From Amphiscolops sp. MND2022 (taxonomy: Eukaryota), in the NCBI GenBank assembly GCA_964187785.1, contig OZ076409.1, positions 14,572,001 through 14,636,000 on the forward strand: DNA of 64,000 nucleotides, read 5' to 3'. The notes under the pieces were generated by a model. The model did no database searches. It worked only from the letters and a program-made list of their open reading frames with translations, and was not told the DNA's origin. This document shows positions 1 to 64,000 of the stretch, piece by piece (position 1 is the stretch's first letter; every line of letters starts with the position of its first letter). Both the position numbers and the translations under genes were made by a program.

Positions 1-1
1 C

Positions 2-235
2 TGTTAAAAAACTCTTGAGTTCAGACGTTATCTCATCCTTCAAAGAGGTCCTCAAACTTTCCAAGACACTACTTTCGACTCTATGAGATTTTGCCCTAGA
101 AGGTCCCGGAGAACCAACGTCCTGGTCGACCGAGTGGTTGTTTTCCGTTACAATCGGCGAAACTAAATACTCACAAACTTTTTCAGAGTTCTCCTGTTGG
201 TTGTTCTTTTTCTTTTGGCTTCTTGTAGTAGACAT
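2..235 (-). CDS. N-terminal part of an ORF running off the window edge (MSTTRSQKKKNNQQENSEKV...LRTSLKDEITSELKSFLT); probably a retroelement Gag/ORF1 N-terminus
   Basis: Hand translation: ATG at 235 and 78 codons with no stop to position 2. The basic M-x-T-R-S start followed by a helical segment resembles many Gag N-termini. It is missing from the ORF track because its stop lies outside the window. Confidence 0.45.
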   Translation of the reverse strand, partial: MSTTRSQKKKNNQQENSEKVCEYLVSPIVTENNHSVDQDVGSPGPSRAKSHRVESSVLESLRTSLKDEITSELKSFLT

Positions 236-3200
236 TATGAATGAAGAGATTGAATTTGAATTTTCAATTTCGAACTGTGTTTTCCAACAAAGTTGAGAAT
301 TAAGCTGGGAATTGAGAAATTGTAGCACAACTGATTTTCACAGATGAGAAACGACTGAGTCCCTCGGTTATAGAGAAACAACATATTTATACCCTCCACG
401 CATCATTTGATCACGAATGATTCCCTAATTTTCCCTGAACAATTAGTCATTTCCTGTATTTTCGATGAAAAAAAATCATTTTGTTCCCAATTTAACGTCG
501 ATATTTCGTCAAATTTTAGGAAACGACGCTTCCAACCTAGCATTAGTCATCAAGCATGATCATATCATTTCATCCCGGCGTCCTTTTGTTTCCTCCCAAG
601 CAGGAAGTAGACATTACTTCAGTCTGTCAAACCGGATATGATTCCCTGTTTTACTGCGTTGGTTCGTAAAAAAATTGACGCTGAGATGATGCTGACGTGA
701 ACAACTAATACCTGATTTTGAATTTTAACTTGAGCGAATGCTTTGACTAATTCTCAAGCTATGATTATTTGAGTGATGTTAGGAAGATAGTTTGAATGAA
801 CTGGAAAAAGTGAATATCTAGAATAATAACAAAACCAACATTTGCAACTATTATCACACAAATCAATGTATGTTTAGCAGCTTTTATTCTGACGCAATGA
901 TCACGAAAAAGTTATGAATTAGTAGAACATGCCTTGTTATAAAAGCAACAGTTTTTTGGTAAGCAAGTTTTGGGATCGTCTGCGACAAACCTTCGTAGAG
1001 TAGAATTATAATCAACTTCACGAAACACATGGCTAGGGAATTGGATATAAGAATACAAACATACCAAAAATACATCTTCAATACAATATCCATTAGGTTC
1101 AATTCGATTGTGGTTATAAACTGTGACTTTTGTTCATTTATTTTGAGGAAATTTCACTTATGTTAACTCTTAGGACGATTTTTAGTTAGTGATAATTTTT
1201 ACGACGAATTCTTGACGTTAATTTTCCAAGTCTTTATCAATTCCTCATTCAGATCGTAAGCATCCCAAACATATTCTTTAAACCAGCATAATTCAGATAT
1301 TATTTGTTTCCGCATTTCAGATGGATTAAGACAGCTATTTTGATGGATTTTGGACGTAACGCGGACGTAAATTCCTCTTTGGACTAGGTCCACTAATATA
1401 AAGGACGTAGCGTGGACATAATATTTCTTCTTAGACTTAGACTGCCAAAAGCAGTGACATAGCCATCGCGGATAATTGGAATGAGTTTCAATATGGCTGT
1501 TAGTTCAGTGACGTAGTAGAGGTGGATAATCGGAATGATTTCTTGGTATGTATAGACGAAGTTGTGATGTCAAATATATGTTTGTTCTCACCGCCGCCTT
1601 TATTCACTTAACGCAATATCGTCGTTGTAAATCACACTAATTGCTGTTCAAACGCAATTAACGAGCCTTATTTTAATGAGGCGTAACATTTTAACATTTT
1701 CATTTTAGATCTGGAAATGCTCTCTTTTTAGAGATAAATTGTATCTGTTTTCCATTTAGATTAGACTATGTTTTCGATCCTGAGACGCAGTCTTGGTTCA
1801 ATTTTCAGGTACCATATGTTTTTTAATTTGACGTAACAAGAACGCCTTGCCGGAAATGCGTGAAATCATTTTTGGCTTAATTCGTTTCCTATTTTCATTT
1901 CCATTTGAGATTTGCGTAGGATAGTTGTGCATTTTGTATTTCTAGTCACAGTTTATTTTAAGTTAGGTTTAAGTTTACCAGTTAAAATACGACCTTGGAA
2001 AACTCAAGTTGCCTCCGTGACCTCTTCCGGTTCTCAGTCGTCGACAACCACACGCCAGACCGGGAACGGGCTGTGGCAATCACGTTTTATTAAGGAGAGG
2101 GCGGAGGGTCAAATTTTTGCGCTTTATCCGATTTTTGACGATATTATTTGAATGAAATAAATTGCGTTTTAATAAAAAGGTTGAGGTGGAGGTTCGAAAA
2201 TAATGCGCCACCTCTCGAAAAGGTCCTGTGGGGTTTTTATGGTACTGTGAAATTGTTTCGAACAAGAATTTGACGCTGTGAAGTAGTTTTGCTGATTTGA
2301 GCCTTAAACGGGGCGTCGACTTATGCATCAATCATATATTGTCAGAATCTGATGAAAAACTCAAAACAGTAGAAAAATAGTTAATCAAACTTTGTTCTTT
2401 CGAAACTCAATTTATTTCAGCGCATTTTATTGACGTGACAAACTGCGATTTATTAAAACAGCGCCAACACGTCGCTCATAGTGTATATTTTGTTCAGTTT
2501 TTGTTATTTTCGTTATTTACACCACATAAATGGAAAAGGACTAGTTTCTCAAATGCGTTTTCCCGAAATTCTATCTCTTCCGATTTCACACTTGAAATAA
2601 AGAGGTTGCTTGTTGGTTTATAGCATTCGAATTTGCGAAGGAAACACCAGTAGGAAAATCCTGCCTACAAGTTTATATCCACAAAGTTCAATTAAAAACA
2701 CTTAGCTTCCCGGAATTTTTGTTCATGGTGACGTCAAACTTTTTCATAAAAAGGAGTGCAAGAAGAACCAAAAATGTCAAAACTTTCCATCCATTCTGTT
2801 AGCCATAATTTTTCATCATTTTCCCTGTACAACGCTTGGACTTTTTTGTTGGCAAACGTTTGGTTTATACACTCGAGCCTCGAAATAATTCAAGGCGGAA
2901 AATATCCCGGTGCACAACTAGCAACTTCTCACGTACATGATCTTGATAATGGTTGGCGTCTGTATGCAGTATAACTGGAAACACATTTCTGAAAATTTTC
3001 CCTTGACTTGGAAAATCGCTTGATTTCAGTCGAAATCCCATTGAAAATAGATAGCCACCATGGGTTGCAATGGAATCGAGTGGAGTCTCAGCACAGGGTC
3101 AAAACTTTCAAAGTTTCAAGGAATTTTGCCGATAAATACATGAGTTTGTGAAATAATTTCCCAGAGTTTCCCGCTAATAATTTTTCTTCCTTTTCTCTAA

Positions 3201-5482
3201 AAAACCTCTACTTTTTAATATTTTTCTGATTGTAAGTACAAATTTCGATTGCTTGTTACTTTTTGTTTCTTCCATAGACATGTCTCAACGCTAAACGTTT
3301 CGCAAGTTTTCAGTTTGACCCAGAGCACTTTCTTGCGTTGCTTGAATAGCTCTTTGGGTTTTCGGATCTTGTTAAAAACCACCCTGCGAAAATGCCCTGA
3401 AAAAGAATGACATGTTATCATGATCCGGTTTTTGCGAGGAACTTTCTTAAGAGGAAGAATGTAAGACAGGCCGATCAGGTAGACTACAGCACTTCTTTTT
3501 ACTAAAGCTAATTTTTTAACTAATTATTTTTTGGATTAGGCTGCCGGGAGAAATGTCTGGCATTTCATTTTGACCTGCTCAAAAATTCCTACATGAAAGA
3601 TGAAATTTAATCACAAATCATCTTTGTAGGGTTGAATGAAAAAAGGTTTCCATTTTCGATTTCGAACTGCTGATCAATTATGAAGGCTTTCTTTCTCGGA
3701 ACAAACCATCGCTTCAAGAAACTTCTAATGGAATCTCTCAAAATCAATTTCTATAAAAATCGGATCCTAGTTGTTTCTGTAATCCTTGATAAAAGACTAA
3801 AAAAATCACATTGGAATTGCAGAGAAATAGCAATACTATCTCCAAGAACAAAAAATGATCTCAAACTATTTGATATAACAAGTTTTAGGTCGCTAATTTG
3901 ATGTCAAAAAATTCGAGGCACAGAATAATTTCTCACGTGATTTGCATTTGACAAAAAGAAAAGCGTTTTGAATAAAACTGCAGTGACGTTTTTCATGTAA
4001 AACTCTCAGGAAAACTAAAATTCGGAACAAGATTTCGTATAAACTACTGATCATAGCGAGAAACTCCAAAAACCAGTTCGGTAAACTAGACTCTTATAAC
4101 TAACTTTTGTTCAGCATAAAATTTGGTCAGAATAAAATTTTGGTCAGCAAAATCAGCTGTCATGAGCTATTTAACACAGCACATTTCCCGCGGCCTACTT
4201 CACAAAAAATGAGGGAAAATTGGTTTTTAAGCAAAAGAACAAGCTCAAATCCAAAAATTTCTATATTGGAAAAAGTTTTATGAAATATTTGTATTATCTG
4301 TCAGAATTTGAGGTGTCAACGAAAACATCTCAGTACCACTGCGCCCTTAATAGGGTTTTAATTCAGCAGTTGATTGCACTTGATTGCTATAATGGAAAAC
4401 TCCACGCTGTTGACCATAGTAAAGAGAATGAAAGAAATGTGTTGTAGGGGAACGACCTGAAAACTGCTGACCTGACTATAGCGACATAATTTCAGATGTT
4501 TTTTACCCGCAATAAAAACGAAAAACGGAGCAATTTTCTACTTTGAACACAACCTTAGTTGAGACTGCTTGAACTTTTCACATGCTGCAGGCCTGCATGC
4601 AGGTTAACTGTTTTTTTATAAAACCTATAAAATTCAATAAAATTGGGTCCTACATGAAGCTAACCTCAATAAAGTGTTTTATACGAGAGCCTAATGGACT
4701 TCTTGTTGAAAACATTTCGAAATAGTTTTGGCTTCGTGCTTTCTCGTCTTCGAGAGTGTGAAAAAACTTCTGCGAAATCAACAACCAATCATGATGCAAA
4801 TGAGCAAGATGTCTTTTTTGAAATTGAATTTCACCCTTGAGCATATTCGGATTCTGCATTTCGAAGACGCACTTTTTGAGACAGCATCATAACTTTCTCT
4901 CACTTGGACAGGGCAAGTAAAATTAATTATATACGCGCTTTTCTTTTTTTTTGGTGGCGTACTAGTCACACACAGTGAATAATTTCAGTAATCTCCGGAA
5001 CTTTGAAAGTTCAACCAATATTGAAAGTTGAAAATGCCATGAAACCCCCATGGTAATTTTTCAAATTGAAAATTGAACATTCACAAAGTAAACCTTGTTC
5101 TGACATTATCTACGTTTTTCTTTTGAAAGAAAACACGATTCTTGGCATCATTCGCTTTTGAATTCACCATCAAGCACAAAAGCGTATCGCTTCTAGGAAA
5201 TTTCAATTTTTAGCTCAAAAAAAATTTTAAAAGTAATTGTGCAGTTTTTTTTCAATTTTACCAGATTGTAAACTATTTCAAAGAAGTCTACAATAACTGC
5301 TTAGCACGACAATACGGATAAGAGACAATTCGCATACAATTCGTACAAAGTATAAAATTGGACATGCCCAGGTTGTCTGTCATGGCTCGTTCATGGAAAA
5401 TCATCCATGATCTTGGATTTTTCGACACATTACTTCAACTTTCATGGAAAATCATGGATGGCCCATGGCAGGGCATGGCCCC

Positions 5483-5676
5483 TGAAGTAACTTGGAGAAA
5501 CAAGATGATAAATACAGTGAATTAAAAAGCTAGAGCATAAGTATCAAGCTGATCTGTATTGTAGCTATTTTCGTGTCTTGATGATATACGCATTAACATT
5601 ACATGACATCATAAAAGTGGCAGGTAGTTCAATGTTCACTTTAATTGGATTGTTCATTTTGCCATTTCATGCCACA
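5483..5676 (-). repeat. 3' LTR of element 1
   Basis: Direct repeat of 11207-11400 with 4 substitutions seen by eye; tgaagtaa...gccaca on the plus strand. Confidence 0.95.
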
Positions 5677-5689
5677 TTCCCCTTCTTCC
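5677..5689 (-). other. Polypurine tract of element 1
   Basis: GGAAGAAGGGGAA on the minus strand, directly abutting the 3' LTR. Confidence 0.85.
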
Positions 5690-5807
5690 GGGATCTCCTA
5701 AGGGAGCCATTGTTGTCGTGGGTTGTCTTTCTTGATTCGTGGAAATGGGGTAAACGGGAATCGAGCTGGAGTGGTGAAAATGTAGGCGTCTCCTAAACGT
5801 CAAAGAT

Positions 5808-8800
5808 TTAAAAATATTCTACCCCACCTAGTTTCACTACTCTTCGTGCTAATTTTATCCTTTCGGATCTACGCGGTTCAGGTTTTAATTTTGTTTGGTT
5901 TTTTTCAAAGTAAGAGTTTTGTTCCGCCCTAATTTTACCTGTTGTCCCGTCTCCTGGTTCGGTGGTTTCAGTATCAGGCGTTGTTTGGCGGTGTATCGGT
6001 GTGCCTTGAACGTCCGGTTGCGGTGGGTTGCTGGCCCGTCCGGTGCTACATCCGACCTGTGTTGTGGGTGCCGGTGTCTGCTCCCGCAGTCTTTCAATTT
6101 CCCGTCCGATCTCGGCTCTGAGGTCTGTCTCTTCCGGATCTTCTTCTCTGTCGGAGTCGGGGTTATCTTCTCCCGAGCTGAGGTCGGCGGTGTTAGACTC
6201 TCTGCTGGATGAGTCGTAGGTAATTATCCGCTTGTATTTTTTCTTTGTGGGCATTGTCGGGAAATTGTGGCTGGTGCTGGGTCCTTCCTCGGCGTCGTTG
6301 TTATTGCTGTCTAAATGTCGGTGTGTTTCACAGAATTTGCCGCTGCTGAATTTTCCGCACCTTTTGCACCAGGTGATGGTCTTCCTCGGTTCGTCTGGTT
6401 TCCTTAGGGTCTGAAATTTTAAAGGTTTAGAAGCGAGTTTTTTGTGTATTGTCCTACCGTCGGAGGTAGTGACAGTATGATCGGTCTCGTTTATTGCCGT
6501 TTAAAATTTTATCGGTTTTAAAACTGCATTTCATTGAGTTGGGTTCATTTTCTTTTTCTAAGAACTGATATTTTTTGAATTTCCGGCTTACCGAACGGCT
6601 TCTTTTTCGCGTATCGTTGAGCACCAGGCAGTCGGCCATTTCCCCTTCAGCATCGTTGATGGTGACTACTTGTAACTCCGTTGGTTGTGCTAAAATATAA
6701 TTCGTTAGTGTTTTCTTCCAATTGGATAGCAGACATTCAGATTTACCGATTATGTTGGTAAGTGCAGTTCGTGGTTTTCTGCCTAAGTGCATTTGGAAGG
6801 GCGTCATATTTAATCTACTGTGTGGAGTCTGTCTGATTGTTTTGATTGCTAATTGGATGCTGTCTTCAAATTTTAATCCATCGGCCATATTCGCTCTAGT
6901 CAATGACTTAATTGTCCGTATCATACGCTCAACTAGGCCGGTACCGGTGTGTAGGTTCGGAGTGCATCTTATACGTTTGATGTTTTCATCCGTACAAAAT
7001 TTTTTGAATTCGCTGCTTTTAAAGCAGCTGCCGTTATCGGTTCTAATGCACTGTAGTGTCCCGTTGTTTGTGAAATATTCGGTTAAAAAATTTAAAACGG
7101 TCCGGGTATCCGCACTTTTACATACTTGTGCGGTGGGCCACTTGCTAAATCGGTCTACTGCTACTAAAATGTAAACGTCACCGCGTGATTCTGATTTTAT
7201 TGGACCGGCGAAATCCAATTGAATCTCCTGATTCGGTTCGGTTAAAATTTCTAAATTATTTTTCTCCGTCAACGGAATTTGTGTAATGATGTTCTTACCT
7301 GCGGCTCTACAACTCGGGCATGTCTCTGCTTTTTCATGTACATCTCTGTTCAGGCCGGGCCACCAGAAGGCTTCGGCGAGTTGTTCCATTTTATTTTTGG
7401 AGACGTGGCCGTGGTGCAGCATAGCAATGATGGTCGACCACATGTTTTCCGGGATAACTATTCTGTCGTTATAAAACAGCAATCCGAATCTGGTTGAGAG
7501 ATGTAGACGGTGGGGGCGGTAGGGGTAGAAGATGCTTTCTAGCTGTTGTTGTTCGATTGCGGCAATTGTGTTTAAGATTTTGACGTCGCGTGCTGTCTCT
7601 TCCACCAAAAGAGGCAGGTCCAATGCAAAGTCCTTTTCTGCTTTCTTTAGTACATCTGCGGTCTTCTCGTTTTGTTCTGGTTCTAGCGTGTTCAGTTTGG
7701 TCGTCTGCTTCAGTCTAATGAGGTTGACCGTTTCGTACTTTTTGAACCGTCTCAATGCGTTGGTGGGGCATTTGTCTTGCTTTGTCCGACTCGTCTGGCT
7801 TTCTCCATCAGATTGATTATTGTTTGTCCAAGATTCGTTGTTGTTCTGTTGGAATTCTTGTAGGGGGGTCGTGTTTAGTGTTTCGCAATAGTGAAAAAAC
7901 GATTGTAAATTTCAATGTTTAATTCAGCTATTCGTTTTCGTCCCGCTTGATTAGGTCTATATTCTTGAAATCTCTCACTTTCCTTGCCCTTCCCCACTAT
8001 TCGAGTTTTGTCCGGTTTCAGGATATGGTTTCTTTCGATCCATAAACGCTTCGTTCCTGGAGAATGACCTCTCTTTTAGAATATAAAATCCATATCAATT
8101 CCGTTGACCTTGTACATTTTATTGCTTGGCGACGGTAAAGTTTGGAATGAGTTTGGAATGCAGCTGTTTGGTAACGGTGAGGCTTTAAGCAAATGGGTGT
8201 TTCGATTTCGCTTGCATATGTTAGAGCCGCTTTGTGATTGGTTGAATTTTCCTGTCGTGTCGTTTCGTTCGGTGAATCGTTTTATGCTGCCGCGTTTTTG
8301 GTTGAATTCTAATAGGCCGTATATTTGATTAATAACGAACTCTTCTTCGGCTTCCGCTTCGTTTAATCCGTCCGCTTTGTTTTCTAGTTCGACGATCTCG
8401 GTTGGTATAATCGGATGACGGCTCAAATAGTCCGCCAGCGGAATGTTTTTACCGGCCGTGTATTGGACATTCACATCGAAATGGCTCAATCTATCCAGCC
8501 AACGTGTTAATCGCGCGCTGTATTGCTTATGAGCACGGTTCTTTTTCAACAGCGGTTGTAATGCCTGGTGATCTGTTAACAAATTTACTCTTTTTCCATA
8601 CACAAAATACCTGAAGTATTCTAAACCCCACAGAGCCCCTAGTAATTCTAATTCATCAATTGCGTATTTCTTTTCACAATCGGTTAAAAATCTACTTGCG
8701 AATGCTACGGGTCTAAAAGTTTCACCTTCTCTCTGCCATAGTGTTGCGCCTAGTCCGGTGTTGCACGCATCTGTGGTGATATAGTTTTCCTTCTGTGGGT

Positions 8801-10277
8801 CGAAGTGCGCTAGGCATGGGGCCTCTGTGATCTCTTTCTTCAGCTTTTCAAAGTCTTCGTCTATCTCGGGTGTCCATTCCCATTTAGTGTCTTTTCTCAA
8901 GAGTTTCCCCATTTCGTCGGTTTTCTTCGATAGATTGTTAATGAACTTTGACAAGTGCTGTATTGATCCCAGGAACGACTTCAGTTCTTTAACGTTTTTC
9001 GAGGCTTCTAGTTTAGTTATTGCTTCCGTTTTGTCCTTGATTGATTTAACGCCATTTTGGTTGATGTAGTAGCCGAGCCAGGTTAATTCCTTTTTGAATA
9101 ATTCTGTTTTCTTATCGCTTGCTCGATAACCGGCGTCTTGTAGTTTTGACAAAACTTCTCGCAATTCTTTTTCATGGTTTTCAATGTCGCCGTTAGTCAC
9201 GCATATGATGTCGTCTAGCCAGACCGGTGTTTTGAATTCCAACACGGAGTCGATATGTTCTTGACATACCGTAGGGATGTCGGATAAGCCGTAGAAACCT
9301 TTCTTGAACCGGTAATGTCCGGTGAATTCTCCCCCAATGATGGAGAATACGCTGTGTCTTGCGGCTTTTTTCGACAATTTTGCTTGCCCGTATGCGTAAT
9401 CCAGATCGCTTTTGGACATCCAAATATCCCCATTTCCTTTGGTAATTTTGGCGGAAATTTTGCTGATCAATTCTTCCATGTTCGGCATCGCAGCTTTTCT
9501 TTTTATACATGCGTCGTTCAGTTTTCGTGAATCCAGAGCTATTTTGACTGATTTGTCCTTTTTGATGGTGATAACTGCGGGTGATACGAAGCAATTTTCA
9601 GATGTTCTGTCAGCCTTCTCCAGATGTCCTTTGTCTATTAGTTTTTCTAATTCTTCACGGACAATTTTTTGGAAATGAATAGGGACAGGCCGTCCCTTCT
9701 GTTGGATTGGCTTGACGTCTTTTTTCGACTGAATATCGATGGTAAGGTCTTTGATAGTGTGGTTGTTTTTGAATAGATCTTCGTATTCGTTGATGATTCT
9801 TTTTGTTCTTTCATCTTCTGTCACATGACGAATAACATTTGTTTTCTTGATGCCTTGTAATCCGATTTCCAATTTATCAAGCCAGTCTAAGCCCAATAGT
9901 GGTTGAGTATTTTTGTTTTCTGTTATTAAGATTGGTAGTATCTCTCTGCTTTTTTCTGTTTTCACTTCAACCATGGCTTCCCCCTTGAATTTTATTGGAT
10001 TCTTGTTTACGTCCACAAATGTTTTTGTTGTTTTCTTCACTTCGGTCAAATCAATAACTGGCGGGATAATTGTCACTGGAGAGCCGGTATCAATGATGAA
10101 TTCTATTGGCTGGCCGTGGACCAATAGGATAGTTTCGTAGAAGTCAACTCGGTTAATACCGTTTACGGATTGAATGTGGTCCACTTCCGGCCATGGTTCG
10201 GTGTTACTGTCCGATGAAACCGCTTCGACTATCCGGCTTACGGTCTTGGATTTGCAAACCTTGGCAAAGTGTCCCAT
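5808..10277 (-). pseudogene. pol: pol of element 1 (protease, RT, RNase H, unknown insert, integrase), disrupted
   Basis: Motifs: FIIDTGS protease, WLDD RT, TTDACNTGLGA RNase H, HHGH..CPSC and LDFAGP/TDNG/VER integrase, PRRSER tail. Disruptions: TAA at 8076-8078 and frameshifts near 7890 and 6500. Confidence 0.9.
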
Positions 10278-11171
10278 CTTTTTGCAATTGTTGCATTGTG
10301 CTCTCCGTGCCGGATATGTTCCATGGACCAGTTTGGCTTTCCGCAGAAGCGGCAGTTTTTGTTCGATAATTTCCTTTTGTCGTTGAATTGTGTCCTCCGC
10401 TTCCGTGATTGGTTCGTATGTCCAATTAGTTCGGTGCTTGTTGAACTACTTGTGGAATCTTTTTTGGCTTTTTTGGTTTTGGGTTTTTTATCACCGTACT
10501 TTCTGTTGTAATTGTCAAGTTCTATGGTCTCCAATACCAATTGTATTTTCAGAGGGCCCTTTATAAATTTGTCCCGAGCTCGTTTGTCTTTAATTGTGGC
10601 TGCAAACTTGTACGTGATGATTTCTTCTGCCGTTATATTCCCAAAGTCACATTTTCTCTCGATATCCACGAGCCTCTTCCAATATTCATCTAAAATCTCG
10701 TTATCATCTTGTTTCATATTGAAAAATTGTGCCCTGCTGTGGAAGACGTTTCTTACCGGGAGAAATGTTTTTTTTTTGAATAATGTCAGTAGTTCCGGCA
10801 ATTTGACACCTTTTATTTCTCGGCCCCATTGTCCTCTCATGATTTCATGTTTGGCTTTTGGGCCTAGAGCCCAGATAACGTCACCTTTTATGTGGTATAC
10901 CGTGTGGGGGTCCATGTATTCTACTCCTTCATCGGTAATTTCGTCCAAATTTCGGTTGTAGGTCAAAAGGATGTATTCCGAAATTTGCTCCTACCACATC
11001 TTAGGGTTGGCTTTTGCAAGGTCGGTTTCTCTATCAGATAAGATAGGAATCTTGTACTTGCTTTTTTTCCGCTCTTTCTGACATCGTTTGATTGTTGATT
11101 GTCCGTGTTGTCTGTTCCGAAGACATCGGTCTGTCCTCCGTGGAGTTGAGGTCAGTATTGTTATTATCCAT
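10238..11171 (-). pseudogene. gag: gag of element 1, disrupted
   Basis: SRAQFFNMKQ...E Gag motif. CRFC...H and C-NNC-KKMGH-FAKVC knuckles are split by a frameshift near 10315. An in-frame TAG at 10991-10993 replaces a probable Trp. Confidence 0.85.
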
Positions 11172-11192
11172 TGTTTTTCTTTCTGTTCAAGA

Positions 11193-11206
11193 TGCTGACT
11201 GCGCCA
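11193..11206 (-). other. PBS of element 1, tRNA-Ser type
   Basis: TGGCGCAGTCAGCA follows the 5' LTR directly. It is complementary to the invertebrate tRNA-Ser 3' end (...TGCTGACTGCG-CCA), recalled from memory. Confidence 0.8.
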
Positions 11207-11400
11207 TGAAGTAACTTGGAGAAACAAGGGGATAAATACAGTGAATTAAAAAGCTAGAGCATAAGTATCAAGCTGATCTGTATTGTAGCTATTTTCGTGT
11301 CTAGATGATATACGCATTAACATTACATGACATCACAAAAGTGGCAGGTAGTTCAATGTTCACTTTAATTGGATTGTTCATTTTGCCATTTCATGCCACA
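11207..11400 (-). repeat. 5' LTR of element 1
   Basis: Direct repeat of 5483-5676, adjacent to the PBS. Confidence 0.95.
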
Positions 11401-11681
11401 GCCCCATGGATTATCATCCATGATTTTGACCCCTGATTCATCCATGATGAGCCATGTTGAAAAATTCGTTCAAAGTCAAAAATTTTCTCTTACCGTGTCA
11501 GTTTTTGTCTCTTTTGTCTTTTTTCTGAGCCTCAGAATCTGAGGGTTACCTTAATGGCCCGGGTAGCATTAAGGACGCTTTTCGGCACCGCGTTTCCTGA
11601 AGCCGCTGAGATAGGTAGGATTTTCGGGATTTTTTCGGGGGTATTTTGGGTAATTTTTCTATTCAAGAAGTACATATGGTC

Positions 11682-11845
11682 CTTAGATGTTATTCCCGTT
11701 TTGCATTTAGACGTTTCAGATCCATGATATCTGATTTAGACGTTATTCCTGTTAGCATTTAGACGTTATTCCCGTTTTGCATTTAGACGTTATTCCCGTT
11801 TTGCAGTTAGACGTTATTCTTTAGGTCCGAAATAACGTCTAAAGC
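11682..11845. repeat. ~24-bp tandem repeat (TTAGACGTTATTCCCGTTTTGCAT), about 6 units, ending in an inverted copy of the core
   Basis: Visible tandem units, followed by AATAACGTCTAA. Confidence 0.8.
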
Positions 11846-11887
11846 CAAGCCATGCTCATTTTCAATCATCATACATTGAACTGTTGT

Positions 11888-12107
11888 ACAACAATAAAAT
11901 CGGACATTTCCTACAACAATAAAATCGGACATTTCGCACGAAAATAAAATCGGACATTTTGAACACAAGTAAATACAATATTAGACTTACACGAACAACG
12001 TGATCCAACTCATTTAATTATCATTTTGAACTTGTTTTTCCTCATTTTAATTCACATTTTGTACGAAACGTCCGGTTTTTGGCCATTGTACGAAACGTCT
12101 TGTGTAC
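11888..12107. repeat. 25-bp tandem repeat x3 with inverted counterparts; probable MITE
   Basis: ACAACAATAAAATCGGACATTTC x3; inverted GTACGAAACGTC x2 at 12061-12100. Confidence 0.5.
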
Positions 12108-13540
12108 CCATTTTCGTGATGTATCAACTGAAAACTTCCGTTTTCAAATGTTCGTTAAGCACCTTACTAAAAGTTAACAAAATATTCTCTATTCGGTTGA
12201 AATGCCTTCCTTTTCTGGAAAAGAAAATAAATCCGCGTGTGGAAAATTTGACGTTTTTAAATATCCCACGGTCCCTGGTGACAAACCAAGTAGAGCCATT
12301 TTTGTATAAAAAGAATTCGATCAAGTTTTTATTCTACGGAAAACAAAAAGATGCAACAGAATAGAAACAAAAAATAGAGAAGATTGTTGTTCTCTGGTTT
12401 TCTGGCTGCTCTGGTTTTCACGTTGTTTCCAGTCCAGAGACATGGCTTATTCTCAAAACGACTCAAAAGTAAAAATGTCGTGAATGACTGACTCTCGAGG
12501 AATGTTTTGAACGAAACAAAACAGTGCCTTCATATTTTAATAACGTCCATACACCTCTGCCATTGCCGGGAAAAAAAGCAGAGCTGTGATTGGCTGAAAT
12601 TATCAAGTATTACCATTCACATTGCCGCACTTCAAATGAAGATGGTCGTAAATTAATTCCTCCGCGGCACTTTTTCCTATTAAAATAGATTTGCCGACTT
12701 TCATTCAAAAACAAAATGAATTGAGCAAATTTTTGATATGATACTGTTTTGACCTTTTCCTCGTGGTACAAAGTTATGATCATTAGCCTTTGAAAATTTC
12801 TAAAGGATAATATTTGGTTATGAAATAAAAAAATTGATAAATTCAGCAAGTATGCGACTGATTAGCAGGATTGGCTGTATTACCGCTTTATTTCACATTA
12901 ATTTACTAATTAGTTATGTAATTTCCGACCGCAACCGACTTGACCCCTCGATTAACATTTTGGCTTCTCTCAAAGGTTAGCTTTTCATCCCATAAATTTG
13001 TCATAAGTCAGCAGTTTTCAACCTATATACAGTACCGCCAATAATAAAGCTTATCATTGTTTTCTTTGTATTTGAACCAGTATTGTTTGAGCATCATTTT
13101 GAGCTGGAAATATTCATACTTTATTGTTTCATGAGAAAGAAATAAATGCCTATTGAAAATATATTGCCCAATGCTTACAGCTAGTGATAACCAATAAAGA
13201 AATGATGTACCGCAGCTCAACAAGTTTGTTAATTAACAAGCATCTTGTCCAAAACCGATTTAAGTACGAAAAAATTAATCCTTCAAGGTAATAGCAATTT
13301 TATTTCGATGATTTCCAACAATATTTTAGATATGGTGAACAACCGTTTGACTATGTTCTCGAAACTGAAAGATCCAATATAGAACCACAACCAGAAAAGC
13401 AGAAACAGAAAATAATGTATACTTATTGCTATAAAAAATTTATTCAAGTCGTTCATATAGTTTTTAAGCACAGGTTCGAACTATGAGTGAAAACAATTCA
13501 GCATAACGTTAATTTCAACATATCGGTCATCGTCTCTAGA

Positions 13541-13605
13541 TAAAAGTGCCCGGACAAAAGCGTCCGGATGGAAGCGCCCGGACAAAATCGCCCCAGTACA
13601 AAGCA
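13541..13605. repeat. Decayed ~14-15-bp subterminal-type repeats (GACAAAAGCGCCC), same family as 15044-16001
   Basis: Four degenerate tandem units. Confidence 0.55.
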
Positions 13606-15043
13606 TCTCGTTAATGTTAGAGTTGAATTACTCCGCCTCTAATTGAACCTGAATGAAGACGTAGAATGATAGTAATGCCTCAGTGGTACAAACCAAATCA
13701 GCATTTTCACTCCTACGAAATACCAATCAGAAACCAGTTAAACTGTTAATTTTGGCACTTCTGAAAAAATGTATTTTATTCAATTAATGGAGGGGAGCAA
13801 CTTGTTGATGCAGGTTTGAAGTGACGGATTCCAGTTTGGTTGTGGGAAAAGTGTGACCAAATCGCCAGACGCCATTTAGTTGGGCGCTTATGACTGAGGC
13901 GTAGTCTGGGCGATTTTGACTGGATTGCTTTTGTCTGTTAACCATTGCTTCCATATTCAAAGTCACTGTTTCAGATACATTACTATGCGGAGAAACACTT
14001 TTAGTTCGAAGCCCCTGGCAGATTTTTATCACTTTGGAAACAATAAGGATCAAAGTATGGGGAGAATTTAATATTCCAAACTAAAGCGAAAGCAAAATGT
14101 TGTAGCACACGTTACCTATACATCACTGTATTCAACTTTTACCTCTTCCAAAAATGATAATCCGCAAAAAACCCTTTTTGAAATATCTCGTCGCTTTTTG
14201 ATCTAAACATGGTTCATCATTTGATTCGTGCTATTGTACCTTGGAAAACAAGTTTTTCACCTTTTTAAAAGAAAGGTTAATTCATTTGGATGATACAAAA
14301 CAATCAATAAAAATTACATCAGTCATTATACATTAAACATCCAAAATGGAATAAGAAGGAGCATAATTGCTTCTCGAGCCATTACCCCCGAGGACCAGAT
14401 TCGACTCAAAGCCATTTACTAAAAAGTTTAGATGATTATTCAAATTAGATGGGTTTTATTTACAATAAAGAAACGACTAAGTCTTGCTTCTTACCTTCTC
14501 ACATGGACCGAACCCAAACTCCCAAAGTGTTTGGATTTCTTTAAACAGTCCTCTGACAATTTCAGCCATAAACAGTTCAAATACTGTAAGTTTTCTGGTT
14601 TGAACTAAAAATCTATCAATGATTAATAGAGTTTGCCAAACCGGATTCGTCTCTGAGCAACGTCATTTTGTAAAAGATTGTTTCCGCTGCTGATCCATAT
14701 CCTATTAATCCGTTTCAGATTATTGATTCAGCAAGCGAAGTGTAAAACATTAAGAGACAATTTCTTGGAGATAAGTCACAATGAGAATCAGACCACAATT
14801 TATCTTAGTTTTGTGAGCCAAAATCCCCTCTAAATCGGAGGCACGTGTCCATATTTATACCAAGAAACTTGCACGAAGCTTAAAGATGTAGCTTTTTATC
14901 TCATTATATTATATTTTGGGCTTTTTTGTCCAAATGACATCGCTTCATTTTTGTTGACATCGATGAATCGTTTAAATGACTGGACTCATTCAATTAAATT
15001 CAAAATATCTTGAGAGGTGAGAATAGCGTGTTGTTTATCAGAG

Positions 15044-16001
15044 CGATTACCAGACAAAAGCGCCCCAGACAAAAGTGCCCCAGTCAAAAGCGCCCAAATA
15101 ACACAGTCAAAAGCGCCCCAGTCAAAAGCGCCCCAAATGAATGCGTCTCAGGATTTAATTGCCTTGATTTCGTCTCACGAACTAATTAAGTGTCTTGGTT
15201 CAATGCTTGGTATTTAAATGTCGATTACGTAATGAAATTGTTTGAATCAAATGACTCATTTTTAAGTCACTTCAAAACTCATCCTATTAAGGCTGGATAG
15301 CTCAGTGGTCAAAATTTTAGTTGTTGACTATTAGTCACCGAGTTCGAAACTAACTACATGGAAACTTTTTATGAAATAGTCTTATTCAATATGATGACCC
15401 GGAAACATCCCCCGTTATCAGGGGGTTCCAGGTTGGAGTGGGCGAGAAGAAATTTTTATTTAAAAACCCCCTCTTTATGGTGACAAATTCTCAGAGCTGT
15501 AGCATGCACAGTTTTAGAAAAAACAGGATATTTTGAAATGTTGATCATTTTTTCAATAAGACACATTGACAGCAAAAAAAACCAAAGTTCATCTACTCAC
15601 TCACACTTTTGATCTCGTTGCCAACGTTAATTCGGCCCCGGCAGTTTTTATTCAGACACCTCCATGACTCCGTTCCGTTTTTGAGGTCCCTTGCGTTTCT
15701 GTATAAATACCCACAGTGGGTCATAATGTCTTGGTTTTTATTGCTTTAAGAGCGGTGATTTCCGTTTGGCTGGTCGTTGCAATGAATTTCATGAATTTCC
15801 TAACAGATAAATAAGCTTGCCTTAGAAAAGCGTCTTCTGAATTCACAGGTTCACTGCTTTTAAACACGTGTGAAAAACACGACGGTAAAATCCGGCTACG
15901 CGGACGGCCAATTAATTATGTGCAGTTAATAGAAAGTAGGTGTGAAATCATTACAATTATTCGCAAGACGCATCTGGTTGGGGCGCTTTTGTCTGTACAC
16001 G
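15044..16001. mobile_element. Non-autonomous TIR DNA transposon with 15-bp subterminal repeats and a 7-bp TSD
   Basis: Ends CG...CAGACAAAAGCGCCCC and GGGGCGCTTTTGTCTG...CG. ATCAGAG is duplicated at 15037-15043 and 16002-16008. Confidence 0.75.
15291..15355 (+). repeat. tRNA-derived SINE head or tRNA pseudogene
   Basis: A box TAGCTCAGTGG and B box GAGTTCGAAAC at tRNA spacing; no intact cloverleaf. Confidence 0.55.
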
Positions 16002-17675
16002 ATCAGAGCATATAACAGTAGTCTTCTGGCGAACACACCTCCTCGACTATTCTTGGTGATATTTTGTATTTCATTGACGTAGAAAGAAAGGAAAAGGCGA
16101 ACGATGGAGGATCCCTGAATCACCGCCGTTTTATATTAATTGTTTCAGTGGAGTTCATAGCTGGGGTTACATGTTGACATCGATCACTCAGATGACTTAT
16201 CAAAATGTCAAGAGTCTCCATGAATCTAGTCTCTTTCCATTTTTCCCATTGCAACTCATGAGCGGCAGTGTCGATAGCTTTCTAGAAGTCAACAAATCTA
16301 GGTTGTCCATTTTTTTTCGATTTCGTTTCTCAGTGATCGTTTTCATCCCGAAACCATATTGTATTGCAAATAAAATTCAATTGTATTGTACTTCCGACGA
16401 AATAATACAATAAGTCTCTTATTTACGAACGTTTCTCATTGAGCTCAAAAAGGCTGATCGGTCTATAATTTGAAGGATCTTATCGGTCACCTTTTCTTCA
16501 ACTAGGGCTGAATAGCATTTCAGAATTTCATTGCTAAAGACTTCGTTGCCGCAAATTCTTTAAATTTACGATCTTCAAAGTCGTAGCAACTTCGGCATAA
16601 TCCGTTGAGTGAAGTACCGTGGTGATCTCATTACGTCTGATTGATAAACACTACATTGTTTCAGTGAGTGGGCGGGGCTTAAAACGAACCTCTCTATTGA
16701 GAGGTTACAACTCGACAGTGGGAAAATGTTTTTTGAGTTGTTCAAGGTCGAGTAGGACTGTGCATGGTTGTTGCTGTTTCGTTCTACAACCTTTTCACAA
16801 CCTACTGACATTTTTCCAACCATCGCAAGTACACAGAACTTCAGGAAATCTCCAGTGGTTACGAATTTTCATGCAATGTTCAAAAAAAGTTCAATAGAAA
16901 TTTTCACGTGAGTGAAGAAATTTGGATCAGGAAACGTATGTGAAGTTTTCAGAAAAGGAATGACTTTTCCATGGTGAAACAAAATGTTTTAAAATGAACG
17001 TTACAAAAAAAATCGTGTTCTTGTTTGGTACAAGATAGAGTTTTTTAGTTATAATATCCAAAAATTAAGCAACAAAGTATATGTCGCCACTGTAGATGTA
17101 GATAAATGATAAACATTATTATAATTCCCTTGTAGTACATTACTTGATAAAGAACAGAAGAAACGAAAATTTTTGCTTATCTGAAACAATCAATTTCATA
17201 GTAAGTAGCGAAATGAAGGCAAGTATCTCTTTATATGGAAATATTCCAACTAGCGACTTTTGGGAACCTTTTTCTTTAGAAAATGGAAACAAAGCTTCCG
17301 CTAATAAACATATCCTCATTGTTCATGGGAATCTCTTTATAATTCACATGAAGACAAAACACCCATAGCTGTATATTAAAGAAGTTTAGGTTTCAAGGGG
17401 ACAATTTTTTACAATATAGAGAAGAAAGAAGTTTGTCCCTTAAAACGTTAGTAAACACTCATATAAGTTCATAAGGAGGAGAACTGATTTGAAGCAATTT
17501 AACGGGTCAAAATGAAGCAAAGTCAATCAAGCTGATAGATTGCAAATAAATGCTTCTTTTAAACCCACAGTGGCCTAAAATTCTCGGTTCTAGTTTGCCG
17601 GCACAAAAAGACAACGAGAACGAGATTTTGTTGAAAGATTGAAAATTCTCTCCACGATTTTGCTTATCGTCGCTT

Positions 17676-17817
17676 CCCTAGGTTACAAGAATCACAAATC
17701 TTGCAAAATTCTTCCGAAATTCTCGTCAGCTTTGCATTTCTTGCAAGAATCTTACAGGTTTGTACAAGAATCGCAAATTTTGCAAATTTGTTACAATGTC
17801 GAACATTTCTTACAAGG
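17676..17817. mobile_element. Truncated MITE, same family as 50015-50225
   Basis: Begins CCCTAGGTTACAAGAATCAC, with CAAGAATC/TTGCAA internal repeats. Confidence 0.65.
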
Positions 17818-18307
17818 AGGTTGAATTCGTTTCAAAGGAGGTTTTGATAAACCCGTTTCATCTGAGCAACTTGCAACAATAACCTTTTTAGCAGAAGGGA
17901 ACATGACACTGTCGAAGGGAGTTCTTGTCTTTGCTTGTCGAAATCGGAAAGTGTTCATCGCTCAAAAACTCAATAAGTTTATACCACAAAGCGTATTGAT
18001 AAAATTGTAAACATTTTCCAAAAAAAATTCGACGAACTTTCAGTAGAAGCAGATAGAGCTACTTCTGTGTCAAGCTCAGTTTAAAATCAAAGGCCAAACA
18101 TTTCGGAAAAAATTCCAGAGTGAATATTTTGAATTTTGAAAGCGTAGGCGGTAGCTTTTATAATTCACGGAAATTTTCCATAGGCACAGAATCAAAATTT
18201 TTCATCACTTATAAGACAGCAAGTTCAGTTATCAACACTTTCAGTAGTCTGGGTTCAGTAGAACTGTGACAATTTGTGAAATGAGAATACATATTCCAGT
18301 GATGTAT

Positions 18308-18395
<88 letters not shown>

Positions 18396-18396
18396 C
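18308..18396. repeat. (ACA)n microsatellite, ~29 units
   Basis: Directly visible; one ATA interruption. Confidence 0.98.
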
Positions 18397-18655
18397 GCTT
18401 TATACAGTTGTTATATAAATTTCGTTGAAATGTTCAACAGAAAAAAATTCAGAAAAATTGGTTAAATCTCCATCATGCATCTGTCTTAAAGTTGATTCAA
18501 AATTGGACCAACACAAATTCAATCACTAATTACCAATTTCGAATCCAAATGTGATAATTTAAAGAAACGAACTGAATTTTAAATGTCAATCAAGATAATG
18601 ACCTTCAAGAATTATTTTTTATCAAGATCTGATGAACATAATTTTTTAACGAGAG

Positions 18656-21600
18656 TGTAAGATTTTTAGTTTTCCAGTAGCTTTAACTATTTGTTGAGAA
18701 TAGCTCCACTACAACTCAATTAAACCCGTAGGTACCATGCACGAGACAAGGACTGGCTGAGTATCTACATAAATTTTTATTAACTCCGAAGAAGAGACGA
18801 ATCAACTTAATCGAAGGCGGTGGGGGTAAGTGTGACAAGGAAATCACGATCTTTACAACTTTGCTATTTTTCCCTCTTTCAGGGGTTTGTCTCGCTACTC
18901 TTGGACTGTTTAAAATTATCTTTTCGCTGATGAAAAGAAGCAGGTTGAACTTTAATTACTATACATCAAATAAATAAGTCGAGTAATAGACACAAATACA
19001 ATTTCACATCCACGAATAATAGAATGAATAATATGATAACATCGATAGTAGCGGAGAATATTACTGATTATATTAGCAGGCATATTAAGAGGCATATAAC
19101 ACAAGAGAACAGTAAACAAGAATTTCAGCAAGGTCAAGTTTTTGTATCCGTAAGGATGGGGGTGATATCGGAGATATCGGAAGAATCAACTCGCCGCAAA
19201 ATCTCTATCGGTCTTGGAGTGAAACAATAATCCGTGTATTATCAGCCCACTTAGGCTTTTACGATAGGCCAACAGTCCATCCTATTCCCGGGTCGAAATC
19301 CAAATAGCGACGAGCGGGGTAGCAACAAATCAGGCAACTTCAGGTCGTTAAGCTGAAGGCACGGGCTAACCGGCTGGTCCCAATAAATCGGCAATTCGAG
19401 AATCCGGCGTCTGATGCGGGAAGCTATCGGACGCAAAGCAGCAAACCGTTCTCTAGATTTAAACTCACTTTGTGCGTCGCTAAAATGGCGCACACTTCGG
19501 CCTAAGTTACTTTTTCGGCAGTTTAGTCATATCATTATTCATAGTTTATCATCTTTCCTTTTTCGGGTTCTGACTAAGTGTTGAGCAATACAGTTTTTTC
19601 CTACTTCGGTACTGAAAGTTCATCAGAAGTACATTTTCTCAGCACGAGTCGGTCCTAGTTCCACCCCCTTGTCAATCATGACTGATGGTTTTACTTCGTT
19701 TTCAATAGAATTTAAGGGGTGGTGCTACTGACTCAGTGTTTCCCACTTTTGTAAGCACGACTTGAATTTCGGCTTACTGATTGACATTTGCACTTTTTGC
19801 CAGGTCTCTTTTTCTCACGCGGTTCCTGACAACTCTCTTCAACTAAAAATGGCTGAAGGAAACAATTTTCTACAATTTACAATGACCTAAAAGGCGATTT
19901 CAATTCATATCAAAAAAAGTCGATTTTCGTGTTACAACTTCTAAGGGCAAAAACAAGGTGTTCCGATCACGGGGGGCAAAAACCAAGTACACCATTTGAA
20001 AGTACAATTCAAGGGCTACAAAAGCTTATTTCATAGTTTTCTTTCTATTTCAACTCCTTCACAGTGAAAAACGCCTTTAAAGTTTGGTAGACAAAAATCA
20101 CCCATCGGTTTTCACGCAAATCTCAACTTTGGAGTGCTAGTACTCAGTCAATTTGAAAGATACAGGCTGGGGGCTTATATACATCGTTAGCCCAAGCCAT
20201 TAGGAGTATTTTGCACTTTAGATGAGGTCTCTATCTTTTCTCAACAAAATTTGATAGTACTTTTTCTGAAAGTAGTCATTTTCCCGATTTTTATGTCTGG
20301 ACTTTCAACTTTGGAGGCCAATATCTCGAAACCAGGGCATTTTTCGGAAAAACGCTTCTGCTAAACGCTGTGCGCCTGGGTCTTGTGCGTCTACCCTGAA
20401 AGTTTCAGCTCGATATCGCCCAAAACGTGCGGGGGGGGGGAGTTAGCATTTTGGTAGGTCGACATCCCTATCGGCAGAGAGAAATCACAACTTTAAATTC
20501 TTTGGGGTTCTTCGCTAGCGCACCGCAGCACTCTATTTATTATTCTATTCACTCCTCCACTTTAATTCTCAAGTACGCTGTGAAGGGGGCGGCTATTGTG
20601 CGCTTACACGTTGAGTACTAAGCGATAACATGCGAAAAACGGCTTTTTAGGCCATTTTAGGGCCGTTTTTAACGTTTGCTGGCTCAGTTCTCAAAAACTA
20701 CTGAATATTATTTATTTTCCAATTAACACAAGTTAGGGCATCCATTTATCTTTAATTTAAGCCATATCCGAACATTTTCTGACCACTGTAGCGATCACAC
20801 GAAATTTTTAAACGAAACTAAATTTTGGAAAATCGTCAAAATTTTAAATGCACTTATTTTCAAAGCTTCCCCCCGATAGGTTCCCGGGGTCGCACAACGC
20901 TCATATTCTCAACTTAAGCTCTCCTTTGGATGGGCTTTTGAATGCTGAAAACCGTTTGTTGCTATCTTTTTTCATCTTCGAGAAATCGGGTTTTGATTTT
21001 TAATTTCTATTAAGAGGGGGGATTAATTCAAAGTGTGCGGCGGCCGTTTTCTTATTAGCTACGCGTACAGCCACTCACAGCGCGTTCTAATTTTCATTCC
21101 TTTCGCTTTCTGACACGCTTAGCTGAGTTGCTTTCTATGCTGTTCACGCACACAGCGGAGTTTTCACTCTCGCTTACCCTCAAACACATGTATTAACATA
21201 GCAATTTGGCTAAATTTCTATTCACAGTATTTTATGACTTCTAATGCTTTTTCTGTGGAAATTCGTTACTGAAAAGTTCTTAAATGTTTACTCAACACGT
21301 AGTCAGGTCGAAAAGGAGCATTTTGGTGGTTTAATTTTTCTTATATTCGCAATAGGTATCGAAAAAATCAATGTTAAAGTTTCGTTCCGATTAGAATTTT
21401 CTTACATAGGTTTAGGTGGTGGCGGCCGTCTCACTGCATTAATACGTTGCGCGGTCGCTTCATAGCATAAGAATGGTTATTTTAGTTGTCCGCGAGACTA
21501 AAGACAATATTATTGACATTAAACAATAGTGTGAGGTACTTGAGGTACTTATTGTAATCTTTACTTTTATACGATATCACCCCGTAAAATCTACCTTGCT

Positions 21601-21656
21601 GATGAACTAAAATTTAATAAACACCAAATCATGAGCGAAAAGTCAAAAATCCTACA
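18656..21656 (-). repeat. 3' LTR of element 2 (3001 bp)
   Basis: Direct repeat of 29502-32502 at a constant offset of 10846; tgtaag...cctaca on the plus strand. Confidence 0.97.
18776..18781 (-). promoter_or_regulatory. Candidate polyadenylation signal AATAAA in the 3' LTR
   Basis: AATAAA on the element strand ~120 nt from the LTR end. Position is plausible but unconfirmed. Confidence 0.4.
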
Positions 21657-21668
21657 TTCCCCCCCACT
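21657..21668 (-). other. Polypurine tract of element 2
   Basis: AAGTGGGGGGGAA-like purine run on the minus strand abutting the 3' LTR. Confidence 0.85.
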
Positions 21669-23196
21669 TGGACTACTACTCTCCTGAGTAGTTGGTTTAT
21701 TTAAATTTTATTCCCTTAGTAGGAGCGTTCTTATTCGTCAATTCGTAGTCCAGTCAGGTTGTAATGTAGCCTTGTTTCATCAACTTAATCTCTTTTATTT
21801 TGTAAACAAGTGCTTGAAATACAATGATAACAATATAAAATCACTCACCCTCTATTAACAATCCTCTTAATTTAAAGACAAAATCACTCTATTCCTTAAA
21901 ATACATTAAATTCATGAAAAATTTTCATTCTTTCTCACAATTTTCATCTTTTTCAATCCAATTTAAGATTTTGGAAATGAAGTGTGGTCAATTTTAAAAC
22001 AATCTCTTTTCTGTTATAACTAAGTTCTTTACTGACTGGATTTCTTAGTTCATTCTCCTAAGTTTTTATTATTTAATTATTTACTTTCTGTCCAAGCGAG
22101 GAAAATATAGTTTTCGAGCTTTTCTTTGGGGCAAATAAATACAGGGGGGGTTTTAAGGTGCGTGGATTTATTCTGGGTACAATTTATCATTGTGAAAAGG
22201 TTCATCTCACGTGTAGGGTTCTGTACTAGCGCTGATAGGCTTCATCCACCCAAAATTAGCATTCGGATCCTCTCAGGACACATTGTCGACTTGTTGACAA
22301 GGGGAGTGTTGAACTACGTCGACGGCAACGTTGCTGAAGTCGAAACACACTTCTCTCTCCGAGATCAGCCCAGTTGTTGGTTGTTCTTTCGGTAGGCATA
22401 TATAACATTCCAAACAATATTAACACACCCAAAATTGTGATACATTACTGAAGAAGAATACTTTCACTTTTCTGAATAGTAGTCGAAGAGAAGCAAACTA
22501 CTTCGCTGAATTTACCTGAGGCAGGTTGCAGAGTCAGTACAACGGAATAAACTTGCAATCCCCCTTAGCAAATCTTTCGTGTCTGAAACTGTATACGACT
22601 GGAACTCGAATATTTTCAGGAAGGGGGGATAGTCTCTCTTCTGGATCTTCTTCAGATAACATACCGAGACTTTGTTGGCGATATTGTTTTGACATGTCAT
22701 TTCTGCGATTTCGTAGTTACGAAAGGTCATTCGCGCGAACCTAGGCGGACAATCCTCATCGCTGGTTCCAAACGAGTTCTTACTTTTCACGCCGGTACCC
22801 GATTACGTCAACACAAATACTACATTTACATAATCTTCCGACTATACTAGCGAGTCGAATGATTTAATCACGGGAAAAAAATTCCGGACAACACAACACA
22901 TAGACATATAGAGGTTAAATACGGTTTTTTTTTGAAAGTCCTTCAAATTGATTGTAGGGACGATGACTACAATTTTTCAATTCTAGTAACTGAGGTAATT
23001 AGGTTAAGGCAAAACTAAATGAAGGAGAGCCGGTAGCGACACGGATGACACTACTTTTCGAACTCATCACCTCATGATTGACAGTCCGAGCTTACAAGTA
23101 ATTCGATTAGTCATGCTCGCGAACGGCTAAACGAATGATGAGCTTCACTACTTCGGATGATTCAACTCACCTGACCATCACCCGAAGACATTAATG

Positions 23197-26100
23197 TTAT
23201 TTTGGCTTTACCACGTACTCGTCTATGCCGAAGCGCACTGGCGGTCGACGATTCCGTGTCGTTTCGATTATCAGCGAATCTGATCGGTCACTTTCGCTGT
23301 CTTCCTCATCTGGAGGGGGCGGAGTATTTCTATTGTCGTTTATTTCTTCATAAACAGGAAATGAAGACTCCTCTGACGGTGCGGGGACGTCTATATACAA
23401 CGGGCAATTAGTCAGAGTAGTCTCTTCGTCGTTTTCGGCGCTTATCACGCGGGGAACGTCATGAAATGACACGTGCGGCCGGTTTTTATTGGTTTGAATT
23501 TCCGCCGAAGTAGGGCGGAACACATGATACGGTCTATTTTCGGTCTCTTGGTCGGATGAATCGGATTCATCTGCGACTTCTTCATAACTCGGAAGCGTTT
23601 TTGTCGCCACTCGTTCGGATCGTTTCGGGAGGGATTCGCCAAGATACGGTTTAAGACGATTAAAATGGATATTCTGCCACTTTTCCGGGCAACCTGGCTT
23701 GCAAATCTGATAGTTCACTTCACTGGTCTGACTCAATACTTCGTATGGACCGTGCCAAGGGAGATGGAACTTTCGGGATTTCGCTTTGTGTGGCTCGAAT
23801 AACCACACTCGGTCTCCTGTTTTAAAACTTTTTCCATGGACCTTTTTCTGATAATAATCCTTCTGACGACGTTGTTCTTTCCCCATAGTCAGTTGCGCAT
23901 GACTATGTACTTCGAAAAGTTTATCACTCAACTCGGCTCCTACCTCGCCTAATTCTAAACGGGGGTCGCCAGGAGGTTTCGGATAGAACAAGTCGATCGG
24001 ATATTGTGCTTCTCTCCCGTACAACATCGAAAACGGGGTCGTACCGAGGGTCTTATGTACGGTGGTATTGTACACAAAATTTACGTGGGGCAAGTAGAGA
24101 TCCCACTCCTGCGGTTTTTCGGCGCAATACTTAGAAATAGTATCGGCAATCACTCTATTGAATCTTTCTACTTGACCATTTCCTTGGGGATGATACGGAG
24201 AAATCCTAGTTTTATCGATCATGAAAACTTGGCAAATATCTTTCATTACTTCGCTGTTGAAGTTAGTTCCTTGATCCGTATGTAAAGTATCGGGAGCTCC
24301 AAATTTCAAAATCCACTCTTCGACTAAAGTCGTGGCCACCGTCTTAGCCGTCATGTCTTTCAAAGGAACGGCAACCGCATACTTTGTATACAAATCGGAT
24401 ATAACTAAAATGTACCGCGCCTGTGACTTTTTCGCTAGCGTTACGGGTCCCAAGATATCTGCTGCAACAATACGAAACGGCGCCTTTGCTTCGATTGTTT
24501 GCAAATGAGCTTTTCGACCTTTTCCCGCCGTTGATCTAGCCGCGCAACGCGTGCATTTTGCAATATACTTTTCTACACTTGACCTGAGACCAGGCCACCA
24601 AAATCTCTGTTTAATCCTTGATAACGTTTTCTCGGCTGCAAAATGACCTCCGCTAAGAGGGGAGTCATGTAACTGATGTAACACTTCGGCTCTCATAGTC
24701 GAAGGAACGACTGCCTGCCATATTTCACGTTCACGATTGCTAGGTTTCCATTTTCGATAAAGGACTCGATTGGCCAGCGCTAGCTGATCCCAATTACTCC
24801 AAAGTTCTAACGCCTCTGGACAACTCCATTCTAGTGCTACTTCTCTGGGGATGGGGTTGGGCCCTAAATCTTCCAATGTACCATCTATCCGAATTCCACG
24901 TCTAACCATTTCACGGAATAGTAATCCCGTACTACGATCCATTCTCTGACCATACGCTAGGTCGCTATCCGATCTAGTCCATGAGATATGCCCCCCCACT
25001 TGCTCTGATACTAACATTTCTTCAGGGGTAACGACGGAACAGGCGGAATCTACACTTGATGAACGCGGGGTACCTCGTCTTGCCGAAGTCGAAGGGTACA
25101 ATTGCTCTTGGTCTCTCGGTGTATACACGGAGATCGTAAAATACGAATCTTGAAACACAACCTCTAGACAAATAGCTACATTCACCCACTCCAATTCGTC
25201 ATCGACGCAACCTATTCTAGGCATTGCAAGTTTGGAAATTCCATGGGAGCTAGCATGTTCTTTCACTCTCAATAGACTTTCTTTTAGTACATCGTATTTG
25301 GCAACTTCTCCTTTACAATGCTTGGTGATCAATATATACACATAACGTCCTTTTTCAACATCTTGGTACACTAGAAAACCTCCAACACGATTTACCGACT
25401 CTGCGAGAGGTGGTAAATGGGAATACTTTTTTACGAACGATTTCATGGGAGTAGTGGCTACTCTCATGTCGGCAGATACACACAAAACTAAGGAATCGGG
25501 GGATTCGAAAAAATCCCCTTCTCGATAACGGACTACCTCTCTAGGTGGGTGAGAAATTTGCATTTTCAAATGCCGAGCTACATCCTCTGAGTTTTCCAAT
25601 TTCTCACGAGCTTTGGTTCGGGCGGCTCGAAGATCGCGTTCGGCTTCAAACAAAGCACTATCAAATTCGGTGAATTCGGGAATCGGTCCCCTTAACGCAT
25701 CTTCTTCGCCGGGCAACCATTGGGGTACGTCATTCGGTCGTCGACTAAGACCGTCCGCATTACAATGTTTATCACCTGGACGATGTACTATTTGATAGTC
25801 ATACTCCTGAAGTTTTTGAACCATTCGAAAAGTCATTCCATCCGCATTTTGCCTAAACAGCCATTGAAGACTTGCATGATCCGTGCGGATAATGCATTTG
25901 GATCCGTAAATGTACGGTCTGAACCACTGGACGGCTTGAACTACACCTAGCGCTTCTCTTTTGGTTGTTGCATAATTTACCTCCGTTTTAGTTAGAACTC
26001 GCGACTCAAAGGCAATTGGATACTCTATCCCATCGATCACTTGAGACAAAACTGCGCCGAGCGCCGTATCACTAGCATCGGTATCAATAATGAACGGAAG

Positions 26101-28020
26101 TTCAAAATTTGGAAATGCCAAAATTGGAGCTTCTAATAATCTTTTCTTCAGCGTTCGGAACGCCTTGTCATGTTCTTCGGTCCATGTGAATTTTAATCCT
26201 TTGCTCGTCAACAGATAAAGTGGTCGCGCCACTTCCGCGAAATTTTGGACAAACTTCCGATAATAGTTGCAGAAGGCAACAAATGAGCGAACTCCGGTGA
26301 CGTCGGTCGGAGGCTCCCATTCGCGTACTGCCGCTAACTTTTTCGGATCCGGTTGGATCCCTTCCTTGTTAATCACATGACCTAGATAGTGGACCTCGGT
26401 GCGGAATAAGTTGCATTTCTTCGGTTTAAGACGTAAACCGGCTTTGCGTAAAACTATAAACACCTTTTCCAAATGCTCCAAATGTTCTTCTGGAGTTTTG
26501 CTAAACGTTAGCACATCATCTAGGAAAATGAGCACATGTTTATACAGATCTTCTTTGAAAATGTCGTTCATGTTCCTTTGGAAAGTTGGCGGGGCGTTCG
26601 TTAAGCCAAACGGCATCTTCAAACACTCATATAACCCTCCATCCGGAGTACAAAATGCCGTTTTGTGCCGGTCTTCGGCCGCGACTGGAATCTGCCAATA
26701 GCCACTTGCTAAATCGAGAGACGAGAAGACTCCCGCCCCTTGCAGTGCATCAATCGTTTGACCGATCCGGGGCAACGGATACGCGTCCTTTACGGTGAGG
26801 TCGTTCAACTTTCGATAATCTATACACATTCGGTTTGAGCCATCTTTCTTAGGTACCATTACTATGGGACTGCTGAAAGGACTTTTACTCGGTACGATCA
26901 CTCCTTTCTCAAGCATCTCGCGAATTTCTTCACGAACGGCTTCTAATTTATGCGGAGCAATTTTGTAGGGCGAAATTTTGAACGGTTTCGCATCGCCTAT
27001 GTCTATGCGGTGTTCTACTCCTACAGCGGTTCCCAACGGGTCTGAAGGCAGTGAAAACACATCTCTGTAATCACGAATCAAATCTCGCAATTTTTCCTTT
27101 ATTTCGGCGTTCTCGAGTCCAGGGGTGGCTAAATTTAAAATTTCGTCAACTTCCTGTTCGAGTTTTTCGTTTGTTTCGGAGGCCGCTGATACTGTGTCAG
27201 GACCGGGTACCGTTTCGCAAACAAATGCGTCATCTTCCGGCGGGGGAACATGACCGCTTAGGACTTGCATGGGTACTTTGATGATGAAACCATCATCTTT
27301 GGGGATCGTTAGTTTCTGTTCGACTAAGTCAGTCGAGCATTGATTTTCCATCATGAATTTTAAGCCAATCATGATCTCAGGGTAGAGATCTTCCACAACC
27401 ACAAATTCATCGGAAGCGACGCACGTTCCGATTTTAACTTGTGCTTTTACGATACCTTTGGTAGGCATCTCGTTAGCTATTGGGCCTGTTAAACGACTGG
27501 GATTGGGGGCTATTGGATTACCAATAGTCTTAGCCAATTCCAAACTCATCAAACTTCTACTCGCACCAGTGTCTATCATGGCCCAACACCGTAGGCTTTC
27601 TACTTCATAGGGGATTAAAAGCGTGGCCCCTGGAATGTATTGACTATGGGTCAGTTTTCTCGATTTTACCTCATCAGACCGGGCCTGATTTGGAAATTCG
27701 GGCTCTTTCTTGGACAAAATTTGCACAGAGCCAGGCTCAGCTTGTTTATCCTCAAAAAGATTTTGTATTGGGGGACTATTTACAACAAGGGTATGGGATT
27801 CTTTTGGGAAGAAGCCTCCCGGGCCAAACTCGTCACACATTTGCTTCCAAGTTTCGGGGTCGATCCGCCTACTGCGATTGCGCTGTCGCAAACGGCTATC
27901 ATTACTCCTAGACCTAGAACGAACACGCTGACTTGTTTGCGGAAAATTTGTAGCAGCGGGGGAAGGGATGGAATCCCAAGCGCGAGTAGAGCCTGCTACT
28001 GCATACTCGGCTGTCGGTAG
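23197..28020 (-). CDS. pol: Pol polyprotein: protease, RT, RNase H, TARG1-like macrodomain, integrase (HHCC, DDE, GPY/F); probably made as Gag-Pol by -1 frameshift
   Basis: AMIDTGAS; LDLASGYWQI, MPFGL, FLDD; DTDASDTALGAVL; HDSPLSGGH...CTRC; ADILGP, HTDQG, VERFNR; WHGPY. The frame stays open upstream of the listed TTG up to a TAA at 28030-28032. Confidence 0.95.
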   Translation of the reverse strand, partial: LPTAEYAVAGSTRAWDSIPSPAATNFPQTSQRVRSRSRSNDSRLRQRNRSRRIDPETWKQMCDEFGPGGFFPKESHTLVVNSPPIQNLFEDKQAEPGSVQILSKKEPEFPNQARSDEVKSRKLTHSQYIPGATLLIPYEVESLRCWAMIDTGASRSLMSLELAKTIGNPIAPNPSRLTGPIANEMPTKGIVKAQVKIGTCVASDEFVVVEDLYPEIMIGLKFMMENQCSTDLVEQKLTIPKDDGFIIKVPMQVLSGHVPPPEDDAFVCETVPGPDTVSAASETNEKLEQEVDEILNLATPGLENAEIKEKLRDLIRDYRDVFSLPSDPLGTAVGVEHRIDIGDAKPFKISPYKIAPHKLEAVREEIREMLEKGVIVPSKSPFSSPIVMVPKKDGSNRMCIDYRKLNDLTVKDAYPLPRIGQTIDALQGAGVFSSLDLASGYWQIPVAAEDRHKTAFCTPDGGLYECLKMPFGLTNAPPTFQRNMNDIFKEDLYKHVLIFLDDVLTFSKTPEEHLEHLEKVFIVLRKAGLRLKPKKCNLFRTEVHYLGHVINKEGIQPDPKKLAAVREWEPPTDVTGVRSFVAFCNYYRKFVQNFAEVARPLYLLTSKGLKFTWTEEHDKAFRTLKKRLLEAPILAFPNFELPFIIDTDASDTALGAVLSQVIDGIEYPIAFESRVLTKTEVNYATTKREALGVVQAVQWFRPYIYGSKCIIRTDHASLQWLFRQNADGMTFRMVQKLQEYDYQIVHRPGDKHCNADGLSRRPNDVPQWLPGEEDALRGPIPEFTEFDSALFEAERDLRAARTKAREKLENSEDVARHLKMQISHPPREVVRYREGDFFESPDSLVLCVSADMRVATTPMKSFVKKYSHLPPLAESVNRVGGFLVYQDVEKGRYVYILITKHCKGEVAKYDVLKESLLRVKEHASSHGISKLAMPRIGCVDDELEWVNVAICLEVVFQDSYFTISVYTPRDQEQLYPSTSARRGTPRSSSVDSACSVVTPEEMLVSEQVGGHISWTRSDSDLAYGQRMDRSTGLLFREMVRRGIRIDGTLEDLGPNPIPREVALEWSCPEALELWSNWDQLALANRVLYRKWKPSNREREIWQAVVPSTMRAEVLHQLHDSPLSGGHFAAEKTLSRIKQRFWWPGLRSSVEKYIAKCTRCAARSTAGKGRKAHLQTIEAKAPFRIVAADILGPVTLAKKSQARYILVISDLYTKYAVAVPLKDMTAKTVATTLVEEWILKFGAPDTLHTDQGTNFNSEVMKDICQVFMIDKTRISPYHPQGNGQVERFNRVIADTISKYCAEKPQEWDLYLPHVNFVYNTTVHKTLGTTPFSMLYGREAQYPIDLFYPKPPGDPRLELGEVGAELSDKLFEVHSHAQLTMGKEQRRQKDYYQKKVHGKSFKTGDRVWLFEPHKAKSRKFHLPWHGPYEVLSQTSEVNYQICKPGCPEKWQNIHFNRLKPYLGESLPKRSERVATKTLPSYEEVADESDSSDQETENRPYHVFRPTSAEIQTNKNRPHVSFHDVPRVISAENDEETTLTNCPLYIDVPAPSEESSFPVYEEINDNRNTPPPPDEEDSESDRSDSLIIETTRNRRPPVRFGIDEYVVKPK
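25120..25539 (-). other. Macrodomain of the TARG1/OARD1 (Poa1p-like) class inside Pol
   Basis: YREGDFF..DSLVLCVSAD..GRYVYILITK..Y..LKESL..KEH...GISKLAMPRIGCVDD.LEW.NV...LEVVF...ISVY aligns end to end with human OARD1 as recalled (YVKGDLF..DSLAHCISED..GRYIYYLITK..LSMPRIGCGLDRLQWENV..IEEVF..ITVY). Confidence 0.9.
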
Positions 28021-29390
28021 TTTAAAGAATTAGGCTGCGGAAGACTTGGACATTGCTTAGCGTAGTGACCTATCGCCTTACACTTAAAACATTCCGCTTC
28101 TTCGGGGGGAGGGTGCGAAACATTTAGCTGACCCGACGATCCTGCCCTGTTTAGAGGCGCGCGATAGTTAGGATTGAGAGGGGCTTGAACATGGGGAGCT
28201 TGCCAACTCTGAGGCTGCCCACCAACCGGCTTTTGCGAACTTCCTAACGCTCCTACGATCGCAGATGACATGTCTTTCATACCCTGCATTAGGATTTCGT
28301 TTTGTCTGGTCATCATTTCGACTTGTTTCGAGGAACTTTGTTCTAAGTTTTTCGTTATTTGATCGGTTTGCTTGGATATTTGCTGACAGATGGAATTTTC
28401 AAATCGATCAAAGCGACTTGCCACATTGGTTAGTGATGTTTGAATGGCGACGAATTTTTCTTCTATTTGACTATTATTCGAATAGCCAGCTCTCACTAGA
28501 TCGGGATCCTCATATTCGTCATACGAATAGCGCAATTTATCAAGTTTGCGCTCTCTTTTTGATTCATGAGTCTTGTGGATTATTTCGAGTTCCTGTGCTC
28601 GTTGCAAAGTTTCCCCGAAATCACGGTCACGCTCGTCTTCATACAAACTAAGTTGTATTCGCGAATCAAAAAGCCCTTCAATAAATTGGTCTCTCATATC
28701 GCGTTCTCTTTCCCGGAGCGATTTTTCAGGAAAGGCTATATCAGCGAGTTGACGTACTCTTCTCGAGTAGTCCCTTAGGTCTTCATTTTCCCACTGTTTA
28801 ACTGCTTTAAATTCCGACCGTGTAGCTCGCTGGCTGCGATATTGCTGCATTTTGGGTTTCAAAATTTCAAGGAGTTCATCAAAACGTGGGGGATAAGAAC
28901 CGGGTTCTTTTTCAATATATCTTTTGGGGACAGTTTCAAATTCTTCAATAGCCCACGATGTTAAACAAGTAGGTATTGCTGCAATTTTTTGACTATCATT
29001 CCACCCATTTGCTTTAGCAACTGCTTTGAAGTGTTTTACCCAGCTTTCCCAGCGGTTGTAATCTTTGCCGGGGAACTTTTCTGGTTTTATTGGCGACTTT
29101 TCATATAAAGGTTTTTGTCTTCTCTTGGATTCATTTTCAAAAACCATGGAGTCGTCAGAATCTAATTCTTCTTCAAATTTGAATCTTTTCAGTTCTCTTT
29201 CCATTTCTTTCATTCGTTTATAGGCGGTTTGTTTACGCTCCTTTGCCGCGTCGGCCAATCCTACGAAGGAAATTTTAGTGGACTTACTGAGGAGTGGCTT
29301 ACTACCACCTGTGACGGGAGTATGGGTGCCGTTGGGGTCTTCTTGGGTGACGGGGGAAATCTGCTGATCGTTGTCGTCGTCTCCAGACAT
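27996..29390 (-). CDS. gag: Gag (464 aa) with a C-terminal CCHC zinc knuckle
   Basis: KPEKFPG..WESW..HF..VA.ANGW capsid start; F..VKQ..NE motif; CFKCKAIGHYAKQC knuckle; begins ~90 nt after the PBS. Confidence 0.93.
   Translation of the reverse strand: MSGDDDNDQQISPVTQEDPNGTHTPVTGGSKPLLSKSTKISFVGLADAAKERKQTAYKRMKEMERELKRFKFEEELDSDDSMVFENESKRRQKPLYEKSPIKPEKFPGKDYNRWESWVKHFKAVAKANGWNDSQKIAAIPTCLTSWAIEEFETVPKRYIEKEPGSYPPRFDELLEILKPKMQQYRSQRATRSEFKAVKQWENEDLRDYSRRVRQLADIAFPEKSLRERERDMRDQFIEGLFDSRIQLSLYEDERDRDFGETLQRAQELEIIHKTHESKRERKLDKLRYSYDEYEDPDLVRAGYSNNSQIEEKFVAIQTSLTNVASRFDRFENSICQQISKQTDQITKNLEQSSSKQVEMMTRQNEILMQGMKDMSSAIVGALGSSQKPVGGQPQSWQAPHVQAPLNPNYRAPLNRAGSSGQLNVSHPPPEEAECFKCKAIGHYAKQCPSLPQPNSLNYRQPSMQ
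28020..28026 (-). promoter_or_regulatory. -1 ribosomal frameshift slippery heptamer U UUA AAC
   Basis: In the gag frame, inside the 34-nt gag/pol overlap; pol is in the -1 frame relative to gag. Confidence 0.85.
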
Positions 29391-29482
29391 CGTTGAAAGG
29401 GTTCAGCAACTCAGAAGGGGTGAAGGGAAGGCAAGGGAAAGAAGTAAGCAAAGAAAGAGGAAATAACAAAGACGCAAAGAAA

Positions 29483-29500
29483 GCCCACCCAGGAGCGCCA
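29483..29500 (-). other. PBS of element 2, tRNA-Asn-like
   Basis: TGGCGCTCCTGGGTGGGC, 1 nt after the 5' LTR. It resembles the complement of the metazoan tRNA-Asn 3' end (...GCCCACCCAGGGACG-CCA), recalled from memory. Confidence 0.75.
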
Positions 29501-29501
29501 A

Positions 29502-32500
29502 TGTAAGATTTTTAGTTTTCCAGTAGCTTTAACTATTTGTTGAGAATAGCTCCACTACAACTCAATTAAACCCGTAGGTACCATGCACGAGACAAGGACT
29601 GGCTGAGTATCTACATAAATTTTTATTAACTCCGAAGAAGAGACGAATCAACTTAATCGAAGGCGGTGGGGGTAAGTGTGACAAGGAAATCACGATCTTT
29701 ACAACTTTGCTATTTTTCCCTCTTTCAGGGGTTTGTCTCGCTACTCTTGGACTGTTTAAAATTATCTTTTCGCTGATGAAAAGAAGCAGGTTGAACTTTA
29801 ATTACTATACATCAAATAAATAAGTCGAGTAATAGACACAAATACAATTTCACATCCACGAATAATAGAATGAATAATATGATAACATCGATAGTAGCGG
29901 AGAATATTACTGATTATATTAGCAGGCATATTAAGAGGCATATAACACAAGAGAACAGTAAACAAGAATTTCAGCAAGGTCAAGTTTTTGTATCCGTAAG
30001 GATGGGGGTGATATCGGAGATATCGGAAGAATCAACTCGCCGCAAAATCTCTATCGGTCTTGGAGTGAAACAATAATCCGTGTATTATCAGCCCACTTAG
30101 GCTTTTACGATAGGCCAACAGTCCATCCTATTCCCGGGTCGAAATCCAAATAGCGACGAGCGGGGTAGCAACAAATCAGGCAACTTCAGGTCGTTAAGCT
30201 GAAGGCACGGGCTAACCGGCTGGTCCCAATAAATCGGCAATTCGAGAATCCGGCGTCTGATGCGGGAAGCTATCGGACGCAAAGCAGCAAACCGTTCTCT
30301 AGATTTAAACTCACTTTGTGCGTCGCTAAAATGGCGCACACTTCGGCCTAAGTTACTTTTTCGGCAGTTTAGTCATATCATTATTCATAGTTTATCATCT
30401 TTCCTTTTTCGGGTTCTGACTAAGTGTTGAGCAATACAGTTTTTTCCTACTTCGGTACTGAAAGTTCATCAGAAGTACATTTTCTCAGCACGAGTCGGTC
30501 CTAGTTCCACCCCCTTGTCAATCATGACTGATGGTTTTACTTCGTTTTCAATAGAATTTAAGGGGTGGTGCTACTGACTCAGTGTTTCCCACTTTTGTAA
30601 GCACGACTTGAATTTCGGCTTACTGATTGACATTTGCACTTTTTGCCAGGTCTCTTTTTCTCACGCGGTTCCTGACAACTCTCTTCAACTAAAAATGGCT
30701 GAAGGAAACAATTTTCTACAATTTACAATGACCTAAAAGGCGATTTCAATTCATATCAAAAAAAGTCGATTTTCGTGTTACAACTTCTAAGGGCAAAAAC
30801 AAGGTGTTCCGATCACGGGGGGCAAAAACCAAGTACACCATTTGAAAGTACAATTCAAGGGCTACAAAAGCTTATTCCATAGTTTTCTTTCTATTTCAAC
30901 TCCTTCACAGTGAAAAACGCCTTTAAAGTTTGGTAGACAAAAATCACCCATCGGTTTTCACGCAAATCTCAACTTTGGAGTGCTAGTACTCAGTCAATTT
31001 GAAAGATACAGGCTGGGGGCTTATATACATCGTTAGCCCAAGCCATTAGGAGTATTTTGCACTTTAGATGAGGTCTCTATCTTTTCTCAACAAAATTTGA
31101 TAGTACTTTTTCTGAAAGTAGTCATTTTCCCGATTTTTATGTCTGGACTTTCAACTTTGGAGGCCAATATCTCGAAACCAGGGCATTTTTCGGAAAAACG
31201 CTTCTGCTAAACGCTGTGCGCCTGGGTCTTGTGCGTCTACCCTGAAAGTTTCAGCTCGATATCGCCCAAAACGTGCGGGGGGGGGGAGTTAGCATTTTGG
31301 TAGGTCGACATCCCTATCGGCAGAGAGAAATCACAACTTTAAATTCTTTGGGGTTCTTCGCTAGCGCACCGCAGCACTCTATTTATTATTCTATTCACTC
31401 CTCCACTTTAATTCTCAAGTACGCTGTGAAGGGGGCGGCTATTGTGCGCTTACACGTTGAGTACTAAGCGATAACATGCGAAAAACGGCTTTTTAGGCCA
31501 TTTTAGGGCCGTTTTTAACGTTTGCTGGCTCAGTTCTCAAAAACTACTGAATATTATTTATTTTCCAATTAACACAAGTTAGGGCATCCATTTATCTTTA
31601 ATTTAAGCCATATCCGAACATTTTCTGACCACTGTAGCGATCACACGAAATTTTTAAACGAAACTAAATTTTGGAAAATCGTCAAAATTTTAAATGCACT
31701 TATTTTCAAAGCTTCCCCCCGATAGGTTCCCGGGGTCGCACAACGCTCATATTCTCAACTTAAGCTCTCCTTTGGATGGGCTTTTGAATGCTGAAAACCG
31801 TTTGTTGCTATCTTTTTTCATCTTCGAGAAATCGGGTTTTGATTTTTAATTTCTATTAAGAGGGGGGATTAATTCAAAGTGTGCGGCGGCCGTTTTCTTA
31901 TTAGCTACGCGTACAGCCACTCACAGCGCGTTCTAATTTTCATTCCTTTCGCTTTCTGACACGCTTAGCTGAGTTGCTTTCTATGCTGTTCACGCACACA
32001 GCGGAGTTTTCACTCTCGCTTACCCTCAAACACATGTATTAACATAGCAATTTGGCTAAATTTCTATTCACAGTATTTTATGACTTCTAATGCTTTTTCT
32101 GTGGAAATTCGTTACTGAAAAGTTCTTAAATGTTTACTCAACACGTAGTCAGGTCGAAAAGGAGCATTTTGGTGGTTTAATTTTTCTTATATTCGCAATA
32201 GGTATCGAAAAAATCAATGTTAAAGTTTCGTTCCGATTAGAATTTTCTTACATAGGTTTAGGTGGTGGCGGCCGTCTCACTGCATTAATACGTTGCGCGG
32301 TCGCTTCATAGCATAAGAATGGTTATTTTAGTTGTCCGCGAGACTAAAGACAATATTATTGACATTAAACAATAGTGTGAGGTACTTGAGGTACTTATTG
32401 TAATCTTTACTTTTATACGATATCACCCCGTAAAATCTACCTTGCTGATGAACTAAAATTTAATAAACACCAAATCATGAGCGAAAAGTCAAAAATCCTA

Positions 32501-32502
32501 CA
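29502..32502 (-). repeat. 5' LTR of element 2 (3001 bp)
   Basis: Direct repeat of 18656-21656, adjacent to the PBS. Confidence 0.97.
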
Positions 32503-33591
32503 GAGAGATTTTTGTTTGGTCCTCATTTTTAATTCTAATTTTCATTCGATGTGAAACTTCCGCAACAACAGAGCAGCATCAAAAATTGAAAATTCAAACT
32601 AATTTAAACGATCTTTTGTTTGGAAAATCTTGATTTCCAGAATTACTCCTCGGATGTTTTGAAGAATAATATCAATTTTTTACTCATCAGACAAAAGCAT
32701 AACAAAGTGGTTTATTTTTACATGACATGATATGAAAAATATATGTTAGTATGGGCAAACGTCTGTCACAGAAAGCATCAGACTCCGTTGCGATGATCAA
32801 TTTTGCAACTTTTTTGCTCTAATCAATAGCACCAAGATATCTTATTTTGTCTCTTCCCTCTAACTTTTCACTTCAAATCAATCAAGGCACAGACAAACAT
32901 TTTCCGTCGGGAGCTCTTCGCTGATATCACCATCAAATGTCTCCCGTGTATCATGTCCACTACAGTCCTATGAATGTCGCACCGCGTGAAATTTTATGGA
33001 ATCCATCTCGAGTGATTTTTCAAGAAGCTTTCCTTCCTTTTAAAGGTCCCCTGTGCGAATGCTATGTTTGACTTTATCACATGTGGTCCCATTAGTCATC
33101 AAAAGAATCTCCCCAAAGAATCGCCTCCCAGAAACATTTTCCACCATTTGCGCAATATAAGGTTCACGCATTATACCCATGTATCTAGGGTGAAAAGATT
33201 GGCCTTTCGTACCCAGACAGTTTCAAAAGGGCGGGTCTTCAAAAGGATCGAATTCTTCGAAAACTCATGAAACGCCTTAGATGTCTGATTGATTATATAA
33301 CACTATCATATATCCTTATATATAGGATAAGATCTAAAGTTCCCCTCCTGTACGACGGTGATTTCTACGATCTTATTCCAGAGACTTTGAATTTTTACAG
33401 AAAATCAATGTCTCCTGAAAAAGCGCTAAAAGACCCGGCAGTTGAATTATTCTAGAATTGTAGCTCTTTTTCAAACTCTTTATCGAAACTTTGACATCTT
33501 CGAATTTTTTCATCTTACTCAGATTCGATCTTGAGATGATGATAAATCTTAGTGGAATCATTGAAGAAGAGCTCAAAAAGAAAAAATCTTT

Positions 33592-33800
33592 TTTGAAAAA
33601 TCTAATTTTTTCATATAATGAAGATTACTTTCAAAAAGTCCTTTTCCTCTCTTATTTTTTTCACAATTTAACAGACTATTTAGACTTTCTTTCTAGCTAG
33701 AAAGAAAGTCTAGCTAGCCTGTTAAATTGTGAGAAAAAAAAAGAGGGAAAAACGAATTTTGAAAGTAATCTTCAATAAATAAAAAAAAAAGATTTTTCAA
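33592..33800. repeat. Spacerless imperfect palindrome (foldback), arms ~105 bp
   Basis: Perfect 32-bp core TAGACTTTCTTTCTAG|CTAGAAAGAAAGTCTA (33681-33712). The arms share TGAAGATTACTTTCAAAA and TCACAATTTAACAG in inverted orientation. Confidence 0.9.
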
Positions 33801-35147
33801 ATAAAATTTTTCCTTCCTTAGCCAATAAAAAGTATTCTGTGGTCCCCCAAGATTCCAATGACACCCTGCTGCTAAGGCCGTCCCTCTCCACACCAACGAG
33901 TGTTAATTGCCATGGTGCCATAATTCAAACAGGACGCTTTTATGATTTTTACAAGGTTACTCAAGGAAACACCTTGGTTGAAAGTGAATTTAAAATTTGC
34001 CAGCAATCACAATTTTTGATGATTACTACGCACTGTCTCTAGCCATCCTTCAACTAAGTCAAACTTTATATCAAATACGAGCTCAATCACTCAATCTAGG
34101 CTGCCAAGTTGGAGTAAAATGGGATGGTTTTCTTTCCATAAAGCGCAATGTTTCTGCTAATTATACCTTAAAGAAACGTAGCTTCCATGCAACAGCGTGA
34201 AATGTGGCTGGGAGTAGTAGTATCAAAGTTCCATAAGAACTCACATACTCAAAAGTTCAAAAGCTAGAAACAATCTTTGAGCATCCATATGATTCTCAAA
34301 CTCGAAGAAATGAGCCCTTGAAAAATTTTATGAATCAATGCAAACATAAAACACAGTGTCAAAGTAACCACAGGAAAAACCTTTTTGACTTTGTGACTGA
34401 GTACTAAAAATGTAGTTGTCAACAAGCGTTCCAAAACAACTTCAATCACTTCAATTAAGTCTTTCAATCATTGAAGTTGGCTGGCAAATTTTCTTCGAGG
34501 CGAAATGATTTTCACGCATCAAAAGTCAGAACGAAGTGACTGGTAAAGACGTCTAGATTTTTTACGAAAGTTTAGGCCAATGGAAGTTTTGAGGCGAGGT
34601 GGGAAAAAACGTCGTAATATAACGTGAAAACCGTCTAAAACATTTCATTGGAATTAAAATGCAAAGACGTTTTTGGAGAATATAATCTGGAAAAAACTTG
34701 ACAGAAAAAAATTGTTGTATGACTCAAAATTCGTCATTCTTCAAAATGAGCCACTAGACCGGCAATGGCACGTCTCTGCTGCTTTTAGTGCATTATAGGT
34801 GCGTAACCGTTGCAGATCAAGATTGTCTTTTTTGGAAGTTATTTACCGTCTCCGTTCGAAAAACTTTAATTCGAAGATCAGGTGAGTTCAATTGAGGTCC
34901 ATCTTTTCAAACCACATTTGGTGGTTTGTTCATTCTAATTTGACAACTGACTCGAGCGAAAAAAATTACGGGACCATGTGTTCACCCCCCCCCCCCCCAA
35001 CTGCAGCAGGGGGAGATAAGACAGAAGGTTTGAATACCAGTTTAAACGAACTAATTATGTCGACATAACATTTTAAATAGTTGATGTCGACATAATCGTG
35101 TCTTTTACTTTCATTGACAGTGAGAATCAATCATTATACTTTGCAAA

Positions 35148-35990
35148 GTGCTTCCAAACGGACATACTTGCACATTTACAAAAGTACGAACTTTGGGACG
35201 GTTCGCACGAACTTTAAATTGTCCCATCTGCAAAAATCGTCTGTTTTGGACAAGACATAAAAATTCAAAGATGGTTTATGGCTGGAAGTGTCAAAATGGA
35301 TATTTTTTTGAAATACAAAATTATTTTCTCCATTCGCGCGGGAAATTTTTTGCCCAAAGCTGTATTCAGTTACAAAAATGACTACATTTAATTCACATGT
35401 GGTCCTTTCAAACTTCAAACCAACATACTCAATTGCAAACCATCCAATGCTTTTGTGTGTCTCAGAGAGATTTGTGACCGATATTTGCAAAACCCCAACC
35501 CGGTCGTGAGGCCCGAGTGGCACTGTACAAGTCGATGAAAGTTGTTTCTCACAAACACCCAAATATCATCGTGGACTAGGCCCACAAAAAACGCAATGAG
35601 TTTTTGGGATTGCGGATGCAAGCACTAGTTTGGCAACAAGCCACATAGAATTGGTCGATGCAAGAGATACTGAAACGTTATTGCCTATTATCGATTCAGT
35701 TATGGAGCCAGTATCAGCAGTTCATACCGATGAATGGCGAGCCTACCAAGAGATTATGCAGATGGGGTTGGAACAGAAAACCGTCGATCATTCGGTTATT
35801 TTTGTAGAGCTGGAGAGTGGAGTTCATACCCAGAATATCGAGTCGTACTGAAATCGAAAAAAGAGCATCATCAAAAGAATGCTCGGATTTTATGAAACAG
35901 GACTTCTTCACTGGTATTTACAGAAATTTTTGTGGAGAAATCTTTTTGATCAAAACTCAGACGCTTTTTTTACCATTTCTAAATATCTTG
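35148..35990 (+). pseudogene. Decayed Merlin (IS1595/ISXO2-like) DDE transposase
   Basis: Across frames: CPIC..YGWKC, FSIRAGNF, VQVDESCF..PKYHRG, VFGI, RDTETLLPII, VHTDEWRAY, TVDHS..FV..GVHTQNIES, YLQKFLWR. Stops and frameshifts are present. C-rich and G-rich degenerate ends lie near 34970 and 36077. Confidence 0.88.
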
Positions 35991-38564
35991 ACTTGTTTTA
36001 TTCATTTACTAATTATTTTTTTGTCAAAAAGCAGTTTTCGGGTGGGGGAGTGGGGTTAATTCGCAACAAGGTGTTCCTAATGGCTTAATTGATAATACGT
36101 GTACCGTTTTCAGCGGATCAAATAAACTGTAGTACATATAGTTTGCAGATATGGAATTTTGTGGGCTACGCGGTACGTGTATCACGTATCAGCCAACAAG
36201 ATTTATTTAAAGTCAACTTCGGCCCTTCACGGCTTGTTCAGTTTTTTGATCATTTATATAGAAGTTTCTAAATTTTGAACTTTCTAAAGTTTTCTGGTAT
36301 TCATTGTTTACAACCCGTTGGTCAATGTGAAAAAATAACTTGAAAAAATGATGAAAAAATTGAGAGATCAATTTATTTCCTAAATGTTTTCCCTTTGTAT
36401 TACCAAAAGCTCCAGTTTTCTCCTTTCATTCAAACTATGAAACTGAAATTGGTGTCGTTGAGTTCATTAAGAGTAAGGTTTTTGTTTCTAGTCATAGAAG
36501 TTTAGGAAAATTGTTGACTAATCAATTTTCTTCTTTACAGTAGAATGGAAATCTCTTACGTGAAACGTCTATGAAATTAGAAGGATTTGCCGTCTGAAAA
36601 CTTTTGATGAAATTTTTCAGTTTTTGCTTTTAAACTGAGAAGCAATTGTTGGGCTTGCATAAGCTCGCAAAAACTCTCCCCAAAAATATTGTCTATAAAT
36701 GCACTTGATTCCAATTTCTTGCCTCTTCAGTTCATTTCTTCCAAGTCTCCATTCGACTCAAAGGTAGCAACTCGTGAAAAAGTTTGAGATGAAAATCGTT
36801 GTCATTTTTCTCATTTTTGTTCACGGTCTTTGAAAACCGAGCTGTTGTTTAACCGTCACGTGGTTTACTTAATTTTCAATTCTGGCGCTGTTTTTTCTCA
36901 CGCCAAATTTGAGAGAATTGTAGCATGAGTATTTGAATAATTCACGAAGCGCCTCATTTTGAACGTTCCGTATTTACAATTTCTTGCTATAGGCGGATCG
37001 TTATTTCAAAAGGAACCACAGAATAAATGTGAGATTTTTATTGATTTGTAAAAATACGAAAAGTGATCTACAAGCAAGAAAAATATTCGGAGAAAATTTA
37101 TACGAAAGCCAAGTTTTTATAGAACAGGAGCGAATGTGTTTGTACAGATGAAAAGAACGCGTAGCAAAAACACAGAGGCAATAAAAACAATTTAACGAAA
37201 GATAATCGAGATAATCTTTGATCGATCATCAAAGGCAATCTTTAAATGTATCTTTCTTTTGACCTCTTAACATTGCTTCGTTAGAACTCCTAGGAGCTAA
37301 AATGGCATTTTTTGAGAAAGAAAAACAATTCTTCTAATTTACTAAGTTGTATTTGTCAAGTCAGACAACTTAAGTCACTCAGCGAAAAGTAATTGGGAAA
37401 ATTGAAAACGGATTCCAGTACAAATGCGTTTTTTTTACTGAAATTTCGACACCTTTACAATCAGTTTAACGAACTTGGAAAGTAGGTTCGGTAGTTATTG
37501 TTTCTCGTTTTTCAACCTACACATCTTTTGTCACAACTTTAAATGCCATGTTTTGTCAAAATTTTCTCGCGCATAATTATCTCATAATTATTGTAATTAC
37601 TTAAAAGTTATTTAAAGACCATTAAAATGAGAGTAAAATGTCCTTCATTGGGCGCGGTAAAACCAAACGCGGCTATATTCTCTTAAATTTCAAACAATTT
37701 GAGTGTTTTCAGGAAACAATTATATCCCTTCTGTGAAACAAAGACTAAATTGTTGTTATTTTGTTTCTTTGATAGCAAAATTTAGTTCAAACTCGTTTCA
37801 AATTGAAAATGCTTTCAAGTAGATGAAAATAGTGCACATGCATAATTTAAAGGTTTATTAATTGTTTCAAGTTGCATTAGTCTGAAGGTTCATATCTTAT
37901 ATTTGCTGGATTTTTCTTCTATTTTTTTCGAAAACAAGTGGGAAACTATCGGACGATAGAGTGAGATTTTTTACTTTGAAAAACATTCCACAAAAAAAAA
38001 CAATTTTGTGTCCTGTCAAATTTATATGCATGTAGTCCCCTTTCCTGTATTCTTGCCCGACTAAGAAAACTAGAAACGATGATGAATAGTTGATAAAGAC
38101 AATTTTCATTGATGTAGCAAGTTTTTATTCTCCACTTTCCCCAAACTTGGACTTTGAGTGATCTTCCATCGATATGAATAATTCAATCAACAATTAAGAA
38201 GATATATTCGGGGTTTTATAGCACCTTGTAATTTTTTATTATTGATAAAAGTAATCCTTGTTTCTGAGTAGCAGTGCTATGTCTGGGAATACAATTTTTT
38301 CTCTTTCATGTTTTTATGCTGTATTATGAACAATCATCTTTTTCAACTTTTCCATCCGAAAACCTAATTGCTGTTTCTAAAAATTGAGTTTTTCAAAAAA
38401 GTAGGTGGAGAAAAAGCTTTCATTTCAACAATTCAGCAACTCGAAATTTTTCTTAAAAACGATTTTTTCTGAACAGTGTTTCGCCAGTCTGACAATGTCT
38501 TCATGAAATATCAATTAGTTTTCTCGGAGTGGCCACTGTTTTAATTAAAATGACGGGTTAACCC

Positions 38565-38785
38565 TGTGGTAAAGACTGTAAATGAGCTCACTGTCCTTGA
38601 AACCTGTGCCCCAATTAGCATTAATTACCGTCTGGCGATGATCGCTTTGTGGGGCATATAGTCACTTAGCAAAATAAGCTATGTCGAAAATAGACAGCTT
38701 GTTTTATAGCCTAGTGTTAGTTAATTGAACGTTTTGATACCTCTCTTTTTATCCAAACACTAGAATATAACATGGCGCAGTCAGT
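38565..38785 (+). mobile_element. LTR (~38565-38772) plus tRNA-Ser-type PBS of a truncated Gypsy element
   Basis: ...ATAACA is followed directly by TGGCGCAGTCAG, the same PBS as element 1. The left boundary (TGTGG) is inferred. Confidence 0.65.
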
Positions 38786-38802
38786 AAATAAATGTCCCAT
38801 GC

Positions 38803-39252
38803 AAAAATAATTCTTCTGGCATATCCCCCAGGAGTGCCTTCACCTTCGGATTTGTCTCATCCGCTGTTCTGGTCAATTCGTTCATCGAGATGGAATACTT
38901 TGCCATCATTGCTACAGCAAAGAGGTCAATCCATTTCTCCCATTCCATTGACGGTGAATTGGCAGCTTCGTGCCAGAATAAAGGAAGCCCCACTAATAGC
39001 GAATTCATTGACGACGGGGTTGATGACGATGACGAAGTTGAAGCTCGCAGCGCCATGTTGAAGTGTTATTAAAGAATTGTTTGAATGTTGAAGAATGTAT
39101 TATGATTGTTATTGTAAAATGTAGACGTTAAGAAGTAATGTATTTGGCAACAGCAGCTTTTCAAATGATAAGGTAAAGGTCTATACTTCTGTTAGCAGGT
39201 GTTATCAACATGTTTACAAATATGTCTGTTCGACATTTCTCACTCTATAACA
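38803..39252 (-). mobile_element. 5' end of a second truncated Gypsy element: LTR 39056-39252, PBS 39043-39055 and Gag N-terminus
   Basis: 197-bp TGTT...AACA segment; PBS TGGCGCTGCGAGC (other tRNA-Ser isoacceptor type); ORF with LPLFW...P..EWEKWIDLF, typical of Mag-type Gag starts. Confidence 0.75.
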
Positions 39253-39639
39253 GTGAGGGTACATTTTGAACTCTTCAATACAGCTCGGAGTTTTTCTCAT
39301 TCACAATTGAACTGAAGAGAGAGTGATGCAGTTTTTAGAGCAGTTAGTTTGTATTGCGACGATACAAGGTTCGGATCTCTATCAACTCACATTTTCTGGG
39401 GTTTGAGCAAGTTCTTGATTTCTAGCTCAGTGGTATAGTCAAGCGAAAAAAAAACAAATTTGGTGGAGAAAACAAAAAAGAACAATTGGTCGGAAGTCAG
39501 ACCTTGAGCAAATCCTTCATTCCTAAGACGGAACTATTTTCAACTTCTGACATCTTACATCATACAAAAAATCTGAAATAGTTTATCCATGAAGAAGAAA
39601 TTTGCATGGTTTTCGTTGCTAGCCGCTAAGAATTCATTA

Positions 39640-40323
39640 ACAAGCCAGGACCGGCCCAAGTCGGCGCCATATCCAAGGCTCAAAAATAGCAAAAGGACTT
39701 CCAAGTGTCAATTTACAGTACTCGAAAATCGAAAAAGCAAAAAATATGAACCGAGTGGCGCGCCAGGGCCCGCTAGCGCGAGCCCCTGGCGCGCTAAAAG
39801 GGGGACACTTCCGAAATTGTCAACCTTTTTGTCGCAGTTGAAGGGGGGACCCTTTGGAGAAAAAACAAATTTTCGACGAAAAGTCTCCCAGTGCCGAAAA
39901 ACTGAAAGGGGTTTTTCAACATCCATTCTGTCGCAAAACATCAAAAAATTGAAGTGGGGGAAAATTTTTATTTTCGGAAAAAAAATCTTTCAGTGCCGAA
40001 AAAAAACTGAAAGAAAAAAATCCATTCTGTCGCAAAAGAGCAAAAAAAATTGAAGGACGACCCTTTGTAGAAAAATTTATTCCGAAAAAAAGTCTCGCAG
40101 TGCCAAAAAAATTGAAGGGGGGACTCTTTGGTCTCGCCCGGTTTGGTATGTTACGCGGGAAGACAGGAAAACCTTTTTGGTTCAGTTCGCTAGACCAAAT
40201 AGTGCAATTTGGTGCAATAATATTTTGTAGAACTTTTAAGAACTATTTTGGTCAGTTCGTGTGGATTGAAAAAAAAGAAAAGCCACTATAATAGTCGCGT
40301 TTCACTTCATGAAGCGCCGACTA
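39640..40323 (-). mobile_element. Helentron/DINE-1-like non-autonomous element
   Basis: Subterminal inverted repeats AGTCGGCGC/GCGCCGACT, a short hairpin near one end, CTTGT terminus, T/A-run flanks and no TSD. Confidence 0.65.
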
Positions 40324-42542
40324 TAAAGAAACACGAAACCAACTAACAATTTATTGGTTCAACAATTGTGAAACTTTAATGCTATGATTGATAAGCTCAG
40401 AAATGTAAAATTGTGTGAATAGGGTTCTTCTGGCGTTGAGAGATTTTTAGATTCAGTCCTTTTTTGGATGCTTCCATCTTTTCGCGCTGTCTACGCCAAC
40501 TGACGCAAAAACAGGATTATTCAATAAAAAATTCTTTTGAAGTTCTGAACAAAAGACTGGAGACCTTCAGTCAAAGATAAATTCTATTGACTCTGTCTAA
40601 TCTGTTAATCAGATTGGGGCCCTTCTTTGATGTTCTTTTCCAGAGCATGCAACTTTCATGTCAAATCTGAAAAAAAAGTTTCTGCAAATTAAATTCCTCC
40701 AGCATTCCTGCGTTTTGGATACTATTTCGTTGAAAAACTAATTTACCATGCTTCTATATAATTAATTCAATTTCGCGTTTCAGAAAACTGTGAAAAGGGT
40801 AGTAACTTTATTTGCTATGGTACTCTCATGCAATGGAACAATAAGTTCAGCCCGTGATTTGTGATGAAAAGCAAGGACATAATGAAAAAATTGATGATAA
40901 TGATAAAGAAGTCTAGATTAAGCTGATTTTAAAACGATATCATTTTCCAATTTTCTTTTTTTGAATGGATCTCTTAGAGTGAAATAGCGGTCTAAACCCA
41001 AAGAAGATTTGGTCCACACAGAAGATACAAAATAAAAAATGGAAAAATCATAAAAATTTGAGATCATTCAATATGGATCCAAAAAAGCTGACGACTTGAA
41101 AACAGAGTAACTCCAACAATAACAAACTCCTCAAAAACGCGAAAATTTTCCAATTGAGACTAAATTTTTTGACGCTTTTGAACTTTTGGAATGAAGTTAT
41201 GAAACTGAAGCAATAGTGTACCAGTCTGATGGAAATTTTGGTTACTTCGGGAAAAATTTTTGGACGCTACCAAATTTTTGAAACCAATATTACTTGGTGG
41301 TTACGTAGTGTAATGTTAATCGTTGTAATTTCATCTCAGATACACCCAATAGACATTTTCTGCTCAGCAATAACGTCAAAAGGGCTCAAAGATAGAATCA
41401 CCTCAATCTAATGTAACTAAAGGAAAACGAGAGCTGGGAGCAACTGAATACCCCAACAATAGAGTCTTGCGAAGACAAGCCTAGAGTGATACATGTGTTG
41501 TTCGTTCTTGATTACCTTAACAACTAGCGAATGTATGAGACTTAAATCATGCAACCTAAATCAGGCATCCAAAGTATGTCCTCAAGGTACCCGACACCCT
41601 GTCTACATGTTTGAAGAGTCTTATCCACAATCAGTTTGTGATGGAAAAGTCCATTGGAAAAGCATGCATCCTTTTTCATCCTCAATTTAATACTGTTCAG
41701 GGGTATTGCTTGATGATTTATGATTACCTGCAAAGAATCTATTCCGTAGTTGAAACTGGTATGAGGGAAACTCGTCGAATACAACTAGTCGAAACTAAAT
41801 GGTGGAAAAGTAACCAACTCCTCGAATAACTACAGATTGCTATCTAGCTGTTAGTCATCCCCCAGAAACAGTTTCTTCTTGTAAATTTTATTGTAAAGTG
41901 CTAAGTATGGGTTATTTTCCTCGAAATAATCCAGTTTGAAGCATAATTAAGCTCCTTTAAATGTATAATCGCTTGAAAAGTCTTACTTTTATACTTAACA
42001 GGTGTTACTTTTGTTCATAATACCGTATCATTCCAAAAAATTAAGCTCTTATCCTGACTGTGAAATTCAATTTCAACTGTAGATGAAGAACACAAACACA
42101 CAAATTTGACGAATTCATGAGATTATCGAATAGCAAAACACTTCACCTATAGAAACACAAGAAACCAATCTTTCATCGATTCCACAGCAAGTAAATTCTA
42201 ACTTAATTGAATTCGGAATTTTTTTACGGGGCCTGCGTCCCGCTTCATTAAAACATTCATTCACCCAACAAAACTTTGTACTTATCAAAACTGCATGTAT
42301 TTCAAAAAAGTTCGAATGCGAACATGATATGAAATGATTACACAATTTTCTACGAAATTTAGAAAAGCAAAAAATTGTCACCGGATGGGATCAATGCTGA
42401 AATTTAATGTCCCGCAATCGTATGCCTCAATCATTCAAACGGTTATCTATTTGTCAGCATTTAAAAGTTTTGGCAGAACTTTTTTAGTTTCTACGAGGGT
42501 TCCAAATCTTGGGCTCTCAAAGTTAAACAAAGGCTAGTTTTT

Positions 42543-43962
42543 TAGTCGGCGCCTTTTCCCTTAAGGAAAAAGCCCGACTCTTACAGTGAGTAGTTTTTAG
42601 TCGGCGCCTTTTCCCTTAAGGAAAAAAGCCCGACTCTTACAGTGAGTAGTTTTTTTTTTGTTTTTTTCAGTTGACAATCTCACTCTGAGTGGTCCACTTT
42701 TCTTACAATTCTTACAATTTTCAAAAACTTACAATTATTACTTAGCAAAATTAAAATACTGGCGCAAAAGTAGTTTTTATATCATCTAAGGGTCCCCAAA
42801 GGGTATTTTCGGCACTGTGCGACTTTTTTTCGAAAAAATTTTTATTGTTCCAAAAGGGTCCCCCCTTCGAGTTTTTTCATATTTTGCAACTGAATGTATG
42901 TTAATACATCACAAAGGGTCCCCCCTTTTACATTTTTCGGCACTATGCGACTTTTTTTGAAAGAATTTTTTTTTCAAAAATTCATGTTTTTTTCCAAAAA
43001 AATTTTTTTTGCGCTTTTTGAGCCTTAGATATGGCGCCGACTTTGGACGTTCTCGTCTTGTTTTTTTTTTCAGTTGACAATCTCACTCTGAGTGGTCCAC
43101 TTTTCTTACAATTTGTTCATCTTTCATATTTGTTCATCTTCCATCTTCGACCCAGCCGGAGTGCGTGGGTTCGATTCTCGCACTAAACCATAAATTTTTT
43201 AATGCTCCCAAAAGTACAGGTGAGACCAAAGGGCCCCCCCTTTGGGTTTTTTTCGGCACTATGCGACTTTTTTCGAAAATTTTTGAAATTTATCAAAGGG
43301 TACCCCCTTGCATTTTTTGAAATTTTCGGTTTGTAGAAAACGTTGAATGAGCCTGAATGGCCTTTTTTTGAGTTTTTCGGCATTTTGCGACTTAAAAAAT
43401 ACTTTTTTTTCGAAAAAAAATTTCAAAAATAATTTTTTTGAAAAATTTTTTTTCCAAATTTTTACAATAGTTGTTGCTTGAATATTTTTGAGCCTAAAAT
43501 ATGGCGCCGACTTGGGACGTTCCCGTCTTGTTTCTTTTTTTCGTCAGACTACAATCTCACTCTGATTGTTCCACTTTTCTTACAATAGAAACTACCAAAA
43601 CTACTAAGGCCATAAGGCCAAGTCCGGTCAGCGGAAATTAGTACAAAAGGGTCCCCTTTCATTTTTTACTTTTTCAAGGTAACCTACAAAACCGGACGGG
43701 GCTAAAGAGACCCCTCTTTCAATTTTTTCGGCACTGTGCGACTTTTTTTGCAAAAATTTTTAATGTCTCAAAAGGGCCCCTTCGAGTTTTTTGATATTTT
43801 GCAACAGAATATATGTTAATAAAGCCCTTTTACATTTTTCGGCACTATGAGACATTTTCCAAAAGAAAAAATTTTCAAAACTTTCAAGTTTCTTTTCAAA
43901 AAAAATGTTTTGCGCTTTTTGAGCCTTAGATATAGCGCCGACTTTAGACGTTCCCGTCTTGT
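42543..43962 (+). mobile_element. Array of Helentron/DINE-1-like elements: two 5' caps and three body+3'-end units
   Basis: The ~55-bp 5' cap (TAGTCGGCGCC...GCCCGACT) is duplicated. 3' ends GCGCCGACTT-GACGTTCCCGTC-TTGT occur at 43061, 43531 and 43962. Confidence 0.75.
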
Positions 43963-44029
43963 TCGTTATATGACTAAAAGTATCTGAATGGTCCATATTT
44001 GCACGCACTGTTCGCACCTGCCGGGTTGT

Positions 44030-44095
44030 CAGTTGGCCTAAGTGATTAACATGTGTAGGGGGGAAGCAGATGTATGTGGGATTGAACCCCGCGTT
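44030..44095 (+). repeat. Degenerate tRNA-derived SINE head
   Basis: A-box-like TGGCCTAAGTGATTAA and B-box-like GGGATTGAACCCC. Confidence 0.4.
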
Positions 44096-47000
44096 GATCT
44101 AAAACTTTTTTCAGAATCGCAGAGCCAAAGTGTTCTCTTTTTGTGTTTTTTGGAAAATTTGCGACTTTTTCTGAATTTTGTTACGTACAGTGGTTTCTGT
44201 TTAATAAACGCGTTTTTCGACACTAAAGGGTCAAATTTTTTACAACGATCACCTCTCTTGGATGATGATGGTTGAAAAATTCGTTCAACGAACAAGGGAA
44301 CTATGATTTTCAATTATTTGCCGCAAATCGCCTCCGTGTCAGTAAGAAGACTCGTTCGGAAAGTCAGAAAGACTCAAAATCATATCAGTAATGAAGCAGG
44401 CCCAAAAAAGCAGATCAAAAGAACACTGAATTCTTAAATTGCTAATTTCGCCAAGACAGACTGTGATTAGAACTTGCGCTTTCGTTAGCAAAATGCTACT
44501 CATTGTAATGATTGCAAAACAATGAGTCTTTCTCTGCTTAGTCAAGCATACGGTGCTTGTGGTCTTACTAATTGCCTTGAGATTTCAATATCGCAGTAAT
44601 TTATAGTGTTTTCTCGATGTATTAGCTCGTGAGCTACTATTTCCCAATGTCCTGTGATAGTTTGGAAAAATTTACTTTTGGCACCGCCAACGTCTTCGTT
44701 TTTAAAGGCTGCCTAGGCGGTGATTTTGAGGAGATACAGCATAATTTACATCAACAATTACAGACTGGAAAAGGTCGTCAAGTGTTCTTTAGAGGAGGAC
44801 CTCCTTCTGACGGGACACGTTTTACCCCATGAGGCAAAATGGGCCTATGGCTATGGGCGCTTGTCCCGAACACATACCCATGTCATAGGCTCTTCCATCT
44901 TCATCGGCGGAGAAGCAACGGCGACAACTTGCCGTTACATTAGGTTTTTTGCTACTTGTTTTTTCACCATTCGGGTTTTTTTAACGTTTCAACGTTTTGC
45001 AATGCATTTTGATGGATGGCAATCCAGAGCGAAAAACCATCCTCCTTAAATAGTTCTGCATTTATTTTACTAGTAGATTTTGACGGGAGGAAATTGATAC
45101 AAATTAACCTCGGTCAAACAAGGCTTGCTCTGATAACCTTCACTTTGTTAGAAAGTGACGAACGTAGTCGAATTCTTATTTTTTCTCAGGAATTTTTTTA
45201 TCATATCGGTTGTCAAAGCCATCTTCCCAGTCTCGACAAACTCAACCTTATTTGCAATAAAACTCGTTGTTTAACAATTGAATATTCGAAACGTGTTGTA
45301 CCATGTCACAATAGTAGAAGAGCATTTTCTTTGGTATATTTCGCCAATTTTCCTAGATTTTTTTCTTTTTTCTCTTTTTCCAATTATCCAATTATGACGG
45401 TTATCAAAAATTATTAGGCGTGAACAAAAGGGCCAGACAATCTGACAACTTGAGTCATAATTTTCCCCATAAAATTTCATCTTGGTACGGCCTAGTTAAG
45501 GTTATGATTTATAACCTACCGTTATAATTTCCTCAACGAAAAACTCGCATTCTTTCAAAGCAGTTCCATTTAAATCCTTGCATCGGGAAATTTTGAATTT
45601 TGGGATGGTCAACCTGTATCAGAATTGATTAAATGAGGCACCAAATTACCTCAAGTACATGTACTTGCTGAATTATACCATCTGGTGTCTTCAATTACCA
45701 GTCTGCAAGACAATGTTGCTTTCTTTGGGAATCAGTTTTTGACATAAATCGCGAAGCTACTTCCTTTCTACCAATTCATCTCATGTTTTTATATAATTTA
45801 TCACAATTGTAACTGGAGAAAAGAATACTATTCACCATCATAGCACGCAAAACAAAAAGTCAGAACGTGACACTATGAAGAGTTGAATGTTGGAGAGACG
45901 TACGAAAAACGCGGAGTAAAAACTTTTCAACAAAGGGTGCAAAAACGCCGTAAATGAGTCTTCCGATAAGTTACTCGATCTTTTTTGTCTACTTTTTTGA
46001 TTCCCGAAAGATCGAGGCTGGTTTTTAAAACTGAATAGAGTATTTTGATATCACTGAAAAAATTACCTCCTGAAGGACCCTTTTAGGCAACACAATGCTG
46101 GAATTTTTCCTTTAAAAAGGAAGTATTTTATTCGGCCTACACTTCCCGATAGATTCAACTATTGAAGGGTCACACATAATCGAAAGTCTATCCATGTTGA
46201 CAAATCATGGGCTTTTATGCATGGTCCATGCATGATCCATGCACACGATCATGCTGTTTTAGGCATGGAATCACGTGGTCAATAAACTCAAAAATATGAA
46301 AAGCTCCGAAAAAATTCAACAGAACCATCGGAAAAACGTGAGGAACATGAACAGCTCTCCTGCGAACTTAGCAGAGTATCGAAAGTGAATTCCAAGCATG
46401 TACCCATTCATATTTACCCGACTTCCGCTTTTTCATGATTTCTTGAAAGTTCAACAAATTTTTAGATTGAAAAAAAAACGAAAATTATCATCTGAATCCA
46501 ATAGAATGAGATATGGGTGCAATAGGGTTTTGATCTAAAAACAACTCTAAAAGAGACACTTGAAAATGATCTAAAATTACAGAAAACGATCTAAATTTAC
46601 AGGAGAATAATCTAAAATCACTGAGATTTTTAAGAAAACACGACAGGTGAGATTCAAATTCAAAGTTTGAATTTATAAATGTTCGTCAAAAACAACTCGC
46701 CAAAAAGCAACAGCAGAAAACTTGTCCAATATCAAAATAAACTATGCCAGTCAAGCAAATATTTGATTCAGCTATTGAGAACAAAGAAACGGCAGTTTAG
46801 CGCATGGGAGGATACGCACCAAATGATATTTTTGACTACTAGGCATGCTAGTATTGTAAGTAGCGGAATCAAAGTCAAACGAGAAATAGAGTTTAAATTT
46901 AATCACCAGGAACAACTTTTTTGAATTGCAATGAAATCAAGAATGCGGGTACAACATCTATAATCAGACGCTCTATATTTGAAACAAGGTGTGTCGAAGA

Positions 47001-47194
47001 ATATTGTTTCTAGACTTCCGAGAACGGGTGACTTAGAACCAGTGATATTGTCAGCGCCTCTAAAGTGCAACTTTCGATTTCAAATCCTGACCCTTTCTGA
47101 GAATAACCTAATTTGAACACCTCGTTTCTGTAAAAACCTCATTTCCTGACATGATCTTGCGGAGCAAGAATGGGACGGATCTGGAAAAACATTA

Positions 47195-47613
47195 ACAAGC
47201 CGGGAGCGGCTAAAGTCGGCGCCATATCTAAAGCTCAAAAAGCGCGAAGTTTTTAAAATTGTAAAAGAGGGGACCCTTTGGGCTTTTTAAAACTCCAATT
47301 TGTTGTAAAATCTCAAAAAAAATTGAAGGGGACCCTTTGGTGCAATCCAAAAAATTTCAAAAAAAGTCTCACAGTGCCGAAAAAAATCACCAAGTGAAAA
47401 ACACCAAGATAGCCAACGGGGGGATCCTTAGTATGTTTTCGAGGTTCTGGACGTCAATTGTGTTTCTTTTTGTTTTGGACAAGGTTCTGAGGTTTCAAGT
47501 AGGTTTTGAACGTCCATGGCTCAAGTTGTTGTTGTTGAACAAATGAACAAAAAAGTGGACCTTAAGCGTCTACACTGTAAGCGTCGGGCACTTTTCTTCA
47601 AAAGCGCCGACTA
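47195..47613 (-). mobile_element. Helentron/DINE-1-like non-autonomous element, complete copy
   Basis: ACAAGCCGGGAGCGGCTAAAGTCGGCGCC ... AAAGCGCCGACTAAAAA; same body motifs as the other copies. Confidence 0.7.
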
Positions 47614-48028
47614 AAAAGGGATAGATTTAGCTCTCCATTGTCAGTTTTTGATGCTTAAAAATAGTCAATAGATTTCACTAGAAAGACAACGCAGTAACTT
47701 ATACACGATATAAAAAGGTAAATAGTTTACAAAAATTCAATTGGGAGAAATTAAATTTTGGGGCCCCAATTTTCCCACGTTCTGAGTAAGTAACTGGGAC
47801 TTTTTAGCCTTGGATTGACCCATTGTCAATTTTTAATGATAGTAATAAAGTCGGATGACTGCAGAACATTGCTCTTTCAATAGGACTGTGGTAGCCTTCA
47901 CAACCAACTATCCGTCGGAGCAGTCTACGACTCAGACGCTCATATTCCACATTGCTAGTGAACACACATGGTAGTCTCTGATGTTTCTAATACAATCGTT
48001 ACTAATTCACGTTTCCTCGAAGTACTAG

Positions 48029-48031
<3 letters not shown>

Positions 48032-48062
<31 letters not shown>
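48032..48062. repeat. (TC)n microsatellite
   Basis: Directly visible. Confidence 0.97.
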
Positions 48063-48065
<3 letters not shown>

Positions 48066-48845
48066 CATTGAAAAACTGCCCGAGTACTTTGAAATAGTAG
48101 ATTAGTTCATGCAACTGTAAAGCGTTCAAGCGATCTTATATAATCATTCCGAAAGTTCAATTGATCGATGCTCGTCTTGACGAATTTTTAGCGTGTAGTT
48201 TTCGTTCAGGAAACAGATTGATTGATATGCAAACCACAGCATTTCTATATTCGTATGAAATATCATGGCCAAAATCTTCTCTGAGTTCAATTAGCGCCTC
48301 CTACGTTTTGATTTGTGAGTTATATCTGATTTGACTCAACTATATAACACTAAATATTCAGTTTACTGGAGATGTTTTTGATGATTTTTTTTGTGATCAA
48401 CTGGCGCGCTTCAAAAATTTGGCAAGTTTGTACGTCTTTGACATCTTTTTCGAAGCGTTCGATGCATGCCGTAAGATCTGTAAGTAAACGAAGATCTAAG
48501 AATGAAGTCAATTGTTCAGTGCAAAACGTATGCGTGATGCAGATATTTGTTTTTGATTTCTTTACAAAATATCTTGTTCTTTCAGCGTTTAAGATCGTCG
48601 CTAAAAACCCTGTAACTCAAAATCTAAAATATGAGGTCGAAAATACTTGAAAAAACACAATCATATCAACTGTTTTTTTTTGTAAAACAACGAAATTGTT
48701 AGAGTTTTTATAGTGACACCACACTTTATGTGAAACCCAAAAATTGGGATGAAATGAGTATTCAACGAGTTTGCAAACTCTTTTCTTTGGAACGCAAAAA
48801 CTTTAAAATGGTTAAATCTTATAACGGAAAAACGGAAACAACGAT

Positions 48846-48960
48846 CCCATGCATGTTCTATGCATGAATATGCATGGAAAACATGTATTTAACATGATCA
48901 TGCAGGAAAACATGTATTCAACATGTTCATGTATGGAAATGAGTGGAACATCAACACGGG
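48846..48960. repeat. CATG-rich low-complexity repeat or MITE fragment
   Basis: Repeated CATGCA/GAAAACATGTATT units ending in ACACGGG. Similar CATG-rich patches occur at ~46190-46275 and ~52780-52930. Confidence 0.5.
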
Positions 48961-50014
48961 TAACCACTATACAAAATTTTGCAATTTTTGAAAACCTTCA
49001 TTCTCAGTTTTTCACTTTGGGTTAAAAAGATGAAATCACTCATGAAAAGTGTTTTTTTTTCATGTTAAATATTGATGGCGATTCACTCGATCATGCCTCA
49101 AATTGCAATGTCAGAAACCAACTTACCATTTCTGAATTTTCCATGGCATCATTTAGGACTCTGGGAATATTGGCAGAGATTAAGGACAGAAAAGTTCATC
49201 TTTTGACTTGAGAAAACAGAAATAGATAAAAGTTTTTAAATTCTGGAGTCATTGTCTGTTATGAATGATCAGGTTACTCCTTATATTATTCGTTCATCAG
49301 TGACCTCAAGTTCTCAAAACGTCCCTTCGGATTTTTCAATTCAATGAACTGTGCTGACACATTCTTGAAAAAGTGAACGACTCTTGACTCTTTCACTTAA
49401 CTGAATTCGAATGCTGTTTGAATTTTGTCACAAAATACTTCAATTGTAATTATACTTGATTTTGTCTGATATTTTTATAGGACAGATGTTATAACGCGAT
49501 CCGACAAGTTCATCTAAATTTGAAAAAAGCTGTCAGATGGATTTGAAATAAATGCTACTTGTGAACTATTGTGGAAGAGACATCAAGCAATTTTAAGATC
49601 ATATTTTCACGCAATTTCTATTCCAGATGTTTCTTCAAAGTTTCTGAACTCTTTCAAAATGCTCCGTTTCAGTACATCATCTGGATCAAGAAAAATCATG
49701 ACATTATCGAAACCCCGTGTAATTTTTGTGGATGCTCCTCAATTTATGTTATCCTGCTAGTTATTTTGCGGAATTGTTGCGACAAACTTGCTTTGAATGA
49801 GTAGAAAGCTAGCGCTACTTTTCCTCTGAGAGTTGGTATTTTTTCATAAGATCATAAAAAGTGAATAAAAAATCAGCGGAGGAAGCGGCGGCCAAGAAGT
49901 TGTAAATGTGTGCTACTTTTTAATCTGCAGTTATTAACTTTTTATGGCAACTTCTGATAACGACTTTATCATTCGAAAATTGCGAACGCATTTTTTGCAT
50001 TTTCGTATGCACAC

Positions 50015-50225
50015 CACTAGAATACAAGAATCACAATCTTACAAGTTTGTAAGAGAATCGCAATTTTTGTTTTAAAAATGAAAATGCGATTTTTGTAAGA
50101 AATTTGTAAAGTTTATGTATTTTTTGTAACATTCTGAGCAGAAAAATGTAAATCTTGCAAAATGTAAATCTTGATAAAAAAAATTAAAAGAATTTTGCAA
50201 AAGCTGTGATTCTTGTAACCTAGGG
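50015..50225. mobile_element. MITE with C(A/C)CTAG...CTAGGG ends and a 2-bp TSD (CMC/EnSpm-like)
   Basis: TIRs CACTAGAATACAAGAATCAC and GTGATTCTTGTAACCTAGGG, with AC on both flanks. Confidence 0.7.
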
Positions 50226-51756
50226 ACGGAGTATTATGTAGTAAACAGAATATACTTCTAATTATGCAAGCTTATCCAAAAAGAAAGGTATTTAATTTTG
50301 ATTGTAAAACGAGTTATATCATCCCAGAGCAATTTCCATGATCAAATGGATCAACAAAATTTTCATTTTCCTGTCAAGATTTTCACAAAAGCTGGGGGTT
50401 AAAATGTTCGAATTTGATTGTTTCAGTGATTTTTATAAAACTGTTAAGCTTATTGTTTTCTACGAATACTTCGAAATTGTGTCACGTGGTACCTATTTTT
50501 TGTTCTGAATCAATAGCGATTTGTTTTTGCCAGATGTTAGATAAATTCTGGACTGAAATGTTTGCAAATCTAGACTGAATATCAAAGAAGCCGCTGAAAC
50601 AAAGCTACGATTTGACACCGAGACCAAAAATCTGAGGTCTTGGCAATTTCCCGAAGTCTGCATTTTCTTAGGTGACCTCAAAACGAATCAAAAGTGGGCA
50701 TTTTTTTATTCTAATTACCTTGAGAGAATCAAACAGGCGAAGTATGCACCGAATTTCTTTCAACCAACATAGAAATACCATTAAAGAAGAACACACAAGC
50801 TGCCTCTAAGTAGATTTTTCACTTCCCAAAGTAAGAGTTTTCAGGATTCGGTGGCTTTGGAGCCTTCCTGTGGAGTTGAGAATTTTGCCTTTTATGGAAG
50901 TGCTTTGAGCACTTTTTAATGTAGCTCACAGGGTGAGCCAAACAAAAGAACGACGGGGCTCCTCGTTAGATTAAAGGAACAAAGCCACAGCAATAACATC
51001 GGGCATTCTCTCCCCTCCGCAACCCATCCACTGAAGATGTGCGTGCTTTGTGTAACGAAGGTAATTTAATGCATGTTTTGTTGGTAAACGCACCTAATGA
51101 ATGGCGGTCACTGCTTTTTACTACTGCAAACTCACTGCAAATAGAAATGAAGCAGAGACATGTAATCGGACAAACAAATCAACAAACAGAATTGACCGGC
51201 AATCAAAAATGAGAGGTCATTTGAGGTGACCTCGGTCACGTGGGTTGTCAAAAAAAGTAGACCAATTTCAGTTTTTTTTTGTCTCACAGGGCTTTCTTTA
51301 TGGGTATTTGTAATCACATTCTGTAATGCTTTTATATGAGATTTTGCAAAAAAACCTAAAAAATGCATTTTCACCAAATTTTTTGAGCCCAAGATTTTTT
51401 AATTCTAGGGAAAATATTCCCATGTTTTCCGGTCATTAATATCCGGGCATATATGAACACCCATGAATCATGGATAATTCTTTAATAAATCAACGCTTGA
51501 TTAAACACCAACATTGGCCAAATATTTGGTATTTGGGGGCTCCAAGTTAACATCTTCTCGATGAACGCAAACAGCGTCACTAATTGTTTAAAATCTTTTG
51601 CACAAAAACTGAAAATTTGTACCAGTTGCAAATAATGAAATTCGAACCTCAGCCTCCTCCCTTGTGAAACGCAATATACATAAGATATAACGTCAAAAAT
51701 TTAGATATTGAAAAGTCGCAATACTCTGTTCATATAAGAAAACGCAATTAATATAG

Positions 51757-51910
51757 TTCAGTTCGCTTAGCCAAATGGTACATTTCCAGGTTTTAAGATT
51801 TTATGGAACTTTTGGAAGAACAATTTTAATCAATTCGTGTGGGTTGAAAAAAAAACGATCAAAAACCTTTATGATAGTCCCGTTTTATTTTCAATAAAGG
51901 GCCGACAAAA
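51757..51910 (-). repeat. Partial Helentron/DINE-like copy
   Basis: Similar to 40180-40323 (GTTCAGTTCGCT...GGCCGACAAAA). Confidence 0.55.
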
Positions 51911-53542
51911 AACAACCGTTGAAACATACTCAAATTTCTCCGTTCCATGTAATTTGAGACTTTGAGACCATTCACACTTTTAATGAACTTAAAACGGACT
52001 TCAAGTTTTTGTCAACAGGATACAGCATATTCTGCAAAATTTTATATATAATATCATTTTTAAATATTCATAAATATATATAAAATATTATAAATAAATA
52101 TGAAAATATATAAATAAATATATATAAATATTTTCGAACCCTAGTCGAAGTTGCCGCGAAGTTTTACAGGCACCTTCAAAAAATGCCGGCTAATTTTTTA
52201 TAAAACATGGAAAATTCAGTGACCATGCATGGAAACATTTTGTAGGATTACTATGCAGCTTTCACTATTTGAGTTAAAACTGAAAACATTTCCACTTCTT
52301 CACCACAGCGATCACTTTGTTTTCACGTGTAGGTTTCTCAAGTAAATACCTTGTGTAATCACCGTTAGTCAAATAGCACGCTGAGTATGACGCTACTCTG
52401 AAACTTATAATGCGACTGAAATTTATTTGCATTGAAACTGCGGTAAAATTGACGAAGGTCTCAGCTGCTTTCAAAATTAGAACGGCGTCTTTATGAAACC
52501 TGCAAAACTTCGCGGCTCAGACTTGCCGCCAAATTTAGGATGCATCTTATACGCAGCTTGATAAATTTAAATTGCATCAGTGACGTTTTAATGCATGGAG
52601 GTTTCCTTGAGAATTTTTAAAAAACCATGAAAAATTAACTTGGTAACAAACAAAAACTTGTAAAAAGTTCAAGCAGTTCCAACCAGGGAACTCTTAGAAA
52701 GTCTTCGGACATTGAGTTTGGTGAGTTGCATAAATTATCGGGTTTTTGTTGAAAACCTATGTAATGGATTGATCATCGATGAATCATGGCTCATCGGGGA
52801 TGAATCGTACAATGCTATCAATTTTGGTTATCTATTACCCAAGCTATGGTGCAAAGTGCCATAATAAGGAATGGTATTGCATGAAAATACCATGGCCGAC
52901 AACCTGGGTTCATGGACAACCATGGCAGACAATTGACCCAATAACCTTGTTGAATTCTGATTTTCCGGTTGATTTAAATCAATGGGAGCAAAATTAAAAT
53001 TTTAAAATGATTTTTTTTGTACCAATGGCGTGGCTATCAAAACAACAGAAACTTGGTGTTAGGATATGATAAAGTTCTTATTTCAATGTCACTGCGCTTA
53101 TCTTCAAGTTTTTATTCAACCAAGAATTCAAATTTTGGAAAACAACAAACGATAGAATTGAAATTCTAAAGACATTCGAAAGTCATGTCTAGGTTTTGTT
53201 CAAAGTGACGAAGATTAAACTGTTGTAGAATTCATACATTGTTCACTAAACAACGACAAAAAGACCAGAACCTTCCTCTAAAAAAAAGTTTTACAAATGT
53301 TCTTGGTCAAAAGTGAAACAGCAAAATCGAAGTTCTATTTTTTTTTGTAATTCTTGAAATCAATCTTCGCATAAATGAGGCCTATCTTTGTTATTTTTCG
53401 CCCACATAAATGGGGGAAGAAAATTCATGTTCTGTGTTGCGTTTTTTCCCCAATTTCTGCCAATTCTTCTTTCAGTTTCACCTCACTTAGAGTTACTTGA
53501 CTATTTTAATTACTTGACTATTCTAGTTACCTAATAAAATCT

Positions 53543-54531
53543 AGTCACCATGGAGCACCCAGGTTTTCGATCTTTGCGAATCTGTGCAGATCTGCAGGAT
53601 TTTTTCTGCAGGCTTCTGCAAAGATCGTTGCACTGAATCTTGAAGATCCATACAGATCTGCAGGATCTTTACAGAAGTGTGCAGATTTTCTTTAAAGATT
53701 TTTGCAGAAATGTTTTTCTGCAGCTTCTAAGGAACCAATGACTGCATTTTTGGACTTCTTGACTTCATCAATTACTTTAGCTGACCAAGGCTGAGTCAGT
53801 TGATACTCTCTATCACTCAAAATTCTCGAGAAGAAAAATTTGTCCCCATCACGGTAATTATGGTGACTGAAGAATGAGCCGTATTGGTTATACATCGTAA
53901 TTTATCCATTTCACTTGAACTTTCCAGATGTGGTTGTTGAACTTTGAGAAGCTCGTTTGCCTCATTGACTTCGTTTTGACGGATGAAATTTGAAATGTGG
54001 CAACCTTCTGGGTTGGTAGATGTGTTGATAAAGTGTTGTTGTTGTAATATTTCGGGAACATGGTTTGTTGGAGTAATTTTAATAATTTCTGGTAACTCGG
54101 AATACGTTATAGTAATTTACTGGTCATTGTTTGGATCTGTAAAGATCTGTAAAGATCTGCAAAACTCTACAGATCTGTACAGATTGCTGCAGAAAAATGT
54201 TTCATCATTTTGACACAAATGAGACTTCTCTCGAGTTTTAAACATTTTTTTTATTCGTTTGACATTGCTGTGGTGTTTTTATTGTGTTTCTAAGTAGGTC
54301 ATTTTTCTTCGAATCTGCACATATCTGCAAAGATCTGCAAAAATCCTGCAGATCTGCACATATCTGTAAATATCTGCAAAAATCCTGCAGATCTGCACAG
54401 ATTCGCAAAGATCGAAAACCTGGGCAGTTGGTAGTGCGTCTGCCTGGAAGACACGAGGTCGTGGGTTCGAACCCGGGCTGATGCGTTACAATTTTAGCGG
54501 AAAATACCCCGGTGCGTAGCGGGTGTCTTGT
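53543..54531 (+). repeat. tRNA-derived SINE interrupted in its A box by a MITE
   Basis: Removing 53558-54424 and one CA restores TGGAGCAGTTGGTAGTGCG...GTGGGTTCGAACCC. Confidence 0.75.
53558..54424. mobile_element. 867-bp CMC/EnSpm-like non-autonomous element
   Basis: Perfect 47-bp TIR CCCAGGTTTTCGATCTTTGCGAATCTGTGCAGATCTGCAGGATTTTT, CA TSD, and AGATCTG subterminal repeats. Confidence 0.88.
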
Positions 54532-54599
54532 TACTTCTTGCGTTGCGTGGAAGAACTATTCGAAGTCTATTCAGTCAGTCCTAATCAAAAGCTGTCAAT

Positions 54600-55660
54600 T
54601 TAAAGACGTTTCAGTAGAAGTTGTACCTGTTTTGGATTTTCCTTTTTCCGAGAATTTTTGCTACAGTGGAATGTAGTTTACTGCTTTTTGTGGAATGCGT
54701 GTTTTAGATTATAATGATTTGTCTTCCCATGTATGTCAATTTTCCTTTAAACCAATTAGCTTAATTGGTGCAATTGTCATTTTAAAAAAGTCCGGATGGT
54801 GGTTTCCGTCGATGTTTTCACTCAATCAGCATGCTGATTCGTGAGATTCATGGCATAAACGAGACACTGCTGAAAGAATTTTCCTCGAGATTGATAGTTC
54901 TCCCAATGTTATACTGATGCGCACAAACCTACCAAACGATCCCTATTTTGGAAGTTCGGCATTTTGAAACACCTGAACTTGTGATGATTTTCCATTGTTT
55001 GAAGTCCTGCTTCGGGATGTATTTAAACATGAGCTCTTTCCAGTCGTTATGATCGTCTTCAGTGTAACGATAATCTTGGTTCCATCCAAAAGGACGCCTT
55101 ATTAAAAACATGGCTTTTGTTTTGACGTCACTGAATGTAGAGCGGGATAATTTGAGCTCATAAAAACTTCAAGATGACACTGTTTCTCAACTCTTGTCTA
55201 CCGGTCAAGATTTTTATAGCTGAAATGACAGTCTTTTGATAAACTACTGGCATTGAGTGTTTTGTTTTTATTTTCCACCGAAACACTTCAAATGTTCTTC
55301 GATCAAAGGTTTCGTTAGGATTATATGGAAGCTTTATACACGAAGACCAGATTATAGGCAGAACGATTTTTATCACGTTTCTAGACTTGCCGGTTATCAA
55401 AAGGCGACTCGAAAGGCTAAATATACACTTGCTTTTTAGGTAGACCTAATGTGTGCTTAGCAGATTTGATCAACTTAACTTAACGGAAGATATATTTGAT
55501 TTCTTCAATTACAGTATGCGGATTGACGTCAGCGATGTAATTGTTCGAATGAGAGTCAAATTTGGGTTTCTTTTATTGGCGAAAAAATTGTCGAACACAC
55601 TGAATGGGGAAACCGAATGTGGCAATTCTCCAAGCCCCAAAAAAGGCTCCTCTCGAAGAG
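54600..55660 (-). pseudogene. Heavily decayed piggyBac-like transposase
   Basis: Fragments in piggyBac order across frames: SPFSVFDNFF, IEEIKY, RVAFDNRQ, LIEEHLKCFGGK / KHSMP, GRTINLEENSFSSV, TIR, KQVQLLL. Many stops. Confidence 0.4.
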
Positions 55661-57236
55661 CATTGCTCACAGACATATGCATTTAGGCACAAATGTACAC
55701 GAACATTTCGACTCCTCGTTATAAACTTGGAACCGCGTCGGGACCACAGCTATTAGCACCGGAATTGCACCAAGTTGACCCCAACGGGCGCGTCAACAAC
55801 GCTTTCAATAAGTTATATTATATATGTAAACAATAACCCAATAAGTTATTAGATTCTTTGGGTGCATTTTTGCACAACTGTGGTACGAGTTTGGACAGAA
55901 ATGTCCCTGTTTGAACAAACCTTGAACGTGAAGTAAGTTTTCACCGTTCGACTTTACGATCCTGAAATTTGCCCAATATACTCACCGAACAAACCTAAAA
56001 GAACTACGTGAAAACTGCAATCATCGACCCAACACGTGAGGAGTATTGTTAATTGAAGGTGCGCGGAACTGGATGCGCGGGCACGGCGGTAAAGAAGTTT
56101 ACGTTGACGTGTAGTACCCCAAACGAAACACCATTCCACAAGTCCTTAGTAACTTGACATTTACGACCTTTACACAGTACGAAGTAGCTTCGCAGTCACG
56201 AGAGGATATCAGGTTGCAATATACTTGCCGTTCTTGGACCCGTGGAAAATGTTCGTTTGGTCATGTTATTTTTATGATACAGTTCGATGGTATGATTTGT
56301 GACGCACCGTGCGAGAAGTACTTCAGTCAAGTCAATAGTAGACTATTTGTATTAGAGCGTAAAAAGTGTTTTGTTGATAAACAACTATATTTGATAGACG
56401 CTTTCGCTACGCCATATAAAACGAGTTAGAAAGCTAGGAGTAAAATGTTCGGAATAATTCTTGAGCTTCTCGATGCGATTGTTAGAATCTTAGACTGACC
56501 CTGGGAATAAAGAAATAGAAAAAGTTCTTGTGCAGCTGCCAGAGAAAGTGTTTTGAAATTCTACAAGTGGCTTGAATATCTTGTTAAACTGGGTTGATCA
56601 TTTTAAAGATTCGAGTTGATTGTCATCATTAAAAATAATTAGATAATTGCAGTTCTTTGACCAATCGAAATGAGCCGCAGAGCAATTTGGAGACACGACT
56701 GACAGAGCTGGTAATAAAAGTAAAAAGCCAATCCTACAATCTAGAGTTAGATTCTTGCGAAACGGTCTAAATAGTCGAACTTTAAGTTTTCTACACAAAC
56801 GACTAAAAACCAATCCTTCTTATTAATACTTTTTCTCAGGAGCTGCTTGCTGAGACGTCCCTTTTATCAACCCAGTCTGTTACTGCTAGTAGTGATGGAG
56901 ATTTGGCCATCAAAACCACCGCCTAACAAATCTTCAAAAACAATACAATAGTAATTGCAAGTAGTGGTTCGACTACAGTAGCTTGATCTGAAAACTTGAA
57001 ATATCAAGCTAACGACTTAAAACTCAAAACACTGAAAAACATAGATTTGTTTTAACGCCAGATATAACGTTCACATCAAAATAGTTGAATACGACCTTGT
57101 ATGGAACGAAGGAACCTGTCTTTGTTGCCTATATCGGCGTGGTTTCTTGCTTTCTTCCGTGAAAATAGCGAAGACCTCAAAAACGAGCAATTTGTCATTC
57201 TCAACTGCAATGACGACAATCAGATTAAAATTTTTT

Positions 57237-57671
57237 GGGAGCGGGACAAAACAGCCGATTTTAAACGGGACAAAACAGCCAATTTTCAAAATAGGACAAA
57301 ACAGCCGATTTTAAAACAGTACAAAATCGCCGATTGGTAAAAATAAAAATCGCCGATTTTGTAGATGCGTAAGATTAGCAGTCAATAAAATTATTATTAT
57401 AGCGTAGTCAGCTATGTTCACCTACCCCTAGTGCCCTAAATGCAGGAGCGAAGCGAAGCGGAGCGACGTGCCATATGGCCATGCCTCAATGTTGCTACTT
57501 GGCGAATGGAGCGAAGCGACCGAGCCATACAACAAATATGAACCTCTTCAAAAGTTCCATGCATATGTAATAGCACTCACTTTGTTCCGTTTTGGAAATC
57601 GGCTGTTTTGTCTCGTTTTGAAAATCGGCTGTTTTGTCTCGTTTTAAAGTCGGCTGTTTTGTCCCGCATCC
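57237..57671. mobile_element. Mutator-like MITE with tandem-repeat TIRs
   Basis: GGACAAAACAGCCGATTTT x3 at the left and inverted x3 at the right. GG...CC ends. 9-bp TSD AAATTTTTT/AAATTTTTC. Confidence 0.8.
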
Positions 57672-60600
57672 AAATTTTTCATCATGTAACAAAAGGTATC
57701 TGTTAAAGCTTTTTCTCTAGCTATTCTGTTTGAACCGTCGGTTTGCCCTTCGAGTGAATATAACTTGTTATAAATTTTGTAGGATATTTTTTAAGTGCTA
57801 TGAAAACTAATTTAAACTTGTAGCAAGTCGAGAACAGCCAAAAGTTGGCAATAAGCTCAACGCTGAGAAAACGCACCTTTTTTAGTATGCCCAGTGGTGA
57901 TTTTTAAACGAATTCTGAAAAAAACTCACCGTTTCGAAAATTATAGAAGTGAAAAACTGTGACTAGTAGTCCGGAAATTTTGCTTCCTGAAATTTTGGGT
58001 CTGGAAATTTTCCCAAATGAAGTCACCGACTGATGAAACTCACAACTCATTTCGACTAGACTTTTTTGTATTAGAGTCACACTCTTTCAGGTGCATCGAG
58101 TAAAGTAGTGGGCAAACTATACTTTGTAAATTTCTGCATATATAAGGATATGAGACTGCAAAAAAATAAACGAGTCGGTACACTTCCGCAATGAATTATC
58201 ATTATAGCTATACTCAAACATTTTTGTGGAATGTGGAAAATTTTTTGTGTTTAAATTTTTTGTGGGAATGGAGGGGAAATCAATTTTTTACTGTAATGAT
58301 TAGAATTCTTGGCACAGAAAAGTTTCATTTTTTGAACAATTTTTTGTTTTTGCTGTAATTCAGTTATTTCTGTTCAAATGAGGTCGAAACCCGCTAATGT
58401 GGCAATTCTCCTTTCATTCATTGCTGATATAATGTTCCTCGAAAGTACGAAACGGTGGGGAAACGTCAGCGATTGGCTTTCAGTATATTTATAACATACT
58501 TATATTCAGTATGAACTTGAGAAATTTTGGAGATTTGTAGTCATATATTAGCCATCTTTTTCTAAGTCCGGTTGAAAAGCTCCGGATTTCAATTTTACAA
58601 GGAAACCTTAAAAGTCAAACTCTCTTCATAAAAATAGTTCCATTCCAAAAAGTGTTCGAAATCATTAACCATTCTGCTGAATCAATAAACTTCTGAAGAA
58701 GTGATAAAAGTATGTCATGTGTAAGATCAAAAGACTGTTGCTATCTATTCCCCCTAAAATGAAGAACTAACCCTTGTGATAACCCTTTTTCATCCGAAGT
58801 TGAAATTATAGGAGCACTTGATGCGGCGCCGTTTCCACTTGGCTCCCCTTCAGCTCTTTTAACCCCCTTTTTATTTCCCGCTTTTTAGTACCTCCTGTTG
58901 CAGGAGATGGGTCGTCGTTTATTTGCTCTTCATTGAACCCCATATCTTTCGAGCAACCTTACTTTTTGAAGACAGAAGTGTAAAAAGTGATGAGATTTTA
59001 ATGACCGGTCTTGCATTTTTTAAATGGGAATGATTGAAAAATATAAGGAGTAGAGAATGAGCTTTGATTTTTGCATCAAAGACTGGAATAGAAATCCCTA
59101 AATTGTGCAATCTATGAAGTTAATTGATAACATTTCCCATGAAAACCGGAGATCTCTGTGATCTTGAGATGTGGCGAAATTGAGAAAAAGTGTCCTGAAA
59201 GATAAACCTCTATTGTTCAAGTTAAGTCTGAAGTTAATCAATACTTGATTCCATCTTACAAGCCATTCTGAAGCTAGACAAAACCTACTTTGAACTTTGA
59301 TTGACCTTGGTTACATTTTCCCTCCGATTCCATTGACCGCCAGGTTATAATTTTCATGTGAAAAATGTGGAACAATTATAGCCAAATCCGCCTGACAGAC
59401 AAATGGTCTTTTTTCACACCTTTTTTAAAAAAATTAGTTCATCTATTCTGGAACTGCGAGAAACATGGTCTGTAAATTGGGCATGATTTTTGCAAAAATT
59501 ACGCACCTTTCTCAAGTTTTGGCGGTCAACTGTTTTTTCTTCGATTTTAGATTCCCCTAATAAAATTCATTGGACCTCATCGCACTGCTAATTCTCACTT
59601 TTCACTCTTTACGAGGCAGTTAATCGGCTTTGGATGTTAATTCTGCCTTAGGATCTCCTTTAATCTGAGTTAGATTTCAAAGAATCTTTCAGCGGTGGAA
59701 CGTGCCTGTTAAATTTCTCCGATTTTTGCTCTCATTCTTTATTACGAAGCCACGGTTTTTATGGCTTTTCCCTACTTTCAAGTGTTGCTGTAAATGGTCT
59801 ATAAACTATAAAATCAGTAGTTTTTATAACTTTTAGAAAGCAAAAGAAGAATCGCGTGGTTGGTGGTAATTTCAACTTCACAAAAGGCGCCGTTTATGTT
59901 ATAAATGTGGAGGGTTATATTAAGTTATGAGTTTGTTTTACTAGTATTCCAAGAAGAGGTCGTTTGTAAAACTCACCCTTAGCAATGAAGTATACAAGTT
60001 TTGTCACGATTTCCGCTTTTTTTCTGGATTTAATTTCTTTTCCAGGAAATTGTTTAGAAAATTTCAATATAATCTACAGTATTTAAGAAAAGCATTGATG
60101 GCGTAGAGATATGATTTCCCCAATGATTTCAAAAGCCTTACAGGTCAAAATGGCATCGAATTGCGTAGAAAAAGGTCAACTGAATTGTGCGATAATTTCA
60201 ATCAGCACTTGCTATTTGAAAAAACATCCCAGTTTGAATTTCGTTCCAGTTTTCAGTCTAATCAAGTTTGAAAAACGTTATATAAAAAAATATAGGCTGG
60301 ATTCAGAATGTTTTTCTGATTTCCAAAATTTTAAAACAAACATTAAGCAGAAAACTCCACAAAATTTCAAGAATTTGACCTTGACACAACGGGGATATTA
60401 AGCAATGGAACACCTACCCGCTATTTTTCATTGATTTCTTTGAATTGCAACAGTTTATCAAAAAGAGAGCTTTGCATATTTAACCAATTAGATCATCTGT
60501 AAGTCTTGTTTTAAATTTCGTACATTTCATCCAAGTAGTTTAACCAGCCTTTACCTCATTTCAAGTTTCAAGAAAATGGCTTCAAAGCTCGCAATATTTC

Positions 60601-60849
60601 TATATTTCTCGCGTTAACTTGTTTCGATTTTTGCTATCTCATGTTTTTGAAGATACCTGCTTTTTTGTTCTTGTTTCGGAAGCTTGTTAATTATAAAGCG
60701 AAACAATTCAAGTTGCTGTGTTTGCCGCTAAAATTCTTTGATGTTTTGTAAGTTTTTTCATGTTTTAGATTTTCCGTCTACGTGGGCCGACTGGTGGGAA
60801 TACGATAAAAGCTCCGACAGAGGTAAGATAGATTTTAAACATCAATAAC

Positions 60850-61200
60850 TTATAACATTCAGTAATTCCTGTTTGATTAGAGTCCTCAGCAGAAAAGAAA
60901 GTATGATCCGTGCGATTAAATTCTTCAATCTACTGAAACAAAGGTAAAAATTACAATAAAATTGTTCTACAGTCGTTGCTTCGTTAATTTGAGAAAAAGA
61001 TTTGATTGAAATCAAAGGTGGCATTCTTTTCATACACGCAATCAGTTTGGCCGGCGAGATTTTGAAGATAAACTGTAATAATAATAAATAATAGATTAGT
61101 GCAATGTGATTATCTACAAAGATTTCCATTCTCTTCCGTGGACAATAGATTGAGGAAAAGACCACAAGTGAATCAATCGATGACTGGAAAGCTTCTGAAA
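60850..61200 (+). pseudogene. Possible very decayed LINE RT fragment
   Basis: KSMIRAI and CFVNLRKRFD resemble the S(T)xxAI and FxDLxKAFD RT motifs; weak. Confidence 0.3.
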
Positions 61201-62020
61201 TGAATGGAAAAATTTCAAAGACAGCGAGTCAGCGAAAAACAAAAGTCGCTGGAGCAGAATCGTTTCTCAATGGGAGAAATGTTTGTTTTCAGTCTTTAAA
61301 CGGTTGTTCAGGAAAAAACTCATGCACAACCGTGGTTTAACATTTATGGGTGGTCTTTGGGACCCACTAAGACCTGCCAGTTTTATTCACGCGCCACAAT
61401 AGTTCAAGCATTGCTGTTACATAATCCATTACATAATCCGTGTATCTATCCATCCGTGTGCGCATTCAATAGCAAATCAAAAGATTACTTTATCCAGTTT
61501 TTTGAAGGAAGCGAGTCAAATTTTAGACTTTTAGGTAAGCTCGAATTGTAAAATGATTATAGTGGGAGGGTCACCTTCAATTCCCGCTTTTTTCCAGCGT
61601 TTAATTGTTCTTTTTTATGATGTAAGGCGTGGTCTTCGACACATTTATGCCCGAGGCGATAAATTTCGTAATTGCATTGCAACTAATCGGTCATTTTATA
61701 GATGCATTAATTTAAAACAATCACAATTTAATCACGAAATGTCTTCATGAACGAAGTTGTTGGGGTGTTTTTTTCTGACGAAATACTTAGTGTTCTGAAT
61801 AATTGATACCAATCAGTTGAGAAGGAATTGGACAGATCTGAAGGTTAAGAAAACAAACGAAATTTGAAAGAAGGTCAAAAAACGAATGATAATAGTTTAT
61901 GAGCGCGAATGTATTGAAAAATAAGAAACAACAAGCTTTCTCTGTAACGTTTTTTCAAGCCATCAAGGCATGCTTGAAAAACTTGTTCGAAAGGATTGCA
62001 GAAAGTGGACCTTTCAGAGT

Positions 62021-62096
62021 GGAAACCATCATCTTAAAAAACAATATGCAACTGTAAGCGTCGGGCATGTTTTCTCGCGAAAAGCGCCGACAAAAA
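62021..62096 (-). repeat. 5'-end fragment of a Helentron/DINE-like element
   Basis: AAAGTGGACC...ACTGTAAGCGTCGGGCA...AAAAGCGCCGAC matches 47553-47613. Confidence 0.65.
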
Positions 62097-64000
62097 CATG
62101 GCGGATCTAGTCAGTACTTCGGTGTTTAAACCTTTGTCATTACTCTTTTACCTAAGCAGAAAGCTAATGAGGTGCATAGTGATAATAGATAGCGAGGACT
62201 GAGAGTTTGATAGGTGTTTTTTGGCACTTTCCGAAGCTTTTTGAAAATATTTATTTTCCGTTATTATGTTCCAAATTTATATCCAAGTTGAAGGGTTTCA
62301 CCCATAGAATTCAACTGACGTAAAATTAGTATCATGCGATATGCATTTGTAGAGATTGTTATTTTCCGCCCATATTTCATATGGGAAAGGAAAATATTTA
62401 AATCAAACGGGTTTTTTTTAAAAAAATTGCCAAGAATTAATTTCACCGAAACTAAGTTTAACTTTAGGGTGTTACCTATAGAATTCAACTCACATAAAGT
62501 TCGCTTGGTGCGATATGTATTTGTGGAGAGTTGTCCGGAGTTCGATAACAGCCAATGACTCCGAATAGTTAAAAAAATCAACGTCTTCGTTTTTATACAA
62601 CCGATGTCTACTTTTTAAATTGTTTTGGAATCAGAATGATGGTACACGTTCAGCAAAGATTGAACTCATACTTCTGTCGGCTTTTAAAGAAATGTTTGCA
62701 GACTTCGGTTGAAAAAAGGATCAAAGTTGACAGCAAAAAGTTGAAAATGTTAAAATTTTTGTCGATTCCTGGCATTTTCAGTTAATTTTAATTTGAGATT
62801 GGAACGTTTTGGTAAAATAAAAGCTTCAAAGAGCTCCAGATGATAAAACTAGATCCACAGCACGTTTTTAAAAGAAAAATTTACGTATTTTATGGCAGAG
62901 AGTTTCTTCAGAATGACCGAAAATTGCAAAAGTTGAGAACTTTCAAGTTTTTTAAAATTGTAGTATCCAGTAGGCAATTTTAAAGGTATCATAGCAATTT
63001 TTTGTTGAAATTGGCCTCAGAGCACCCAAAATCCGTTGAACAAAAAGGCACGTTTTTTGACAAATTATTCCCAATTTTTGTTTAAACCACAATTGCTCGT
63101 AGAATAGAGAACTTCCATTGACCCGAGCGTTAAAACAAAAGGGCATTCAAAACGTAAGTTGGAAAAAAAGTTGGCCGAAGTTCGTCGAGTTTACAACAAA
63201 GGTGTCAAAAGTTCTGATTTTCCTCAATTTCCGACTTTATAGTCCCACTTTTGGACACTTTCCGATAATTTATTTCAATCAGAAAACCCATAGGCTCAAC
63301 GTTGAAACGTGTAGCTACAGGTAGTGTTTCGAAAAGATATCAGACAAGTTTATTTGCACAACATGAACTTTAGTTGAAAACGTAAATTTCGACCTTATTT
63401 TTCGAACCTTCAGTATTCAATAAGCTCCAAGCAAAATCACTAGATACCGTGTAAACCTTCCAAAGAAAAACGTTTCGAGCTAGTAGAGTGTATTAGAATG
63501 GTCTAAGCATCCAACAACAACTAAAATCGGTGTCCAGTAGGCTTATTTCTGAAGAGACATGTGTAGATTTATGTGAGAAAAGTTCCTCAAATTGATCTCA
63601 CAGTTTCCGAAAGTATTTCCAATTTTTGACACTTCTGGTGGAACTATGTGCAAAAATACATCGAACTGGGACCGCTCAAGTTTCCTAAACTTGCAAATTA
63701 CCTAGTTTCAAGATTATACCATTTTTTCAGTGCCAAAAATTACCCCAAGAAAAACGTCTGAGACTCGAAGACCATTCTTTCCCCAACAGGAATCTCAAAA
63801 GCTAATTTTTTGATTTCTTTCAGTAAAAACCTTTGATGGCGAAACAAGTTTCAGCTCACAAACGACCTTTCTCATGCTGAAATCAGCTATGAAATCAAGG
63901 AGGTACCCTTCGACCAATTAAAAATTCCGGAAAGACGAACAGAGCCGAAAAAAACTCAAAGGAGGTATTTTCCACAATCAATAGGAAACCTCATCAGTTT

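Follow-up and report, generated by a model that had tools for sequence, protein, structure and literature searches.

A Ty3/Gypsy retrotransposon in the window (the whole 64,000-nucleotide stretch of DNA that was analysed) encodes within its Pol polyprotein, between RNase H and integrase, a macrodomain of the TARG1/OARD1 type in which the ADP-ribose pocket is remodelled. Judging from its residues, the window copy of the domain is probably not an active eraser, and it is nevertheless under purifying selection. Our preferred reading, in which we place moderate confidence, is that the domain is a pseudo-enzyme, retained on RT-RNase H as a module without catalytic activity.

The element and its macrodomain

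The element occupies window positions 18656-32502 on the minus strand (13,847 bp) and houses the macrodomain at 25120-25539. Gag is followed by protease (PR), reverse transcriptase (RT), RNase H (RH) and integrase (IN) domains in the order of Ty3/Gypsy elements, and TG..CA long terminal repeats (LTRs), a tRNA primer site, a polypurine tract and a target-site duplication are all present. The first-pass annotation described the element as young and intact. The element is indeed young and its gag and pol frames are open: its LTRs differ at a single base in 3001 bp, and it is bounded by a GAGAG duplication. Its features are as follows.

29502..32502, minus strand: 5' LTR, 3001 bp, with TG...CA ends
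18656..21656, minus strand: 3' LTR, with one mismatch against the 5' LTR over 3001 bp
18651..18655 and 32503-32507, no strand: 5-bp target-site duplication GAGAG, on both flanks of the element
29483..29500, minus strand: primer-binding site, 18 nt, complementary to the 3' end of tRNA-Asn(GTT)
27996..29390, minus strand: gag, 464 aa, with a CCHC zinc knuckle (open reading frame and Pfam)
28020..28026, minus strand: heptamer that we take to be of the slippery type, within the 34-nt gag/pol overlap (sequence inspection)
23197..28029, minus strand: pol open frame, 1610 codons from stop to stop; 1564 aa when counted from the TTG at 27891
27355..27612, minus strand: aspartic protease (Pfam PF13650)
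26371..26856, minus strand: reverse transcriptase core (Pfam PF00078)
25801..26184, minus strand: RNase H (Pfam PF17919/PF17917)
25120..25539, minus strand: macrodomain of the TARG1/OARD1 class whose ADP-ribose pocket is remodelled; probably a pseudo-enzyme (sequence search and predicted fold)
23647..24708, minus strand: integrase, comprising zinc finger, core and C-terminal domain (Pfam)
21657..23196, minus strand: post-pol non-coding region with the polypurine tract at its end

Pol would be reached from gag by a -1 frameshift. No Pfam match to a chromodomain was found in the window Pol, integrase included. The post-pol region (21657..23196) of the window copy holds no env-like ORF, which sets this copy apart from the env-bearing, errantivirus-like Gypsy elements; some relatives have an env-like third ORF (one of the eight sampled window-family copies that reach IN, and sister families), and the ORF3 of one relative gives a sub-threshold Baculo_F match. 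The macrodomain has at least 150 matches in the genome, and all 150 that were scored (of 1012 candidates) are 92-100% identical. A second, smaller Gypsy-type element in the window (5480-11405, minus strand) has ~200-bp LTRs that are 97% identical, split gag/pol frames and no macrodomain match. Short dispersed repeats of 70-90 nt recur with a spacing of 400-470 nt at window positions 42500-43960.

At 25120-25539 the plus strand is interrupted by stops and the minus strand is open for 140 aa, with the motifs GDFF, CVSAD, GRYVYILITK and LAMPRIGCVDDELEW encoded on the minus strand. The domain comprises residues 785-924 of the 1564-aa Pol, in frame, with RNase H before it and the integrase zinc finger after it; the proposed location is thus confirmed by the Pfam domain order PR-RT-RH-[macro]-IN. 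A sequence search of the PDB matched human OARD1/TARG1 with an E value of 3e-21 (residues 3-140, 38% identity). An AlphaFold model of the domain (pLDDT 92.8) retrieves TARG1 (4J5R) first in Foldseek, with a TM score of 0.88, and aligns with TARG1 in VIA-align with a Z score of 22.0 and an r.m.s.d. of 2.0 Å for 137 residues; the alignment supplied to AlphaFold consisted mostly of canonical TARG1 homologues, so that the model depends on the sequence match and lends no separate support to the shape of the pocket. The DarG macrodomain (5M3E/5M3I) is of the same fold class (Z of about 17) but has 18-19% identity and belongs to a bacterial antitoxin. By sequence match and model, the domain is a TARG1/OARD1-type macro fold, in agreement with the class first proposed. 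Profile and sequence searches differ on this point: in contrast to the PDB search, the Pfam Macro profile (PF01661) matches weakly (E value 0.014, 15.8 bits, under the 22-bit gathering cut-off). This is a weak argument against the class, because two intact-pocket domains of the same genome (L061 and L063) likewise fall under the cut-off. A search of the ESM Atlas returned generic macro clusters only. A chance or artefactual match was considered and ruled out by the E value, the open frame and the number of matches in the genome.

The ADP-ribose pocket

The window domain resembles human TARG1/OARD1 (C6orf130; 4J5Q/4J5R/4J5S) in fold and at the K84, D125 and S35 positions, and differs from it in lying inside a retrotransposon Pol, in its near-neutral rather than basic charge and in the replacement of H32, G41, G43, I44, G123 and L124. 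Human residue numbers follow the alignment from the PDB search, checked against the residues named in PMC6397177. The pocket segments map as follows.

25444..25458, minus strand: loop-1 segment, equivalent to human G41-A45, glycine-free and containing a proline
25321..25323, minus strand: Lys, equivalent to the catalytic K84, kept in the window family
25198..25206, minus strand: loop-3 segment, equivalent to human G123-L124-D125, here Val-Asp-Asp

The equivalents of S35, D37, T83, K84, P118 and D125 are kept in the window domain, and H32 is replaced by Leu, G41 by Ala, I44 by Pro, A45 by Met, G123 by Val and L124 by Asp; the G43 equivalent is Thr in the window domain and Ala in most family copies. 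Among 29 family copies picked by RNase H DNA similarity, independently of the macrodomain, every copy has the whole domain; the Pro (I44), Val (G123) and Asp (L124) are invariant, as are the S35, D37, K84 and D125 equivalents. According to PMC5928194, any one of G43E, I44E and G123E deprives human TARG1 of both ADP-ribose binding and catalysis, and the Ala, Thr and Val at the pocket positions here are milder changes than the Glu introduced there. At the G43 position one sister family carries Glu, which is the substitution that inactivates human TARG1 in that account (PMC5928194).

To place these replacements, 311 domains from homologue searches and genome loci were pooled into 221 clusters at 85% identity; their alignment was automatic, with a few local shifts, and the residue tallies are approximate. 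The TARG1 active-site pattern given in PMC6397177, TKx(30,35)Px[IL]GxGxD, fails for the window domain itself and is found in none of the 11 window-clade clusters (seven of them full-length), whereas 31 of the 37 retroelement-linked clusters outside the clade and 151 of the remaining 173 contain it. Glycine at the G43 equivalent occurs in 0/9 clade clusters with a residue there versus 207/210 other clusters, and the G123 equivalent is Val or Ile in 10/10 clade clusters versus Gly in 206/210 others. Across the 221-cluster set, 35 positions are conserved in the window clade and rare elsewhere, which partly reflects shared ancestry. The pocket replacements are, by these tallies, a trait of the clade. 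Neutral decay of a single copy was ruled out, as the pocket changes are common to families down to ~45% identity. We consider that the window-clade domain most likely neither binds nor removes ADP-ribose. Human TARG1 also binds RNA through a basic patch, independently of the pocket (PMC5928194); the near-neutral to acidic charge found here (net -2 for the domain, clade median -6) argues against such a function.

An active hydrolase with a remodelled pocket, which would take ADP-ribose off proteins or cDNA of the element and might have changed its specificity, would be in keeping with the retained K84, D125, S35 and D37 equivalents in the window family, with the 26 PARP-domain matches in the host genome and with the reversal of thymidine-linked ADP-ribose by TARG1 through K84, as reported in PMC8501950. 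We nevertheless judge it unlikely: both phosphate-binding loops are without glycines, H32 is Leu, and the catalytic Lys itself is replaced in two of the 11 clade clusters (Arg in L091, Ile in P0045). The suggestion that the element carries an ADP-ribose eraser or reader is thus weakened and is doubtful for the window copy: the catalytic Lys and Asp are retained, but G43, I44 and G123 of the pocket are replaced. This result corrects the expectation of an active eraser, and the suggestion fits the intact-pocket families of the same genome better than it fits the window family.

Selection on the domain and its possible role

The macrodomain is under purifying selection (dN/dS ~0.06), and the comparison across copies gave no indication of the neutral evolution that the first-pass annotation had raised. 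Comparison with three copies from the nearest sister family gives a dN/dS of 0.054-0.059 for the macrodomain (bootstrap 0.03-0.11), whereas RT/RH has 0.02-0.04 and the Pol tail has 0.38; with a dS of ~2, near saturation, these ratios are rough. In the comparison with L091, dS reaches saturation. In the window family itself, shared variants give pN/pS values of 0.16 for the macrodomain and 0.00 for RT/RH. Between families, macrodomain identity is 58-69% at an RT identity of 82-86%, and the intact-pocket macrodomains of L062 and L066 have 61% identity at an RT identity of 88%. Because the macrodomain identities match at similar RT distance, the altered domain is, on this comparison, about as constrained as the intact-pocket ones. 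The flanking linkers are constrained to about the same degree as the macrodomain (dN of 0.10-0.18 versus 0.11-0.13, with similar ratios), and for this reason selection may act on folding only.

A gag-pol-env-like family represented by L144 (G000:C1:14672450-14680050), L157 and L158 carries no macrodomain in the linker between RH and IN. A quick tree of RT-RH-IN places L144 as the sister of the window clade (SH-aLRT 100), and in the L144 Pol the pre- and post-macro linker motifs of the window element are joined directly. This family is young, with LTRs that are 99.85% identical and 14 of its 40 scored matches reaching at least 99%, so the macrodomain is dispensable in the nearest lineage. Absence from sister copies, a second concern raised at the outset, is not borne out in the window family, with 29 of 29 copies carrying the domain. 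The direct joining in L144 would suit a trapped passenger, that is, a dead domain without a role, kept since a stop, frameshift or misfold in Pol ruins RT and IN, so that clean deletion is the sole exit. The rate of change of the macrodomain, 2-4 times that of RT/RH, and the differently degenerate macrodomain of L151, an older broken lineage, point the same way. Against it, the domain is as well conserved as intact-pocket domains are at a comparable RT distance, and clade-specific motifs have been retained through saturated dS; we rate this explanation as rather unlikely, though with an appreciable chance of being correct.

In the pseudo-enzyme reading, which we prefer, an ancestor in the Gypsy lineage would have acquired a TARG1-type ADP-ribose hydrolase in the linker between RNase H and integrase, and the ligand pocket would then have been remodelled in the tRNA-Asn-primed clade that includes the window element. 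The domain would be made within Gag-Pol through the -1 frameshift and then packaged. A conserved Cys-x-Val/Thr motif, presumably a protease site, follows a variable linker rich in Ser and Thr and lies immediately ahead of the N-terminal region of integrase. Because this putative cut is downstream of the macrodomain, cleavage at the integrase N-terminus would probably leave the macrodomain on the C-terminus of RT-RNase H, where the folded domain may bind a partner without catalysing a reaction; the partner would most likely be a protein of the particle or of the host. A fold prediction of RH, linker and macrodomain together, which addressed how the macrodomain packs on RNase H, gave a pTM of 0.38 from a shallow alignment of 31 rows.

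The same placement weakens the earlier proposal that the domain reads ADP-ribose and, in the manner of a chromodomain, guides integration to ADP-ribosylated chromatin. In chromovirus-type targeting the reader is at the integrase C-terminus, whereas the window macrodomain is N-terminal to IN, upstream of the likely RT/IN cut, with no chromodomain match. Capture of chromatin readers by transposons has precedent (bioRxiv 2021.11.30.470311), and an intact macrodomain does follow integrase in L068, P0093 and P0151; a reader would, however, require precisely the pocket that is altered in the window domain, and we regard this role as very improbable.

Intact-pocket relatives, satellites and known systems

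A canonical TARG1 query found many repeat families in the genome. Among 20 loci examined, an intact-pocket domain occurs at four positions: between RH and IN in other families (L062/L066/L072), between protease and RT (L067/L073), after integrase (L068/L074) and at the end of gag-protease ORFs without RT/IN. The best genome match to canonical TARG1, L061 (4557-5501, minus strand; G000:C1:46433559), is an open frame of 315 aa that has an intact pocket and lacks retroelement domains, and is a candidate host gene. Several of the PARP-domain matches in the genome lie inside open frames of 1800-2100 aa (G000:C4:66932847, C13:32550287, C13:32384923, C8:6537011 and others), which may stem from a host expansion or from mobile elements. 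Quick macrodomain trees reject neither a grouping of the window domain with the L062/L063 domains (p-AU 0.73) nor one with L061 (p-AU 0.69), and may reflect either a single capture followed by degeneration and loss or repeated capture.

The domains at the end of gag-protease ORFs belong to non-autonomous LTR elements (L063 784-9100, L064, L065, L069 and L070; e.g. G000:C1:67847300-67857200) with a single ORF of ~834-860 aa, without RT/IN and with the pocket intact in most. Their LTRs are 96.5-99.7% identical within elements, and their macrodomain dN/dS is 0.15-0.30. The window primer site has 631 exact matches in the genome. Of the first 42 on contig C1 we sampled 40, leaving out two loci that had already been collected; the sample comprised 13 loci of the window family or close sisters, six gag-PR-macro elements, three L144-type macro-less autonomous elements, one locus of the old broken lineage (L151), 16 other non-autonomous or unassigned loci and one that is tRNA-derived. 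A tandem array of tRNA-Asn(GTT) genes with a spacing of ~198 bp starts at G000:C7:47639204 (L175), and the pattern has 386 matches genome-wide. The common primer site prompted us to consider the window family as the helper of these satellites; this was ruled out, as only ~33 nt are shared and the LTRs are not. L144 is the likely helper, because the satellites share with it 89-90% of the 2-kb LTR, 94-97% of U5 and leader, and the same polypurine tract, LTR ends and primer site.

More broadly, ADP-ribose erasing could benefit the Gypsy elements of this genome in common. Host PARPs would attack retrotransposon particles, and many lineages carry an intact TARG1; of the tRNA-Asn-primed autonomous elements, L144 would have shed the domain and the window element would have made a pseudo-enzyme of it, while the satellites would borrow RT and integrase from the L144 family and supply the eraser in trans, in a helper-satellite mutualism. 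The satellite-helper link in this scheme rests on the shared cis elements, and we think the scheme as a whole quite improbable.

Capture of host enzymes by LTR retrotransposons is a known kind of event. A Gypsy element of orchids captured an AlkB demethylase, likewise a modification eraser, which, unlike the window domain, is a separate ORF and was shown to be active (PMC9289625). The retroviral tether is likewise an enzyme domain kept in Pol after loss of catalysis, and unlike the window macrodomain originates from the RNase H of the element itself (PMC12440569). Fish epsilon-like endogenous retroviruses have macro-domain ORFs (Basta et al. 2009, as cited in PMC4977317); compared by description, these also place a macrodomain on an LTR retroelement, but as additional ORFs in Retroviridae. 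The literature searched, which did not extend to most subscription journals, supplements or Repbase, yielded no account of a TARG1-type domain in Gypsy Pol, of such a domain in pseudo-form or of satellites that carry TARG1, and the term 'macro' does not occur in the accessible text of PMC6431247, PMC9289625, PMC3248453, PMC7998251 or PMC12440569.

If Gypsy elements have repeatedly acquired a TARG1-type eraser and shifted its position, this would suggest that ADP-ribosylation is a host defence against LTR retrotransposons that has received little study. This single genome provides a natural series (intact domains at four positions, a conserved pseudo-enzyme, a clean absence and intact-domain satellites) that makes the relation between ADP-ribosylation and retrotransposons testable, and the isolated domains are small and easily assayed in parallel.

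In other organisms, matches to RT, RH or IN occur in six of 148 TARG1-homologue proteins, two of which are named records (weevil XP_076269006.1 and the snail Nucella KAL8599054.1). These two, together with the Gypsy-type Pol domains of L062, L066, L072, L067 and L068, are of the same class as the window domain, several in an RH-macro-IN arrangement, and differ from it in keeping the GxG loops; the database records are unnamed or automatically named, and the literature searched yielded no functional study of such intact-pocket domains. Other domain combinations were seen among the homologues. P0162 (residues 1178-1513) is a retroelement Pol with a macrodomain and then a Tpt1/KptA-like domain after integrase, and integrase zinc finger, chromodomain and macro families are listed together in P0275. 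In P0067, P0126, P0260 and P0270 a DNA ligase III is fused to a TARG1-type macrodomain, the named records being from copepods.
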